Assembly (NCBI GenBank): GCA_048886185.1
Contig: JBHLKY010000004.1
Location: forward strand, 1 to 32,000
Direction: 5' to 3'
DNA length: 32,000 bases
Origin: Candidatus Hermodarchaeota archaeon
GTDB lineage: Archaea > Asgardarchaeota > Heimdallarchaeia > Hodarchaeales > Hodarchaeaceae
Shown: positions 1 through 32,000 of the stretch, one piece after another
Numbering within the stretch: the stretch's first letter is position 1
How the letters are laid out: every line of letters begins with the position of its first letter
The notes under the pieces: model-generated
Told to the model about the DNA's origin: nothing
Seen by the model: the letters and a program-made list of their open reading frames with translations, nothing else
The model's database searches: none
Made by a program: the position numbers and the translations under genes

Positions 1-2424
1 GATACTCTAGTTATCAGAGAGGGGAAGGAGACACGTGTGGATGTACGAGATCTTGTTCCTGGAGATATATTATTGATGTACGAGGGGGAAACTATTGCTG
101 CAGATGGACGAATTTTTGAAGTTAGTCGTCTTAGAGTAGAAGAAGGTCTTCTAACAGGTGAATCTGTACCTGTTGACAAAATAGTGGATCCAATTATGGA
201 TGAAAGAATTCCTATTGCGGATAGAAGGAATACTGCCTTTATGGGTACTACCACAGTGAAAGGAAGAGGGAAAGCTATTGTAGTTAATACTGGTATGAAA
301 ACTGAAATGGGGAAAATTGCTCAATCGACAATTGAAGCTGAAGAACAAGAAACCCCTTTGCAGATTCAATTATCACGATTGGGAAAAGCTCTTGGCGTTA
401 TTGTGTTACTCGTTGTTATTATTGTTTTAATTGCTCAATTAAGTAGAATTGAAGAGAATTTAATAGAAGTAGTTGAAACAGCTATTGCGTTGGCCGTTTC
501 GGCTGTTCCTGAGGGATTAGCTGCAGCTATTACTCTAACACTCGCTATTGGAGTACAACGTATGGCTCGAAAGAAAGCTATAATCAGAAAATTACCTGCA
601 GTTGAAACTTTAGGTTCTGTAGAGGTTATATGTACTGATAAGACGGGTACGCTGACTCAAAACAAAATGACTGTTCAACGTATTTGGACACATTCATTAG
701 GATTTATTGAAGTGACGGGTAGTGGATATTTACCACGTGGTACCTTCATTCAAATGGAAAAGAAATCTCGTCTAGATGTTAAAGATCATAAAGACCTTTA
801 TCAATCTTTAAAAGCTGGAGCGTTATGTAATACTTCTTCTATTAAGTATTCTTCCACGACTAATGAATGGACCTGTGAAGGAGATCCGACTGAAGGTGCA
901 CTTATTGTTAGCGCCATGAAAGCTGCTCTAATGAATCGATGGGAGGAAGGATATGAATTGAAAAAAGATGGCGAAATTTTCTTTGATAGTGATCGTAAGC
1001 GTATGACAATGGTTTATAGCCGAAAACGACCAAATCTAGAAGAAACTTGGGCATTTATGAAAGGATCCCCTCTAATTGTGTTAAACCATTGTTCTCATAT
1101 CCTACAAGGAGATACTGTTGTTCCACTAGATGATAAAATGCGTGAAGAGATAAATGAAGCAAACAAAGCGTTAGGGGATCGAGCTTTTCGGGTGTTAGGA
1201 TTAGCTCAAAGAAACCTACTAAATGATTTGACAAATTTTACAGAAGACATTGTCGAAACGAACATGACATTTACAGGATTAGTGGGTATGATTGATCCTC
1301 CGAGGTTGGAAGTCGAACAAGCTATTGCAAAATGTAAAGATGCTGGTATTAGAATTATAATGATTACTGGAGATCAGTTGGCGACTGCACTAGCCATTGC
1401 TAAATCTTTAGATTTAAAACCTTATGAGGATGCCTTTTATTTAGCTCATACTTCTTCAGAACTTGAAGCGATGAATGATAACGAATTCATTGAAGTTTTA
1501 AAAGATCTAGATGTATGTGCACGTGCTTCACCAAGTATTAAGCGACGAATTGTAGAAACACTTCAAGATGAGTTTGGTTTAGTTGTTGCCATGACTGGAG
1601 ATGGAGTGAATGACGCTCCCGCATTGAAAAAGGCAGATATCGGCGTTGCTATGGGGATAACTGGGACAGATGTAGCACGTGAGGCAAGCGACATGGTACT
1701 CATGGATGATAATTTTGCGACAATTGTGTCCGCGGTTGAAGAAGGACGAACCATTTACGATAATATGAAGAAATTCATTCGATATTTATTAAGTTCAAAT
1801 TTTGATGAAATCCTAGTTGTCTTTACTGCTACTGTACTATTAGGATTACCCTCTCCCTACTTGGCTTTGGGCATTTTATGGATCAACCTGCTAACTGATG
1901 GTCTTCCAGCTCTTGCACTCTCAGTAGATCCTGGAGATCCAGAGGTCATGAAACGAAAACCCAGAGGACGAAAAAGTAATATGTTTAGTGAGATTCTAAT
2001 CTTTTCATTAGCAGCAGGGATTATTTCTTTTGCAGCAACCATGGTGCTCTTTTTACAATTCGATCCCCTTGCTTTAGAAAATCCTGAAACACTGGCACTC
2101 GCTAGAACTATAGCTTTAACTGTTTCAGTGGTTTTTGAATTATTCCAAGTTTTTGTGTCGCGGGCACCAGATGGAAAGAGTGTGTTCTTGACCAATGCAT
2201 TTAATAATATTTATCTGCTATCAGCTGTGTTCTCTGCCTTTATCCTTCATCTTTTCATAGTATATGTTGGCCCATTAGCCCAAATATTTGGATTTGTTGC
2301 ATTGACATTTGAACATTGGTTCGTTATCTTTGGTATCGTTATTATTGGTGTGGTTATTTTAGATCTTGTAAAACTAGCTCAAGTAAAGGTTGCTGAAAGA
2401 TCACAAACCAATACTGTTATGTAG
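1..2424 (+). CDS. P-type ATPase, type IIA (SERCA-like Ca2+ pump), 5'-truncated by the window edge
   Basis: Frame is open from base 1 (DTLVIREGKETRVDVRDLVPGD). Motifs: TGES, DKTGTLT phosphorylation site, MITGD, GDGVNDAPALKKADIG. Ca-site residues: PEGL (M4), SSNFDE (M5), NLLTD (M6), FELF (M8). Confidence 0.95.
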   Translation, partial: DTLVIREGKETRVDVRDLVPGDILLMYEGETIAADGRIFEVSRLRVEEGLLTGESVPVDKIVDPIMDERIPIADRRNTAFMGTTTVKGRGKAIVVNTGMKTEMGKIAQSTIEAEEQETPLQIQLSRLGKALGVIVLLVVIIVLIAQLSRIEENLIEVVETAIALAVSAVPEGLAAAITLTLAIGVQRMARKKAIIRKLPAVETLGSVEVICTDKTGTLTQNKMTVQRIWTHSLGFIEVTGSGYLPRGTFIQMEKKSRLDVKDHKDLYQSLKAGALCNTSSIKYSSTTNEWTCEGDPTEGALIVSAMKAALMNRWEEGYELKKDGEIFFDSDRKRMTMVYSRKRPNLEETWAFMKGSPLIVLNHCSHILQGDTVVPLDDKMREEINEANKALGDRAFRVLGLAQRNLLNDLTNFTEDIVETNMTFTGLVGMIDPPRLEVEQAIAKCKDAGIRIIMITGDQLATALAIAKSLDLKPYEDAFYLAHTSSELEAMNDNEFIEVLKDLDVCARASPSIKRRIVETLQDEFGLVVAMTGDGVNDAPALKKADIGVAMGITGTDVAREASDMVLMDDNFATIVSAVEEGRTIYDNMKKFIRYLLSSNFDEILVVFTATVLLGLPSPYLALGILWINLLTDGLPALALSVDPGDPEVMKRKPRGRKSNMFSEILIFSLAAGIISFAATMVLFLQFDPLALENPETLALARTIALTVSVVFELFQVFVSRAPDGKSVFLTNAFNNIYLLSAVFSAFILHLFIVYVGPLAQIFGFVALTFEHWFVIFGIVIIGVVILDLVKLAQVKVAERSQTNTVM

Positions 2425-2443
2425 AAAAGTAGTCTACTTCACA

Positions 2444-3661
2444 TCAAAAAGCTAGAATTCCACGTAAGAAAATAACAAAAACAAATACTTGAGCAATTGT
2501 GATAGTAAAACCCTCATAAATGTCTAATCGTCTGTCATCAGTCATAGATGACTTGATGAGAAATAATAGCAGCCACGCAAACCCAAATTGCACTAAAAGG
2601 AATGGGATAGGTGCTCCTCCCTCAATTTCATGAACAAGTGGAATGCCTCTCGGATCATTGCCACTTATTCCTATTAAAGATGCAATAAATGAGAAAAGAG
2701 AGACCAATCCTGTCATCAACAGAAGATTTTGCATACTTCCCGCTATAAGGTTACCTAATCCTAATTCGATACCTCCTTCATGTCGAACTGCGAGTAGAGC
2801 AATAGCATGTTCAGGGATAGATGCAGCAGCTCCAATGAAAAAAGCCAATTGAAATTCATTAAGAGTAATTCCAATTTCGTGAGATTGTTCAAGGAAGAGC
2901 TCAACTGACGAGGAGATCATTTCACCTGCAAAAAAGATCATAGCAAAAGCTAATACTAATATACTAATTAAGAAAGTTCGACTAATCGTTAGTTCATGAG
3001 CAATAAATTCTCCATTTTGTTGTTGATTTGAAACAGTTTTGACTTTCTTCTGAAGATTGTGTCTTATAATAAAGAATAAATAAAAAAGGTAGACAACAAC
3101 CATTATGATATTGGCCTCATAGGGTAAGAAAGGTATTGTATGTTCACCCAGAGGACTTGTTGCTATCTCAAAAACTTCGAGAGCAAAAAGTACAATTCCC
3201 AGAACAAAGATAGATCCAACAATTACAATTGCTACCCTAACAATAGGAACCTCAATCTCTACAACTTCTTCAGGAATTAGTATTGGTGCTTTCCTCTTAA
3301 AATTACCAATAATAATTAAAAAACCTAGCATAAGAATATTAAATCCAATTGCAATAATAATGAAGGCAATTGCGAACTCTACTTTCCCACTTAAAATAGC
3401 AAAAGCGCCAATTGCTAATTCTGGGGAATTACTGGCTAGAGAGGACAATACACCTGAGACATACGGAGTTAACCCAAGTTTTTTACCAAGTAGTTCTATT
3501 CCTCCCACTGCTTTTTCGGAGGCAAGGATGGCTATTGCTAAGCCAATTGCCATGAATAAAATGAGTAGAAGAGGATTAAGAGTTTCTCTAAAAATCAAAA
3601 AGCCAACAACAAGGAGTGTAGATATAGTGAAAATAATTCTATCTCGATTTGTGAATTGCAT
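2444..3661 (-). CDS. Ca2+/cation antiporter (CaCA superfamily)
   Basis: About 10-11 hydrophobic segments and two alpha-repeat-like motifs, SSLASNSPELAIG and GAAASIPEHAIA, followed by GNLIAGSMQNLLL. Confidence 0.85.
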   Translation of the reverse strand: MQFTNRDRIIFTISTLLVVGFLIFRETLNPLLLILFMAIGLAIAILASEKAVGGIELLGKKLGLTPYVSGVLSSLASNSPELAIGAFAILSGKVEFAIAFIIIAIGFNILMLGFLIIIGNFKRKAPILIPEEVVEIEVPIVRVAIVIVGSIFVLGIVLFALEVFEIATSPLGEHTIPFLPYEANIIMVVVYLFYLFFIIRHNLQKKVKTVSNQQQNGEFIAHELTISRTFLISILVLAFAMIFFAGEMISSSVELFLEQSHEIGITLNEFQLAFFIGAAASIPEHAIALLAVRHEGGIELGLGNLIAGSMQNLLLMTGLVSLFSFIASLIGISGNDPRGIPLVHEIEGGAPIPFLLVQFGFAWLLLFLIKSSMTDDRRLDIYEGFTITIAQVFVFVIFLRGILAF

Positions 3662-3711
3662 ATATTCACCTATTTAGTCTATCACTGATTAAATTAAGTA
3701 ATATTTAAATC

Positions 3712-3903
3712 CTAAACATTTTGGTTCGGAATTAATATAAGAATAAAATAATTATTACAATCGATCAACTGTATTCTTTTGGGTAGATAGCATGATAACA
3801 TTGGAGAATCTGAATCACAAAAATTCCTAATATTAGCTGATATTAAAATCCTTTTCTTTATGCCCTTGGTTATAGAGTTGATATTGGAGATTTTTTCAAC
3901 CAT
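3712..3903 (-). CDS. Possible small hypothetical protein (63 aa)
   Basis: ATG preceded by AGGAG at 5 nt spacing, in an otherwise empty intergenic region. No recognisable motif. Confidence 0.3.
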   Translation of the reverse strand: MVEKISNINSITKGIKKRILISANIRNFCDSDSPMLSCYLPKRIQLIDCNNYFILILIPNQNV

Positions 3904-4144
3904 TAATTCTCCTAAAATTTATTTCCCAAAATATTCAATTTCCCCTTCGGCCGCAGAATTCAAGAAAAGTCGTAGAAGGTATGTATTATGAAAGTGGTAG
4001 AAAACCTTGTTTTTTAGATGAGAGACCCAGCAGAGATAAAGTCGTTTTACTTCATGTTATCGGAAGTACATGTACAATAGCATTTTCACGTTTGCTAATG
4101 AATAGTCTAGTAACACGACATCGGTCATATTTTTAATTTAGAAG

Positions 4145-4225
4145 GTAAAACCTTTTAAACTGATGAAAGAGAGACTAACCTAGACTTTCAACACAGCATA
4201 ATGTGTAGAAATGTAGAAAAGGTGA
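4145..4225 (+). promoter_or_regulatory. Putative BRE/TATA promoter and SD site of the histone gene
   Basis: Purine run followed by CCTTTTAAAC at about 4147-4160. GGTGA at 4221-4225 lies 7 nt before the ATG at 4233. Confidence 0.45.
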
Positions 4226-4232
4226 AAAAAAC

Positions 4233-4661
4233 ATGGCTACTTTTGCAAAAGCACGAATTGAAGCTATAATGAAATCTGCAGGTGCAGAACGAATATCAGC
4301 GAAAGCAATAGGACGTATGGATGAATTATGTGCTGAGTTTGGTGGAAAAGCGAGTAAGACTGCAATTAACCTCGCTAACACCGCAGGTAGAAAAACAGTA
4401 CAAGCTGACGATATTAAGCTAGCAGTGTCAAAGATAGGTGCTCCTAAGATGTCCCCAACAGGGCCAAAGTCTCGAGCATTTGCTAAAGCACGTGTCGAAC
4501 GAGTGATCCGAGATTCCGGAGCGTCAAGAGTTTCTGCCGACGCTGTAGATTACCTAAACAAACAACTCGAGGCCTATTGTTACACTCTAGCAAAGGGCGC
4601 AATTGACATAGCAAGACACGCCAAGCGAAAGACACTCAAAGATACCGATATTATGCCCTAA
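4233..4661 (+). CDS. Tandem (doublet) archaeal histone-fold protein
   Basis: Two HMf-like folds, FAKARIEAIMK-AERIS...RKTVQADDI and FAKARVERVIR-ASRVS...RHAKRKTLKDTDI, joined by a Pro/Lys/Ser-rich linker. Confidence 0.93.
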   Translation: MATFAKARIEAIMKSAGAERISAKAIGRMDELCAEFGGKASKTAINLANTAGRKTVQADDIKLAVSKIGAPKMSPTGPKSRAFAKARVERVIRDSGASRVSADAVDYLNKQLEAYCYTLAKGAIDIARHAKRKTLKDTDIMP

Positions 4662-4694
4662 GTAATTCCAGACTCTCAATCCGCTAATCCTATA

Positions 4695-4728
4695 AAGGGA
4701 GCTTTTATCACCACTCCCTTCTTTTTCT
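4695..4728 (+). terminator. Hairpin plus T-tract terminator after the histone gene
   Basis: AAGGGAG (4695-4701) pairs with CTCCCTT (4714-4720) around a 12-nt loop, followed by CTTTTTCT. Confidence 0.55.
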
Positions 4729-4767
4729 CACAACTTAAATAGAGGGGAATGGATGGCATATTAGAAA

Positions 4768-6744
4768 ATGAGAAGTCAAACTAGTTCAAAAAGGAAAATT
4801 CTTGGTCAATATTATACTCCAGATTATATAGTAGAGTTCATGGTTTATCACACCATTGCGTACCTTCATAAGAAAACAAATTATAATAATGCTAATTTAC
4901 TAAAGGTTCTTGATCCTGCTTGTGGAGCGGGGATTTTTCTTGTACAAGCCCTTAAATTTTTCTTATCACATTATTCGGCTAGTAAAAGCAATTCCCTAAG
5001 TGAAGAAGTCAGAAAATCAATTATTGCTGATCAACTGTATGGGATCGATATTGATGACTATCAAATTGCAAAGACTCTAAAAAGCCTTAATTGCCTTAAT
5101 TTTAATGCTAATTTTAAAGTTTTTAATGCACTTCTTCCACCCCCATCATTTAATCACTCAATTGACTCTAAAATGCTAAAAAAATTACGTCTTCATTATA
5201 AAGAGATCTACAAAAGTACAAATGATATTTCCTCCTTTAAAGAAGTACAGAAAAGGATTTTTGAGATAGAGAAGCGTGTTAAAAAAACTTTAACAGCGAA
5301 ATTAATAGAACTATTTCAGATTCCTTCGAATAATATAGATCCAATGCCATGGGAAACTGTTTTCCCAGAGACTGATGGGAAATTTGATGTTATTCTCGGA
5401 AATCCTCCATGGGGAGCAGAACTTTTTTCCTCAAACTTATTAAATTGCTACAGGGTTGGAACACAACAAGTCGACTCATGGAGTCTATTTTTAGAAAAAA
5501 GTTTGATGGCTTTAAAAGAGGGTGGCCGTTTAGGTTTTGTCATTCCGAATACACTTCTTCTAAATGAGAATTATACAGATACAAGAAAATTCATTTTAGA
5601 AGTATGTAAAATCATAAAAATAATAAATTTGGGAGAAAATGTTTTTTCGAAAATAACTCAGCCTTGCATGATATTAATTGTTGAAAAACAATCTTCAATC
5701 TTCGATCATAAAGTTGAGGTGATCCGTTTTATCCCCGCTAAAGCAAAAGAACTCCTTAAGAAAGGCCAGAGAAAAATATCTTCCCTCTATACAATTCCCT
5801 GTAATCAAGGTAGATTTCTAGAGAATCTTGATTATCAATTAGACATCTTTTCAATTGGATTTGAAAAATTTAAGGAATTAATAGAGAAAGATGTTTTTTC
5901 CAGCAAAATTGAAGTTCTCCCTTTAAGAGATCTCGTAGATAATGCCAGAGGAGTAGAACTGAATAAAAATGGGAAAATTGTACAATGCTCATCTTGTGGT
6001 TGGTGGTCTTCCCCTCCCAGTCTTCTCAATACTGATGGTATTAAAGCTAAGGATTGTAGCAATCCTGAATGTCATGAAAAAGTAACTGAAAATGATACAA
6101 CTGATTTTATTGTATTTGATACCCCTCAAAGAATTGGTAGGGATCAACCTTTCTTAGTGGGGCATCAAATCCAGCGGTATTGTATTAAGGGCCAGAAATA
6201 TATTGATCCTACTCGTGTTGGTATAAACTATAAGGATTCAGACCTTTATCATAAACCAAAGCTTCTTCTTAGAAAAACTGGTCAAGGAATCAATACTGCT
6301 GTAGATTATGACAATCGTTGGGTTAATCAAGTTGTTTATCTCTTCAAATTAAAGAAAAATACCTTAATTACATTAGAATATCTAATGGGAGTATTAAATT
6401 CTAAATTAATTCACAAGTACTATTTTATGGAATTTGCAGATCCTTATCGGCAAGATTTTCCTCATTTCACCCAAAAGAAGTTCTTAAGTCTTCCTATTAA
6501 AGTACCAATCACTGATGAAGAATTCAACTTAGTCAAACGGGTCGAAAAAAGGGCTAAAATTCTTCAATCCCAATATCAAAGGAAATATTCTCTGGTACAA
6601 GAATTTAAGAAAGAAAATATGAACTTGGATCAATTAAATTTAAATATCCGAGAATTAGAGAAAGAAATTGACATTTTAGTCCTCAATCTTTATGGAATTA
6701 CTCCTGATTTGGTAAGGGAAGTTTTTCCTGAACTTAATCTTTAA
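4768..6744 (+). CDS. N6-adenine DNA methyltransferase, TaqI/Eco57I-like (gamma class), with no nuclease domain
   Basis: GQYYTP motif X, VLDPACGAGIFL motif I, NPPW motif IV, and a TaqI_C-like region (KLLLRKTG...YLMGVLNSKL). The protein starts directly at the methylase core. Confidence 0.88.
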   Translation: MRSQTSSKRKILGQYYTPDYIVEFMVYHTIAYLHKKTNYNNANLLKVLDPACGAGIFLVQALKFFLSHYSASKSNSLSEEVRKSIIADQLYGIDIDDYQIAKTLKSLNCLNFNANFKVFNALLPPPSFNHSIDSKMLKKLRLHYKEIYKSTNDISSFKEVQKRIFEIEKRVKKTLTAKLIELFQIPSNNIDPMPWETVFPETDGKFDVILGNPPWGAELFSSNLLNCYRVGTQQVDSWSLFLEKSLMALKEGGRLGFVIPNTLLLNENYTDTRKFILEVCKIIKIINLGENVFSKITQPCMILIVEKQSSIFDHKVEVIRFIPAKAKELLKKGQRKISSLYTIPCNQGRFLENLDYQLDIFSIGFEKFKELIEKDVFSSKIEVLPLRDLVDNARGVELNKNGKIVQCSSCGWWSSPPSLLNTDGIKAKDCSNPECHEKVTENDTTDFIVFDTPQRIGRDQPFLVGHQIQRYCIKGQKYIDPTRVGINYKDSDLYHKPKLLLRKTGQGINTAVDYDNRWVNQVVYLFKLKKNTLITLEYLMGVLNSKLIHKYYFMEFADPYRQDFPHFTQKKFLSLPIKVPITDEEFNLVKRVEKRAKILQSQYQRKYSLVQEFKKENMNLDQLNLNIRELEKEIDILVLNLYGITPDLVREVFPELNL

Positions 6745-6755
6745 GGAGATAAATT

Positions 6756-7427
6756 TTGATAAAATGGTGGTTTAATATGGAATCATCTCAAAACGATAAC
6801 CAGTCCTCCCCTTCATATTACTATGAAACAAGCGATCTAGTCATCATAGCACTTTTTGCCGCTTTAGGAGGAGTATTAAGTAGTGTTATAGCAAATATCG
6901 CTAATATATTTAATATAATAGTAGCTGGAGGAGGACAGCTTTTTGCTGGGTTGCACGTTTTTTGGTTTGTCCTTGTTTTTCTATTCACTAAAAGGAAGAA
7001 GGGGACGGTTATATTAACCGGAATTATAAAGGGTTTTATTGAGCTCTTCACGGGCAATCCCCTTGGAGTGGTTGCCGTTATAATCTCAGTTGGAGAAGCA
7101 TCCGTGTTTGAAATCATATATCTATCACTTTCAGCCTTAATTTCCTCTCAGAAATTTGATCACATTAAGATAGTTGTTGCAGCAGGATTAGGAACGGCCA
7201 CAAATATGATTATACTAATTGGTATACTTTTAGGTAAAGGACTTCCTTTTCAATTAATACTAATAATGACGTTTTTTAGTTTGATAAGTGGAATATTCTT
7301 AGGAGGGTATTTTGGGTTGATTTTATTCCAATTATTTCAACAATCAGGACTTCTTTCTTGGAGAAAAGAAACAATTGAATCTGAGGATTCTTCTTCGAGT
7401 CAGAAGCCATTAGAAAAACAATTTTGA
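6756..7427 (+). CDS. ECF transporter substrate-binding S component (YkoE/thiamine-precursor-like)
   Basis: About 6 TM helices, with a DLVIIALFAALGG start and a KRKKGTVILTGIIKGFIELFTG segment. TTG start 7 nt after AGGAG; an alternative ATG lies at 6777. Confidence 0.65.
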   Translation: MIKWWFNMESSQNDNQSSPSYYYETSDLVIIALFAALGGVLSSVIANIANIFNIIVAGGGQLFAGLHVFWFVLVFLFTKRKKGTVILTGIIKGFIELFTGNPLGVVAVIISVGEASVFEIIYLSLSALISSQKFDHIKIVVAAGLGTATNMIILIGILLGKGLPFQLILIMTFFSLISGIFLGGYFGLILFQLFQQSGLLSWRKETIESEDSSSSQKPLEKQF

Positions 7428-7506
7428 GAATATTTTCGCCGGACGATAACTTTTTATTAGTCTTTGCCTATTGTACTCATAGTTACTTGAGGTGATTTTT
7501 TTACAA

Positions 7507-7659
7507 ATGGGTGAAGTTCTTGGACCTTGTAAAAGATGTGGCAAATTAATGATGCGTCCCCATCCAACAGGCATTTGTATGGAATGTAGAAAAAAACTTT
7601 CTTTACGAGCGACTCCAGACATTCCTGATATTCCTGATCCACTTAAATATCACGAGTGA
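7507..7659 (+). CDS. 50-aa Cys4 zinc-finger microprotein (absent from the supplied ORF track)
   Basis: Manual translation: MGEVLGPCKRCGKLMMRPHPTGICMECRKKLSLRATPDIPDIPDPLKYHE*. Two CxxC pairs. GAGGTGA SD at 7489-7495. Confidence 0.75.
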   Translation: MGEVLGPCKRCGKLMMRPHPTGICMECRKKLSLRATPDIPDIPDPLKYHE

Positions 7660-7673
7660 TATAAAAGGCATTT

Positions 7674-10600
7674 TTAAAAGAAAGGAGATTGGGGTTTTCC
7701 ACGTCTTTTCTTAATCATTATAGATAATGCTCCCAATGTTCCAATAAGTATAAGAAGTTGGAATCCAGTGGCTTCACCTGATTCTATTGTCGTACCAGTT
7801 GTAGATGTAGGTGTACTAGTCGTGGTTTCAGCAATAGTTGTGAGAGGAGTTTCTGTACAGGGAACTGTAATAATGACTGTATCATAAATTATCGTTGTAT
7901 AGGTTTCAGTATCTCGTGGATAAATGCCGATAAAATATGGATTTTCCCGATCTCCATCAAATCCGCAATTACTTGGAATAGCTAAGTCTCTAGTAGTCCA
8001 ATAATATGCAATATATATTGGCTTATCAAGATTCTCTAAATCTAGTGTGTAATTATAAATATTACCACTTTTAGACCAATTAGAGTCAGTATCTGAGTAA
8101 TAGACATCCATCCATGGGTCTTCAGTATTTAGAACTCTATATACAAAAGTAATGGAAGACTGGTCAATCCCATAATTGAAACTCCCTCGATCATCCTGAA
8201 TCTCCTCTGAAAAAGTTATTGGAAAATCTTCCACATGAGGCTCAATCGGTAAGATTTGTGTTAATCGTGGGCTATTCGTATCCCAAGGTAATTTATGGAG
8301 AAATATAGTTTCATTCTTGCGAGGATAGATACCATTTGAGGTTGCTATGACCTTTGTAATTACGTTATCGCGTAGATTGTGAAGAAAAGCTGTCCAGGTA
8401 CCTCTAGCTTTTGCTAATTCGGTGAGGACAATAGTTTGTTGGGAGTAGAGTTCGTTGATAGTATTAAGAGCGGTTTCAATAGTCTTACGGGGATTAACTA
8501 CAGTATAGTGACCTATCCATTGTTCGAGTGGTGGTAGTGCACCTGTGGTGTTGTACAAAGAGAGAGTTATAGATTCTACACCATAACTAGCAAATCCACT
8601 TATTATTGGAGCTTGCCTCGTTATTGGTGTGTCAATTGTTGTCTGTGGTATGTTACCTTCGATTTGTACGTGTTGTTGAGGGATTAACAATTCCACAAAG
8701 ATTGAGGAATTAATATTCTTTTGCTGCTCATTTAGATCTTTATACCACCAGATTATTTGAAAGCGAAGAATCGTCCCTGTAGGTAATTCTTCTGGAGTAA
8801 TATAAACAATGAGCTCTTGTAACGGAATTGTAAACCTCCCCAGTCCTAGCGCTGGAAAATTAAGTTCAATCTCAAAGGGAGGAGGAGGATCCCCAGGTCT
8901 TAATTCGCGTTCAGTTATCATCTTATCGTCAGACTCATTCCAAGTATTTTTAGTATCTGTAATAATAAGAGTTATATTATTCCCAGGTGCTGTAAAATCA
9001 GATTCGTTTAGGCGTAACTCTCCAGAAAATACCCAATCAGAGTTATACTCAACACGAGAAGGATTAAAAAATGAATCTCCAGTATCTTGTGGATATCTTA
9101 TACCGACTCCTATATGGTAACATTGGGTTGTGAAAATAAGGTATATATGTGGAAGTTGAGAAGAATTATATGCGGTATAAGCCATTAACAAAGCCCCACA
9201 GGCAGCTTCTATTAGTGAAGGGCTTCTTGTTTCCTTTAGAAATATCATCCTATGCGGTAAACTCCAATGGGTCCAATTTGAGGAAACTATCTGATGTATC
9301 TCATTAATTGTTACGTTAAATTCAGTATATGCTATCATTAATGTTCTATCACTGCATTCTATAAGGGATGGTTCAGTGGAGTCATAAAGGGGATTAGTAC
9401 AAGTAATAGAGTTAAGTGGCCAAATTGTTAAGTCATCAGTGCTGAGAAATTGAATACTGGAAATCCCTCCACTTCTTCTTTCAAAAGCTAAGAGGTGGGT
9501 GTTATTTTGAGAGAAAAAATAAGAAGGGCCACGGTCCAAAAGAATATTATTAGTGACTTGTATTATCTTTGATTTGTTCCAGGGATATTTATTGCAATAG
9601 ATTTCGAAATTAGAACTTCGATTTGAAGCCCAAAATAGACCTAATTCTCCTTCTGTAGTCTGGAATAAACAAGGATCAATATCATGAGCAGAATCATTAG
9701 TTATTTGTACCGGGCGGCTCCAAGTGAAGAAGTCAGGACTTACTGTTAGGAAAATCTCTGGGTTCCCAGTTCGGTTAGAAACAAAGGCTACAACGTAATG
9801 TGGAGGGGGTCTGGCGTTTAAACTAGTACTCCAAGATGAAATTGGTTTATTTTCTTTGTAGATTGGACACCAGTAAGAAGGAGGATAACCAATAATTAAA
9901 GATGGACTATAATCACTTGCGTTGCTAGAAGTTATTTGAACTGATGAAATCCAGTTGTGGCCTGCATCATTTGTTATGGCTCCATAGATATCTAGAACGC
10001 CTGTTCTATTTGAATGCCAAACTACCTTGAATTTTTGACTCACTCCGTACATTGTGGAACCATCTTCTATCATAGAAGGCTCCTCATCAATGAAATTAGG
10101 CATTGACCGATTCATTAGCCAAAGTTCGTAGTTCCAAGGAAGAGGGTCGTAAGAGACTGTGATGTTAACCTGATTTATTTTATTAATAGCAATATGAATG
10201 TTTGTAATGATTCCATCATTACTATTACTATTGGGAAAGGTTCCAGCGTCAAAAATACTTCCTGGTAACCAAGGATCATTAATATTACCATTATCATCAG
10301 GTAGCATTACACCAAGGGGAGCTGTTTTATTTGTGTAATCAAGCTGTTCCCATAGAATACCTGAGGGATCGAAACCACCATCAGCTTCCTCCAAATCAAC
10401 GAGCTTCCGTCTCTCCCCGTCATTTGCCTCATACTTGTTGCATTCATCAATGTGCCAGATAAGGATACCAGACCCTGGAAGAGCACTATCAAACCCAGTT
10501 TGATTTCGGAAACAAATCAATAAATATTCATGCAGAGTAACACTATTCGTTTGGTTTGAAAGAAATATTTTCAATACACTCTCTTGATTAGATGCCTCTA

Positions 10601-11678
10601 TAGCTGGAAGACTAATCATGGATCCATCAGTCGTAACGATAGCAGGGGTTAACCAACCCATTTTAATTTTTGAGTAAGCACATAAGTGGGAAGGAGTGTC
10701 ACCAGGAGTTTCCCCTGATCCTATTGTTTCATTGTAATTCCATGCACCAGCACCCATTAATCCCCATCGTCCAATCCCATCAGATGAATAATCAGTATCA
10801 TACAAATCAGGTAAATTCCCGATAGCATGTCCTAATTCATGGGCAAAGGTTCCCATCGGAGATGTTTCTGCGCACATAGTATAATCTTTGACCACAACAC
10901 TGTCAACAATACATGAATGTTGAATACTCCAACGATGAGACCAAATGTCTGTGGAAACTCCAGTAGCTTCTTGGGCATCTCCAGCATGAATAACCAAAAG
11001 ATAATCTATTATTGTATCTCCATCACTATCAAACTTTGTGAAATTGACATTTGAATCAGCAAGTTGAGCTCCTTCATCAACTAAATTATAGATATAGTCA
11101 TTCTTATTGTCAACTTGTGGAAAAACTCCACTCGATGTCGAATCCTCTCCCCAATACCGAGCAACATGCGATGAGCGGTAAATATTACCTCCAACAATTT
11201 CTCCTGTAATATTTAACTGGCCATATGAATTTTCCCAATAATAGGTAGCTAAGCTTTTGGGATTACTGTGATTGAAAAGTAGATGCGAATAATAAGCTAG
11301 ATTGTGAGTACTTGCAAAGCTTACATCAGTAAAAGCCATGAGTAAAACAGCGATCCTAATTGTTCCTGTTGTAATGAAATTTTTTCGACCAGTTGGAATA
11401 CTTGCACCTATACTCGCCCTAGGTGAATTTATGGAAGGGTTAATTGGATTCATAAACTCGAATGGTGTATTTCTGATGGAATTATCTAAGTATTGTTTTG
11501 GTACTGAATCATCAATAGCTAATATATCAGTAGTTGAATCTTTTAAACTTGATAACTGAGGTGGAGTATTAGCACTGTAAAAATTACAGATTAACCCTCC
11601 AATAATGCTTGCTTGTAAAAATACGATGCAAAACATCCCTATCAGCCTTATGATCTTTCGTGGTATCATTTTGGACAA
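7674..11678 (-). CDS. Secreted, membrane-anchored M6-family (immune inhibitor A-like) metalloprotease with a beta-propeller and Ig-like domains
   Basis: N-terminal hydrophobic signal. HELGHAIGNLPDLY zinc motif (10827-10841) and GRWGLMGAGAW Met-turn. Six DxxPS-type repeats, a Thr-rich linker, and a C-terminal TM helix followed by KKRR. Confidence 0.88.
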   Translation of the reverse strand: MSKMIPRKIIRLIGMFCIVFLQASIIGGLICNFYSANTPPQLSSLKDSTTDILAIDDSVPKQYLDNSIRNTPFEFMNPINPSINSPRASIGASIPTGRKNFITTGTIRIAVLLMAFTDVSFASTHNLAYYSHLLFNHSNPKSLATYYWENSYGQLNITGEIVGGNIYRSSHVARYWGEDSTSSGVFPQVDNKNDYIYNLVDEGAQLADSNVNFTKFDSDGDTIIDYLLVIHAGDAQEATGVSTDIWSHRWSIQHSCIVDSVVVKDYTMCAETSPMGTFAHELGHAIGNLPDLYDTDYSSDGIGRWGLMGAGAWNYNETIGSGETPGDTPSHLCAYSKIKMGWLTPAIVTTDGSMISLPAIEASNQESVLKIFLSNQTNSVTLHEYLLICFRNQTGFDSALPGSGILIWHIDECNKYEANDGERRKLVDLEEADGGFDPSGILWEQLDYTNKTAPLGVMLPDDNGNINDPWLPGSIFDAGTFPNSNSNDGIITNIHIAINKINQVNITVSYDPLPWNYELWLMNRSMPNFIDEEPSMIEDGSTMYGVSQKFKVVWHSNRTGVLDIYGAITNDAGHNWISSVQITSSNASDYSPSLIIGYPPSYWCPIYKENKPISSWSTSLNARPPPHYVVAFVSNRTGNPEIFLTVSPDFFTWSRPVQITNDSAHDIDPCLFQTTEGELGLFWASNRSSNFEIYCNKYPWNKSKIIQVTNNILLDRGPSYFFSQNNTHLLAFERRSGGISSIQFLSTDDLTIWPLNSITCTNPLYDSTEPSLIECSDRTLMIAYTEFNVTINEIHQIVSSNWTHWSLPHRMIFLKETRSPSLIEAACGALLMAYTAYNSSQLPHIYLIFTTQCYHIGVGIRYPQDTGDSFFNPSRVEYNSDWVFSGELRLNESDFTAPGNNITLIITDTKNTWNESDDKMITERELRPGDPPPPFEIELNFPALGLGRFTIPLQELIVYITPEELPTGTILRFQIIWWYKDLNEQQKNINSSIFVELLIPQQHVQIEGNIPQTTIDTPITRQAPIISGFASYGVESITLSLYNTTGALPPLEQWIGHYTVVNPRKTIETALNTINELYSQQTIVLTELAKARGTWTAFLHNLRDNVITKVIATSNGIYPRKNETIFLHKLPWDTNSPRLTQILPIEPHVEDFPITFSEEIQDDRGSFNYGIDQSSITFVYRVLNTEDPWMDVYYSDTDSNWSKSGNIYNYTLDLENLDKPIYIAYYWTTRDLAIPSNCGFDGDRENPYFIGIYPRDTETYTTIIYDTVIITVPCTETPLTTIAETTTSTPTSTTGTTIESGEATGFQLLILIGTLGALSIMIKKRRGKPQSPFF

Positions 11679-11837
11679 CCTACAAACAAAAATAACTAGA
11701 AGATGATATTAGTAAGGAAGTTAGAACTTAATCTTAGATAAAACTTTCCTCGAGTTTAACCATATAAGAAGAAGGTTTTATCTTCATCATGTTAGGACTT
11801 AATTGAATAATTATTTAGCTATTTAGGTGTTAATAAT

Positions 11838-13175
11838 ATGTCGAAAGATATATTTAGTCAATATGATCCTATAGAAGAGGCACTTCAGGAGGGAATAGAT
11901 CCTGAAGAATATATTATTGGTACTTACATGGTACAACTTGGACCAAGGATGGATCCATGGTTTATAGGAAGAGCTGCTGCCTGTGAGCAGTCAACAGGAA
12001 CTTGGGTACCTGTTCCAGCAAACACACCTGAATTAAGAGCAAAATATGGTGCAAAGGTGATTGGGTTATATGAAGTTCCCTCCTATGAGTTTGAGATTCC
12101 TAAAGGTGTTGAGGAGCGAAATTTTATATATCAAATTGCTTTTCCAATAAAAAATCAAACAGATCAAATTGGCTTGATGTTGACAGCAACAATAGGTAAT
12201 ATTTCAATGGGAGGTAAGCTCAAATTGCTTGATCTTCGTTTCCCTAAACGTTGGACTAAAAACTTTAAAGGTCCAAAATTCGGTATTGCAGGTATTCGTA
12301 GGTTACTCAAAGTTCCCGACCGTCCGTTATTAAATAATATGATTAAGCCATGTAGCGGCTACTCAGCACTCACTGGAGCTCAACTATTCTATTCAGCTGC
12401 TTTAGGGGGATGTGATGTTGTGAAAGATGATGAATTAATTGCTGATATGGACTACAATAAGTTGATTGATAGGGTTCCTCTTATGATGGAGGCAATAGAT
12501 AAAGTACGGGATGAAACTGGAGAGGAAACTCTCTACACAGTAAATATCACAGATAAATTAACTAAGTTAAAAGACAATGCAATAGCTGTTCAAGATGTGG
12601 GGGGTAATGCTTTGATGTTGAATTATTTAGTAGTTGGATTTCCAGCATTACGAATGTTAGCAGAGGATCCAGAAATAAAACTGCCTATTCTTGCTCATAT
12701 GGATTTTGCGGGTGTTTTTTATGAGTCTCCTTACTCTGGAGTCTCCTCGTTTTTAGTAATGGGCAAGCTCGCCCGATTAGCAGGAGCTGATATTGTCGTT
12801 TTTCCAGCTCCCTATGGAAAGGCGCCCTACTTGAAAGAAAAGTATCTTGGTGTTGCTAAAGCTCACCGGTATCGGATGCATAATCTCAAGCCATCATTAC
12901 CAATGCCATCGGGTGGAATTACACCAGGCATGGTTCCAAGAGTTGTACAAGACCTTGGAAGAGATATTATGATTGGTTCAGGTGGTGGCATTCATGCTCA
13001 TCCTGACGGACCTGTTTCTGGAGCGAGAGCCTTCCGTCAAGCTATTGATATATGTATGAAAGATTTAGAAGCTGCAATTGAAGACTTCGAGGATTATGTT
13101 GAGGATCATTCAGAGGAATATCCTGAACTTGCCAAAGCCATGAAGGCTTGGGGTGTATCGGATACACGATTTTAA
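11838..13175 (+). CDS. RuBisCO-like protein (form IV RLP)
   Basis: EQSTGTW, GPKFG, IKP, GGCDVVKDDE, PSGG and GGGIHAHP motifs are present. Positions equivalent to K177, R295 and H327 are substituted (C, M, V). Confidence 0.88.
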   Translation: MSKDIFSQYDPIEEALQEGIDPEEYIIGTYMVQLGPRMDPWFIGRAAACEQSTGTWVPVPANTPELRAKYGAKVIGLYEVPSYEFEIPKGVEERNFIYQIAFPIKNQTDQIGLMLTATIGNISMGGKLKLLDLRFPKRWTKNFKGPKFGIAGIRRLLKVPDRPLLNNMIKPCSGYSALTGAQLFYSAALGGCDVVKDDELIADMDYNKLIDRVPLMMEAIDKVRDETGEETLYTVNITDKLTKLKDNAIAVQDVGGNALMLNYLVVGFPALRMLAEDPEIKLPILAHMDFAGVFYESPYSGVSSFLVMGKLARLAGADIVVFPAPYGKAPYLKEKYLGVAKAHRYRMHNLKPSLPMPSGGITPGMVPRVVQDLGRDIMIGSGGGIHAHPDGPVSGARAFRQAIDICMKDLEAAIEDFEDYVEDHSEEYPELAKAMKAWGVSDTRF

Positions 13176-13201
13176 TCCTTTTTTTGATATATTACTTTAA
13201 G

Positions 13202-13528
13202 TCAGATTTTAGAAAAAAGTCCTCCTGCTACCGGAGGGAACACTGCTATGACATCACCATCGTTAAGATGAGTCTTAATACCATCTAAGTATTTTATACT
13301 CCTACCATTTCTAAGAATTTGAATCCAGTCCCTAAGCTCATTATAATCATCAAAGATTTTTTCTCTTAAAGATTGATGTTGATTGAATAATGCTTCTAAA
13401 AGCTGGAATACAGTTGCTTTTTCTTCTAATTCAATCTCAATCTCACGTGCATTGGTAATCTTTTTAAAAGAGGCGAAGAGCTTTACTGTTACCTTGATGA
13501 TTCTGTGGGTACCATGTACCTTGTTCAA
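13202..13528 (-). CDS. moaD: MoaD/SAMP-like ubiquitin-fold sulfur carrier
   Basis: VKLFASF start and ILRNGR...LNDGDVIAVFPPVAGG end, followed by five extra residues LFSKI. TTG start. Confidence 0.8.
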   Translation of the reverse strand: MNKVHGTHRIIKVTVKLFASFKKITNAREIEIELEEKATVFQLLEALFNQHQSLREKIFDDYNELRDWIQILRNGRSIKYLDGIKTHLNDGDVIAVFPPVAGGLFSKI

Positions 13529-13547
13529 ATTTTACATCTCACTAGTT

Positions 13548-15239
13548 TTACTCTTCTTCTCTAAGCTTTTTCTTATCAAGTTTCATAACTGGGGTGAGTG
13601 GTAATGAATCTCTAAGCTCAATGTACCTTGGAACAGCATAGGAGGGAAGATTCTCTTTACAATATTGAATTATCTCATCAGGAGTAACCTTATCTTTGTA
13701 ATCCTCCCTTAGAGCTATAAAGGCTTTGATCCTTTCACTACCTGGTCGCTCTGGATCCTGAACTCCAATAACTCCAGCAATACTCACAGCTGGATGGCCA
13801 TGCAATATATCATCTACCGTTTGTGAGTAGACTTTCATTCCACTGACATTAATCATATCTTTAATGCGGTCGACAATATAAAAATAACCATCTTCATCCA
13901 TTTTCGCCACATCCCCAGTTGCTAACCAACCATTCTCCAGTAAACCCTTACCTGCATTTGGCCAATACCCCTTCATTACTTGGGAACCACGAATCCATAT
14001 CTCACCAGGTTCACCAATAGCTGCATCTTCCCCAGTTTCTAGGTTGACAATTCTCACCTCTGTATCAGCAACAGGAATTCCTACTGATCTTTTCACTTTA
14101 GGCATAAATCCTGTTACTTTAGAAAGACCTGATGGATTCATGTGAGTAACTGCACAAGCTTCAGTCATTCCATATCCCTCACTTAATGGTGTACCAACTT
14201 TTTTCTCCCACTTTTCTGCAACATCATTTGGCAGAGCTGCAGCACCAGAAAAGAAGAATATAGGCATCTTTTTTAGATTGGGGTTGTCAAGTAATAACAT
14301 ATAATGGGTTGGTACACCCCCCACGATGAATGGACGATATTTATTGATTATATCAGTAATTAGCAAAAGGTCTCGACCATCAATTAAAAAGCCGCGTAAT
14401 CCCCATGAAATCCCAGCATGCAATAAGAAATGACCTGCTTGATGAAAGATGGGAAGGCAGATTAATGCAGCAGCCTTTCCTTTTATTCCTGCACGTAAAG
14501 GGTGCATCATCCACTGAACTGACTGTATTACGTTTGTTGTAATGTTGTAATGAGTTAACATCGTTGCTTTAGGAATTCCTGTCGTCCCACCTGTGAATGG
14601 GAGTAACGCGATATCCTCTGTTGGATTAATTTCAACTTCGGGAGGATTATTTTCACTTTGTTCAATTAATTCTTCCAACCGATAGAGATTAGCTATATCA
14701 TGTAAATCTACCAATTTAGGTAATGAATAATCTGGGAATATTGGGACAGGAGTATAAATTACATTTTTTAATCTTATATCGTTTTCAATTGCTTTAATTC
14801 TTTCGAGTCGTCTATGTGAACATATAACAGTTTCAGTACCCGATTTTTTAATCTCATATAACACTTCAGGAGTCTTGTGTAAGATACTTAGAGGAACATG
14901 GACCGCTCCCAGTCTCATGATAGCATAATCAGCGATAATAAATTGGGGACAAGAGGGCAGAATTGTCGCGACTCTATCCCCTTTCTCCACTCCTAAACCA
15001 TCAAGTGCTGTTGCTAGTTTGTCTACTTGTAGTTTCAGTTCAGAATATGTTAATTCTGTTCTGTACTCTCCTGCAATGAAGGTACATGCAATATTATCTG
15101 GAAATTCAATTGCAGAATCATCAAGAAACTTATTTACAGGTATTTTTGGATAAGGCTCCATAGTCTTTGGAAGTTTGTAAGGCCCAACCTTATAGCTTTT
15201 CAACCAAGGTTTATCAGCATACGAAATGTTCTCAGTCAA
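13548..15239 (-). CDS. Long-chain fatty acid-CoA ligase (ANL adenylate-forming family)
   Basis: FTGGTTGIPKA AMP-binding loop, EGYGMTEA, GWLATGD, IVDRIKDMINVSG, and a C-terminal catalytic Lys. TTG start after GGTGTGA. Confidence 0.9.
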   Translation of the reverse strand: MTENISYADKPWLKSYKVGPYKLPKTMEPYPKIPVNKFLDDSAIEFPDNIACTFIAGEYRTELTYSELKLQVDKLATALDGLGVEKGDRVATILPSCPQFIIADYAIMRLGAVHVPLSILHKTPEVLYEIKKSGTETVICSHRRLERIKAIENDIRLKNVIYTPVPIFPDYSLPKLVDLHDIANLYRLEELIEQSENNPPEVEINPTEDIALLPFTGGTTGIPKATMLTHYNITTNVIQSVQWMMHPLRAGIKGKAAALICLPIFHQAGHFLLHAGISWGLRGFLIDGRDLLLITDIINKYRPFIVGGVPTHYMLLLDNPNLKKMPIFFFSGAAALPNDVAEKWEKKVGTPLSEGYGMTEACAVTHMNPSGLSKVTGFMPKVKRSVGIPVADTEVRIVNLETGEDAAIGEPGEIWIRGSQVMKGYWPNAGKGLLENGWLATGDVAKMDEDGYFYIVDRIKDMINVSGMKVYSQTVDDILHGHPAVSIAGVIGVQDPERPGSERIKAFIALREDYKDKVTPDEIIQYCKENLPSYAVPRYIELRDSLPLTPVMKLDKKKLREEE

Positions 15240-15349
15240 GATTCACACCACTCTGTATAAGGAACGAACCTTTTTCTTATTCCTAGTAGTTACTACATTA
15301 AAAATCACTAAACATTTATAATTAACTCTCATAATACTCAATCAATGAT

Positions 15350-16231
15350 ATGAAGCAAAAGATATTTCCCTTCAGAGAATGGTCATTTCTTCATCGTGCA
15401 TTTTATTGTTTTGCCAGAGCGATTGTACCCCGTTGGCCCCGATTTTTCTTTAACTTTGACATTTATGGCGTAGAAAATATTCATAAACTCCCCGAAGGAG
15501 TACCTGTAATATTCTGCGGAAATCATCAATCTCATCTTGATTCTATTCTATTTGCATCTGCAATCGTAAAACCTTACGGTCCTAGATTGTTCTTGGCATT
15601 TATGGCGTCAGGAAAAGCTATGGTTGAAAACAAATTCTTTGGATTAACTCACTATCTTGGTGCATTTCCCGTTTTTAAAGAAGATCCAAAACCCGCATTA
15701 TCTACTACGGTTAAACTCTTGAAACATGGTTATGCTGTGTATATTTCTCCTCAGGGAAAACGAGTTGGCCGTACGCCCTTTCATGATTTTCACAATTTAG
15801 TGCAAGAAGGTCGTACAGGTGTTGGACGAATAATTCTGAAAACCAATGGAAAAGTTCCTATCGTTCCGTTCTATCTTCATGGAGCGTATGAGGCGCTGAG
15901 ATCTGGACAGTTTTTACCGAGATTTAAAGCTAATCTTTCAATTCGAATTGGAAAACCTTTAGTCTTTAAAGAATATACTAGGTCTCAAAGGTGGAAAGAA
16001 TCTGATCCTGATTTTTTTCCTACTGCAAGAGAAATTGTGGATAAGATAATGTGGTCTATTCGTTTTTTAATGTTAATCGAAGAGAAATATTATTTCGATT
16101 TAGTCGAAAAAGTAACTAAAGCTCCTCTTGAGAGAATCCCTATTCCCTCATATAAGTCGAGTTTCAATTGGTTTTTACGAAAAACTACTTTACTACAGCG
16201 TAAACAACTTCAAAAGATGTTAGAAACTTAG
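15350..16231 (+). CDS. Lysophospholipid/glycerolipid acyltransferase (PlsC-like)
   Basis: NHQSHLD catalytic HX4D, LGAFPV block II, SPQGKR block III (variant of PEGTR), VPIVP block IV. Confidence 0.85.
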   Translation: MKQKIFPFREWSFLHRAFYCFARAIVPRWPRFFFNFDIYGVENIHKLPEGVPVIFCGNHQSHLDSILFASAIVKPYGPRLFLAFMASGKAMVENKFFGLTHYLGAFPVFKEDPKPALSTTVKLLKHGYAVYISPQGKRVGRTPFHDFHNLVQEGRTGVGRIILKTNGKVPIVPFYLHGAYEALRSGQFLPRFKANLSIRIGKPLVFKEYTRSQRWKESDPDFFPTAREIVDKIMWSIRFLMLIEEKYYFDLVEKVTKAPLERIPIPSYKSSFNWFLRKTTLLQRKQLQKMLET

Positions 16232-16248
16232 GACGCCATAATCTAGAG

Positions 16249-18117
16249 CTAAGGATTTAATTCCGTTATTAACCAATCTAATGCTAATTCTTGAAGTTTG
16301 GCTGGAGTCGGTATTCCATCATTATTCCATCCTCTATTTGTGTAATAAGCATCTAGAAGAGGCTCCAGATCTACAATATGTCCTTTCGCAGGGCCCTCAG
16401 GCATAGGTTCTTCCAAAAATCGTATTGGAAGAGTATCATCGGCTCTGGTTAAGCCTTCCCTAATATTATAGGCTCTTTGAAGATTAAAAATCCTTTCACC
16501 TGTTTTTCTAAAATCAGCCTCAGTGAAGTCTTTCCATCCATAAAGGGTGGCAATCAATGTTGCCCAATCCTCTCCTGTAAGTACCATTCCCATGAACTTA
16601 CATCCTCCTATAGAGTCAAAAACTCCAAAAGCATCCTCATAATCCTTGAGTATCCTAGTATCCTCGGGGGTCGCTTCAAGGTCATCACTAAGTTCTCCAT
16701 CAACAAGAGTAAAGGGTAAAGATAAAAACGTGGGTCCTTCGATAAAAGATGTCATGTGGTCTCCTCCACGATTTGCTGTAGCAAATCCAACTCCTGTTAT
16801 CTTAGCTGCTCTACTGTCATATGCTGGGAGCTCGAGACCTTTGACATGCATAGCAAATTTTTCAGATCCTTGGCCTAATTTTTCAGACATGACCTTTGTC
16901 CCTTCAGCTAATAAGTTTCCAAGTTTTCCTTCTCTCTTGGCAATTCTATTGACAAGCTCTACCATAACATCTGTATTACCAAAATTAACATCCAATCCAT
17001 CAGTATCAGTTAGGATTCCTTTTTCATAACACTCCATCGCGAAAGCTATTGTGGCACCTGTGGATATTGAGTCCAATCCGTATTCGTTACAGAGAAAATG
17101 AGCGTAAGTAATTGCTTCTAAGTTATCGATGTCACACATACTACCAAGAGAACAGAGTGATTCGTACTCTGGCCCTTCCCCCTTGCTGGCATAAGTACCT
17201 TCCTTAATTTCAGTGATTCGTCCACAATGAATGGGACATGCAAAACATGGTTTTCTCTCAACGAGAATTTTATCATTGATTGCCTCACCATTTATTTTCT
17301 CTGCTTCTTTAAAGATCCCAATTTGAAAGTTTCTAGTAGGGAATCCCCCCTTTTCATTAACTAGATCCAGCATTGCAGCAGTTCCAAAAACCTCTAAAGT
17401 CATTTTCAATAAGCTCTGGTTGACCCAATCGAACCGTTTCTTTGCTTCCTCTTTATATTTCTCTGAATCTGCAACAATCACCTTTGCTGAGCCCCGTGAG
17501 GCGATCGCTTTTAATCTTTTTGATCCCATAACGGCTCCTAATCCACATCTTCCAGCAGCTCTCCCCCAGTTTTCTTCGTTCGCATCATTCATTATTGCTG
17601 CAAACTTTACTAGATTTTCTCCTCCTATCCCTATACAAGCGATATTAAATTTCCCGCCAAGTTCTTCTCTTATCAGTTTTGTTGTTTCTGAGGTATTCTT
17701 GCCCCAAAGATGAGTGGCATCCCTTATTTCAGCTTTCCCTTCATCTGTTACAAGATATACTGGTTTATCTGAAACTCCCTCAAAAATAACTCCATCAAAA
17801 CCTGATCTTTTGAGATCTCGTCCCCAAAATCCACCAGAGTTCGCATGTCCCCAAAATTGAGTAAGAGGAGATTTCGCAACTACTGAATATCGTCCTGTAC
17901 TTGGAGATGAAGTACCAGTCATTGCTCCAGTCATGAAAATAAGCTTATTCTCAGAGCTCAACGGATCTATTCCTGCTTTGACTTCATCAAAAAGATATTT
18001 TGTAGCCAATCCAGCTCCTCCTAAGAACATCTTAAGAGTTTCATCATCTGGAAATTCTTCTGTTATCGTTCCAGTTGATAAATTGATTCTTAATATTTTA
18101 CCCATATAACCATACAT
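16249..18117 (-). CDS. aor: Tungsten-dependent aldehyde:ferredoxin oxidoreductase
   Basis: MYGYMGKILRINLS start, KSPLT, AAGRCGLGAVMGSKRLKA, CFACPIHC plus a distal Cys as 4Fe-4S ligands, and the YGLDSIS pterin motif. Confidence 0.93.
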   Translation of the reverse strand: MYGYMGKILRINLSTGTITEEFPDDETLKMFLGGAGLATKYLFDEVKAGIDPLSSENKLIFMTGAMTGTSSPSTGRYSVVAKSPLTQFWGHANSGGFWGRDLKRSGFDGVIFEGVSDKPVYLVTDEGKAEIRDATHLWGKNTSETTKLIREELGGKFNIACIGIGGENLVKFAAIMNDANEENWGRAAGRCGLGAVMGSKRLKAIASRGSAKVIVADSEKYKEEAKKRFDWVNQSLLKMTLEVFGTAAMLDLVNEKGGFPTRNFQIGIFKEAEKINGEAINDKILVERKPCFACPIHCGRITEIKEGTYASKGEGPEYESLCSLGSMCDIDNLEAITYAHFLCNEYGLDSISTGATIAFAMECYEKGILTDTDGLDVNFGNTDVMVELVNRIAKREGKLGNLLAEGTKVMSEKLGQGSEKFAMHVKGLELPAYDSRAAKITGVGFATANRGGDHMTSFIEGPTFLSLPFTLVDGELSDDLEATPEDTRILKDYEDAFGVFDSIGGCKFMGMVLTGEDWATLIATLYGWKDFTEADFRKTGERIFNLQRAYNIREGLTRADDTLPIRFLEEPMPEGPAKGHIVDLEPLLDAYYTNRGWNNDGIPTPAKLQELALDWLITELNP

Positions 18118-18204
18118 TCTGAAAAATCTCCAATAAAAAGTTATATTTCAACTTTTTATCTTTTTAATTTTTCCTAGATGTTCAATTTATTTAGCTATTG
18201 GAAG

Positions 18205-18274
18205 ATTTGCTAATATTAATCCACAGGAGTAACTCTTAAATTATATCTTTATAATTAGTATATTTACTAATATT
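18205..18274. promoter_or_regulatory. Candidate operator in the divergent aor / SCP2-adh promoter
   Basis: Inverted repeat ATTAGTA-N4-TACTAAT (18254-18271). Direct repeat ATTT(G/A)CTAATATT at 18205-18217 and 18262-18274. Confidence 0.35.
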
Positions 18275-18336
18275 GGATGGAAATAGAGTTAAAAACCTAT
18301 TGAAAGTCGAATGAGTATTTTAGGAGAACTAAAAAC

Positions 18337-18777
18337 ATGAACCCAGATGAAAAAATCGTGTTTGGGGAACAAGAATGGCTAGATGCATATGTGAATAGTA
18401 TTAATGGAAGTGAGGCCTACGCACAAGCAGCTAAAGATTGGGAAGGTGACTTTGTGTTTGTGGTAACTCCAGATGGGACTGGTAATTTAACTGAAGAACG
18501 GAGAATGTACGTAGATCTATGGCATGGTAAGTGTCGTGAAGCATATTATGTAACTCCCGAGAAATCAGCTCCAGAAAGTGTACAATATATTTTTGGTGGT
18601 AAATATGGAGATTGGCTAAAAGTGTTCGATGGGAAACTTGATCCATTGAAAGGAGTTCTTCAAAGAAAATTTAAAGTTGAATGTAGTCCGAAAGCAATGG
18701 CCAAGATGCTACGCGCAGTGAAAGCTTCACAAGAACTAGTAAAATGTACACAGATGGAGAATGTTGTTTATCCTTAA
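18337..18777 (+). CDS. SCP2 sterol/lipid-binding domain protein
   Basis: WLDAYVNSIN...AAKDWEGDFVF, DLWHGKC, and GKLDPLKGVLQRKFKV, typical of the SCP2 C-terminal part. Confidence 0.75.
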   Translation: MNPDEKIVFGEQEWLDAYVNSINGSEAYAQAAKDWEGDFVFVVTPDGTGNLTEERRMYVDLWHGKCREAYYVTPEKSAPESVQYIFGGKYGDWLKVFDGKLDPLKGVLQRKFKVECSPKAMAKMLRAVKASQELVKCTQMENVVYP

Positions 18778-18808
18778 CAAACTATGAATAATCTGGGAGA
18801 AATAGAGT

Positions 18809-20005
18809 ATGTGGGATTTTACCAGTCCAAGGAAGGTAATTTTTGGCGAAGATGCTCTAGAATATCTTTCTGAAAAATCATTCAAACATGTATTTATTAT
18901 TACTGATCCTACAATGAAAAAGTTGCATCTTGCTAAAGTGGAAGATCAGTTGAAGCAAAGTAATACAAAAATAACTGTTTTTGATGAAATTCCTGGTGAA
19001 CCTACCTTACAGATTGTACAAAAGGGAGCCACAGTTTTAGTTAAAACTCAACCTGATGTTATTATTGCATTGGGTGGGGGTAGTGTTATTGATTCAGCTA
19101 AAGGAATGTGGGCTATATGGGCTAATTATGATGAAGGCCTTGATGCAATTGAGGGTCTTGATCCAATAGGAGACTTAAATCTTAGGGAGAAAACGAGATG
19201 CGTTCTAATTAACATTCCTACAACGAGCGGTACAGGCAGTGATGCTACTTGGGCAACGGTTCTCACTGACGAATCAAATGATGTAGATCGGAAGGCTTCG
19301 TTTGCTAATCGTGAACTCGTTGGAGATGTAATTATTTTGGATCCTGTTTTTACAAAAACTATGCCTTCCCATCTTCGGGCAGGCACAGGGATGGATGCAC
19401 TGTGTCATTCAATTGATGGGTACCTTTCTGATTGGCGGAATGACTTCTCAGATGCTTTACTAAGACACGCTTTTAAACTCATTTGGGAAAATCTATCAAT
19501 TGCATACGAACAGAGTAAATCTGGAGAAGCTGATACAAAGATACTGGAGAAACTTCATAATGCTGCTACCATGGCTGGGTGGGGTTTTGGTAATTCGCAA
19601 ATCATCTTATCTCATTCGTTAGCCCACAGTGTAGGAGCTGTATTTAATATTCCTCATTCTGTTTGCATTGGAACCATGTGTTGGTATTCACTAATGTACA
19701 ATAAGAATACTGATCCACAAAGAATCGCTGATTTAGCTCGTTTAGTCGGTTTGGAAGGAACTTCAGATGAGGAAATCGCAACCAAGTTGGTTTGTGAGTT
19801 TAAAGAGCTTCTCATTAAACTCGAATTACCACTTTCAATTAAGGACATGAAAGTCACTAAGGAACAATACGAAGCAAAATGTAATAGTCTGATTGATTAT
19901 GCATTGAATGATTCAGGAACCCTTTCTAATCCTAGAACTCTGGATTTTGAGGATTTTGAGAAAATTTTTGAATATGCTTTTTTGGGAAAAGAGGTCGATT
20001 TTTAA
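18809..20005 (+). CDS. Iron-containing alcohol dehydrogenase
   Basis: GGGSVIDSAK, IPTTSGTGSD, GMDALCH, and HSLAH...IPH metal ligands. Starts 31 nt after the SCP2 gene. Confidence 0.92.
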   Translation: MWDFTSPRKVIFGEDALEYLSEKSFKHVFIITDPTMKKLHLAKVEDQLKQSNTKITVFDEIPGEPTLQIVQKGATVLVKTQPDVIIALGGGSVIDSAKGMWAIWANYDEGLDAIEGLDPIGDLNLREKTRCVLINIPTTSGTGSDATWATVLTDESNDVDRKASFANRELVGDVIILDPVFTKTMPSHLRAGTGMDALCHSIDGYLSDWRNDFSDALLRHAFKLIWENLSIAYEQSKSGEADTKILEKLHNAATMAGWGFGNSQIILSHSLAHSVGAVFNIPHSVCIGTMCWYSLMYNKNTDPQRIADLARLVGLEGTSDEEIATKLVCEFKELLIKLELPLSIKDMKVTKEQYEAKCNSLIDYALNDSGTLSNPRTLDFEDFEKIFEYAFLGKEVDF

Positions 20006-20027
20006 TTATAAAGATATAAAAAAAGGA

Positions 20028-20063
20028 TGAAACTAAGTGAGAACATAAGTCAACTTAGTTTCA
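20028..20063. terminator. Bidirectional hairpin terminator between convergent genes
   Basis: Perfect 11-bp inverted repeat TGAAACTAAGT (20028-20038) / ACTTAGTTTCA (20053-20063), with an A-run on the left and a T-run on the right. Confidence 0.65.
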
Positions 20064-20066
20064 CTT

Positions 20067-23045
20067 TTAGTCTCTTCTAAATCTTTCTGGAAGTTTAAGT
20101 TTTCCTTTTCTGTGTAAATAGACCACAACTGCTACTGAACCACCTCCACCGATAGCTAAAACTGCTCCAAAGAGGATCAGTTCGAGTGGAAGTCCAGGTG
20201 CGGTTCCAGCGTTCACGAATTCAATGATATGGGGATCAGATTGGGAGGTTAAGTATAGGTTATCAGTTGCATAGATTATAAAGGTTAAATTGCCACTCTT
20301 CCGATTGACTTTGACATCAAAGTAGTAGAAGCCTGTTTCCTCATCAAATATCATCTCCTGGACTTTCCATTCATTGGTTTCCTCAAATCGATATCCAATG
20401 GTACAATTGAGAACTGTTCCATCAATGTCTGTCACATTGGCCCAAATACGAATGGTGTTTGTTCCGTTCATATCAAGGGGAGAAGGATACGGAAAGCCTA
20501 TGACTTCAATGAATGGCGCGAGTCCGTGGGTATATCTAACTGTATAGATCGTTGTTTCCGATGAAAGACCTGAAAAATCAAAGGCACGAACCATATAATA
20601 CAATGTCCCATTTTCAGTTGGGAGTGGGACATCAAAATAATATAGTCCTGTTGTACTGTTCAGTATCATAGAACCAACAGACCAATAATCGCTTTTAGAA
20701 AACTTATAATAAGTTTCCGCTTCTACTATACCCCCTTGATCATAAATATCAGCAGAAACTTGGATATACTGTTTTCCTGCAAGATCTATTGGTGAACTAA
20801 TCGCTATAACATTTATACTTGGTACTAAACCATCAGAGTAGTAATGAAAAATTGAACTATTTTCAGAGTTCCAAAGATTATCTGTCATGGTTATGAAAAA
20901 ATACACCATGGTATCATTAACTGAGGCAGGAATTACTGCTATATATTGGTAACCAAGCGGAATACTGTGATGAATGAGCTCAATTTCATATCTTGTAATC
21001 GCACCAGAAAATAGCTCTGAAAAATCTTGAATAACTAAAGTAAAATTCCCTTTAGTAAATGCTGCTTCCGATATACCTAAACGAGTTATCTCGATATCTC
21101 TTCTAATATCAGTTGGGCCAGGTTCACGATCAAAAAGCATGAATTGTCTTCCATCATCTAACTTAAGCCAGATACGTAGGTCTGTAGGCATTTCGTGGGT
21201 AATTTCAAATGTTAAAATTGCAGTATCTACTGGACCAGTACGAATAATTTCAAGAGGGAATGAACTAACCGCATTATCTTCAATATAGTGAAGATTGGTA
21301 GCTCTGAAAGTCTCTTGATGATCAACTAGAATTTGGTAATTGATAGTGGCTGCCCCGATAGCACTCCAAGATATTTGATCATCAAAACTATACCAGAGCA
21401 CAGGTTGCATCGAACCAGAATAATCGGAGGAATTAAAAAGAACGAGAGCATTTGAATAATTACTTATAATTGCAGGATATATAGAGTATAAATCTAGGTT
21501 AGGTCCCGTTCCATCAGCGTAGTAAATGTTTACAAAAGTTGTTGTATCATTATTCCCGTAAAAATCCTCCGTTTCAAAGTAGTACTCCACAAAAGCTGTC
21601 TCATTTGTTGCAGGTAAAGTTACATTAAATGTTGATGTGTCAATATTAGGATCCGTAAGCGAAGTGTTTGTCATTTCCATCTTTTTGAACGTGGTTCCAT
21701 TTGGCATGGAATAATAGATATTAACAGACTTAATACCACCTGAATCTTCAACTGTAATGTCGATATTGACTTGGGAGGTAGATAAAGTAATATTTTGGAG
21801 GCCAGGATAACTTTCAATGGCAATATCTGTAACTCGTGGCGCCAAACTGTCAATGTCAACATAGCGAAGGGGGGATCTTCCTTCACGTCCTTTGATACCA
21901 CCCACTCTATCAGAAACATTAGCCCGAAGTTCCATTGTAGTTTCCACTTCTAATAGACTAAAAGCTGGAATAGCTGCCGTAAAATAGTGAGTATTGGCAA
22001 ATTCACCAAACCAATCCATATTGATTATTGACCAATTAGTATCACCAACAAACCTGTAATATACAATTCCACTGTTCGTATCTACTGTACCAGCTCCATC
22101 TGGATCTATGACGGAAACATTCACATTTAAATCATCGTATGCACTAAGAACAACCCTTGGTGATTCTACTGGGTCTATGATTGTAACAATGGGTGTAAAA
22201 TCCATAAGGAACGTGTAATGGTCAGATACTGAACTTTGGTTTAGATCATCATAGGCTTCGAAATAATATTCAACGAATGTATCATCATTGGCTGCAGGAA
22301 TAGTCCAGCTATATTCCTCGAATTGAAGAAGAATGTCATCAAATCTCGGAATACGGGGAATGAGGTCGTCATATGATACTGCGAAAAAGCTATACCCAAG
22401 AGTAGGAGTTGTACTTTGGTATGTCTCGGTACCTAAATCATTTGAGTCATCCAGACCATAACCACCCGCCTCATGAACAATTTGCCATTCACCAGTTGTG
22501 AAATTTCTTGCACTGATGATAACATATACTAGGGCTCTGTTTACCCCAATTGTTACATCTATACTAGATACTACTGAAGCATCATAGGTGTACTCTCCAT
22601 ATCGCCATAGCGTAGGAGAAGAAGTTTTTACACCGGTTTCAGTTACATACCCTACTTCTCCGATTAAGTCAAAACCAAGATCAACTGTATCAATGATGGG
22701 TTGTGTAGTTGAGCCAACTGCAGTATTACTGAATAAAGTCTCATTTATAGAAGTATACTTCCAAAATAATGTAGCATTCTGGACGCCATCAATATCTTCA
22801 ATCGAAACAGCCACATCCACATCTTCATCGCTATCAGGATTCGGATTACTTAAAGTTGGTGTGTCAATGACGGGCCCACTAGTATCGCTAACAGAAAAAA
22901 CTGTACGTAATTTTTCAGGAGTTCTAGGTAAAGAAAAATCTGAAGTTTCAGGCCTAATTGAGTGATTTGTATTGGAAAAAACAACAGCCAGACAAAATAT
23001 TAAAATAACAGAAATTATCAAATTGAATCTTTTCATCTCTTTCAA
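20067..23045 (-). CDS. Large cell-surface protein with about six Ig-like repeats, a proprotein-convertase P-like domain and a C-terminal TM anchor
   Basis: Signal peptide. Repeats end in YYxxAxD-like strands (YYFEAYD, YYFETED, YYMVRAFD, FIIYATD). P-domain-like ITHEMPTDLRIWL...GNFTLVIQD. Gly-rich TM helix followed by a basic tail. Confidence 0.8.
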   Translation of the reverse strand: MKEMKRFNLIISVILIFCLAVVFSNTNHSIRPETSDFSLPRTPEKLRTVFSVSDTSGPVIDTPTLSNPNPDSDEDVDVAVSIEDIDGVQNATLFWKYTSINETLFSNTAVGSTTQPIIDTVDLGFDLIGEVGYVTETGVKTSSPTLWRYGEYTYDASVVSSIDVTIGVNRALVYVIISARNFTTGEWQIVHEAGGYGLDDSNDLGTETYQSTTPTLGYSFFAVSYDDLIPRIPRFDDILLQFEEYSWTIPAANDDTFVEYYFEAYDDLNQSSVSDHYTFLMDFTPIVTIIDPVESPRVVLSAYDDLNVNVSVIDPDGAGTVDTNSGIVYYRFVGDTNWSIINMDWFGEFANTHYFTAAIPAFSLLEVETTMELRANVSDRVGGIKGREGRSPLRYVDIDSLAPRVTDIAIESYPGLQNITLSTSQVNIDITVEDSGGIKSVNIYYSMPNGTTFKKMEMTNTSLTDPNIDTSTFNVTLPATNETAFVEYYFETEDFYGNNDTTTFVNIYYADGTGPNLDLYSIYPAIISNYSNALVLFNSSDYSGSMQPVLWYSFDDQISWSAIGAATINYQILVDHQETFRATNLHYIEDNAVSSFPLEIIRTGPVDTAILTFEITHEMPTDLRIWLKLDDGRQFMLFDREPGPTDIRRDIEITRLGISEAAFTKGNFTLVIQDFSELFSGAITRYEIELIHHSIPLGYQYIAVIPASVNDTMVYFFITMTDNLWNSENSSIFHYYSDGLVPSINVIAISSPIDLAGKQYIQVSADIYDQGGIVEAETYYKFSKSDYWSVGSMILNSTTGLYYFDVPLPTENGTLYYMVRAFDFSGLSSETTIYTVRYTHGLAPFIEVIGFPYPSPLDMNGTNTIRIWANVTDIDGTVLNCTIGYRFEETNEWKVQEMIFDEETGFYYFDVKVNRKSGNLTFIIYATDNLYLTSQSDPHIIEFVNAGTAPGLPLELILFGAVLAIGGGGSVAVVVYLHRKGKLKLPERFRRD

Positions 23046-23206
23046 TCCATCCTTAAATTCAGATTGCTGTATTATGTATAAATTTCGACAAGGAATCTCT
23101 TAAATATTCCCAAATGCCATTCTATTATGTGAATAATACAATCTTCTAGAGTTACATAGAATTGTATTCAACTTGATTGTAAAAAAAAGGGGAAAAATAT
23201 TTTGGT

Positions 23207-25723
23207 TTAGTAAGAGCTTCTCTTTTTTCTAATGAATATAACAGCTGCTCCTATTGCTGCTCCTCCAGCCACTACTCCTCCTGCTATTAGTAAGAGTTCA
23301 CCAGGGAAACGGGTTGGTGTGGTTTCATTTCTCATTTCTGGAGGTATAATTTCGAAAGCAATAGCCCCTTCTGTAAATACTTCAAGATCTTCATTTACAG
23401 TTGGATTGTATTCGGTTTCTATATCAAAAGCAAAATTTGGTGCAGTAATGTCCTCAATTGAAACCAATAGAGTGGAATTGGCATAATCTTCAGGGAATGG
23501 AAGATCATATCGCCAGAGATCAATGAATAAATAAGATATGGGAGAAACTGTTAGGATTAGATCTGTACTCCAACTCATTGTTTCATTTACACCTTGTACA
23601 TCCCAAGAGAAGATACTTAACAAGTTAAAATTTCCACCATGGACATCAATGTCGGTAACTGTAGCATTTAAATTGGTAGAAGTGTTTCCTATTAGGAATA
23701 CAGTTATATTATAAATTTTGTACAAATCTAAATTTAAAGGAATGCAAAAAACTAGATTTTGTTCAGTAGATGTAGCATTATTGATAAGATATGTAGTAGT
23801 TGTACTGATCGTATCTTTTGGTATATAATAATCAGGCCCCGTTAAACCAGGGATATTGCGTTCCGTTGTAGATTCATCATCGGCAAAACCTGTTGTTACA
23901 TCAAGAGTACCTGAAAATGATGTTAGTGTATGAGTTCCATTATAGGAAAAACTGGGTGAAATGACTAAAATAGGCACTTCATACTCACGAGTAGGCAATA
24001 TCCAATCAGTTATTCCACCACCTTGCTCAAAATCAATCAGGGAATTGTTTGTCTCTCCTGGCCATGCGTTCCAGACTCCATTATTTTCTTGATTACCTAA
24101 TGTATATTGGTCAGAAAACTGATCGATAAAATCCTCATTATATTTACTCGTTATATCTATATCATAGGTAATAGTTTGATTGACCTGATCACTAGTGGAA
24201 ATATTCACCCAATTGACACGACCTCGAGTTAATGGAAGTTCTATCGCCAATATAGTTTCATTATTTATGGAAAATGGTCCATCCATAGGAGTTTGTACTG
24301 TTATTGTATTGAATCGGATTTTTGCTCCTACATCAAAGTTCGTTAACTCTAGAGCATAGTCACCAGGTGGGATATATCTCCATGTAGTATCATCTATGAA
24401 TCTTTCATCAGATATTTTAATCCATTTGGTTGGTTCAGAAACTGATCTATAAATATCATATTCAAAATTTGCAGTCCAATTCGTTTTCATCATGACAGGC
24501 GTACTGATGGTAAAAGTATAATAGAAATTATAATCTAATGTAATATCAGCATTAAAGATTAATGGACTTGTTTCCAGCGTTGTAATAGAAGGTTCTTCTT
24601 GATAAAAAGCATAATATTTTCCATGTGCTTCTCCTGGAGAAAATAGGACGAGAGTTACTGTTTCAGATTCTTGTGCATAAATTACCATACCGTCTTGGTC
24701 GATAGAACCAGAGATCCATTTATAATGTTCACCAACCAAATACCTAACTGGTTCATTACTTGGAACTCCTGGTCTGACATCTTCCATATCAAAGAATGTA
24801 GTTATTCGATAGTATTCATCTTTAATTAGTGATATATCAAACATTCGGATACTAAATATCTCGTTTTCTGGTTCCATCAATTGATCCGTGGTCTCATTTC
24901 TGAGCCAAGGTGTTCCCTGATTTAATTCTCCACTAATTAATGTACTTAAATTAAGCTTGGGAATATAGGTTGGATATTTCCATGAATGCGGAGCTAAAGT
25001 TACTAGAGTAGAATCATTTGTTATTAATGTAAACTTTTGTACGCCATCAATTGTTGGAAAAATCGGATATGTCATCTTATTTTCAGGGACACCAATGATG
25101 TATCCCTCTGGATAAGCAGATTCGAATTCCAGCCACCCCATTACATTGGTAGCACTAAATCCAACATCAAGATAAAATGGGTTATCACTCTCTACATAGC
25201 CCCAATACTCTACCCATCCTTCAGCGAAGAATGTAGAAGAATAATCCATGTGCAAACTGAGAGGTTTTAACGAATTTTGATTAAACACAGGATTTACCTC
25301 ATTAGTAATCCTTACAGCTCGTGGATAAGGAGTTGGTTCGAAAAAGTCGTGTTGGCTATCCCGAGAAGTGTTTTGAAATAATTCATCTTCCCATTGAAAT
25401 GGAACCATACTACCTCTCATCAGATTAGTACTGATTTGATTCCAACCAAAGTAATCTGTAGAAGCATCTGTATACCAAACTAAATTTGTACTTGTACCCC
25501 AGTATTCTACATCTGTATAATCTGTATCAGGAGGGATAACATAATAATCCCATGAACCATATGTAGCTGGGGTGAAAATATCCTTTACTACTTCTATAGG
25601 AATAATTGGTGTTTGTTTTACCGCTAATAATATCGAAGAGACTGGAAGACTAGTCATTAAAGAAACACAAATGAATATAATTTTCATATTTCTTGATTTA
25701 AACATTTTATCATACCCTTTCAC
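23207..25723 (-). CDS. Large cell-surface (glyco)protein with a C-terminal TM anchor
   Basis: N-terminal hydrophobic signal, beta-rich acidic body with many NxS/T sequons, and a C-terminal PGELLLIAGGVVAGGAAIGAAVIFIRKKR. Confidence 0.8.
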   Translation of the reverse strand: MKGYDKMFKSRNMKIIFICVSLMTSLPVSSILLAVKQTPIIPIEVVKDIFTPATYGSWDYYVIPPDTDYTDVEYWGTSTNLVWYTDASTDYFGWNQISTNLMRGSMVPFQWEDELFQNTSRDSQHDFFEPTPYPRAVRITNEVNPVFNQNSLKPLSLHMDYSSTFFAEGWVEYWGYVESDNPFYLDVGFSATNVMGWLEFESAYPEGYIIGVPENKMTYPIFPTIDGVQKFTLITNDSTLVTLAPHSWKYPTYIPKLNLSTLISGELNQGTPWLRNETTDQLMEPENEIFSIRMFDISLIKDEYYRITTFFDMEDVRPGVPSNEPVRYLVGEHYKWISGSIDQDGMVIYAQESETVTLVLFSPGEAHGKYYAFYQEEPSITTLETSPLIFNADITLDYNFYYTFTISTPVMMKTNWTANFEYDIYRSVSEPTKWIKISDERFIDDTTWRYIPPGDYALELTNFDVGAKIRFNTITVQTPMDGPFSINNETILAIELPLTRGRVNWVNISTSDQVNQTITYDIDITSKYNEDFIDQFSDQYTLGNQENNGVWNAWPGETNNSLIDFEQGGGITDWILPTREYEVPILVISPSFSYNGTHTLTSFSGTLDVTTGFADDESTTERNIPGLTGPDYYIPKDTISTTTTYLINNATSTEQNLVFCIPLNLDLYKIYNITVFLIGNTSTNLNATVTDIDVHGGNFNLLSIFSWDVQGVNETMSWSTDLILTVSPISYLFIDLWRYDLPFPEDYANSTLLVSIEDITAPNFAFDIETEYNPTVNEDLEVFTEGAIAFEIIPPEMRNETTPTRFPGELLLIAGGVVAGGAAIGAAVIFIRKKRSSY

Positions 25724-26045
25724 AAGAATTCGATTATTCTCTAATTCTAATGGTCATCAGTACAGATGTTTTTCTTCATGCTTTAAAAAATATATACATT
25801 CAATTCTGCTTGACAACTCAATTCTTTCAGGATTCATCAAATTAAGCATTTATAATTGTAAAAAGAGGAGTGAGGAAAGAGGAGAGAAAATTTATCTTCT
25901 TTATTATCTACCAAGAATATATATCTTAGTTATTGTCACGATTTATTCTCTCAACTTTAACAATAGATTTATAGCACAATTCAAGTTTTATTCTGAAGTG
26001 AGAAATAAGCACCTATTTTATACACTAATTAAGGAATGTTGAGCT

Positions 26046-26423
26046 ATGGTAAACGAGGATTTACTTAGACAATTGTTTGTAAAGAAATCGCTAAAGAATA
26101 ATGAGAAAGGATTCCAACTTCAAATGAAGAATTCGATAAGTGATGCCACAATAATTGCTCCTATCAAACTTGAGATTAGTGGTGAGACTATTGAAAAAGA
26201 AAAATTTAAGGATTTTATCATTGATCTCGATGGAGTGAAGATCAATAATAAAGATATCAATGAGCAAAGTCCTGCGAAGTTCTCTGTTAAATCTACCGCT
26301 ACATTACTTTTTAAGCGGGACAATCCGTTGCCACAAGAGAAATATAAGATCAGATTTACAAAATTATTAACAGAAGAGTACGGAGACCTCCCTTTTGGGA
26401 TGAAAGAACGAGTACGTGATTAG
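26046..26423 (+). CDS. Hypothetical protein (125 aa), probably a soluble beta-sandwich
   Basis: Clean ORF with AAGGA upstream, alternating hydrophobic beta pattern, and a T-rich terminator-like tract downstream. Confidence 0.75.
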   Translation: MVNEDLLRQLFVKKSLKNNEKGFQLQMKNSISDATIIAPIKLEISGETIEKEKFKDFIIDLDGVKINNKDINEQSPAKFSVKSTATLLFKRDNPLPQEKYKIRFTKLLTEEYGDLPFGMKERVRD

Positions 26424-26639
26424 ATTACCCCTCATCTCGGGCCTAATAATTTTTCTTTTTTTCTAATAATATTAATCTCTTTTCTCATTACTTTTTACCT
26501 ATTCCTTCCTTTATGGCTGAATTTCTTCGTCATTCTTGAATGTATCAAGTAAATTGTGATTTTTTGAAAAGAAAAGTTTGTTAAAGAAAAATTCTTAATC
26601 GTCCCATTTCTTTATTGTATAAATTAATCTAAAGGCTGA

Positions 26640-28019
26640 ATGATGAAAATGGAGCATCAAAAACGACTTTTCAAAGATGATGAATTGATTAGGTGGATCA
26701 CAGACATAACTGATGAGGAGATAAATGAGGTTCATAAAAAAAGTTTAGTTCCTTTTTATGATCAGCTATTTGTTGAGGGATATGGTTCCTATTTAAAAGA
26801 TCAGACGGGTAAAGAATTTTTAGATTGTACTGCTCAAGCATGGACATGTAATATTGGTTTTGCAAATCCTGATGTTGCTTTTGCTGTGAGTGAACAATTA
26901 AAAAGGCTGACTCATGTACGATATGGCTTTCCAACAATCCCTCGAATAAAATTCATTCATAAATTGGTCAGTATTACACCTGGAAATTTAAAGAAGGTCG
27001 CGGTTAATGCCATGGGCGGGGGAGCAGCTATCGAAGCTGCATTACGATTGGCTATGATTAATAAACCTGATGCAGAACATTTTTATACGTATACACGAGG
27101 GTATCACGGAAGCTCACTTGCAACAATGACCCTGTCCACACGATTCGCGGGAGTAACCCGTTTTCGCTCTTGGGGATTCGATCGTGTTTCAAAAATTCCT
27201 TTTCCATACTGTTATCGTTGCCCCATGGGACAAGAGGATGAAAAAACATGTCATCTTGAGTGTCTAGAATTAGCAAAACATATGATCGAATATGGTTCAG
27301 TTGACAAAGTGTGTGGAATATTAATGGAGCCACTTCAAGCACCAGGGGGTCATATCCCTGCTCCTAAAGAATATCTTAAGGAGCTTAGGTTTTTTACCCA
27401 AAAAAATGATATTTTTTTAATTTTTGATGAGTCACAAGTTTTCACTCGCATTGGCTACTGGTTCTCTTCAGATTTTTACGAAGGAGTCGTTCCTGACATT
27501 ACTTGTCTTACAAAGGCTATTGGGGGCGGATTGCCTATGGGGGTCACCATTGCACGAGATGATTTAACTGGTTTTAATGCAGCGGAAGAACATACAACAT
27601 TTGGTGCTAATCCCCTTATGTTTGCCTCTGGTTTGGTTTTTCTCAATTACATTGAAAAAGCTGACCTATTAAAAAACACTCGGGATCAGGGAAACTATCT
27701 TACATCCAAATTGAAGCAATTACAGAAAAAATATGATGTAATTGGGGATATCCGATGTCCAGGGTTATTTATTGGTGTTGAATTTGTCAAGGATCCTGAA
27801 ACTAAAGAACCTGCAAATGCTCTTTGCTCTGATCTCATTGAGGAAGCTATGAATCAAGGAGTGATTTTTGGTCACTCTGCACCAATATCCTCAGATACTG
27901 GAAAACTCTTCAGAAATGTCCTTAAGATTAAACCACCACTCATAATCAACCGTGAAGATTCTGACCAAATTTTAACTGTTTTTGAATCAGCACTTGAAGA
28001 AGCTATAGATTATATGTAA
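26640..28019 (+). CDS. Class-III PLP-dependent aminotransferase-fold enzyme, possibly a phospho-lyase
   Basis: GYHGSS, EPLQAPGG, FDESQ, PDITCLTKAIGGGLP (PLP lysine), HTTFGANP, and C-terminal NVLKIKPPL. Confidence 0.88.
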   Translation: MMKMEHQKRLFKDDELIRWITDITDEEINEVHKKSLVPFYDQLFVEGYGSYLKDQTGKEFLDCTAQAWTCNIGFANPDVAFAVSEQLKRLTHVRYGFPTIPRIKFIHKLVSITPGNLKKVAVNAMGGGAAIEAALRLAMINKPDAEHFYTYTRGYHGSSLATMTLSTRFAGVTRFRSWGFDRVSKIPFPYCYRCPMGQEDEKTCHLECLELAKHMIEYGSVDKVCGILMEPLQAPGGHIPAPKEYLKELRFFTQKNDIFLIFDESQVFTRIGYWFSSDFYEGVVPDITCLTKAIGGGLPMGVTIARDDLTGFNAAEEHTTFGANPLMFASGLVFLNYIEKADLLKNTRDQGNYLTSKLKQLQKKYDVIGDIRCPGLFIGVEFVKDPETKEPANALCSDLIEEAMNQGVIFGHSAPISSDTGKLFRNVLKIKPPLIINREDSDQILTVFESALEEAIDYM

Positions 28020-28035
28020 GATAAGCTTTCAATTA

Positions 28036-29649
28036 TTGAAGTTGATTGATTTGACTGAAAGAAAATTCCTAGCATATGATTTGGGGACGACTGCAACCAA
28101 GGCCGTCCTCATTTCTAACCAAATAGAATTTATTGACTCTTCAGTTGAAGAGTATAAAACTTACTTTCCTCAGCTCGGATATGCTGAGCACAATCCAGAG
28201 GATTGGTGGCGTACTATTGTATCAACCACAAAAAAGCTTCTTGAAAAAACCAGTACGCCTCCTGATGAGATTGGAGCGTTAACTTTCTGTTCCCAGATGC
28301 AAGGGTTAACCCCTGTAGATGAACAGGGCACCCCATTGATGAATTGTATGATATGGTTGGATGCCAGGGGGTCAGAGTATCTGTATAAACTATGGCCATG
28401 GCCACGAGTCATGGGATATTCTCCATATCGGTTATTTCTAAAATTTTTAAAAATAACAGGAGGTGCTCCTGGGCTTACAGGTAAAGATCAAATTCCAAAA
28501 ATTCTTTGGTTAAAAAATAAGCATCCAGAGATCTATAATAAAACCTACAAGTTTTTAGATGTGAAAGATTATGTGATCTTTCGATTAACTGGGAAAATGG
28601 TAACTAGTACTGATTTTGCGTATGTTTGGTGGCTTCTTGATACAAGGAAGAAAGAAGGAATACCAAGGAATGAATGGTCTGAAACTTTGTGTAAAATGTA
28701 CAAAATAGATATGAAAAAACTCCCAGAAGTTGAAAAACCCACTGAAATTATTGGCTCCTTAACCGATGAGGCAGCAAGTACGCTTGGTCTTCTAAAAGAA
28801 ACGCCTATTGTCTGCGGTGTAGGAGATCTGACAGCTGCGGCAATTGGTTCTGGTGCGGTACTAGATAGTGAGTTACATTGTCAAATAGGAACTTCTGGAT
28901 GGGTTGCAGGTCATGTATCTGATAGAAAGGTAGATATAAATCATTATACTGGATGTGTTGGATCAGCTTTTCCTGATAAATTCTATTTGGCTGTAGCACA
29001 TCAAGAAATTGCTGGAGCATGTCTTGAATGGGTAAAGAAAAACATTATTTATTATAAAGAAGAATTACTAGCAAAAGAGAAGAAACAAGTCTATGAGATC
29101 TTTGATGAGTTAGTATCTAGTTGCAACCCTGGAGCCAAAGGTAAGGGAGGGACTTATCTAATGTTCTTACCTTGGTTTGCAGGGGAGAGAGCTCCATTAG
29201 ATGACGATCATGTTCGCGGTGGATTGATGAATCTTTCACTGGATCATGACAGGAGGCATTTACTTCGTGCGGTTTTTGAAGGTGTTGCTCTTAATGCAAG
29301 ATGGGCTTTAGAGACCGTTGAAAACCTGTACTCTCCTGTACATTCGCTTTCTATTATTGGAGGAGGAGCCAAATCTGATGTTTGGTGTCAGATTTATGCT
29401 GATGTGCTAAATAGAACCATTCACCGAGTAAAAGATCCACAGGAAGCTGGTGCATTAGGAGCAGCCATTGTAGCGAAAATGGCTTTGAGTGAACTCAAAG
29501 ATATATCTGAAATAAAAGACTACATTCACTTTGATCTTAAGTTTACTCCCAATCCTGACCATCGTGATCTATATGACCATCTGTACAAGGAGTTTAAGAA
29601 TCTCTATAAACAAAATAAAAAATGGTTTAAACGTATGAACACACTTTGA
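28036..29649 (+). CDS. FGGY-family carbohydrate kinase (xylulokinase-like)
   Basis: AYDLGTTATKA, EHNPEDWW, CSQMQG, IWLDAR, GVGDLTAA, LPWFAGERAP, IIGGGAKS. TTG start 16 nt after the upstream stop. Confidence 0.92.
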   Translation: MKLIDLTERKFLAYDLGTTATKAVLISNQIEFIDSSVEEYKTYFPQLGYAEHNPEDWWRTIVSTTKKLLEKTSTPPDEIGALTFCSQMQGLTPVDEQGTPLMNCMIWLDARGSEYLYKLWPWPRVMGYSPYRLFLKFLKITGGAPGLTGKDQIPKILWLKNKHPEIYNKTYKFLDVKDYVIFRLTGKMVTSTDFAYVWWLLDTRKKEGIPRNEWSETLCKMYKIDMKKLPEVEKPTEIIGSLTDEAASTLGLLKETPIVCGVGDLTAAAIGSGAVLDSELHCQIGTSGWVAGHVSDRKVDINHYTGCVGSAFPDKFYLAVAHQEIAGACLEWVKKNIIYYKEELLAKEKKQVYEIFDELVSSCNPGAKGKGGTYLMFLPWFAGERAPLDDDHVRGGLMNLSLDHDRRHLLRAVFEGVALNARWALETVENLYSPVHSLSIIGGGAKSDVWCQIYADVLNRTIHRVKDPQEAGALGAAIVAKMALSELKDISEIKDYIHFDLKFTPNPDHRDLYDHLYKEFKNLYKQNKKWFKRMNTL

Positions 29650-29672
29650 ATAGAATTTCTAATCCTTTAGCT

Positions 29673-30698
29673 CTACGTTGAGACTATAGCAAAATCATCT
29701 GGGAATTTCATTTGTAAATAAGCTTGAATCTCCTCTCCATCAATCTGCTCAATGAATATATTTGTTTCTGGAATCTTTATTCTGGTCCAAACTAATAGAT
29801 CTTTACCAATCGAGACACTCTTTCTCATAGAATCAGATTCATTAACTATCAGAATCACAGAGAAATCTGGCTCCTCCACACGGACCAATTTATAATTATC
29901 CGATACTTCATCTTTTCCAGCAGTTTGACTGCGTTTCATCAGGATCTCTTTTACTCCAGCTCCCATTGATGCTTCAGCAAAAGTGTTGACAGCAGAAAAC
30001 ATGCTTGTTAATAGCGCAGGATCATAATGGGATTTTCCTTGAGTGGATGTACTGCTCCCAATTAAAATCCCTGATTCTGTTTGGTAAATACAAACATTAT
30101 AGATGTTGATATTAGGCAGGATAATTTCACCAGTTAACGTTTCTATTAACCAGTCGAATGCTTGATAAAAATTCGTTCCTGTCTTTGCTGACATATGAAA
30201 TATATTAATAGCGCGGAAATTCCCCTTTGTTTGAATATCGTAAAGATCAAAATTTTTAAGTAATGTAACGTAGGGATCTACTCCTGATATATCCGCTTTA
30301 TTCGCTGCTATAAGAAGAACAGCGTTCTCGGGAATATTTGGCATTGCATTATAGAGAGCAGCTCTACTAGATGGAAAACTGCTAGGATTAGAACAATCTA
30401 CCACAAATACTACAGCAGTGGATAATTTCAGATAATCTCCCCAAATCATGTGAAATGACTCTTGCCCACCTAGATCAAATGCTTGAAATTGAACATTTCG
30501 ATATACAAACGAGTCAACATTCAATCCCATTGTTCTTACTGAACTCCCATAGAATTCCCCTGTTCTTAAGCGATGAAGAATGGTAGTTTTTCCTGCATAT
30601 GCTTCTCCTATGAAGGTAATTAGTTCTTGCTGAGGAGGAGTTGCAGTAGCTTTCTCTTCCTTCGAATGACGTCTAAAGAGTCTCTTTAACAGGGAAAT
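29673..30698 (-). CDS. Arf-family small GTPase fused to a C-terminal longin/roadblock-like domain (341 aa, probable ATT start)
   Basis: The frame stays open 56 codons above the track's ATG (30530) and contains the P-loop GEAYAGKTT. Other motifs: G2 RTMGLNV, G3 DLGGQ, G4 NKAD, G5 SAK. GGAGGA SD (30706-30711) lies 7 nt before the ATT at 30698. Confidence 0.85.
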   Translation of the reverse strand: MSLLKRLFRRHSKEEKATATPPQQELITFIGEAYAGKTTILHRLRTGEFYGSSVRTMGLNVDSFVYRNVQFQAFDLGGQESFHMIWGDYLKLSTAVVFVVDCSNPSSFPSSRAALYNAMPNIPENAVLLIAANKADISGVDPYVTLLKNFDLYDIQTKGNFRAINIFHMSAKTGTNFYQAFDWLIETLTGEIILPNINIYNVCIYQTESGILIGSSTSTQGKSHYDPALLTSMFSAVNTFAEASMGAGVKEILMKRSQTAGKDEVSDNYKLVRVEEPDFSVILIVNESDSMRKSVSIGKDLLVWTRIKIPETNIFIEQIDGEEIQAYLQMKFPDDFAIVST

Positions 30699-30765
30699 GG
30701 GTAAATCCTCCAGTATTTGGTGGATTTATTCAATTGAGCTTTTGATACTTTCAACTATAAGAATC

Positions 30766-30787
30766 TACCTCGAGAATTACCTCGAGA
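30766..30787. repeat. Tandem 10-bp direct repeat TACCTCGAGA (period 12) upstream of the Arf gene
   Basis: Exact copies at 30766-30775 and 30778-30787. Confidence 0.5.
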
Positions 30788-31330
30788 GTTATTCTTCATT
30801 CACAAAATAGTTAAAATAAGGTTCGATTAATTATTTCTAAAATGATAAGCAAATTTAAATAGAATAATCAAATTTAGTTTTGACTTTACTATTAGGATAT
30901 ATTCTCTCATCGCTTTATGTGGTTAGGAATAGTTCCTGCTTTTTTGGTTACTACTGGAACAAATTTTACTTTGATTGTGGATACCAAAATAAGAATACAA
31001 AAAAACCTGCTATAAGGTCTGAAAACTTATCTACTTCATTTTTATTTCCTGTTTTCTAATAATTTCTAAAAATTCTAAGTAAATCAAGAAATTGACTAAA
31101 ATTCATAATACTTGTATTTCAAATTTGTTTTCATTGAAACATAAAACTCTTGAAATTTTCCTTTACTGGCATTAAACAAAAAAAAATACTTTACATTTGT
31201 GATTAAGTCTCCCCATAACATCAAAATCCTCCATCCTCAATTCTTCGTTCTGTATTTATCGAGTGTAGGGGATTGGATATCTAATTAACAATCATCTTAA
31301 AAACGAAAGGGATTTAAAGCTTTTTTCATG

Positions 31331-31430
31331 TGCGGAGAAATTCTCTAGAACATCGCTTCTGCCTGTATTTGCGGAAATATTCTCTAGATAGCCTTTTGAG
31401 TTTGAAAATAACAATATTTTATTATCTAGA
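31331..31430. repeat. Spaced direct repeats upstream of the PAS gene
   Basis: TGCGGAGAAATTCTCTAGA (31331-31349) and TGCGGAAATATTCTCTAGA (31370-31388) match at 17/19 positions. A third partial copy ends in TATTATCTAGA at 31430. Confidence 0.55.
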
Positions 31431-31500
31431 TCGGTTTATTCTTTTGCACTCTCAGGAAATAAGAATGTTTAGAATAATCCGTTAAAAAGGTGATTCAGCG

Positions 31501-32000
31501 AGGCGAACAGTTTTAAGGAACAATGAATTATACCCTCAAGAGCAGGTAATTAATTTTATAGACCAGATTATCGGAAATATTACCTCTTCGGGAGTATTTG
31601 TACTAGACCGTAAAACAATGAAGATTATTACTTCTAATGATGATTTTGCCCAAATTCTACGGTATAATTCTGGATCAGACGTTTCTGGACTGACTCTCTG
31701 GGAACTCCTTCTTCCAATGGATATGCAAACACCATTAATGACCTTAAAACAAACAGGGTATTTTCAGGGGGAGGTTCGTGCTTTCACTAAAGGACGAGAC
31801 ATAATTTTGTTAGATTTTACTATCTTAGACATTCATCAATTTAAAATAATCCTTGGAGTAGTTAAAGATATAACTGAACAACAAAAGACTAAAAAACAAT
31901 TAATAGAATCAGAGGCACGGTATCGGGCGTTTGTTGAGAATATTCGAGAAGGACTTATGATTCTAGATGAAGATCAAAGGGTTGTTTTTGTGAATCCAGT
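31501..32000 (+). CDS. Multi-PAS-domain sensor protein, 3'-truncated, start uncertain (absent from the track)
   Basis: Frame 1 is open from 31486 to the window end: SSGVFVLDRKTMKIITSNDDFAQILRY...FQGEV...VKDITEQ...ESEARYRAFVENIREGLMILDEDQRVVFVNP, i.e. PAS-PAC then a second PAS. Confidence 0.85.

Follow-up and report, generated by a model that had tools for sequence, protein, structure and literature searches.

The reduction of acids to alcohols by an aldehyde:ferredoxin oxidoreductase (AOR) together with an alcohol dehydrogenase is established in Pyrococcus, Thermococcus, and acetogens. In the anaerobic phenylalanine pathway of Aromatoleum aromaticum, a TPP-dependent decarboxylase is followed by an AOR and then by phenylacetate-CoA ligase. 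The alk system of Pseudomonas putida includes an alcohol dehydrogenase (alkJ), an aldehyde dehydrogenase (alkH), and an acyl-CoA synthetase (alkK). Acyl activation is also found joined to acyl transfer, as in the AMP-binding, ACP, and acyltransferase fusions exemplified by the myxobacterial ElbD. The locus described here shares features with each of these systems.

Six genes were located in the window, i.e., the whole stretch of 32,000 nucleotides that was analysed. The gene for a MoaD/SAMP1-type small sulfur-carrier (ubiquitin-like) protein (13202..13528, minus strand, 108 aa) is the final gene of the ligase operon and is separated by 19 nt from that for an ANL-family acyl-CoA ligase of the FadD/4CL type (13548..15239, minus strand, 563 aa). 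A divergent intergenic region of 110 nt (15240..15349) lies between the ligase gene and the gene for a PlsC-like acyltransferase of the AGPAT/LPLAT superfamily (15350..16231, plus strand, 293 aa), which converges, with 17 nt between, on the gene for a tungsten-type AOR proper (16249..18117, minus strand, 622 aa). Another divergent intergenic region of 219 nt (18118..18336) leads to the gene for a stand-alone SCP2-fold protein (18337..18777, plus strand, 146 aa), followed after 31 nt by that for an iron-type (group III) alcohol dehydrogenase (Fe-ADH; 18809..20005, plus strand, 398 aa). The open reading frames and the Pfam and NCBIfam matches agreed with the first-pass annotation in the positions, domains, and spacing of all six genes, including the MoaD-ligase gap. 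No Rfam family was found within the window.

The locus brings together modules of different age and does not represent a conserved six-gene lipid pathway, since its core is conserved and the PlsC-like gene was gained in a few close species only. We hold a three-part explanation to be probable, if only just: an old redox module, its coupling to a ligase in the genus, and a PlsC-like add-on.

The SCP2-like, Fe-ADH, and AOR module

The arrangement of an SCP2-like gene followed by Fe-ADH, and in part by AOR, recurred in Asgard archaea, Bathyarchaeia, and Chloroflexota, and the SCP2-like protein had more than 555 genome matches. Of the best 80 SCP2-like loci, 65 had Fe-ADH and 46 had AOR as a neighbour; of the 32 loci flanked by 5 kb or more on each side, 29 had Fe-ADH and 23 had AOR no more than 5 kb away. 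These neighbour counts indicate that SCP2-like and Fe-ADH, proposed as a pair by the first-pass annotation, are a genuine and broadly conserved one. No description of an SCP2-like/Fe-ADH/AOR module was found in the literature. A second SCP2-Fe-ADH-AOR cluster, accompanied by a FabK/NMO-like reductase and a PAP2 lipid phosphatase, was observed in other Thorarchaeota.

The SCP2-like protein matched PF02036 with 28 bits (cut-off 21.3) and belongs to a distinct subfamily, in the alignment of which the WEGDF and DLWHG motifs were invariant. The top fold match of its predicted structure (pLDDT 93.8) was the Thermus thermophilus SCP2 protein (2cx7/1wfr; TM 0.76-0.85, 28-30% identity). This protein, TT1886, belongs to that subfamily, scoring 100 bits against its profile, and shares the WEG and DLWHG motifs, but is a structural-genomics protein on which no paper was found. 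Fe-ADH carried the Fe-ADH (138 bits) and ADH_Fe_C (134 bits) domains, and its top PDB match was the ADH domain of AdhE (3zdr, 233 bits), with FucO and DhaT ranking next. Its GGGS motif and D196, H269, H273, and H283 were invariant in 21 of 21 SCP2-linked homologues. AOR carried AFOR_N (259 bits) and AFOR_C (456 bits), and matched Pyrococcus furiosus AOR (1aor) over its full length with 551 bits as the top PDB match.

The redox genes thus resemble the AOR and alcohol dehydrogenase route of P. furiosus, Thermococcus, and acetogenic clostridia in the tungsten AOR of the same subfamily, the ferredoxin link, the alcohol dehydrogenase partner, and the MoaD-like gene adjoining AOR. They differ in two respects: an SCP2-fold protein is a near-constant third partner here, and AOR is coupled to an acyl-CoA ligase. 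No description of an SCP2 partner for AOR and alcohol dehydrogenase, or of coupling between AOR and an acyl-CoA ligase, was found in the literature. In the explanation that we prefer, this old and widespread module would first oxidise an alcohol to its aldehyde in an NAD(P)-linked step and then, in a ferredoxin-linked one, produce the free acid from it, and the SCP2-fold protein probably holds or passes on a poorly soluble substrate. We lean towards a medium-chain aliphatic, branched, or aromatic alcohol or aldehyde as this substrate, rather than one of C2-C3 or of membrane length. The nearest solved relatives of Fe-ADH use C2-C4 substrates, which counts against our explanation. Nor are the long-chain substrates first proposed for these enzymes supported by the nearest relatives, i.e., AdhE, FucO, and DhaT for Fe-ADH and the broad-range P. 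furiosus enzyme for AOR.

The genes around the module differed by lineage and included TPP enzymes, a LarA-like protein, glyoxalase, FGGY kinases, and class-II aldolase, which is compatible with small polar aldehydes and likewise counts against our explanation. In the window, genes for a small HMG-CoA_red_N-like protein, a class-III PLP enzyme, and an FGGY kinase (26046..29649, plus strand) follow Fe-ADH after two inserted large genes to which no family was assigned (20067-25723). The same three genes lie directly 3' of Fe-ADH in three other genomes (G002, G013, and G011). On the other side, a RuBisCO-like gene (11838..13175, plus strand) is convergent with the MoaD-like gene, and this synteny is kept in the genus. 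The product matched RuBisCO_large with 151 bits and an MtnW-like model with 345 bits (below the cut-off of 409), and probably belongs to a separate pathway.

In an alternative reading, adjacent catabolic genes would give rise to short, polar, or reactive aldehydes (acetaldehyde, lactaldehyde, or semialdehydes, for example) on which the module acts as a redox valve or detoxifier; the SCP2-like protein would then serve some purpose other than lipid handling, and the PlsC-like gene would be an unrelated neighbour. The top solved relatives of Fe-ADH, namely the ADH domain of AdhE, lactaldehyde reductase, and 1,3-propanediol dehydrogenase, are in keeping with this, as are a Lokiarchaeal locus in which an FGGY kinase and a 2-hydroxyacid-dehydrogenase/class-II-aldolase fusion adjoin SCP2/Fe-ADH/AOR, the TPP enzymes, LarA-like protein, and glyoxalase at Bathyarchaeial loci, and, as a structural lead, class-II-aldolase and SCP2 fusions. 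Moreover, the HMG-CoA_red_N-like, PLP-enzyme, and FGGY kinase genes stay with the genus cluster even after a rearrangement in G019, and the invariant polar residues of WEGD and DLWHG would be odd for a passive lipid carrier. However, the ligase is of the FadD/4CL type and not of the acetyl- or propionyl-CoA-synthetase type, and the linkage of the FGGY and PLP-enzyme genes to the SCP2/Fe-ADH/AOR module is almost confined to the genus. To our knowledge, all characterised SCP2 domains bind hydrophobic ligands, and the recurrent PlsC-ligase pairing described below indicates that the position of the PlsC-like gene is not random. Taken together, we consider such a role unlikely.

Coupling of AOR to an acyl-CoA ligase

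The core gene order in the genus was MoaD, ligase, and AOR on one strand, divergent from SCP2-like and Fe-ADH. The AOR orthologue was present in 15 genomes of the genus, and 13 of these retained its divergent arrangement with SCP2-like; this count, like the other synteny counts given here, is drawn from related species and incomplete MAGs and is not made up of independent cases. AOR and the ligase were immediately adjacent in eight species of the genus, and in two were fused to a single protein of about 1,220 aa. In six genomes (G002, G004, G011, G012, G013, and G020), AOR, ligase, and MoaD were co-directional with gaps of 32-111 nt and without PlsC. The fusion ORFs of G019 and G021 (one of 1222 aa, the other of 1162 aa and truncated at the contig end) bore AFOR_N, AFOR_C, AMP-binding, and AMP-binding_C, and their linkers of 37-38 aa were open in frame, with three to six stops in the other two frames.

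The host genome (4.84 Mb) has 13 AOR genes and about 11 ANL-ligase genes, so that the probability of chance alone placing any AOR within 3 kb of an ANL-ligase gene in one genome is about 0.16. The pairing was nevertheless conserved across 12 or more species of the genus, two of which have it as a fusion, and recurred in Bathyarchaeia; it is therefore not attributable to chance. At the two Bathyarchaeial loci, AOR and the ligase (65-66% identity) lay beside an SCP2-like/Fe-ADH pair of a different lineage; AOR showed 71% identity at one locus and was only partly sequenced at the other. The first-pass annotation had tied the redox half (Fe-ADH, AOR, and MoaD) to the acyl-activation half. The co-directional operon in eight species and the fusion in two make this tie stronger than could be seen at that time.

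The ligase carried AMP-binding (268 bits) and AMP-binding_C domains. Its top NCBIfam matches were models of long-chain-fatty-acid-CoA ligases, every one below the cut-off, and its top PDB matches were Archaeoglobus fulgidus FadD-1 (3g7s, 203 bits) and feruloyl/4-coumarate ligases, whereas acetyl-CoA synthetase gave a partial match of 113 bits. By sequence, the enzyme resembles FadD/4CL and not acetyl-CoA synthetase. The MoaD-like protein matched ThiS (62 bits), NF041918 SAMP1 (95 bits, cut-off 60), and TIGR01687 moaD_arch (86 bits). It ends in VAGG followed by LFSKI; its orthologues terminate at GG or one to two residues beyond, and the five-residue tail was seen in the host genome alone. Orthologues lay 3' of the ligase in at least 11 species and directly 3' of AOR in Bathyarchaeia, and all three MoaD-like genes of the host genome were within 3 kb of an AOR. 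The protein would be a carrier for the AOR pterin cofactor, co-transcribed with AOR and the ligase.

We therefore propose that, in this Thorarchaeota-type genus, AOR would be coupled to the FadD/4CL-type ligase for conversion of the acid to acyl-CoA, giving a net route from alcohol through aldehyde and acid to acyl-CoA. The coupling and fusion, which set this AOR apart from the P. furiosus-type route, imply the oxidative direction. Likewise, AOR oxidises the aldehyde and a CoA ligase then activates the acid in Aromatoleum, and TPP enzymes adjoin the module in Bathyarchaeia and Theionarchaea, although the Aromatoleum AOR has extra subunits and the pathway has no SCP2 partner, Fe-ADH partner, or fusion. 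The alkJ/alkH/alkK system has the same three-step logic with hydrophobic substrates, but it is aerobic and uses unrelated families (flavin ADH and NAD-ALDH) in place of Fe-ADH and a ferredoxin-linked tungsten enzyme.

In vitro, AOR works in both directions, which counts against our explanation, and the opposite direction had also been suggested: AOR would use reduced ferredoxin to turn free fatty acids into aldehydes, from which Fe-ADH would form the fatty alcohols of wax esters or ether lipids. The acid-to-alcohol reduction of Pyrococcus, Thermococcus, and acetogens supports this, together with the many ferredoxin-linked enzymes of the organism, including its AORs, and fusions of wax-ester synthase/DGAT (WS/DGAT) to SCP2 as a structural lead. 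However, AOR uses unactivated acids, so that an ATP-consuming ligase fused to or just 3' of it has no reductive role and would compete for the acid. Among the family matches within the cluster and around it, none was to a wax-ester synthase or an ether-forming enzyme. Fatty-alcohol synthesis thus fits the locus poorly, and we regard it as very doubtful; the ligase fused to AOR favours oxidation.

The PlsC-like gene

The PlsC-like protein matched PF01553 with 47 bits (cut-off 23) but reached only 27 bits with TIGR00530, below the cut-off of 103, and had no PDB match by sequence. The top fold match of its predicted structure (pLDDT 90.5) was the 1-acyl-sn-glycerol-3-phosphate acyltransferase PlsC of Thermotoga maritima (5kym, E 6e-9), with which it shares motif I (HX4D), motif IV, and two N-terminal helices. 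These results are in line with the acyltransferase assignment of the first-pass annotation. The two proteins differ in that identity is 17%, that motif III has an invariant Q for E, and that the protein described here is extended at its C-terminus by helical sequence of about 55 aa. In the family, NHxSHLD was invariant, motif III read PQGxR (Q for the canonical E), and motif IV read VPxxP. This small family is confined to Asgard archaea, with 15 representatives at E ≤ 1e-30, and the PlsC-family tree contained three paralogue clades.

The gene lay between AOR and the ligase only in the clade of G000 and G008. It was not found at this site in G002, G004, G011, G012, G013, G019, G020, and G021, and a different paralogue occupied the same AOR/ligase junction in G014 and G017. 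Hence, the six genes are not the single co-conserved unit they were first taken for. The absence from the site in most of the genus and the presence of two paralogue clades at one junction indicate a late insertion. The gene runs towards AOR and away from the ligase, and is therefore not co-transcribed with either; an A/T-rich TTTATAA box about 30 nt upstream of its start, in the 110-nt intergenic region, is a putative promoter element.

The six genes were initially read as one dedicated lipid route in this clade, in which long-chain alcohols or aldehydes carried by the SCP2-like protein pass through Fe-ADH, AOR, and the ligase to PlsC, yielding ester or chimeric membrane or storage lipids. 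This is consistent with the SCP2 fold and the FadD-type ligase, with the PlsC fold and its HX4D motif, and with the twofold recruitment of PlsC paralogues to one junction. It also agrees with the occurrence of the PlsC family elsewhere beside lipase-like hydrolases and ligases, with a PlsY homologue encoded in the host genome, with the second cluster in other Thorarchaeota and its FabK/NMO-like reductase and PAP2 lipid phosphatase, and, as a lead only, with a Chloroflexota wax-ester synthase/DGAT fused to a structural twin of the SCP2-like protein. However, most of the genus, including the close relative G012 (AOR 87% identical), lacks PlsC in the cluster. The complete genome G010 has kept PlsC, ligase, and MoaD after loss of AOR, and a search for an SCP2-like gene found none there. 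In addition, PlsC is in opposite orientation with its own putative promoter region, and the relatives of Fe-ADH and AOR are short- to medium-chain enzymes. Homologues of PlsC and PlsY were already known from Asgard archaea (PMC6431249, PMC6737245, PMC13400652). The single cultured Lokiarchaeon subjected to analysis has so far yielded archaeal-type lipids alone, as cited in PMC13400652, which also counts against this route. We judge it quite improbable.

In our three-part explanation, a member of this Asgard-specific family would have been inserted at the AOR/ligase junction in a few close species, the host among them, and the enzyme most likely O-acylates a lipid-like acceptor from an acyl-CoA as an add-on and not a fixed part of the pathway. 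An ANL ligase adjoined a PlsC-family gene at 8 of 20 loci, across the three paralogue clades, and trios of a lipase-like hydrolase with PlsC and ligase genes were found in five species. These trios make ligase-to-PlsC coupling plausible. A similar combination of an ANL adenylating enzyme with a PlsC-type acyltransferase occurs in the acyl-ACP synthetase/2-acyl-GPE acyltransferase Aas, the model of which was the top NCBIfam match of the PlsC-like protein, and bacterial fusions of AMP-binding, PP-binding (ACP), and acyltransferase domains, as in ElbD-type proteins, were among its distant matches. Here, however, the ligase and PlsC-like genes are separate and carry no carrier-protein domain, and the ElbD reductase is an NAD(P) domain acting on the activated acyl group, in contrast to AOR, which acts on the free acid.

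The six genes of the window and their conservation

The six ORFs reported by the first-pass annotation were found at the positions claimed, each with the claimed domain above the Pfam gathering score. A MoaD/SAMP1-like gene (13202-13528, minus strand) and an ANL acyl-CoA ligase gene (13548-15239, minus) were separated by a 19-nt gap, as had been described, and were followed by a PlsC-like PF01553 gene (15350-16231, plus), an aldehyde:ferredoxin oxidoreductase (AOR) gene (16249-18117, minus), an SCP2-like gene (18337-18777, plus), and an iron-type alcohol dehydrogenase (Fe-ADH) gene (18809-20005, plus). The MoaD/SAMP1-like protein exceeded its own NCBIfam cut-off (NF041918, 95 bits against 60) and carried a C-terminal GG; the ligase, the PlsC-like protein, and the Fe-ADH each stayed below every NCBIfam equivalog cut-off. 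No family was found in an Rfam scan of the window, which also encodes a doublet histone. Homologues bear NCBI labels including Thorarchaeota and Promethearchaeota.

Conservation was examined among 22 genomes of the genus, which are kin to each other and often fragmentary MAGs, with orthology defined by tblastn identity and synteny. Since the window's own genome (G000, an Asgard MAG of 4.84 Mb) contains 13 AOR genes and about 11 ANL-ligase genes, a single chance neighbourhood of the two is not improbable (probability about 0.16 in one genome). Conservation settled that their pairing is more than chance: in six other genomes (G002, G004, G011, G012, G013, and G020), AOR, ligase, and MoaD genes followed one another co-directionally with gaps of 32-111 nt. 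The SCP2-like gene adjoined AOR divergently, with Fe-ADH next, in 13 of the 15 genus genomes with an AOR orthologue. Five genes (MoaD, ligase, AOR, SCP2, and Fe-ADH) were co-conserved in the genus.

The first-pass annotation had made its claim of a single six-gene cluster depend on co-conservation, and the six genes proved not to be co-conserved. Only G000 and G008 had the PlsC-like gene between AOR and ligase. The complete genome G010 retained PlsC, ligase, and MoaD; it had lost AOR and yielded no SCP2-like gene. In G014 (and in G017, locus L070), the AOR-ligase junction held a PlsC-family gene that ran in the opposite direction and was only about 50% identical, whereas its neighbours were 79-88% identical. 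In G012, whose AOR was 87% identical, AOR and ligase lay 50 nt apart with no PlsC between them. Because the PlsC-like gene is confined to few genomes, is represented by a different paralogue in G014, and is absent in G012, the six genes do not form a conserved unit. In a maximum-likelihood tree, the copies of the window, G008, and G010 formed a clade of their own (support 100/100), and the G014 copy fell in a different paralogue clade, where G008 and G010 have separate members. The PlsC-like gene is a clade-specific insertion, an add-on to the locus. The presence of two different paralogues at one junction nevertheless suggests that the site next to the ligase is favoured.

Past Fe-ADH, genes for an HMG-CoA_red_N-like protein, a class-III PLP enzyme, and an FGGY kinase stayed linked to the cluster genus-wide, even after a rearrangement in G019. 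Two large ORFs of 992 aa (20067-23045, minus) and 838 aa (23207-25723, minus) lie between Fe-ADH and the HMG-CoA_red_N-like gene of the window and matched no Pfam or NCBIfam family. They were absent at that site in G002, G013, and G011, indicating that they are insertions into an older synteny. This synteny is in keeping with an ADH/AOR/ligase block that sits as a wedge in a RuBisCO-like protein/kinase/aminotransferase pathway, and the block is itself an old and widespread module. In a relative, the syntenic region encoded an Arf-type GTPase.

Coupling of the aldehyde oxidoreductase to the ligase

In two species, AOR and ligase formed a single ORF: 1222 aa in G019 (locus L154, 2494-6162) and 1162 aa in G021 (locus L155, 1608-5096), where a contig end cuts it. 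Both carried AFOR_N, AFOR_C, AMP-binding, and AMP-binding_C domains, with MoaD coming next. The linkers of 37-38 residues differed in sequence and were open in frame in both species, with 3-6 stops in the other two frames. Outside the genus, two Bathyarchaeia loci contained an AOR-ligase pair close to that of the window (AOR 71% identical where complete, ligase 65-66%), standing by SCP2-Fe-ADH pairs of another lineage. The natural fusions of G019 and G021 indicate that aldehyde oxidation and acid activation probably belong together. No published description of an AOR-ligase fusion was found in the literature.

The AOR of the window matched AFOR_N (259 bits) and AFOR_C (456 bits) over its full length, and among PDB sequences it scored higher against 1aor (551 bits) than against FOR (355 bits) and WOR5 (232 bits), which classes it as AOR proper rather than FOR, GAPOR, or WOR5, and as an enzyme of the broad-range P. 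furiosus type. For the ligase, the best NCBIfam match was PRK08314 with 373 bits, where 705 would be needed, and all listed models stayed under their cut-offs. No FadD equivalog cut-off for a long-chain fatty-acid-CoA ligase was reached; the protein appears to be of the FadD/4CL type rather than of the acetyl-CoA-synthetase type.

A MoaD-like gene lay directly after AOR in Bathyarchaeia, and all three MoaD-like genes of G000 lay within 3 kb of an AOR (contigs C4, C12, and C15). This placement fits a role of the MoaD-like protein in supplying the pterin cofactor of AOR. In the window, the protein ends in GG followed by LFSKI (13202-13225), a tail peculiar to G000; orthologues at eight other loci end in GG or in GG with 1-2 further residues. 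As these orthologues do not have LFSKI, the tail does not characterise the cluster, and the idea that it marks a regulated precursor was dropped.

The substrates of AOR are aldehydes and unactivated acids. Joining a CoA ligase to this enzyme is meaningful only where the acid is a product to be activated, which argues for a route in which Fe-ADH, AOR, and ligase would convert an alcohol via aldehyde and acid to acyl-CoA. The opposite direction, a reductive route to fatty alcohols, is highly improbable given this arrangement. With moderate confidence, we favour a composite locus, in which a conserved ferredoxin-linked alcohol-to-acyl-CoA route would be assisted by the SCP2-fold protein as a helper, and the clade-specific PlsC-like add-on would plausibly divert acyl-CoA to ester formation. 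The interpretation in the first-pass annotation, a candidate novel lipid pathway, survives in part: its AOR and ligase halves are linked, both by operon and by fusion, but the six genes lack the joint conservation that it assumed. Compared with known AOR/ADH systems, the locus is a variant of them. The fusion suggests a ferredoxin-linked conversion of alcohols or aldehydes to CoA thioesters that has apparently not been described before, and the fused protein is a ready-made construct for demonstrating the coupling in vitro.

The SCP2-like/Fe-ADH/AOR module and its substrate

The SCP2-like protein matched the Pfam SCP2 model PF02036 (28 bits, cut-off 21.3), and the top Foldseek matches of its structural model (pLDDT 93.8) were all SCP2 proteins. 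It belongs to a separate subfamily, in which WEGDF and DLWHG are invariant. The best match among solved structures was an uncharacterised Thermus protein (2cx7/1wfr) that also has WEG and DLWHG; a literature search on this protein (TT1886) found nothing relevant. More than 555 copies were present in species-representative genomes of Asgard groups, Bathyarchaeia, Thermoplasmata, Nitrososphaeria, and Chloroflexota. Of the best 80 loci, 65 had Fe-ADH and 46 had AOR, the usual order being SCP2, Fe-ADH, AOR. At the 32 loci with at least 5 kb on each side, Fe-ADH lay within 5 kb in 29 cases (22 of these within 0.5 kb) and AOR in 23. Independent look-ups also located the trio in Bathyarchaeia, Nezhaarchaeota, and Lokiarchaeota; at a Theionarchaea locus, the three families were present in a looser arrangement with a zinc-type ADH between them.

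The Fe-ADH contained the N and C domains of its family by Pfam, and G89-G91 and S92 (the GGGS nucleotide motif), D196, H269, H273, and H283 were invariant in an alignment of 21 SCP2-linked homologues. D196, H269, H273, and H283 are presumably the metal ligands, as mapped from FucO. These features class the enzyme as an iron-type (group III) alcohol dehydrogenase. A complex prediction for Fe-ADH with the SCP2-like protein scored 0.01, which counts neither for nor against an interaction. No paper describing a module of SCP2 with AOR and ADH was found; an SCP-2 homologue was mentioned, without being studied, in a cultured Lokiarchaeon (PMC12139934). The occurrence of the triad across Asgard archaea, Bathyarchaeia, and Chloroflexota bears on anaerobic carbon turnover in sediments, as does the AOR-ligase fusion.

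The evidence on the substrate pointed in two directions. A hydrophobic substrate is suggested by SCP2 as a constant partner, by the FadD/4CL type of the ligase as opposed to the acetyl-CoA-synthetase type, by the PlsC insertions, and by a second type of cluster in Thorarchaeota, which carries NMO/FabK-like and PAP2 genes. A small and polar substrate is suggested by the closest solved relatives of the Fe-ADH (AdhE, FucO, and DhaT) and by variable neighbours including TPP enzymes, a LarA-like protein, a glyoxalase, FGGY kinases, and a class-II aldolase. Genes for an FGGY kinase and a class-III PLP enzyme might be taken as strong evidence for small polar substrates. This argument was down-weighted, since these genes are scarce by the module outside the genus: the kinase was seen there only at two loci in Lokiarchaeota and one in Theionarchaea, and the PLP-enzyme gene at no locus. 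On the small-substrate side, a small-aldehyde valve with the PlsC-like gene as an incidental neighbour is unlikely. On the hydrophobic side, a dedicated long-chain lipid salvage pathway is slightly less likely still.

We regard as very doubtful a wider proposal, by which the module with its coupled or fused ligase (Thorarchaeota and some Bathyarchaeia) would perform an undescribed, widespread anaerobic oxidation of long-chain or isoprenoid alcohols, with the SCP2-fold protein as a dedicated substrate-delivery subunit and the acyl-CoA esterified, in this Thorarchaeota clade, by an Asgard-specific PlsC-like family. If it were true, scavenged alcohols and fatty acids would serve some Asgard archaea as starting material for making or remodelling ester-linked acyl lipids. 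Asgard archaea are the closest known relatives of eukaryotes, and whether they can make such lipids is among the unsettled questions of the 'lipid divide'. Three subjects seem to merit further study: the fusion of AOR to ligase, the conserved triad of SCP2-like protein, Fe-ADH, and AOR, and the PlsC-like proteins of Thorarchaeota together with the ligases and hydrolases encoded beside them.

The second Thorarchaeota cluster type (loci L116, L119, L121, L141, and others) has the order SCP2-like, NMO/FabK-like FMN enzyme, Fe-ADH, AOR, and PAP2 lipid-phosphatase-like gene, often with PHP-domain and regulator genes nearby; it is seemingly absent from G000. At two Bathyarchaeia loci (L085 and L094), a RuBisCO-like protein, with 54% identity to its counterpart flanking MoaD in the window, lay just past an SCP2-Fe-ADH...AOR-MoaD block, so that this neighbourhood is not restricted to the genus. 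Structural twins of the SCP2-like protein were fused to a wax-ester synthase/DGAT (Chloroflexota, TM 0.84), to a class-II aldolase (Omnitrophota, TM 0.72), and to a MaoC dehydratase; no sequence-level link to the SCP2-like protein was found, and these fusions are structural leads only. A sequence search for longer, fused homologues scored none, which is weak evidence, and an HMM search of five Chloroflexota genomes yielded the stand-alone copy only.

The PlsC-like family and its neighbours

The PlsC-like protein matched PF01553 at 47.2 bits (cut-off 23). In 25 of 25 family members, motif I was invariant as N58-H59-x-S61-H62-L63-D64 (NHxSHLD, containing HX4D), as were P170 and P173 of motif IV (VPxxP). 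The position of motif III was occupied by an invariant P134-Q135-G136-x-R138, with Q instead of the usual E of the canonical (F/I)PEG(T/G)R. The protein also carries a helical C-terminal extension. Foldseek with its model (pLDDT 90.5) returned, in order, the T. maritima PlsC (5kym) as the closest fold match, GPAT1, squash GPAT, and PatA. With the PF01553 match, HX4D, motif IV, and the PlsC/GPAT fold of the model, the protein is predicted to be a member of the AGPAT/LPLAT superfamily. It did not reach the PlsC equivalog TIGR00530 (27.4 bits, cut-off 102.95), and a PDB sequence search gave no match at E<=1.

A profile search of 1.84 billion representatives returned only 15 at E<=1e-30; beyond those were generic PlsC proteins of about 210 aa and some fusions of AMP-binding, PP-binding, and acyltransferase domains. 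The closest proteins outside the family were other Asgard LPLAT proteins, followed by bacterial PlsC. Within the genus, the family was found in all 21 other genomes searched, mostly as several paralogues each.

An ANL ligase was adjacent at eight of the 20 PlsC-family loci examined, across three paralogue clades. In five species, a PGAP1/LCAT/lipase-like alpha/beta hydrolase gene (about 515 aa) stood divergent from a co-oriented pair of PlsC-like and ANL-ligase genes (L048, on contig C25 of G000 at about 48.2-52.6 kb; also L042, L045, L047, and L052). These hydrolase and ligase contexts point to a possible turnover of acyl esters by release, activation, and re-esterification. This divergent family beside ligases and lipase-like hydrolases provides concrete enzymes to assay for ester-lipid formation or remodelling.

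G000 contained five PF01553 genes and a PlsY (G3P_acyltransf) homologue (contig C18, 78364-78942; 81 bits), that is, both bacterial-type acyltransferase families, together with two G1P-dehydrogenase-like genes. A GpsA search gave weak Rossmann-domain matches and nothing stronger, from which no inference on G3P supply is drawn. Previous surveys of Thorarchaeota reported PlsY with little or no PlsC (PMC6431249; PMC6737245), and Asgard PlsC and PlsY homologues as such were already known (PMC13400652). Another PlsC paralogue adjoined an esterase and a MacB-type ABC transporter. In G010 (locus L037), a paralogue of the hydrolase lay 0.8 kb from the window-type PlsC gene.

Follow-up and report, generated by a model that had tools for sequence, protein, structure and literature searches.

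Class-III PLP enzymes that depend on 2-oxoglutarate, such as GabT, OAT and AcOAT, share a recognition and gateway triad, namely R141, E211 and R398 in GabT (supplement, PMC8154272). Another member of the class, PbfA, was identified via its operon context as a (R)-1-hydroxy-2-aminoethylphosphonate ammonia-lyase (PMC8154272); it no longer has the two Arg residues or the Glu of this triad, and its substrate is a phosphorus-bearing amine. The phospho-lyase group, represented by ETNPPL (6TOR), Arthrobacter A1RDF1 (5G4I) and ETNPPL-like domains fused to APH-fold kinases, displays the class-III fold, has exchanged the carboxylate-binding Arg for a Lys, with a Lys or Arg two residues further on, and carries an Arg in a loop reading NSRF (ETNPPL) or HTRY (A1RDF1). 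These proteins carry neither the gateway Glu nor R141, and a kinase is encoded alongside. Aligned at the K-x-K strand, ETNPPL 6tor reads HRNVLKIKPPMCF and A1RDF1 5g4i reads NVLKMRPPLVF, 100 of 101 APH fusions have NVLKIKPP or NVLKIRPP, and dialkylglycine decarboxylase reads GVFRIAPPL. A preliminary description of the locus studied here had named the K-x-K pattern as a mark of phospho-lyases and APH-fold kinases as their normal partners, and both statements are borne out, the former for ETNPPL, A1RDF1 and the APH fusions, the latter by about 100 ETNPPL-like APH fusions.

In the methionine salvage of Bacillus and Geobacillus, MtnW (2OEK, 2ZVI), a RuBisCO relative that does not carboxylate, works on a phosphorylated derivative of a keto sugar which the kinase MtnK provides. 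Most lineages of RuBisCO-like proteins have no assigned function; to our knowledge, the known members of the superfamily all act on phosphorylated substrates.

A class-III enzyme with a phospho-lyase residue pattern

In the window, i.e., the whole stretch of 32,000 nucleotides of Asgard archaeal DNA analysed here, a class-III PLP enzyme of 459 aa is encoded at positions 26640–28019 on the forward strand (PF00202, 3e-76). Its fold, the catalytic Schiff-base Lys K292 (nt 27513–27515), D263 as the Asp facing the pyridine N and T320 as the Thr contributed by the adjacent subunit identify it as a member of the class, the three residues being invariant in its family, and an AF2 model (pLDDT 84.5) shows a generic class-III fold which matches class-III structures. 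Reading frames, Pfam matches and motif positions confirmed all features listed in the preliminary description, including the loss of the gateway Glu and an FGGY kinase 16 nt downstream. On the forward strand, the THVRY loop (residues 91–95, nt 26910–26924) carries R94; EPLQAPGG (residues 230–237, nt 27327–27350) has P235 at the position of GabT E211; DESQVFTRIG (residues 263–272, nt 27426–27455) is one residue shorter than in relatives of the DEVQTGFGRTG type, a deletion seen only in the Heimdall/Odin branch; and the NVLKIKPP strand (residues 426–433, nt 27915–27938), the site of the carboxylate-binding Arg in class-III transaminases, contains K429 and K431.

The positions of R141, E211 and R398 are taken by S158, P235 and K429, and by A/S/C/N, A/P/S and K in the family, so that the entire triad of the 2-oxoglutarate-dependent transaminases is replaced. 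The enzyme does carry the phospho-lyase signature NVLK[IM][KR]PP, i.e., Lys at the position of R398 and Lys or Arg two residues on; indeed, its 9-mer RNVLKIKPP, which includes R425, is identical to that of human ETNPPL. R94 aligns with the NSRF loop of ETNPPL and the HTRY loop of A1RDF1 and is absent in Arg-type relatives. Together with R102, K429 and K431 it makes up a basic cluster in which R94, R102 and K431 are invariant. R94, K431 and the catalytic K292 are kept in 118 of 118 family members, whose identity goes down to 44%, and K429 in 113 of them; Thr replaces K429 in the Frey/Jord copies, which still retain the kinase.

Membership of the ETNPPL/PHYKPL clade is not supported. ML trees place the family in a K-x-K clade separate from the ETNPPL clade, both with starred support, although a single clade uniting the two was not rejected by the AU test (p 0.0985, delta lnL 31). 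Identity to the phospho-lyase group is about 30%; the GNGHP and NNV..VGH motifs of ETNPPL are absent, and the family instead has CYRC..C..C and W68, which are common to Arg-type relatives but not to ETNPPL. The Cys4 motif was considered as a hallmark of the family and rejected, being common to Arg-type relatives. Isoleucine 2-epimerase (4YSN), the class-III aminotransferase 7VNO of Pyrococcus horikoshii and dialkylglycine decarboxylase are the closest solved relatives in sequence (186 bits for isoleucine 2-epimerase versus 143 bits for ETNPPL; about 29% identity) as well as in fold (TM 0.78–0.82 to the model), while 6tor and 5g4i were not found among the 50 best structural matches. These three differ from our enzyme in having an Arg at the position of K429 (NILRFQPP, SAIRLIPP, GVFRIAPP) and in their carboxylate-bearing substrates. 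PbfA is set apart by a score of 219 for our enzyme against the NF049939 cut-off of 525, by its conserved Lys, reported at the Arg position of omega-transaminases and not at that of K429, and by its phosphonate operons, in contrast to the kinase and RuBisCO-like operons found here.

A conserved unit with an FGGY kinase and a RuBisCO-like protein

After a spacer of 16 nt (28020–28035), the PLP gene is followed on the same strand by an FGGY-family kinase of 537 aa with a TTG start (28036–29649; PF00370 and PF02782). Aligned with 2itm and 3gbt, its DLGTTATK, GVGD, GTSG and GGGA motifs are intact, as in FGGY carbohydrate kinases, and its fold family differs from the APH/choline-kinase fold of the phospho-lyase partners. 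The kinase falls below every NCBIfam equivalog cut-off, the top model being XylB (TIGR01312, 307.4 bits versus 380.25), with the other FGGY equivalogs still further off.

The third member, which the preliminary description had missed, is a form-IV RuBisCO-like protein encoded at 11838–13175 on the forward strand. In the window it lies 13 kb from the PLP/kinase pair, while in most other lineages its gene is located directly 3' of the kinase; its distribution over genomes follows that of the PLP gene. Sequence identity is 77% with the Odin copy and 53–57% with the in-operon copies of Scotarchaeum and Chloroflexota. Coupling to such a protein is a further difference from the ETNPPL type.

In a neighbourhood survey of 36 family loci, 29 had the kinase beside the PLP gene, on the same strand and mostly 4–400 nt away. 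The FGGY linkage is thus conserved, and by its scores the kinase is no plain xylulokinase. The 29 loci represent Heimdall/Hod, Odin, Baldr, Frey/Jord, Scotarchaeum, Thermoplasmata, Thermoflexus and Anaerolineae, and the RuBisCO-like protein was seen in 21 of them; the seven loci lacking the kinase belong to Hel, Promethearchaeota and Atabeyarchaeia. In nearly all loci the order is PLP enzyme, kinase, RuBisCO-like protein. Since the residues are kept in 118 family members and the adjacency recurs in distant lineages, the motif set and its kinase neighbour represent more than chance. The K-x-K PLP enzyme, the FGGY kinase and the form-IV RuBisCO-like protein form a conserved three-enzyme unit in many uncultured anaerobes, of which our literature search, including papers on RuBisCO-like proteins since 2022, found no published description. 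Within the genus of the window, 18 of 21 genomes have a high-identity PLP gene, 18 the RuBisCO-like protein and all 21 the kinase; a search of 20 more distant relatives found none of the three. Among proteins of 805–2295 aa, no FGGY-PLP fusion was detected; the fusions present were all APH-M23-PLP proteins of ETNPPL type.

More distant K-x-K relatives (35–45% identity) mostly stand beside Zn-ADH, LysR, sugar-binding protein and SIS genes and have a kinase neighbour in just 3 of 42 cases, which means that K429 and K431 need not bind phosphate. The extra basic residues specific to the family, R94 and R102, coincide exactly with the kinase-linked branch.

Other neighbours vary. A CGDB-like protein of 125 aa (26046–26423, forward strand; PF25653) is encoded upstream of the PLP gene; its fold resembles beta subunits of C-glycoside deglycosidases. 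As an optional accessory, it occurs with the module in Heimdall/Hod, in Odin and in one locus of Thermoplasmata. The reading frame at 25572–26042 (156 aa) was rejected as a gene, with no Pfam match and no conservation even inside the genus. AOR, SCP2 and Fe-ADH were rejected as conserved downstream steps, having been seen only in the genus of the window, except that the Hel variant also has SCP2. AOR and ADH, which lie between the module parts and to which processing of a carbonyl product had been ascribed, are a genus-specific insertion. MFS_1 is the sole recurrent extra neighbour (six matches among the neighbours of about 20 loci) and fits uptake; TIM and RpiB paralogues did not recur as neighbours in the sampled loci of the K-x-K type.

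Exchange of the amine-handling partner and a proposed pathway

When the search was anchored on the RuBisCO-like protein, the FGGY kinase was found directly upstream of its gene in 47 of 58 loci. Both flanks were visible in 43 loci, and the third partner in these is interchangeable: a K-x-K enzyme in 11, a saccharopine-dehydrogenase-like enzyme in 16, the latter with another class-III enzyme in one, other class-III enzymes alone in six, and none seen in nine. The other class-III partners are HemL-like or putrescine-type aminotransferases. The K-x-K enzyme and the saccharopine-dehydrogenase-like enzyme never co-occur, and, when compared by BLAST, the saccharopine dehydrogenase gene near the module of the genus (locus L032, 19031–20365) did not match the dehydrogenase-like partner found in sister operons. 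On the tree of the RuBisCO-like protein, at least 10 changes of partner type fall between close relatives, which indicates that these enzymes are probably functionally equivalent in converting an amine to a carbonyl, though the dehydrogenase-like partner could mark another substrate instead of an equivalent step.

An NAD(P) dehydrogenase-like enzyme is incapable of phosphate elimination. As the kinase is the constant neighbour of the RuBisCO-like protein while the amine-handling enzyme varies, the data favour a phosphate-retaining step over elimination, and this step is most likely the transamination of a phospho-amine. The elimination mechanism originally suggested is not supported, nor is the role given to AOR/ADH; catabolism of an amine-bearing polyol or sugar is still the best reading of the module.

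Following this reading, the FGGY kinase would transfer phosphate to a primary hydroxyl of a small polyol or sugar that bears an amine and has been taken up by the cell. The phospho-amine would then be bound by the PLP enzyme, whose cluster of R94, R102, K429 and K431 resembles the anion site of phospho-lyases, and its amine-bearing carbon would be converted to a carbonyl by transamination, with the phosphate retained. Finally, the RuBisCO-like protein would enolise or isomerise the keto-phosphate to give a central sugar phosphate. Transamination requires a keto-acid acceptor, yet neither of the known carboxylate positions of the PLP enzyme holds an Arg; a candidate for binding the carboxylate of the acceptor is R425. 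Judged from the sequences, we put the probability that the PLP enzyme and the kinase provide the amine-handling and phosphorylating steps of a three-enzyme catabolic module, often with an MFS transporter, at roughly 0.45.

Alternative readings and biological meaning

The PLP enzyme might instead be a true phospho-lyase, the FGGY kinase phosphorylating a hydroxyl beside the amine and the PLP enzyme eliminating phosphate and ammonia to yield a carbonyl product. K429, K431 and R94 are common to ETNPPL and A1RDF1, as is the absence of the gateway Glu and R141, the identical 9-mer and the AU test agree with this, and pairing of kinase and lyase is the rule for ETNPPL-like proteins. The trees, the bit scores, the structural matches and the motifs held in common with Arg-type relatives point away from it, and elimination would strip off the phosphate that the conserved partner, a RuBisCO-like protein, is expected to require. 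Moreover, near-identical RuBisCO-like proteins of sister operons are accompanied by HemL-like or putrescine-type aminotransferases or by the NAD(P) dehydrogenase-like enzyme. We regard a phospho-lyase as unlikely, at about one chance in five.

Equally unlikely is an omega-transaminase acting first, on the unphosphorylated amine, after which the kinase would phosphorylate the keto sugar for the RuBisCO-like protein and the lysines would have nothing to do with phosphate. The prevailing gene order matches this sequence of steps, W68 is a residue of omega-transaminase type, most of the wider K-x-K clade lacks a kinase neighbour, and an exchange for a dehydrogenase-like enzyme fits equally well; the absence of an Arg for the keto-acid acceptor, the restriction of R94 and R102 to the kinase-linked branch and the match of R94 to the phospho-lyase loop argue against it.

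A variant of SAM by-product salvage from methylthioribose or 5-deoxyribose, with the kinase in place of MtnK, an MtnW-like RuBisCO-like protein and the PLP enzyme converting the keto acid to methionine, appears improbable. MtnW is the solved structure nearest to the RuBisCO-like protein (2oek, 277 bits), and an MtnU-like Nit-family amidase lies near the module in four loci, albeit sporadically. The scores of 345 against the NF007095 cut-off of 409 and of 295 against 514 for TIGR03332 nevertheless fall short of the MtnW/YkrW equivalogs, and an Asn (TIGNISM aligned with TFGKLSL) occupies the position of Lys98 (Geobacillus numbering), which is reportedly the catalytic Lys of MtnW. The kinase differs in fold from MtnK, Pfam tallies of the neighbours contain no relatives of MtnA, MtnB, MtnD or MtnX, the recurrent neighbour is an MFS transporter, and the PLP enzyme is without a carboxylate-binding Arg. 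That a housekeeping aminotransferase and a plain xylulokinase lie side by side by chance, a reading for which only the rank of XylB as best-scoring model (307 versus a cut-off of 380) could be cited, is refuted by a linkage conserved across two domains of life and by the presence of all three genes in most genomes of one genus but in 0 of 20 more distant relatives.

Returning to the three-enzyme reading, we consider it nearly an even chance that Asgard archaea, Thermoplasmata and Chloroflexota share an undescribed, RuBisCO-like-dependent catabolism of amine-bearing polyols or sugars, in which a PLP enzyme with a phospho-lyase-type anion site, of independent origin or from an ancient common ancestor, would act on the product of the kinase, and the RuBisCO-like protein would catalyse a reaction new to its superfamily. 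This RuBisCO-like lineage is among the more widespread ones in anoxic sediments, and its two partner enzymes narrow the search for its substrate. With this PLP family, the phospho-lyase residue pattern is found in a second class-III lineage, which is probably separate and has a sugar-type kinase as partner; this provides a natural test of whether K-x-K sets the substrate, through phosphate binding, or the type of reaction, i.e., elimination. If the substrate were found, metabolic models of Asgard archaea and Chloroflexota would gain an extra source of carbon and nitrogen.

Gene arrangement and conserved linkage

Both plus-strand genes of the preliminary description were recovered, namely a class-III PLP enzyme of 459 aa (26640-28019; PF00202, 3e-76) and an FGGY kinase of 537 aa carrying both FGGY domains (28036-29649), whose TTG start lies 16 nt past the TAA of the PLP gene. 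All four described motifs are present in the PLP enzyme: THVRY (residues 91-95), EPLQAPGG (230-237), DESQVFTRIG (263-272), and NVLKIKPP (426-433; nt 27915-27938). None of the NCBIfam equivalog cut-offs was reached by either protein, the best scores being 267 for the PLP enzyme (cut-off 608) and 307, to XylB, for the kinase (cut-off 380). Alignment with solved gluconate and xylulose kinases revealed that the DxGT, GxGD, GTSG, and GGGA motifs of the kinase are retained.

Upstream of the PLP gene lies a gene for a 125-aa protein (26046-26423; PF25653, weak CGDB match). The AT-rich 217-nt spacer between them (26424-26639) displays a T-run right behind the small gene as well as, roughly 25 nt ahead of the PLP ATG, a TATAAAT-like stretch; the PLP-kinase pair of the window genome may be transcribed from a promoter of its own. 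In the genus relative L032, the gap is just 40 nt. Directly downstream of the kinase, an Arf-like GTPase gene lies on the opposite strand (29673-30530, minus strand), a layout also seen in L032 (13005-14057). An ORF of 156 aa at 25572-26042 has no Pfam match, overlaps the end of a minus-strand ORF of 838 aa, is not conserved among genus relatives, and is probably not a gene.

By the names of its close homologues, the genome belongs with Asgard archaea of the Heimdall/Hodarchaeales type. All readable loci of the genus have the small-protein gene followed by the PLP gene and the kinase. Outside the genus, 36 distinct family loci emerged from look-ups and from scanning a single genome for each species, defined by the HVRY loop and the invariant Lys at position 431 (position 429 is Thr in Frey and Jord copies). 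The FGGY linkage proposed earlier is indeed conserved: 29 of the 36 have an FGGY gene behind the PLP gene in the same orientation, mostly at a distance of 4-400 nt, and these 29 come from Heimdall/Hod, Odin, Baldr, Frey, Jord, "Ca. Scotarchaeum", a Thermoplasmata MAG, Thermoflexus, Anaerolineae, and other Chloroflexota. The seven loci without this kinase gene belong to Helarchaeota (one), Promethearchaeota (four), Atabeyarchaeia (one), and one other archaeon; the Helarchaeota locus (L033:5009-10717) encodes SCP2, an acetoacetate-decarboxylase-like protein (ADC), the PLP enzyme, FAD_binding_4, and a CCG-domain protein. Searches for high-identity orthologues (E 1e-80 or 1e-100) matched the kinase in 21/21 genus genomes and the PLP enzyme and RuBisCO-like protein in 18/21 each, and none of the three in 20 more distant relatives.

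Residues and placement of the PLP enzyme

The class-III recognition system of E. coli GabT uses R141 to bind the distal carboxylate and E211 and R398 as the "gateway", while ETNPPL has His at the R141 position (supplement of the PbfA paper, PMC8154272). At these three positions, the window enzyme has S158, P235, and K429. K431, R94, and K292 are invariant among 118 family sequences, down to 44% identity, and K429 occurs in 113 of them, the Frey and Jord copies being among the exceptions; R102 is invariant in a 16-sequence alignment (A1).

The K-x-K signature cited in the preliminary description does hold for ETNPPL and for its relatives in prokaryotes. A search for longer homologues, made to gather ETNPPL-type sequences, uncovered about 100 proteins in which an APH-fold kinase is fused to a class-III domain, often with an M23 domain as well, and NVLKIKPP, NVLKIRPP, or a close variant is present in 100/101 APH-fusion sequences. 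With one fusion as query against solved structures, the corresponding motifs read HRNVLKIKPPMCF in human ETNPPL (6tor), NVLKMRPPLVF in the Arthrobacter phospho-lyase A1RDF1 (5g4i), and GVFRIAPPL in dialkylglycine decarboxylase. Moreover, the THVRY Arg aligns with NSRF of ETNPPL and HTRY of A1RDF1, and is lacking in relatives that keep Arg at the K429 position.

Still, the evidence speaks, if not conclusively, against membership in the ETNPPL-type family. ETNPPL ranks only 17th among solved relatives (143 bits), behind isoleucine 2-epimerase and a Pyrococcus aminotransferase (186 bits), each with Arg at the K429 position. The AF2 model (pLDDT 84.5) resembles generic class-III structures, and neither 6tor nor 5g4i is among its best 50 structural matches. 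Both a 179-row FastTree and an 80-row IQ-TREE analysis (C20 mixture) placed the window enzyme in a starred clade made up, with few exceptions, of K-x-K sequences; the ETNPPL-like fusions fall elsewhere, among Arg-type sequences, where they form a starred clade of their own. Joining all K-x-K sequences costs 31 log-likelihood units at an AU p of 0.0985, so that a single origin is not rejected, in a comparison where the group was partly defined after the tree was seen and the motif columns stood in the alignment. The aligned window family lacks the GNGHP and NNV..VGH motifs of ETNPPL and has W68 and a CYRC..C..C motif in common with Arg-type class-III relatives. The cysteine motif recurs in many of these and is absent from ETNPPL-like proteins. 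Its four invariant cysteines, C191, C194, C204, and C208 (PYCYRCP..C...C; residues 191-208, window 27210-27263), suggest a metal site.

The RuBisCO-like protein and a variable partner

The preliminary description had missed a third member. A RuBisCO large-subunit homologue lies inside the fetched stretch in 21/36 family loci, mostly right behind the kinase. Its window orthologue (11838-13175) shares 77% identity with the Odin copy and 53-57% with Scotarchaeum and Chloroflexota copies; in the genus, 7-13 kb usually separate this gene from the PLP gene, with AOR, SCP2, Fe-ADH, and acyl-CoA ligase genes inserted between. We found no description of such a PLP/FGGY/RuBisCO-like module in the literature searched. 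The nearest relative of the RuBisCO-like protein is MtnW (2oek; 277 bits), below whose equivalog cut-offs it falls; the KDDE metal site is kept, and Asn occupies the position of Lys98, the catalytic base of MtnW. A second RuBisCO-like paralogue of about 52% identity exists in the genus (G000:C21:5835-7118; relatives such as G019:C32:1793-3079), as does, in many members and sometimes on the same contig (G019, 15785-17347), an FGGY paralogue of about 45% identity; together, these may form a second module.

The 125-aa protein travels with the module in Heimdall/Hod, Odin, and one Thermoplasmata locus. Its model, a beta-sandwich (pLDDT 89), has a predicted fold similar to the C-glycoside deglycosidase beta subunits DfgB, DgpB, and CarC (TM 0.65-0.69). 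Such subunits bind TIM-barrel catalytic subunits, and the small protein may serve a barrel enzyme, for example the RuBisCO-like protein, as an accessory subunit.

A second search, anchored on the RuBisCO-like protein, returned 80 metagenome loci; of the 58 with enough flank, 47 have an FGGY gene immediately upstream. Beside this pair, the partner varied among 43 loci with both flanks visible: the K-x-K enzyme of the present family in 11, a saccharopine-dehydrogenase/carboxynorspermidine-synthase-like protein (PF03435 + PF16653) in 16, the latter plus another class-III enzyme in one, another class-III enzyme (HemL-like, or putrescine/acetylornithine-type) in six, and none recognised in nine; the K-x-K and dehydrogenase-like enzymes never co-occurred in these 43. 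The dehydrogenase-like protein (L173:9238-10515, a metagenome locus; 62 bits to NF043000) replaces the PLP enzyme beside orthologous kinase/RuBisCO-like pairs there and in 24 further metagenome loci. In a tree comprising 99 RuBisCO-like proteins, at least ten switches of partner type occur, of which starred branches require at least four to six, the branches between the proteins concerned being short. In the simplest reading, a single step, which converts an amine-bearing carbon to a carbonyl, has repeatedly undergone non-orthologous replacement.

The proposed reaction and its alternatives

We favour a transaminase that would act on the kinase product and retain the phosphate, since the dehydrogenase-like and HemL-like partners are incapable of phosphate elimination, and all RuBisCO-superfamily enzymes whose function is known to us use a phosphorylated keto substrate. 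The basic cluster of R94, R102, K429, and K431 would be the phosphate site. This reading is weakened in that no keto-acid-binding Arg is evident in the PLP enzyme, R425 being a candidate only. Furthermore, more distant K-x-K relatives, which lack the HVRY Arg and are 35-45% identical, mostly adjoin not kinases but Zn-ADH, LysR regulators, sugar-binding proteins, SIS-domain proteins, and amino-acid permeases, so the lysines alone are no proof of phosphate binding.

Alternatively, the transaminase may act first and the kinase second. Elimination of phosphate by the PLP enzyme, as originally proposed, draws on the residue identity with ETNPPL; given the partners and the phosphorylated substrates of the RuBisCO superfamily, we consider it unlikely. 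A pathway resembling methionine salvage, suggested by the likeness to MtnW and a Nit-type amidase in four loci, has little support.

An amino-polyol-type compound, as first suggested, is still the likely substrate; AOR and ADH, earlier named as enzymes that could act downstream, are probably not part of the route, as their genes are among the insertions seen in the genus. The only recurrent extra neighbour of K-x-K-type loci is an MFS transporter, which fits a role of the module in uptake and catabolism.

Follow-up and report, generated by a model that had tools for sequence, protein, structure and literature searches.

Where does translation begin in a gene for an Arf-family GTPase whose first ATG lies behind the P-loop? 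This question is raised by a gene on the minus strand of contig JBHLKY010000004.1, the strand to which all coordinates below refer, in a window that comprises positions 1 to 32,000 of the contig (32,000 nucleotides). The contig belongs to a 4.84-Mb assembly of a Hodarchaeales archaeon in 75 contigs that is 96% complete. The Arf frame is open from a TAA at 30728-30726 down to the stop at 29675-29673, and no ATG, GTG or TTG occurs in frame between that TAA and Met57 (30530).

The reading frame and its start

The absence of a canonical start sets this gene apart within its own genome. The assembly contains more than 30 small-GTPase matches, and among 50 P-loop GTPase-like frames this one alone has no canonical start ahead of the P-loop. 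Its paralogues begin with an ATG-encoded MS(V/F/I)..L.R.F, for example MS(I/F/V)LS. Translation read from the ATT at 30698 gives (M/I)SLLKRLFRRHSKEEK, a product of 341 residues.

An earlier sequence-only reading of the locus had noted that the P-loop lies upstream of the first ATG with no canonical start before it, and that a GGAGGA sits 7 nt from the ATT at 30698. The frame scan bears out both observations, and all positions given in that reading are correct. Its central proposal, initiation at ATT 30698, is supported by the orthologues, by sequence variation with a period of three bases from that codon onwards, by stops directly upstream in relatives and by the spacing of the Shine-Dalgarno (SD) sequence. 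On this comparative evidence, the gene in all probability encodes a 341-residue Arf-family GTPase whose translation starts at the near-cognate AUU at 30698. The features of the gene are collected in Table 1.

Table 1. Features of the Arf gene and its leader, from the upstream region to the C-terminal domain, followed by the complete coding sequence
Feature	Position	Strand	Basis or remark
Putative promoter region: two CTCGAGGTA copies (30786-30778, 30774-30766), then TATA-like TTATAG (30760-30755)	30755..30786	-	
In-frame TAA closing the frame upstream	30726..30728	-	Open-frame scan
Predicted hairpin, SD paired with an upstream pyrimidine-rich anti-SD (AAUCCACC)	30702..30728	-	MFE fold
SD sequence GGAGG, 8 nt ahead of ATT (7 nt counted from GGAGGA)	30707..30711	-	
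ATT, proposed near-cognate AUU start codon	30696..30698	-	Aligned with ATG/TTG/ATH in orthologues
Predicted short cationic amphipathic helix, residues 2-12 (SLLKRLFRRHS)	30663..30695	-	AF2 prediction
CTG codon 3 (Leu3), possible auxiliary or rival start	30690..30692	-	
ATT codon 27, start of this gene's public model (P0001), 315 aa	30618..30620	-	P-loop kept, helix lost; rejected
P-loop GEAYAGKT (G1), residues 31-38	30585..30608	-	
First canonical in-frame start, ATG Met57	30528..30530	-	Downstream of P-loop
C-terminal domain, residues 195-341, longin-like element order	29676..30116	-	AF2 model
Complete CDS, 341 codons plus stop (29673-29675)	29673..30698	-	Predicted N-terminal helix, linker, Arf-type G domain, C-terminal alpha/beta domain

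Orthologues at the start codon

The sequence-only reading had proposed a comparison of orthologue start codons as a check. Seventeen genomes of the same genus each supplied one orthologue that is colinear with this protein from its residue 1 or 2 onwards, and a metagenome scan added seven distinct sequences, giving 24 distinct orthologues from one Hodarchaeales genus. At the codon aligned with 30698, ATG is found in 12 of the 24 and TTG in one. The other 11 carry ATT (seven), ATA (two) or ATC (two), here abbreviated ATH. The same codon position is occupied by ATG in half of the sequences and by ATH in almost as many.

The sequence surrounding this codon is equally informative. A TAA stands directly before the ATT in L021 and directly before the ATC in L027, while in L026 a TAG lies four codons upstream of the aligned codon with no possible start in between. 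Across the 11 ATH sequences, codons 1 and 2 (the latter Ser, TCN) keep their first two bases without exception and vary at the third, which is T, A or C in codon 1. Variation restricted to synonymous positions then continues through codons 3-10. Upstream of the ATH codon, GGAGG alone is conserved and the remaining leader is scrambled. Between these orthologues dS is saturated and dN/dS is ~0.04-0.08 (about 0.05), so the conservation reflects strong purifying selection on a functional gene and not a pseudogene. As judged from the alignment, the 5' limit of protein-level constraint is exactly the ATH codon, where relatives have ATG.

A TTG that overlaps the SD five codons upstream in L022-L024 was considered as a start and rejected: other ATH species have CTG, CAG or AAG at that place, or an intervening stop.

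The gene tree places seven of the ATH genes in a well-supported group and the other four in a group that is paraphyletic to two ATG genes. It needs two to three start-codon changes, and a test of a single ATH clade gave a p-AU of 0.056, at which one clade is not clearly rejected.

Shine-Dalgarno spacing and rival starts

The SD sequence varies together with the start codon. GGAGG is present in 11 of 11 ATH orthologues at a spacing of 8 nt (9 nt in L053), whereas none of the 13 ATG/TTG orthologues has the full motif; they carry GGAG, GGTGG or nothing instead. In the genome as a whole, full GGAGG is found 7-9 nt before only 64 of 4196 first canonical starts. Ahead of canonical starts, GGAGG lies most often at 7-10 nt, and the commonest SD spacing in the genome is 8 nt (the mode for four-base SDs). 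The spacing of 8 nt in this gene thus makes the ATH codon the one at which the SD places the P site.

This spacing bears directly on the most serious rival reading, in which translation starts solely at an NTG leucine codon just downstream (here the CUG at 30692; in relatives a UUG or CUG that is codon 3 or 4) and ATT-TCC is untranslated. Initiation at the CTG at 30692 had been named in the sequence-only reading as a finding that would refute its proposal. A CTG or TTG does occupy codon 3 or 4 in 11 of 11 ATH orthologues (13 of the 22 codons, in seven arrangements) against 1 of 13 ATG/TTG orthologues, and NTG makes up just 16-17% of the leucine codons elsewhere in the Arf gene. Since every ATH orthologue has such a codon, some or all initiation could occur there, and the public models P0002, P0007 and P0008 do start at the codon-3/4 TTG. 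A start at codon 3 or 4 would, however, lie 14 or 17 nt from the SD, spacings at which canonical starts of the genome give counts of 1 and 2, the background level. For this species and two others, CTG is the only NTG available, and CTG is itself a non-canonical start; in the remaining ATH genes of the genus no NTG lies near the start. Nor would a downstream start explain why codons 1 and 2 keep an invariant AT and TC, respectively, beside a randomised leader at saturated dS. Exclusive initiation at the NTG is improbable on these grounds. The codon may instead serve as a nearby in-frame back-up or auxiliary start beside the AUU, a role suggested by its retention across the ATH orthologues.

Initiation at AUU 30698 also has to be set against the public gene models, which disagree among themselves. 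At least six different N-termini are found in public databases for this orthologous group (285, 315, 338-339, 341, 344-347 and 352 aa), and the N-terminal helix is missing or distorted in most of these models. The CP070760 model starts at an upstream ATC (352 aa). Other models start at the TTG of codon 3 or 4 (338-339 aa), at TTG or GTG codons within the SD region (344-347 aa), or at Met57 (P0017, P0018, P0035 and P0037; 285 aa, without the P-loop). None of the 285-, 315-, 338-339-, 344-347- or 352-aa models has the supported ATT start. The expectation from the sequence-only reading that standard annotation would give a truncated protein without a P-loop holds for several orthologues, which have the 285-aa Met57 models, but not for the gene itself, whose own model of 315 aa keeps the P-loop and loses the helix.

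That 315-aa model, in which the database protein P0001 begins MTFIGEAYAGKT, embodies a second rival: the second ATT of the frame (codon 27, 30620) would be the start, and the protein would have no N-terminal helix. Codon 27 has no SD before it, the isoleucine that it encodes is an invariant internal residue in the orthologues that start with ATG at codon 1, and in the ATH lineages the constraint on the protein sequence already covers residues 2-10. A start at codon 27 is very unlikely.

A third possibility is that the start has been lost altogether, leaving a decaying pseudogene or just a 285-aa fragment from Met57 without a P-loop. Met57 is the first canonical start and automated 285-aa models do exist for orthologues, yet full-length frames are intact in 11 ATH lineages at a dN/dS of ~0.05 and saturated dS, the P-loop and residues 1-56 are conserved, and the SD is kept at 8 nt from the ATH codon; such a loss is extremely unlikely. 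An error of sequencing or assembly that hides a true G (ATG), which the sequence-only reading had named as a refutation and for which the rarity of ATT starts is the sole argument, is ruled out for practical purposes, because ATH recurs at this codon in 11 distinct sequences that come from independently made assemblies and metagenomes, the closed chromosomes CP070695 and CP070760 among them.

The protein

The product is an Arf GTPase, as the sequence-only reading had recognized, and the identification rests on a profile match, the G motifs and the predicted fold. The Pfam Arf profile PF00025 matches residues 27-187 with 104.6 bits (cut-off 22.3; E 5.4e-30) over profile positions 17-173 of 174, and outscores Ras, Roc and SRPRB on this protein. 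The motifs G1 to G5 are GEAYAGKT, T56, DLGGQ (the Arf-type DxGGQ), NKAD and SAK, with core residues invariant in 17 orthologues. The best sequence matches in the PDB are the Asgard Arf GTPases 8oul and 8ouk (8oul, E 1e-22), followed by Arl1 and Arf1.

An AF2 model built from 53 sequences has a mean pLDDT of 77; a first model from 17 close sequences (mean pLDDT 53) was too poor to use. Over the G domain the fold matches Arf6 (3lvr_E) with Z 23.3 and an rmsd of 2.0 Å across 162 residues, Sar1 with Z 21.7 and HodArfR1 (8oul) with Z 17.7. Further Ras-superfamily folds score only slightly lower, and Arf cannot be told from Rab or Ras by its fold alone.

The choice of start codon matters most for the N-terminus, since without initiation at or close to ATT 30698 there would be no helix. 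Both AF2 models predict one (residues 2-12 or 4-11) with a pLDDT of <50. Its hydrophobic moment over 11 residues is 0.69, compared with 0.70 for human Arf1, and 545 of 10000 shuffles reach this value, so that the margin over shuffled sequences is small. Residues S2, R6, L7 and R10 of the predicted helix are invariant in 17 orthologues. There is no Gly2 in the predicted protein, as had been pointed out from the sequence. By prediction and by analogy, the restored N-terminus would form a short basic amphipathic helix of the kind used by Asgard and eukaryotic Arf proteins for nucleotide-dependent membrane binding.

Residues 195-341 form a further domain, for which Pfam gives no match even at E 10. 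Its AF2 elements follow the order beta-beta-alpha-beta-beta-beta-alpha-alpha, which in the model resembles that of a longin domain. The Atlas gives a weak roadblock/longin lead alone for this domain, and the matches of the whole-model fold search covered the G domain and not the C-terminal one.

Probable near-cognate starts elsewhere in the genome and genus

The Arf gene does not appear to stand alone. The first genome-wide tests for an enrichment of ATH behind GGAGG gave no signal; most genomic copies of GGAGG lie within genes. A later test was confined to leader codons with GGAGG exactly 8 nt upstream that precede the first canonical start by 10 codons or more. ATH was found at 6 of 17 such codons against a background of 11% (p 0.007), and the Arf gene is among the six. 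With a four-base SD, ATH again peaks at 8 nt, with an excess of ~20, and CTG shows an excess of ~9. The control codon groups AAH, TTH and ACH behind the same SD show no excess, and GTH a weak one of ~7.

In three other ATH genes of the genome the Pfam domain begins ahead of the first canonical start. One encodes an alpha/beta hydrolase and another an iron alcohol dehydrogenase; the third product is an FAD-binding oxidase with a GxGxxG that a canonical start would cut. Across the genus, one codon in the orthologues of each, behind GGAGG at 8 nt, alternates between ATT/ATA/ATC and ATG/TTG/CTG, which makes at least three further families with such switching. By estimate, some 20-30 genes of the genome, roughly 0.5%, appear to use AUH or CUG starts. 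In the literature searched, no account of AUH starts conserved among Asgard archaea came up. The aragorn survey of tRNAs in this genome, which is incomplete, lists 31 genes, some of them dubious, and leaves room for an unusual initiator tRNA.

The sequence-only reading had suggested that expression may be tuned by weak initiation at the ATT. The Arf start appears to be one case of a low-frequency habit of the genus, which makes a gene-specific regulatory device less likely.

Proposed initiation at AUU and the predicted leader hairpin

The leader adds a feature that could affect initiation. The MFE fold pairs the SD with an upstream CCACC/CCUC tract in 10 of 11 ATH leaders. Pairing of the SD with upstream sequence has a probability of 0.80 in this gene and a mean of 0.83 over the 11 ATH orthologues. 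Shuffled leaders give 0.46, and the genome's 64 genes with a canonical start behind GGAGG give 0.34, with 6% of them reaching 0.80. RNAalifold found neither a consensus structure nor covariation support in the leader alignment, and the pairing registers differ between species, so the sequestration of the SD in a hairpin is suggestive only. Rfam has no match in 30600-31700.

These elements present a model for initiation at the AUU. The SD would pair with the 3' end of 16S rRNA and thereby place the AUU in the P site, where the initiator Met-tRNA would pair with the A and the U. The mismatch at the third base would be tolerated, which is proposed to be the reason that AUU, AUA and AUC interchange. 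The protein would then begin Met-Ser-Leu-Leu-Lys-Arg-Leu-Phe. The full 5-nt SD, found in AUH lineages alone, would compensate for the weak codon, and the output may be further set or buffered by the predicted SD-occluding hairpin and by the CUG or UUG retained as codon 3 or 4.

A broader and more tentative proposal, possible but rather less than even in likelihood, is that AUU, AUA and AUC (with CUG) behind full GGAGG form a regular, labile class of starts in Hodarchaeales, exchanging with AUG within the genus and co-evolving with SD strength. In this Arf-longin-like GTPase, the weak codon, the SD-occluding hairpin and the back-up NTG would together control translation, so that a switch protein of membrane remodelling is made at low levels or only under certain conditions.

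Relation to known systems

AUU starts behind a strong SD are known in bacteria from E. coli infC, which encodes IF3, and pcnB. The Arf gene resembles these cases: in each, AUU replaces AUG and is conserved across species, a strong SD stands at the optimal distance, and gene finders truncate the gene. The differences lie in the host and in the behaviour of the codon. The host here is an archaeon with eukaryote-type factors (aIF1, aIF1A and aIF2) and no IF3, and the Arf codon flips between AUU, AUA, AUC and AUG within one genus, co-varying with SD strength. Unlike infC, the Arf gene shows no evident autoregulatory logic, because its product is a GTPase and not an initiation factor, while aIF1 of this genome starts with an ordinary ATG.

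Putative near-cognate initiation sites have also been reported in another archaeon. In ribosome profiling of Haloferax volcanii, ~30% of putative alternative initiation sites were near-cognate; they were set aside by the authors and are unvalidated (PMC7261190). The Arf start would share with these sites, and with those of eukaryotes, an initiator tRNA accepted one base away from AUG. It would differ from them in being the main, conserved start of a conserved protein and in depending on an SD, and would be neither minor nor reached by scanning.

On the side of the protein, the closest described counterparts are HodArfR1 and GerdArfR1 (bioRxiv 10.1101/2024.02.28.582541; PDB 8oul and 8ouk) and the AArfs (PMC11914678). 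In yeast and on liposomes, membrane binding by these Hodarchaeales and Gerdarchaeales Arf proteins, which have no Gly2, requires the N-terminal helix (10.1101/2024.02.28.582541; PMC11914678). The GTPase described here shares with them the Hodarchaeales lineage, an Arf-type G domain (DxGGQ, NKxD, SAK) and, by prediction, a short N-terminal helix without Gly2. It is a different paralogue, and its alignment to 8oul covers the G domain alone. It differs from HodArfR1 and the AArfs in an extra C-terminal domain of ~150 residues and in a predicted helix that is shorter and more basic. Start codons go unmentioned in both papers, and truncated models may therefore have been what was scored for orthologues such as this one.

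Judged by sequence, the start is near-cognate and of a type already known in general terms, and the protein likewise belongs to a known class (Asgard ArfR/AArf). What the case adds is the co-variation of start codon and SD strength, the kept NTG and the possible occlusion of the SD. Surveys of amphipathic helices in Asgard Arf proteins, and cloning of the genes, misjudge such proteins unless the start is corrected.

Hodarchaeales are the archaeal lineage placed closest to eukaryotes. The Arf gene and the three further families provide a comparative case for an archaeon with eukaryote-type initiation factors that would accept AUH when a strong SD positions the codon. Over short evolutionary distances, a change of start codon in these genes goes along with a change of SD strength, which makes the stringency of start-codon selection in the closest archaeal relatives of eukaryotes testable with defined natural sequences.

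The upstream region

A region upstream of the SD may act as the promoter of the gene, as suggested by its two CTCGAGGTA copies and the TATA-like element (Table 1). CTCGAGGTA is not over-represented genome-wide, with 15 copies against ~18 expected. A sigma-70 promoter scan, which uses a bacterial consensus that is not relevant to archaea, was at chance level. A block resembling CTCGAGGTAG/TTATAG is kept upstream of many of the orthologues.

Start codons elsewhere in the genome

Three further genes of the genome containing the window begin at ATH codons (ATT, ATA or ATC) behind a full GGAGG Shine-Dalgarno motif and were compared with their orthologues (loci L062, L064 and L065). In all three, the first canonical start (ATG, GTG or TTG) falls after the onset of the Pfam domain, and among orthologues of these genes the start codon switches between ATH and ATG, TTG or CTG. 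Three iron alcohol dehydrogenase orthologues from genomes of the same genus (L112 in G002, L114 in G018 and L115 in G020) carry CTG at the start position with a GGATG motif ahead of it. Because a stop lies one codon upstream in the G018 gene, CTG is probably its start codon.

Four more genes (L063 and L066-L068) are candidates for ATA, ATT or ATC starts after GGAGG; one encodes a membrane protein of 543 aa, another an Eco57I/MmeI-type methylase of 887 aa, and the other two encode smaller proteins.

Features of the window and of contigs (C) of the same genome
Feature	Location	Strand	Description
alpha/beta hydrolase	C26:20801-21691	+	ATT start, GGAGG 8 nt upstream
iron alcohol dehydrogenase	C6:183268-184353	-	ATA start, GGAGG 8 nt upstream
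FAD-binding amine-oxidase-like	C33:27903-29186	+	ATT start, GGAGG 8 nt upstream
candidate ATH-start genes	C8:125255-126883, C16:59569-62229, C8:47318-47977, C44:8554-9441	all -	GGAGG-led ATA/ATT/ATC
aIF1/SUI1 gene (L080)	C8:191858-192070	-	normal ATG start (MGSNCKTCG...)
CTCGAGGTA x2 + TTATAG block	window 30755-30786	-	upstream of Arf gene ATT
intergenic region	window 30729-31617		~890 nt, between divergent Arf gene and gene starting at 31618
Arf protein, C-terminal 147 residues	window 29676-30116	-	predicted beta-beta-alpha-beta-beta-beta-alpha-alpha

Only 31 tRNA genes were called across the whole genome (aragorn, introns allowed), several of them doubtful (three Pyl-cta, His-atg, Tyr-ata). 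Most of the genome's tRNA genes probably contain unusual introns or are missing from the assembly.

Upstream region of the Arf gene

The intergenic region contains no open frame of at least 60 aa and no Rfam match. Within it, CTCGAGGTA occurs twice, the copies lying 12 nt apart and each enclosing the palindrome CTCGAG, with a TATA-like TTATAG immediately downstream of the pair, ~60 nt ahead of the ATT. A comparable CTCGAGGTAG...TTATAG block lies upstream of many Arf gene orthologues, and the motif shows no genome-wide over-representation (15 copies found versus ~18 expected). The repeat may be a gene-specific regulator site adjoining the putative Arf gene promoter.

C-terminal domain of the Arf protein

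The C-terminal 147 residues match no Pfam family, and their predicted order of elements is longin-like. Two paralogues in the same genome, on C6 and C17, share this two-domain length (318 and 330 aa).
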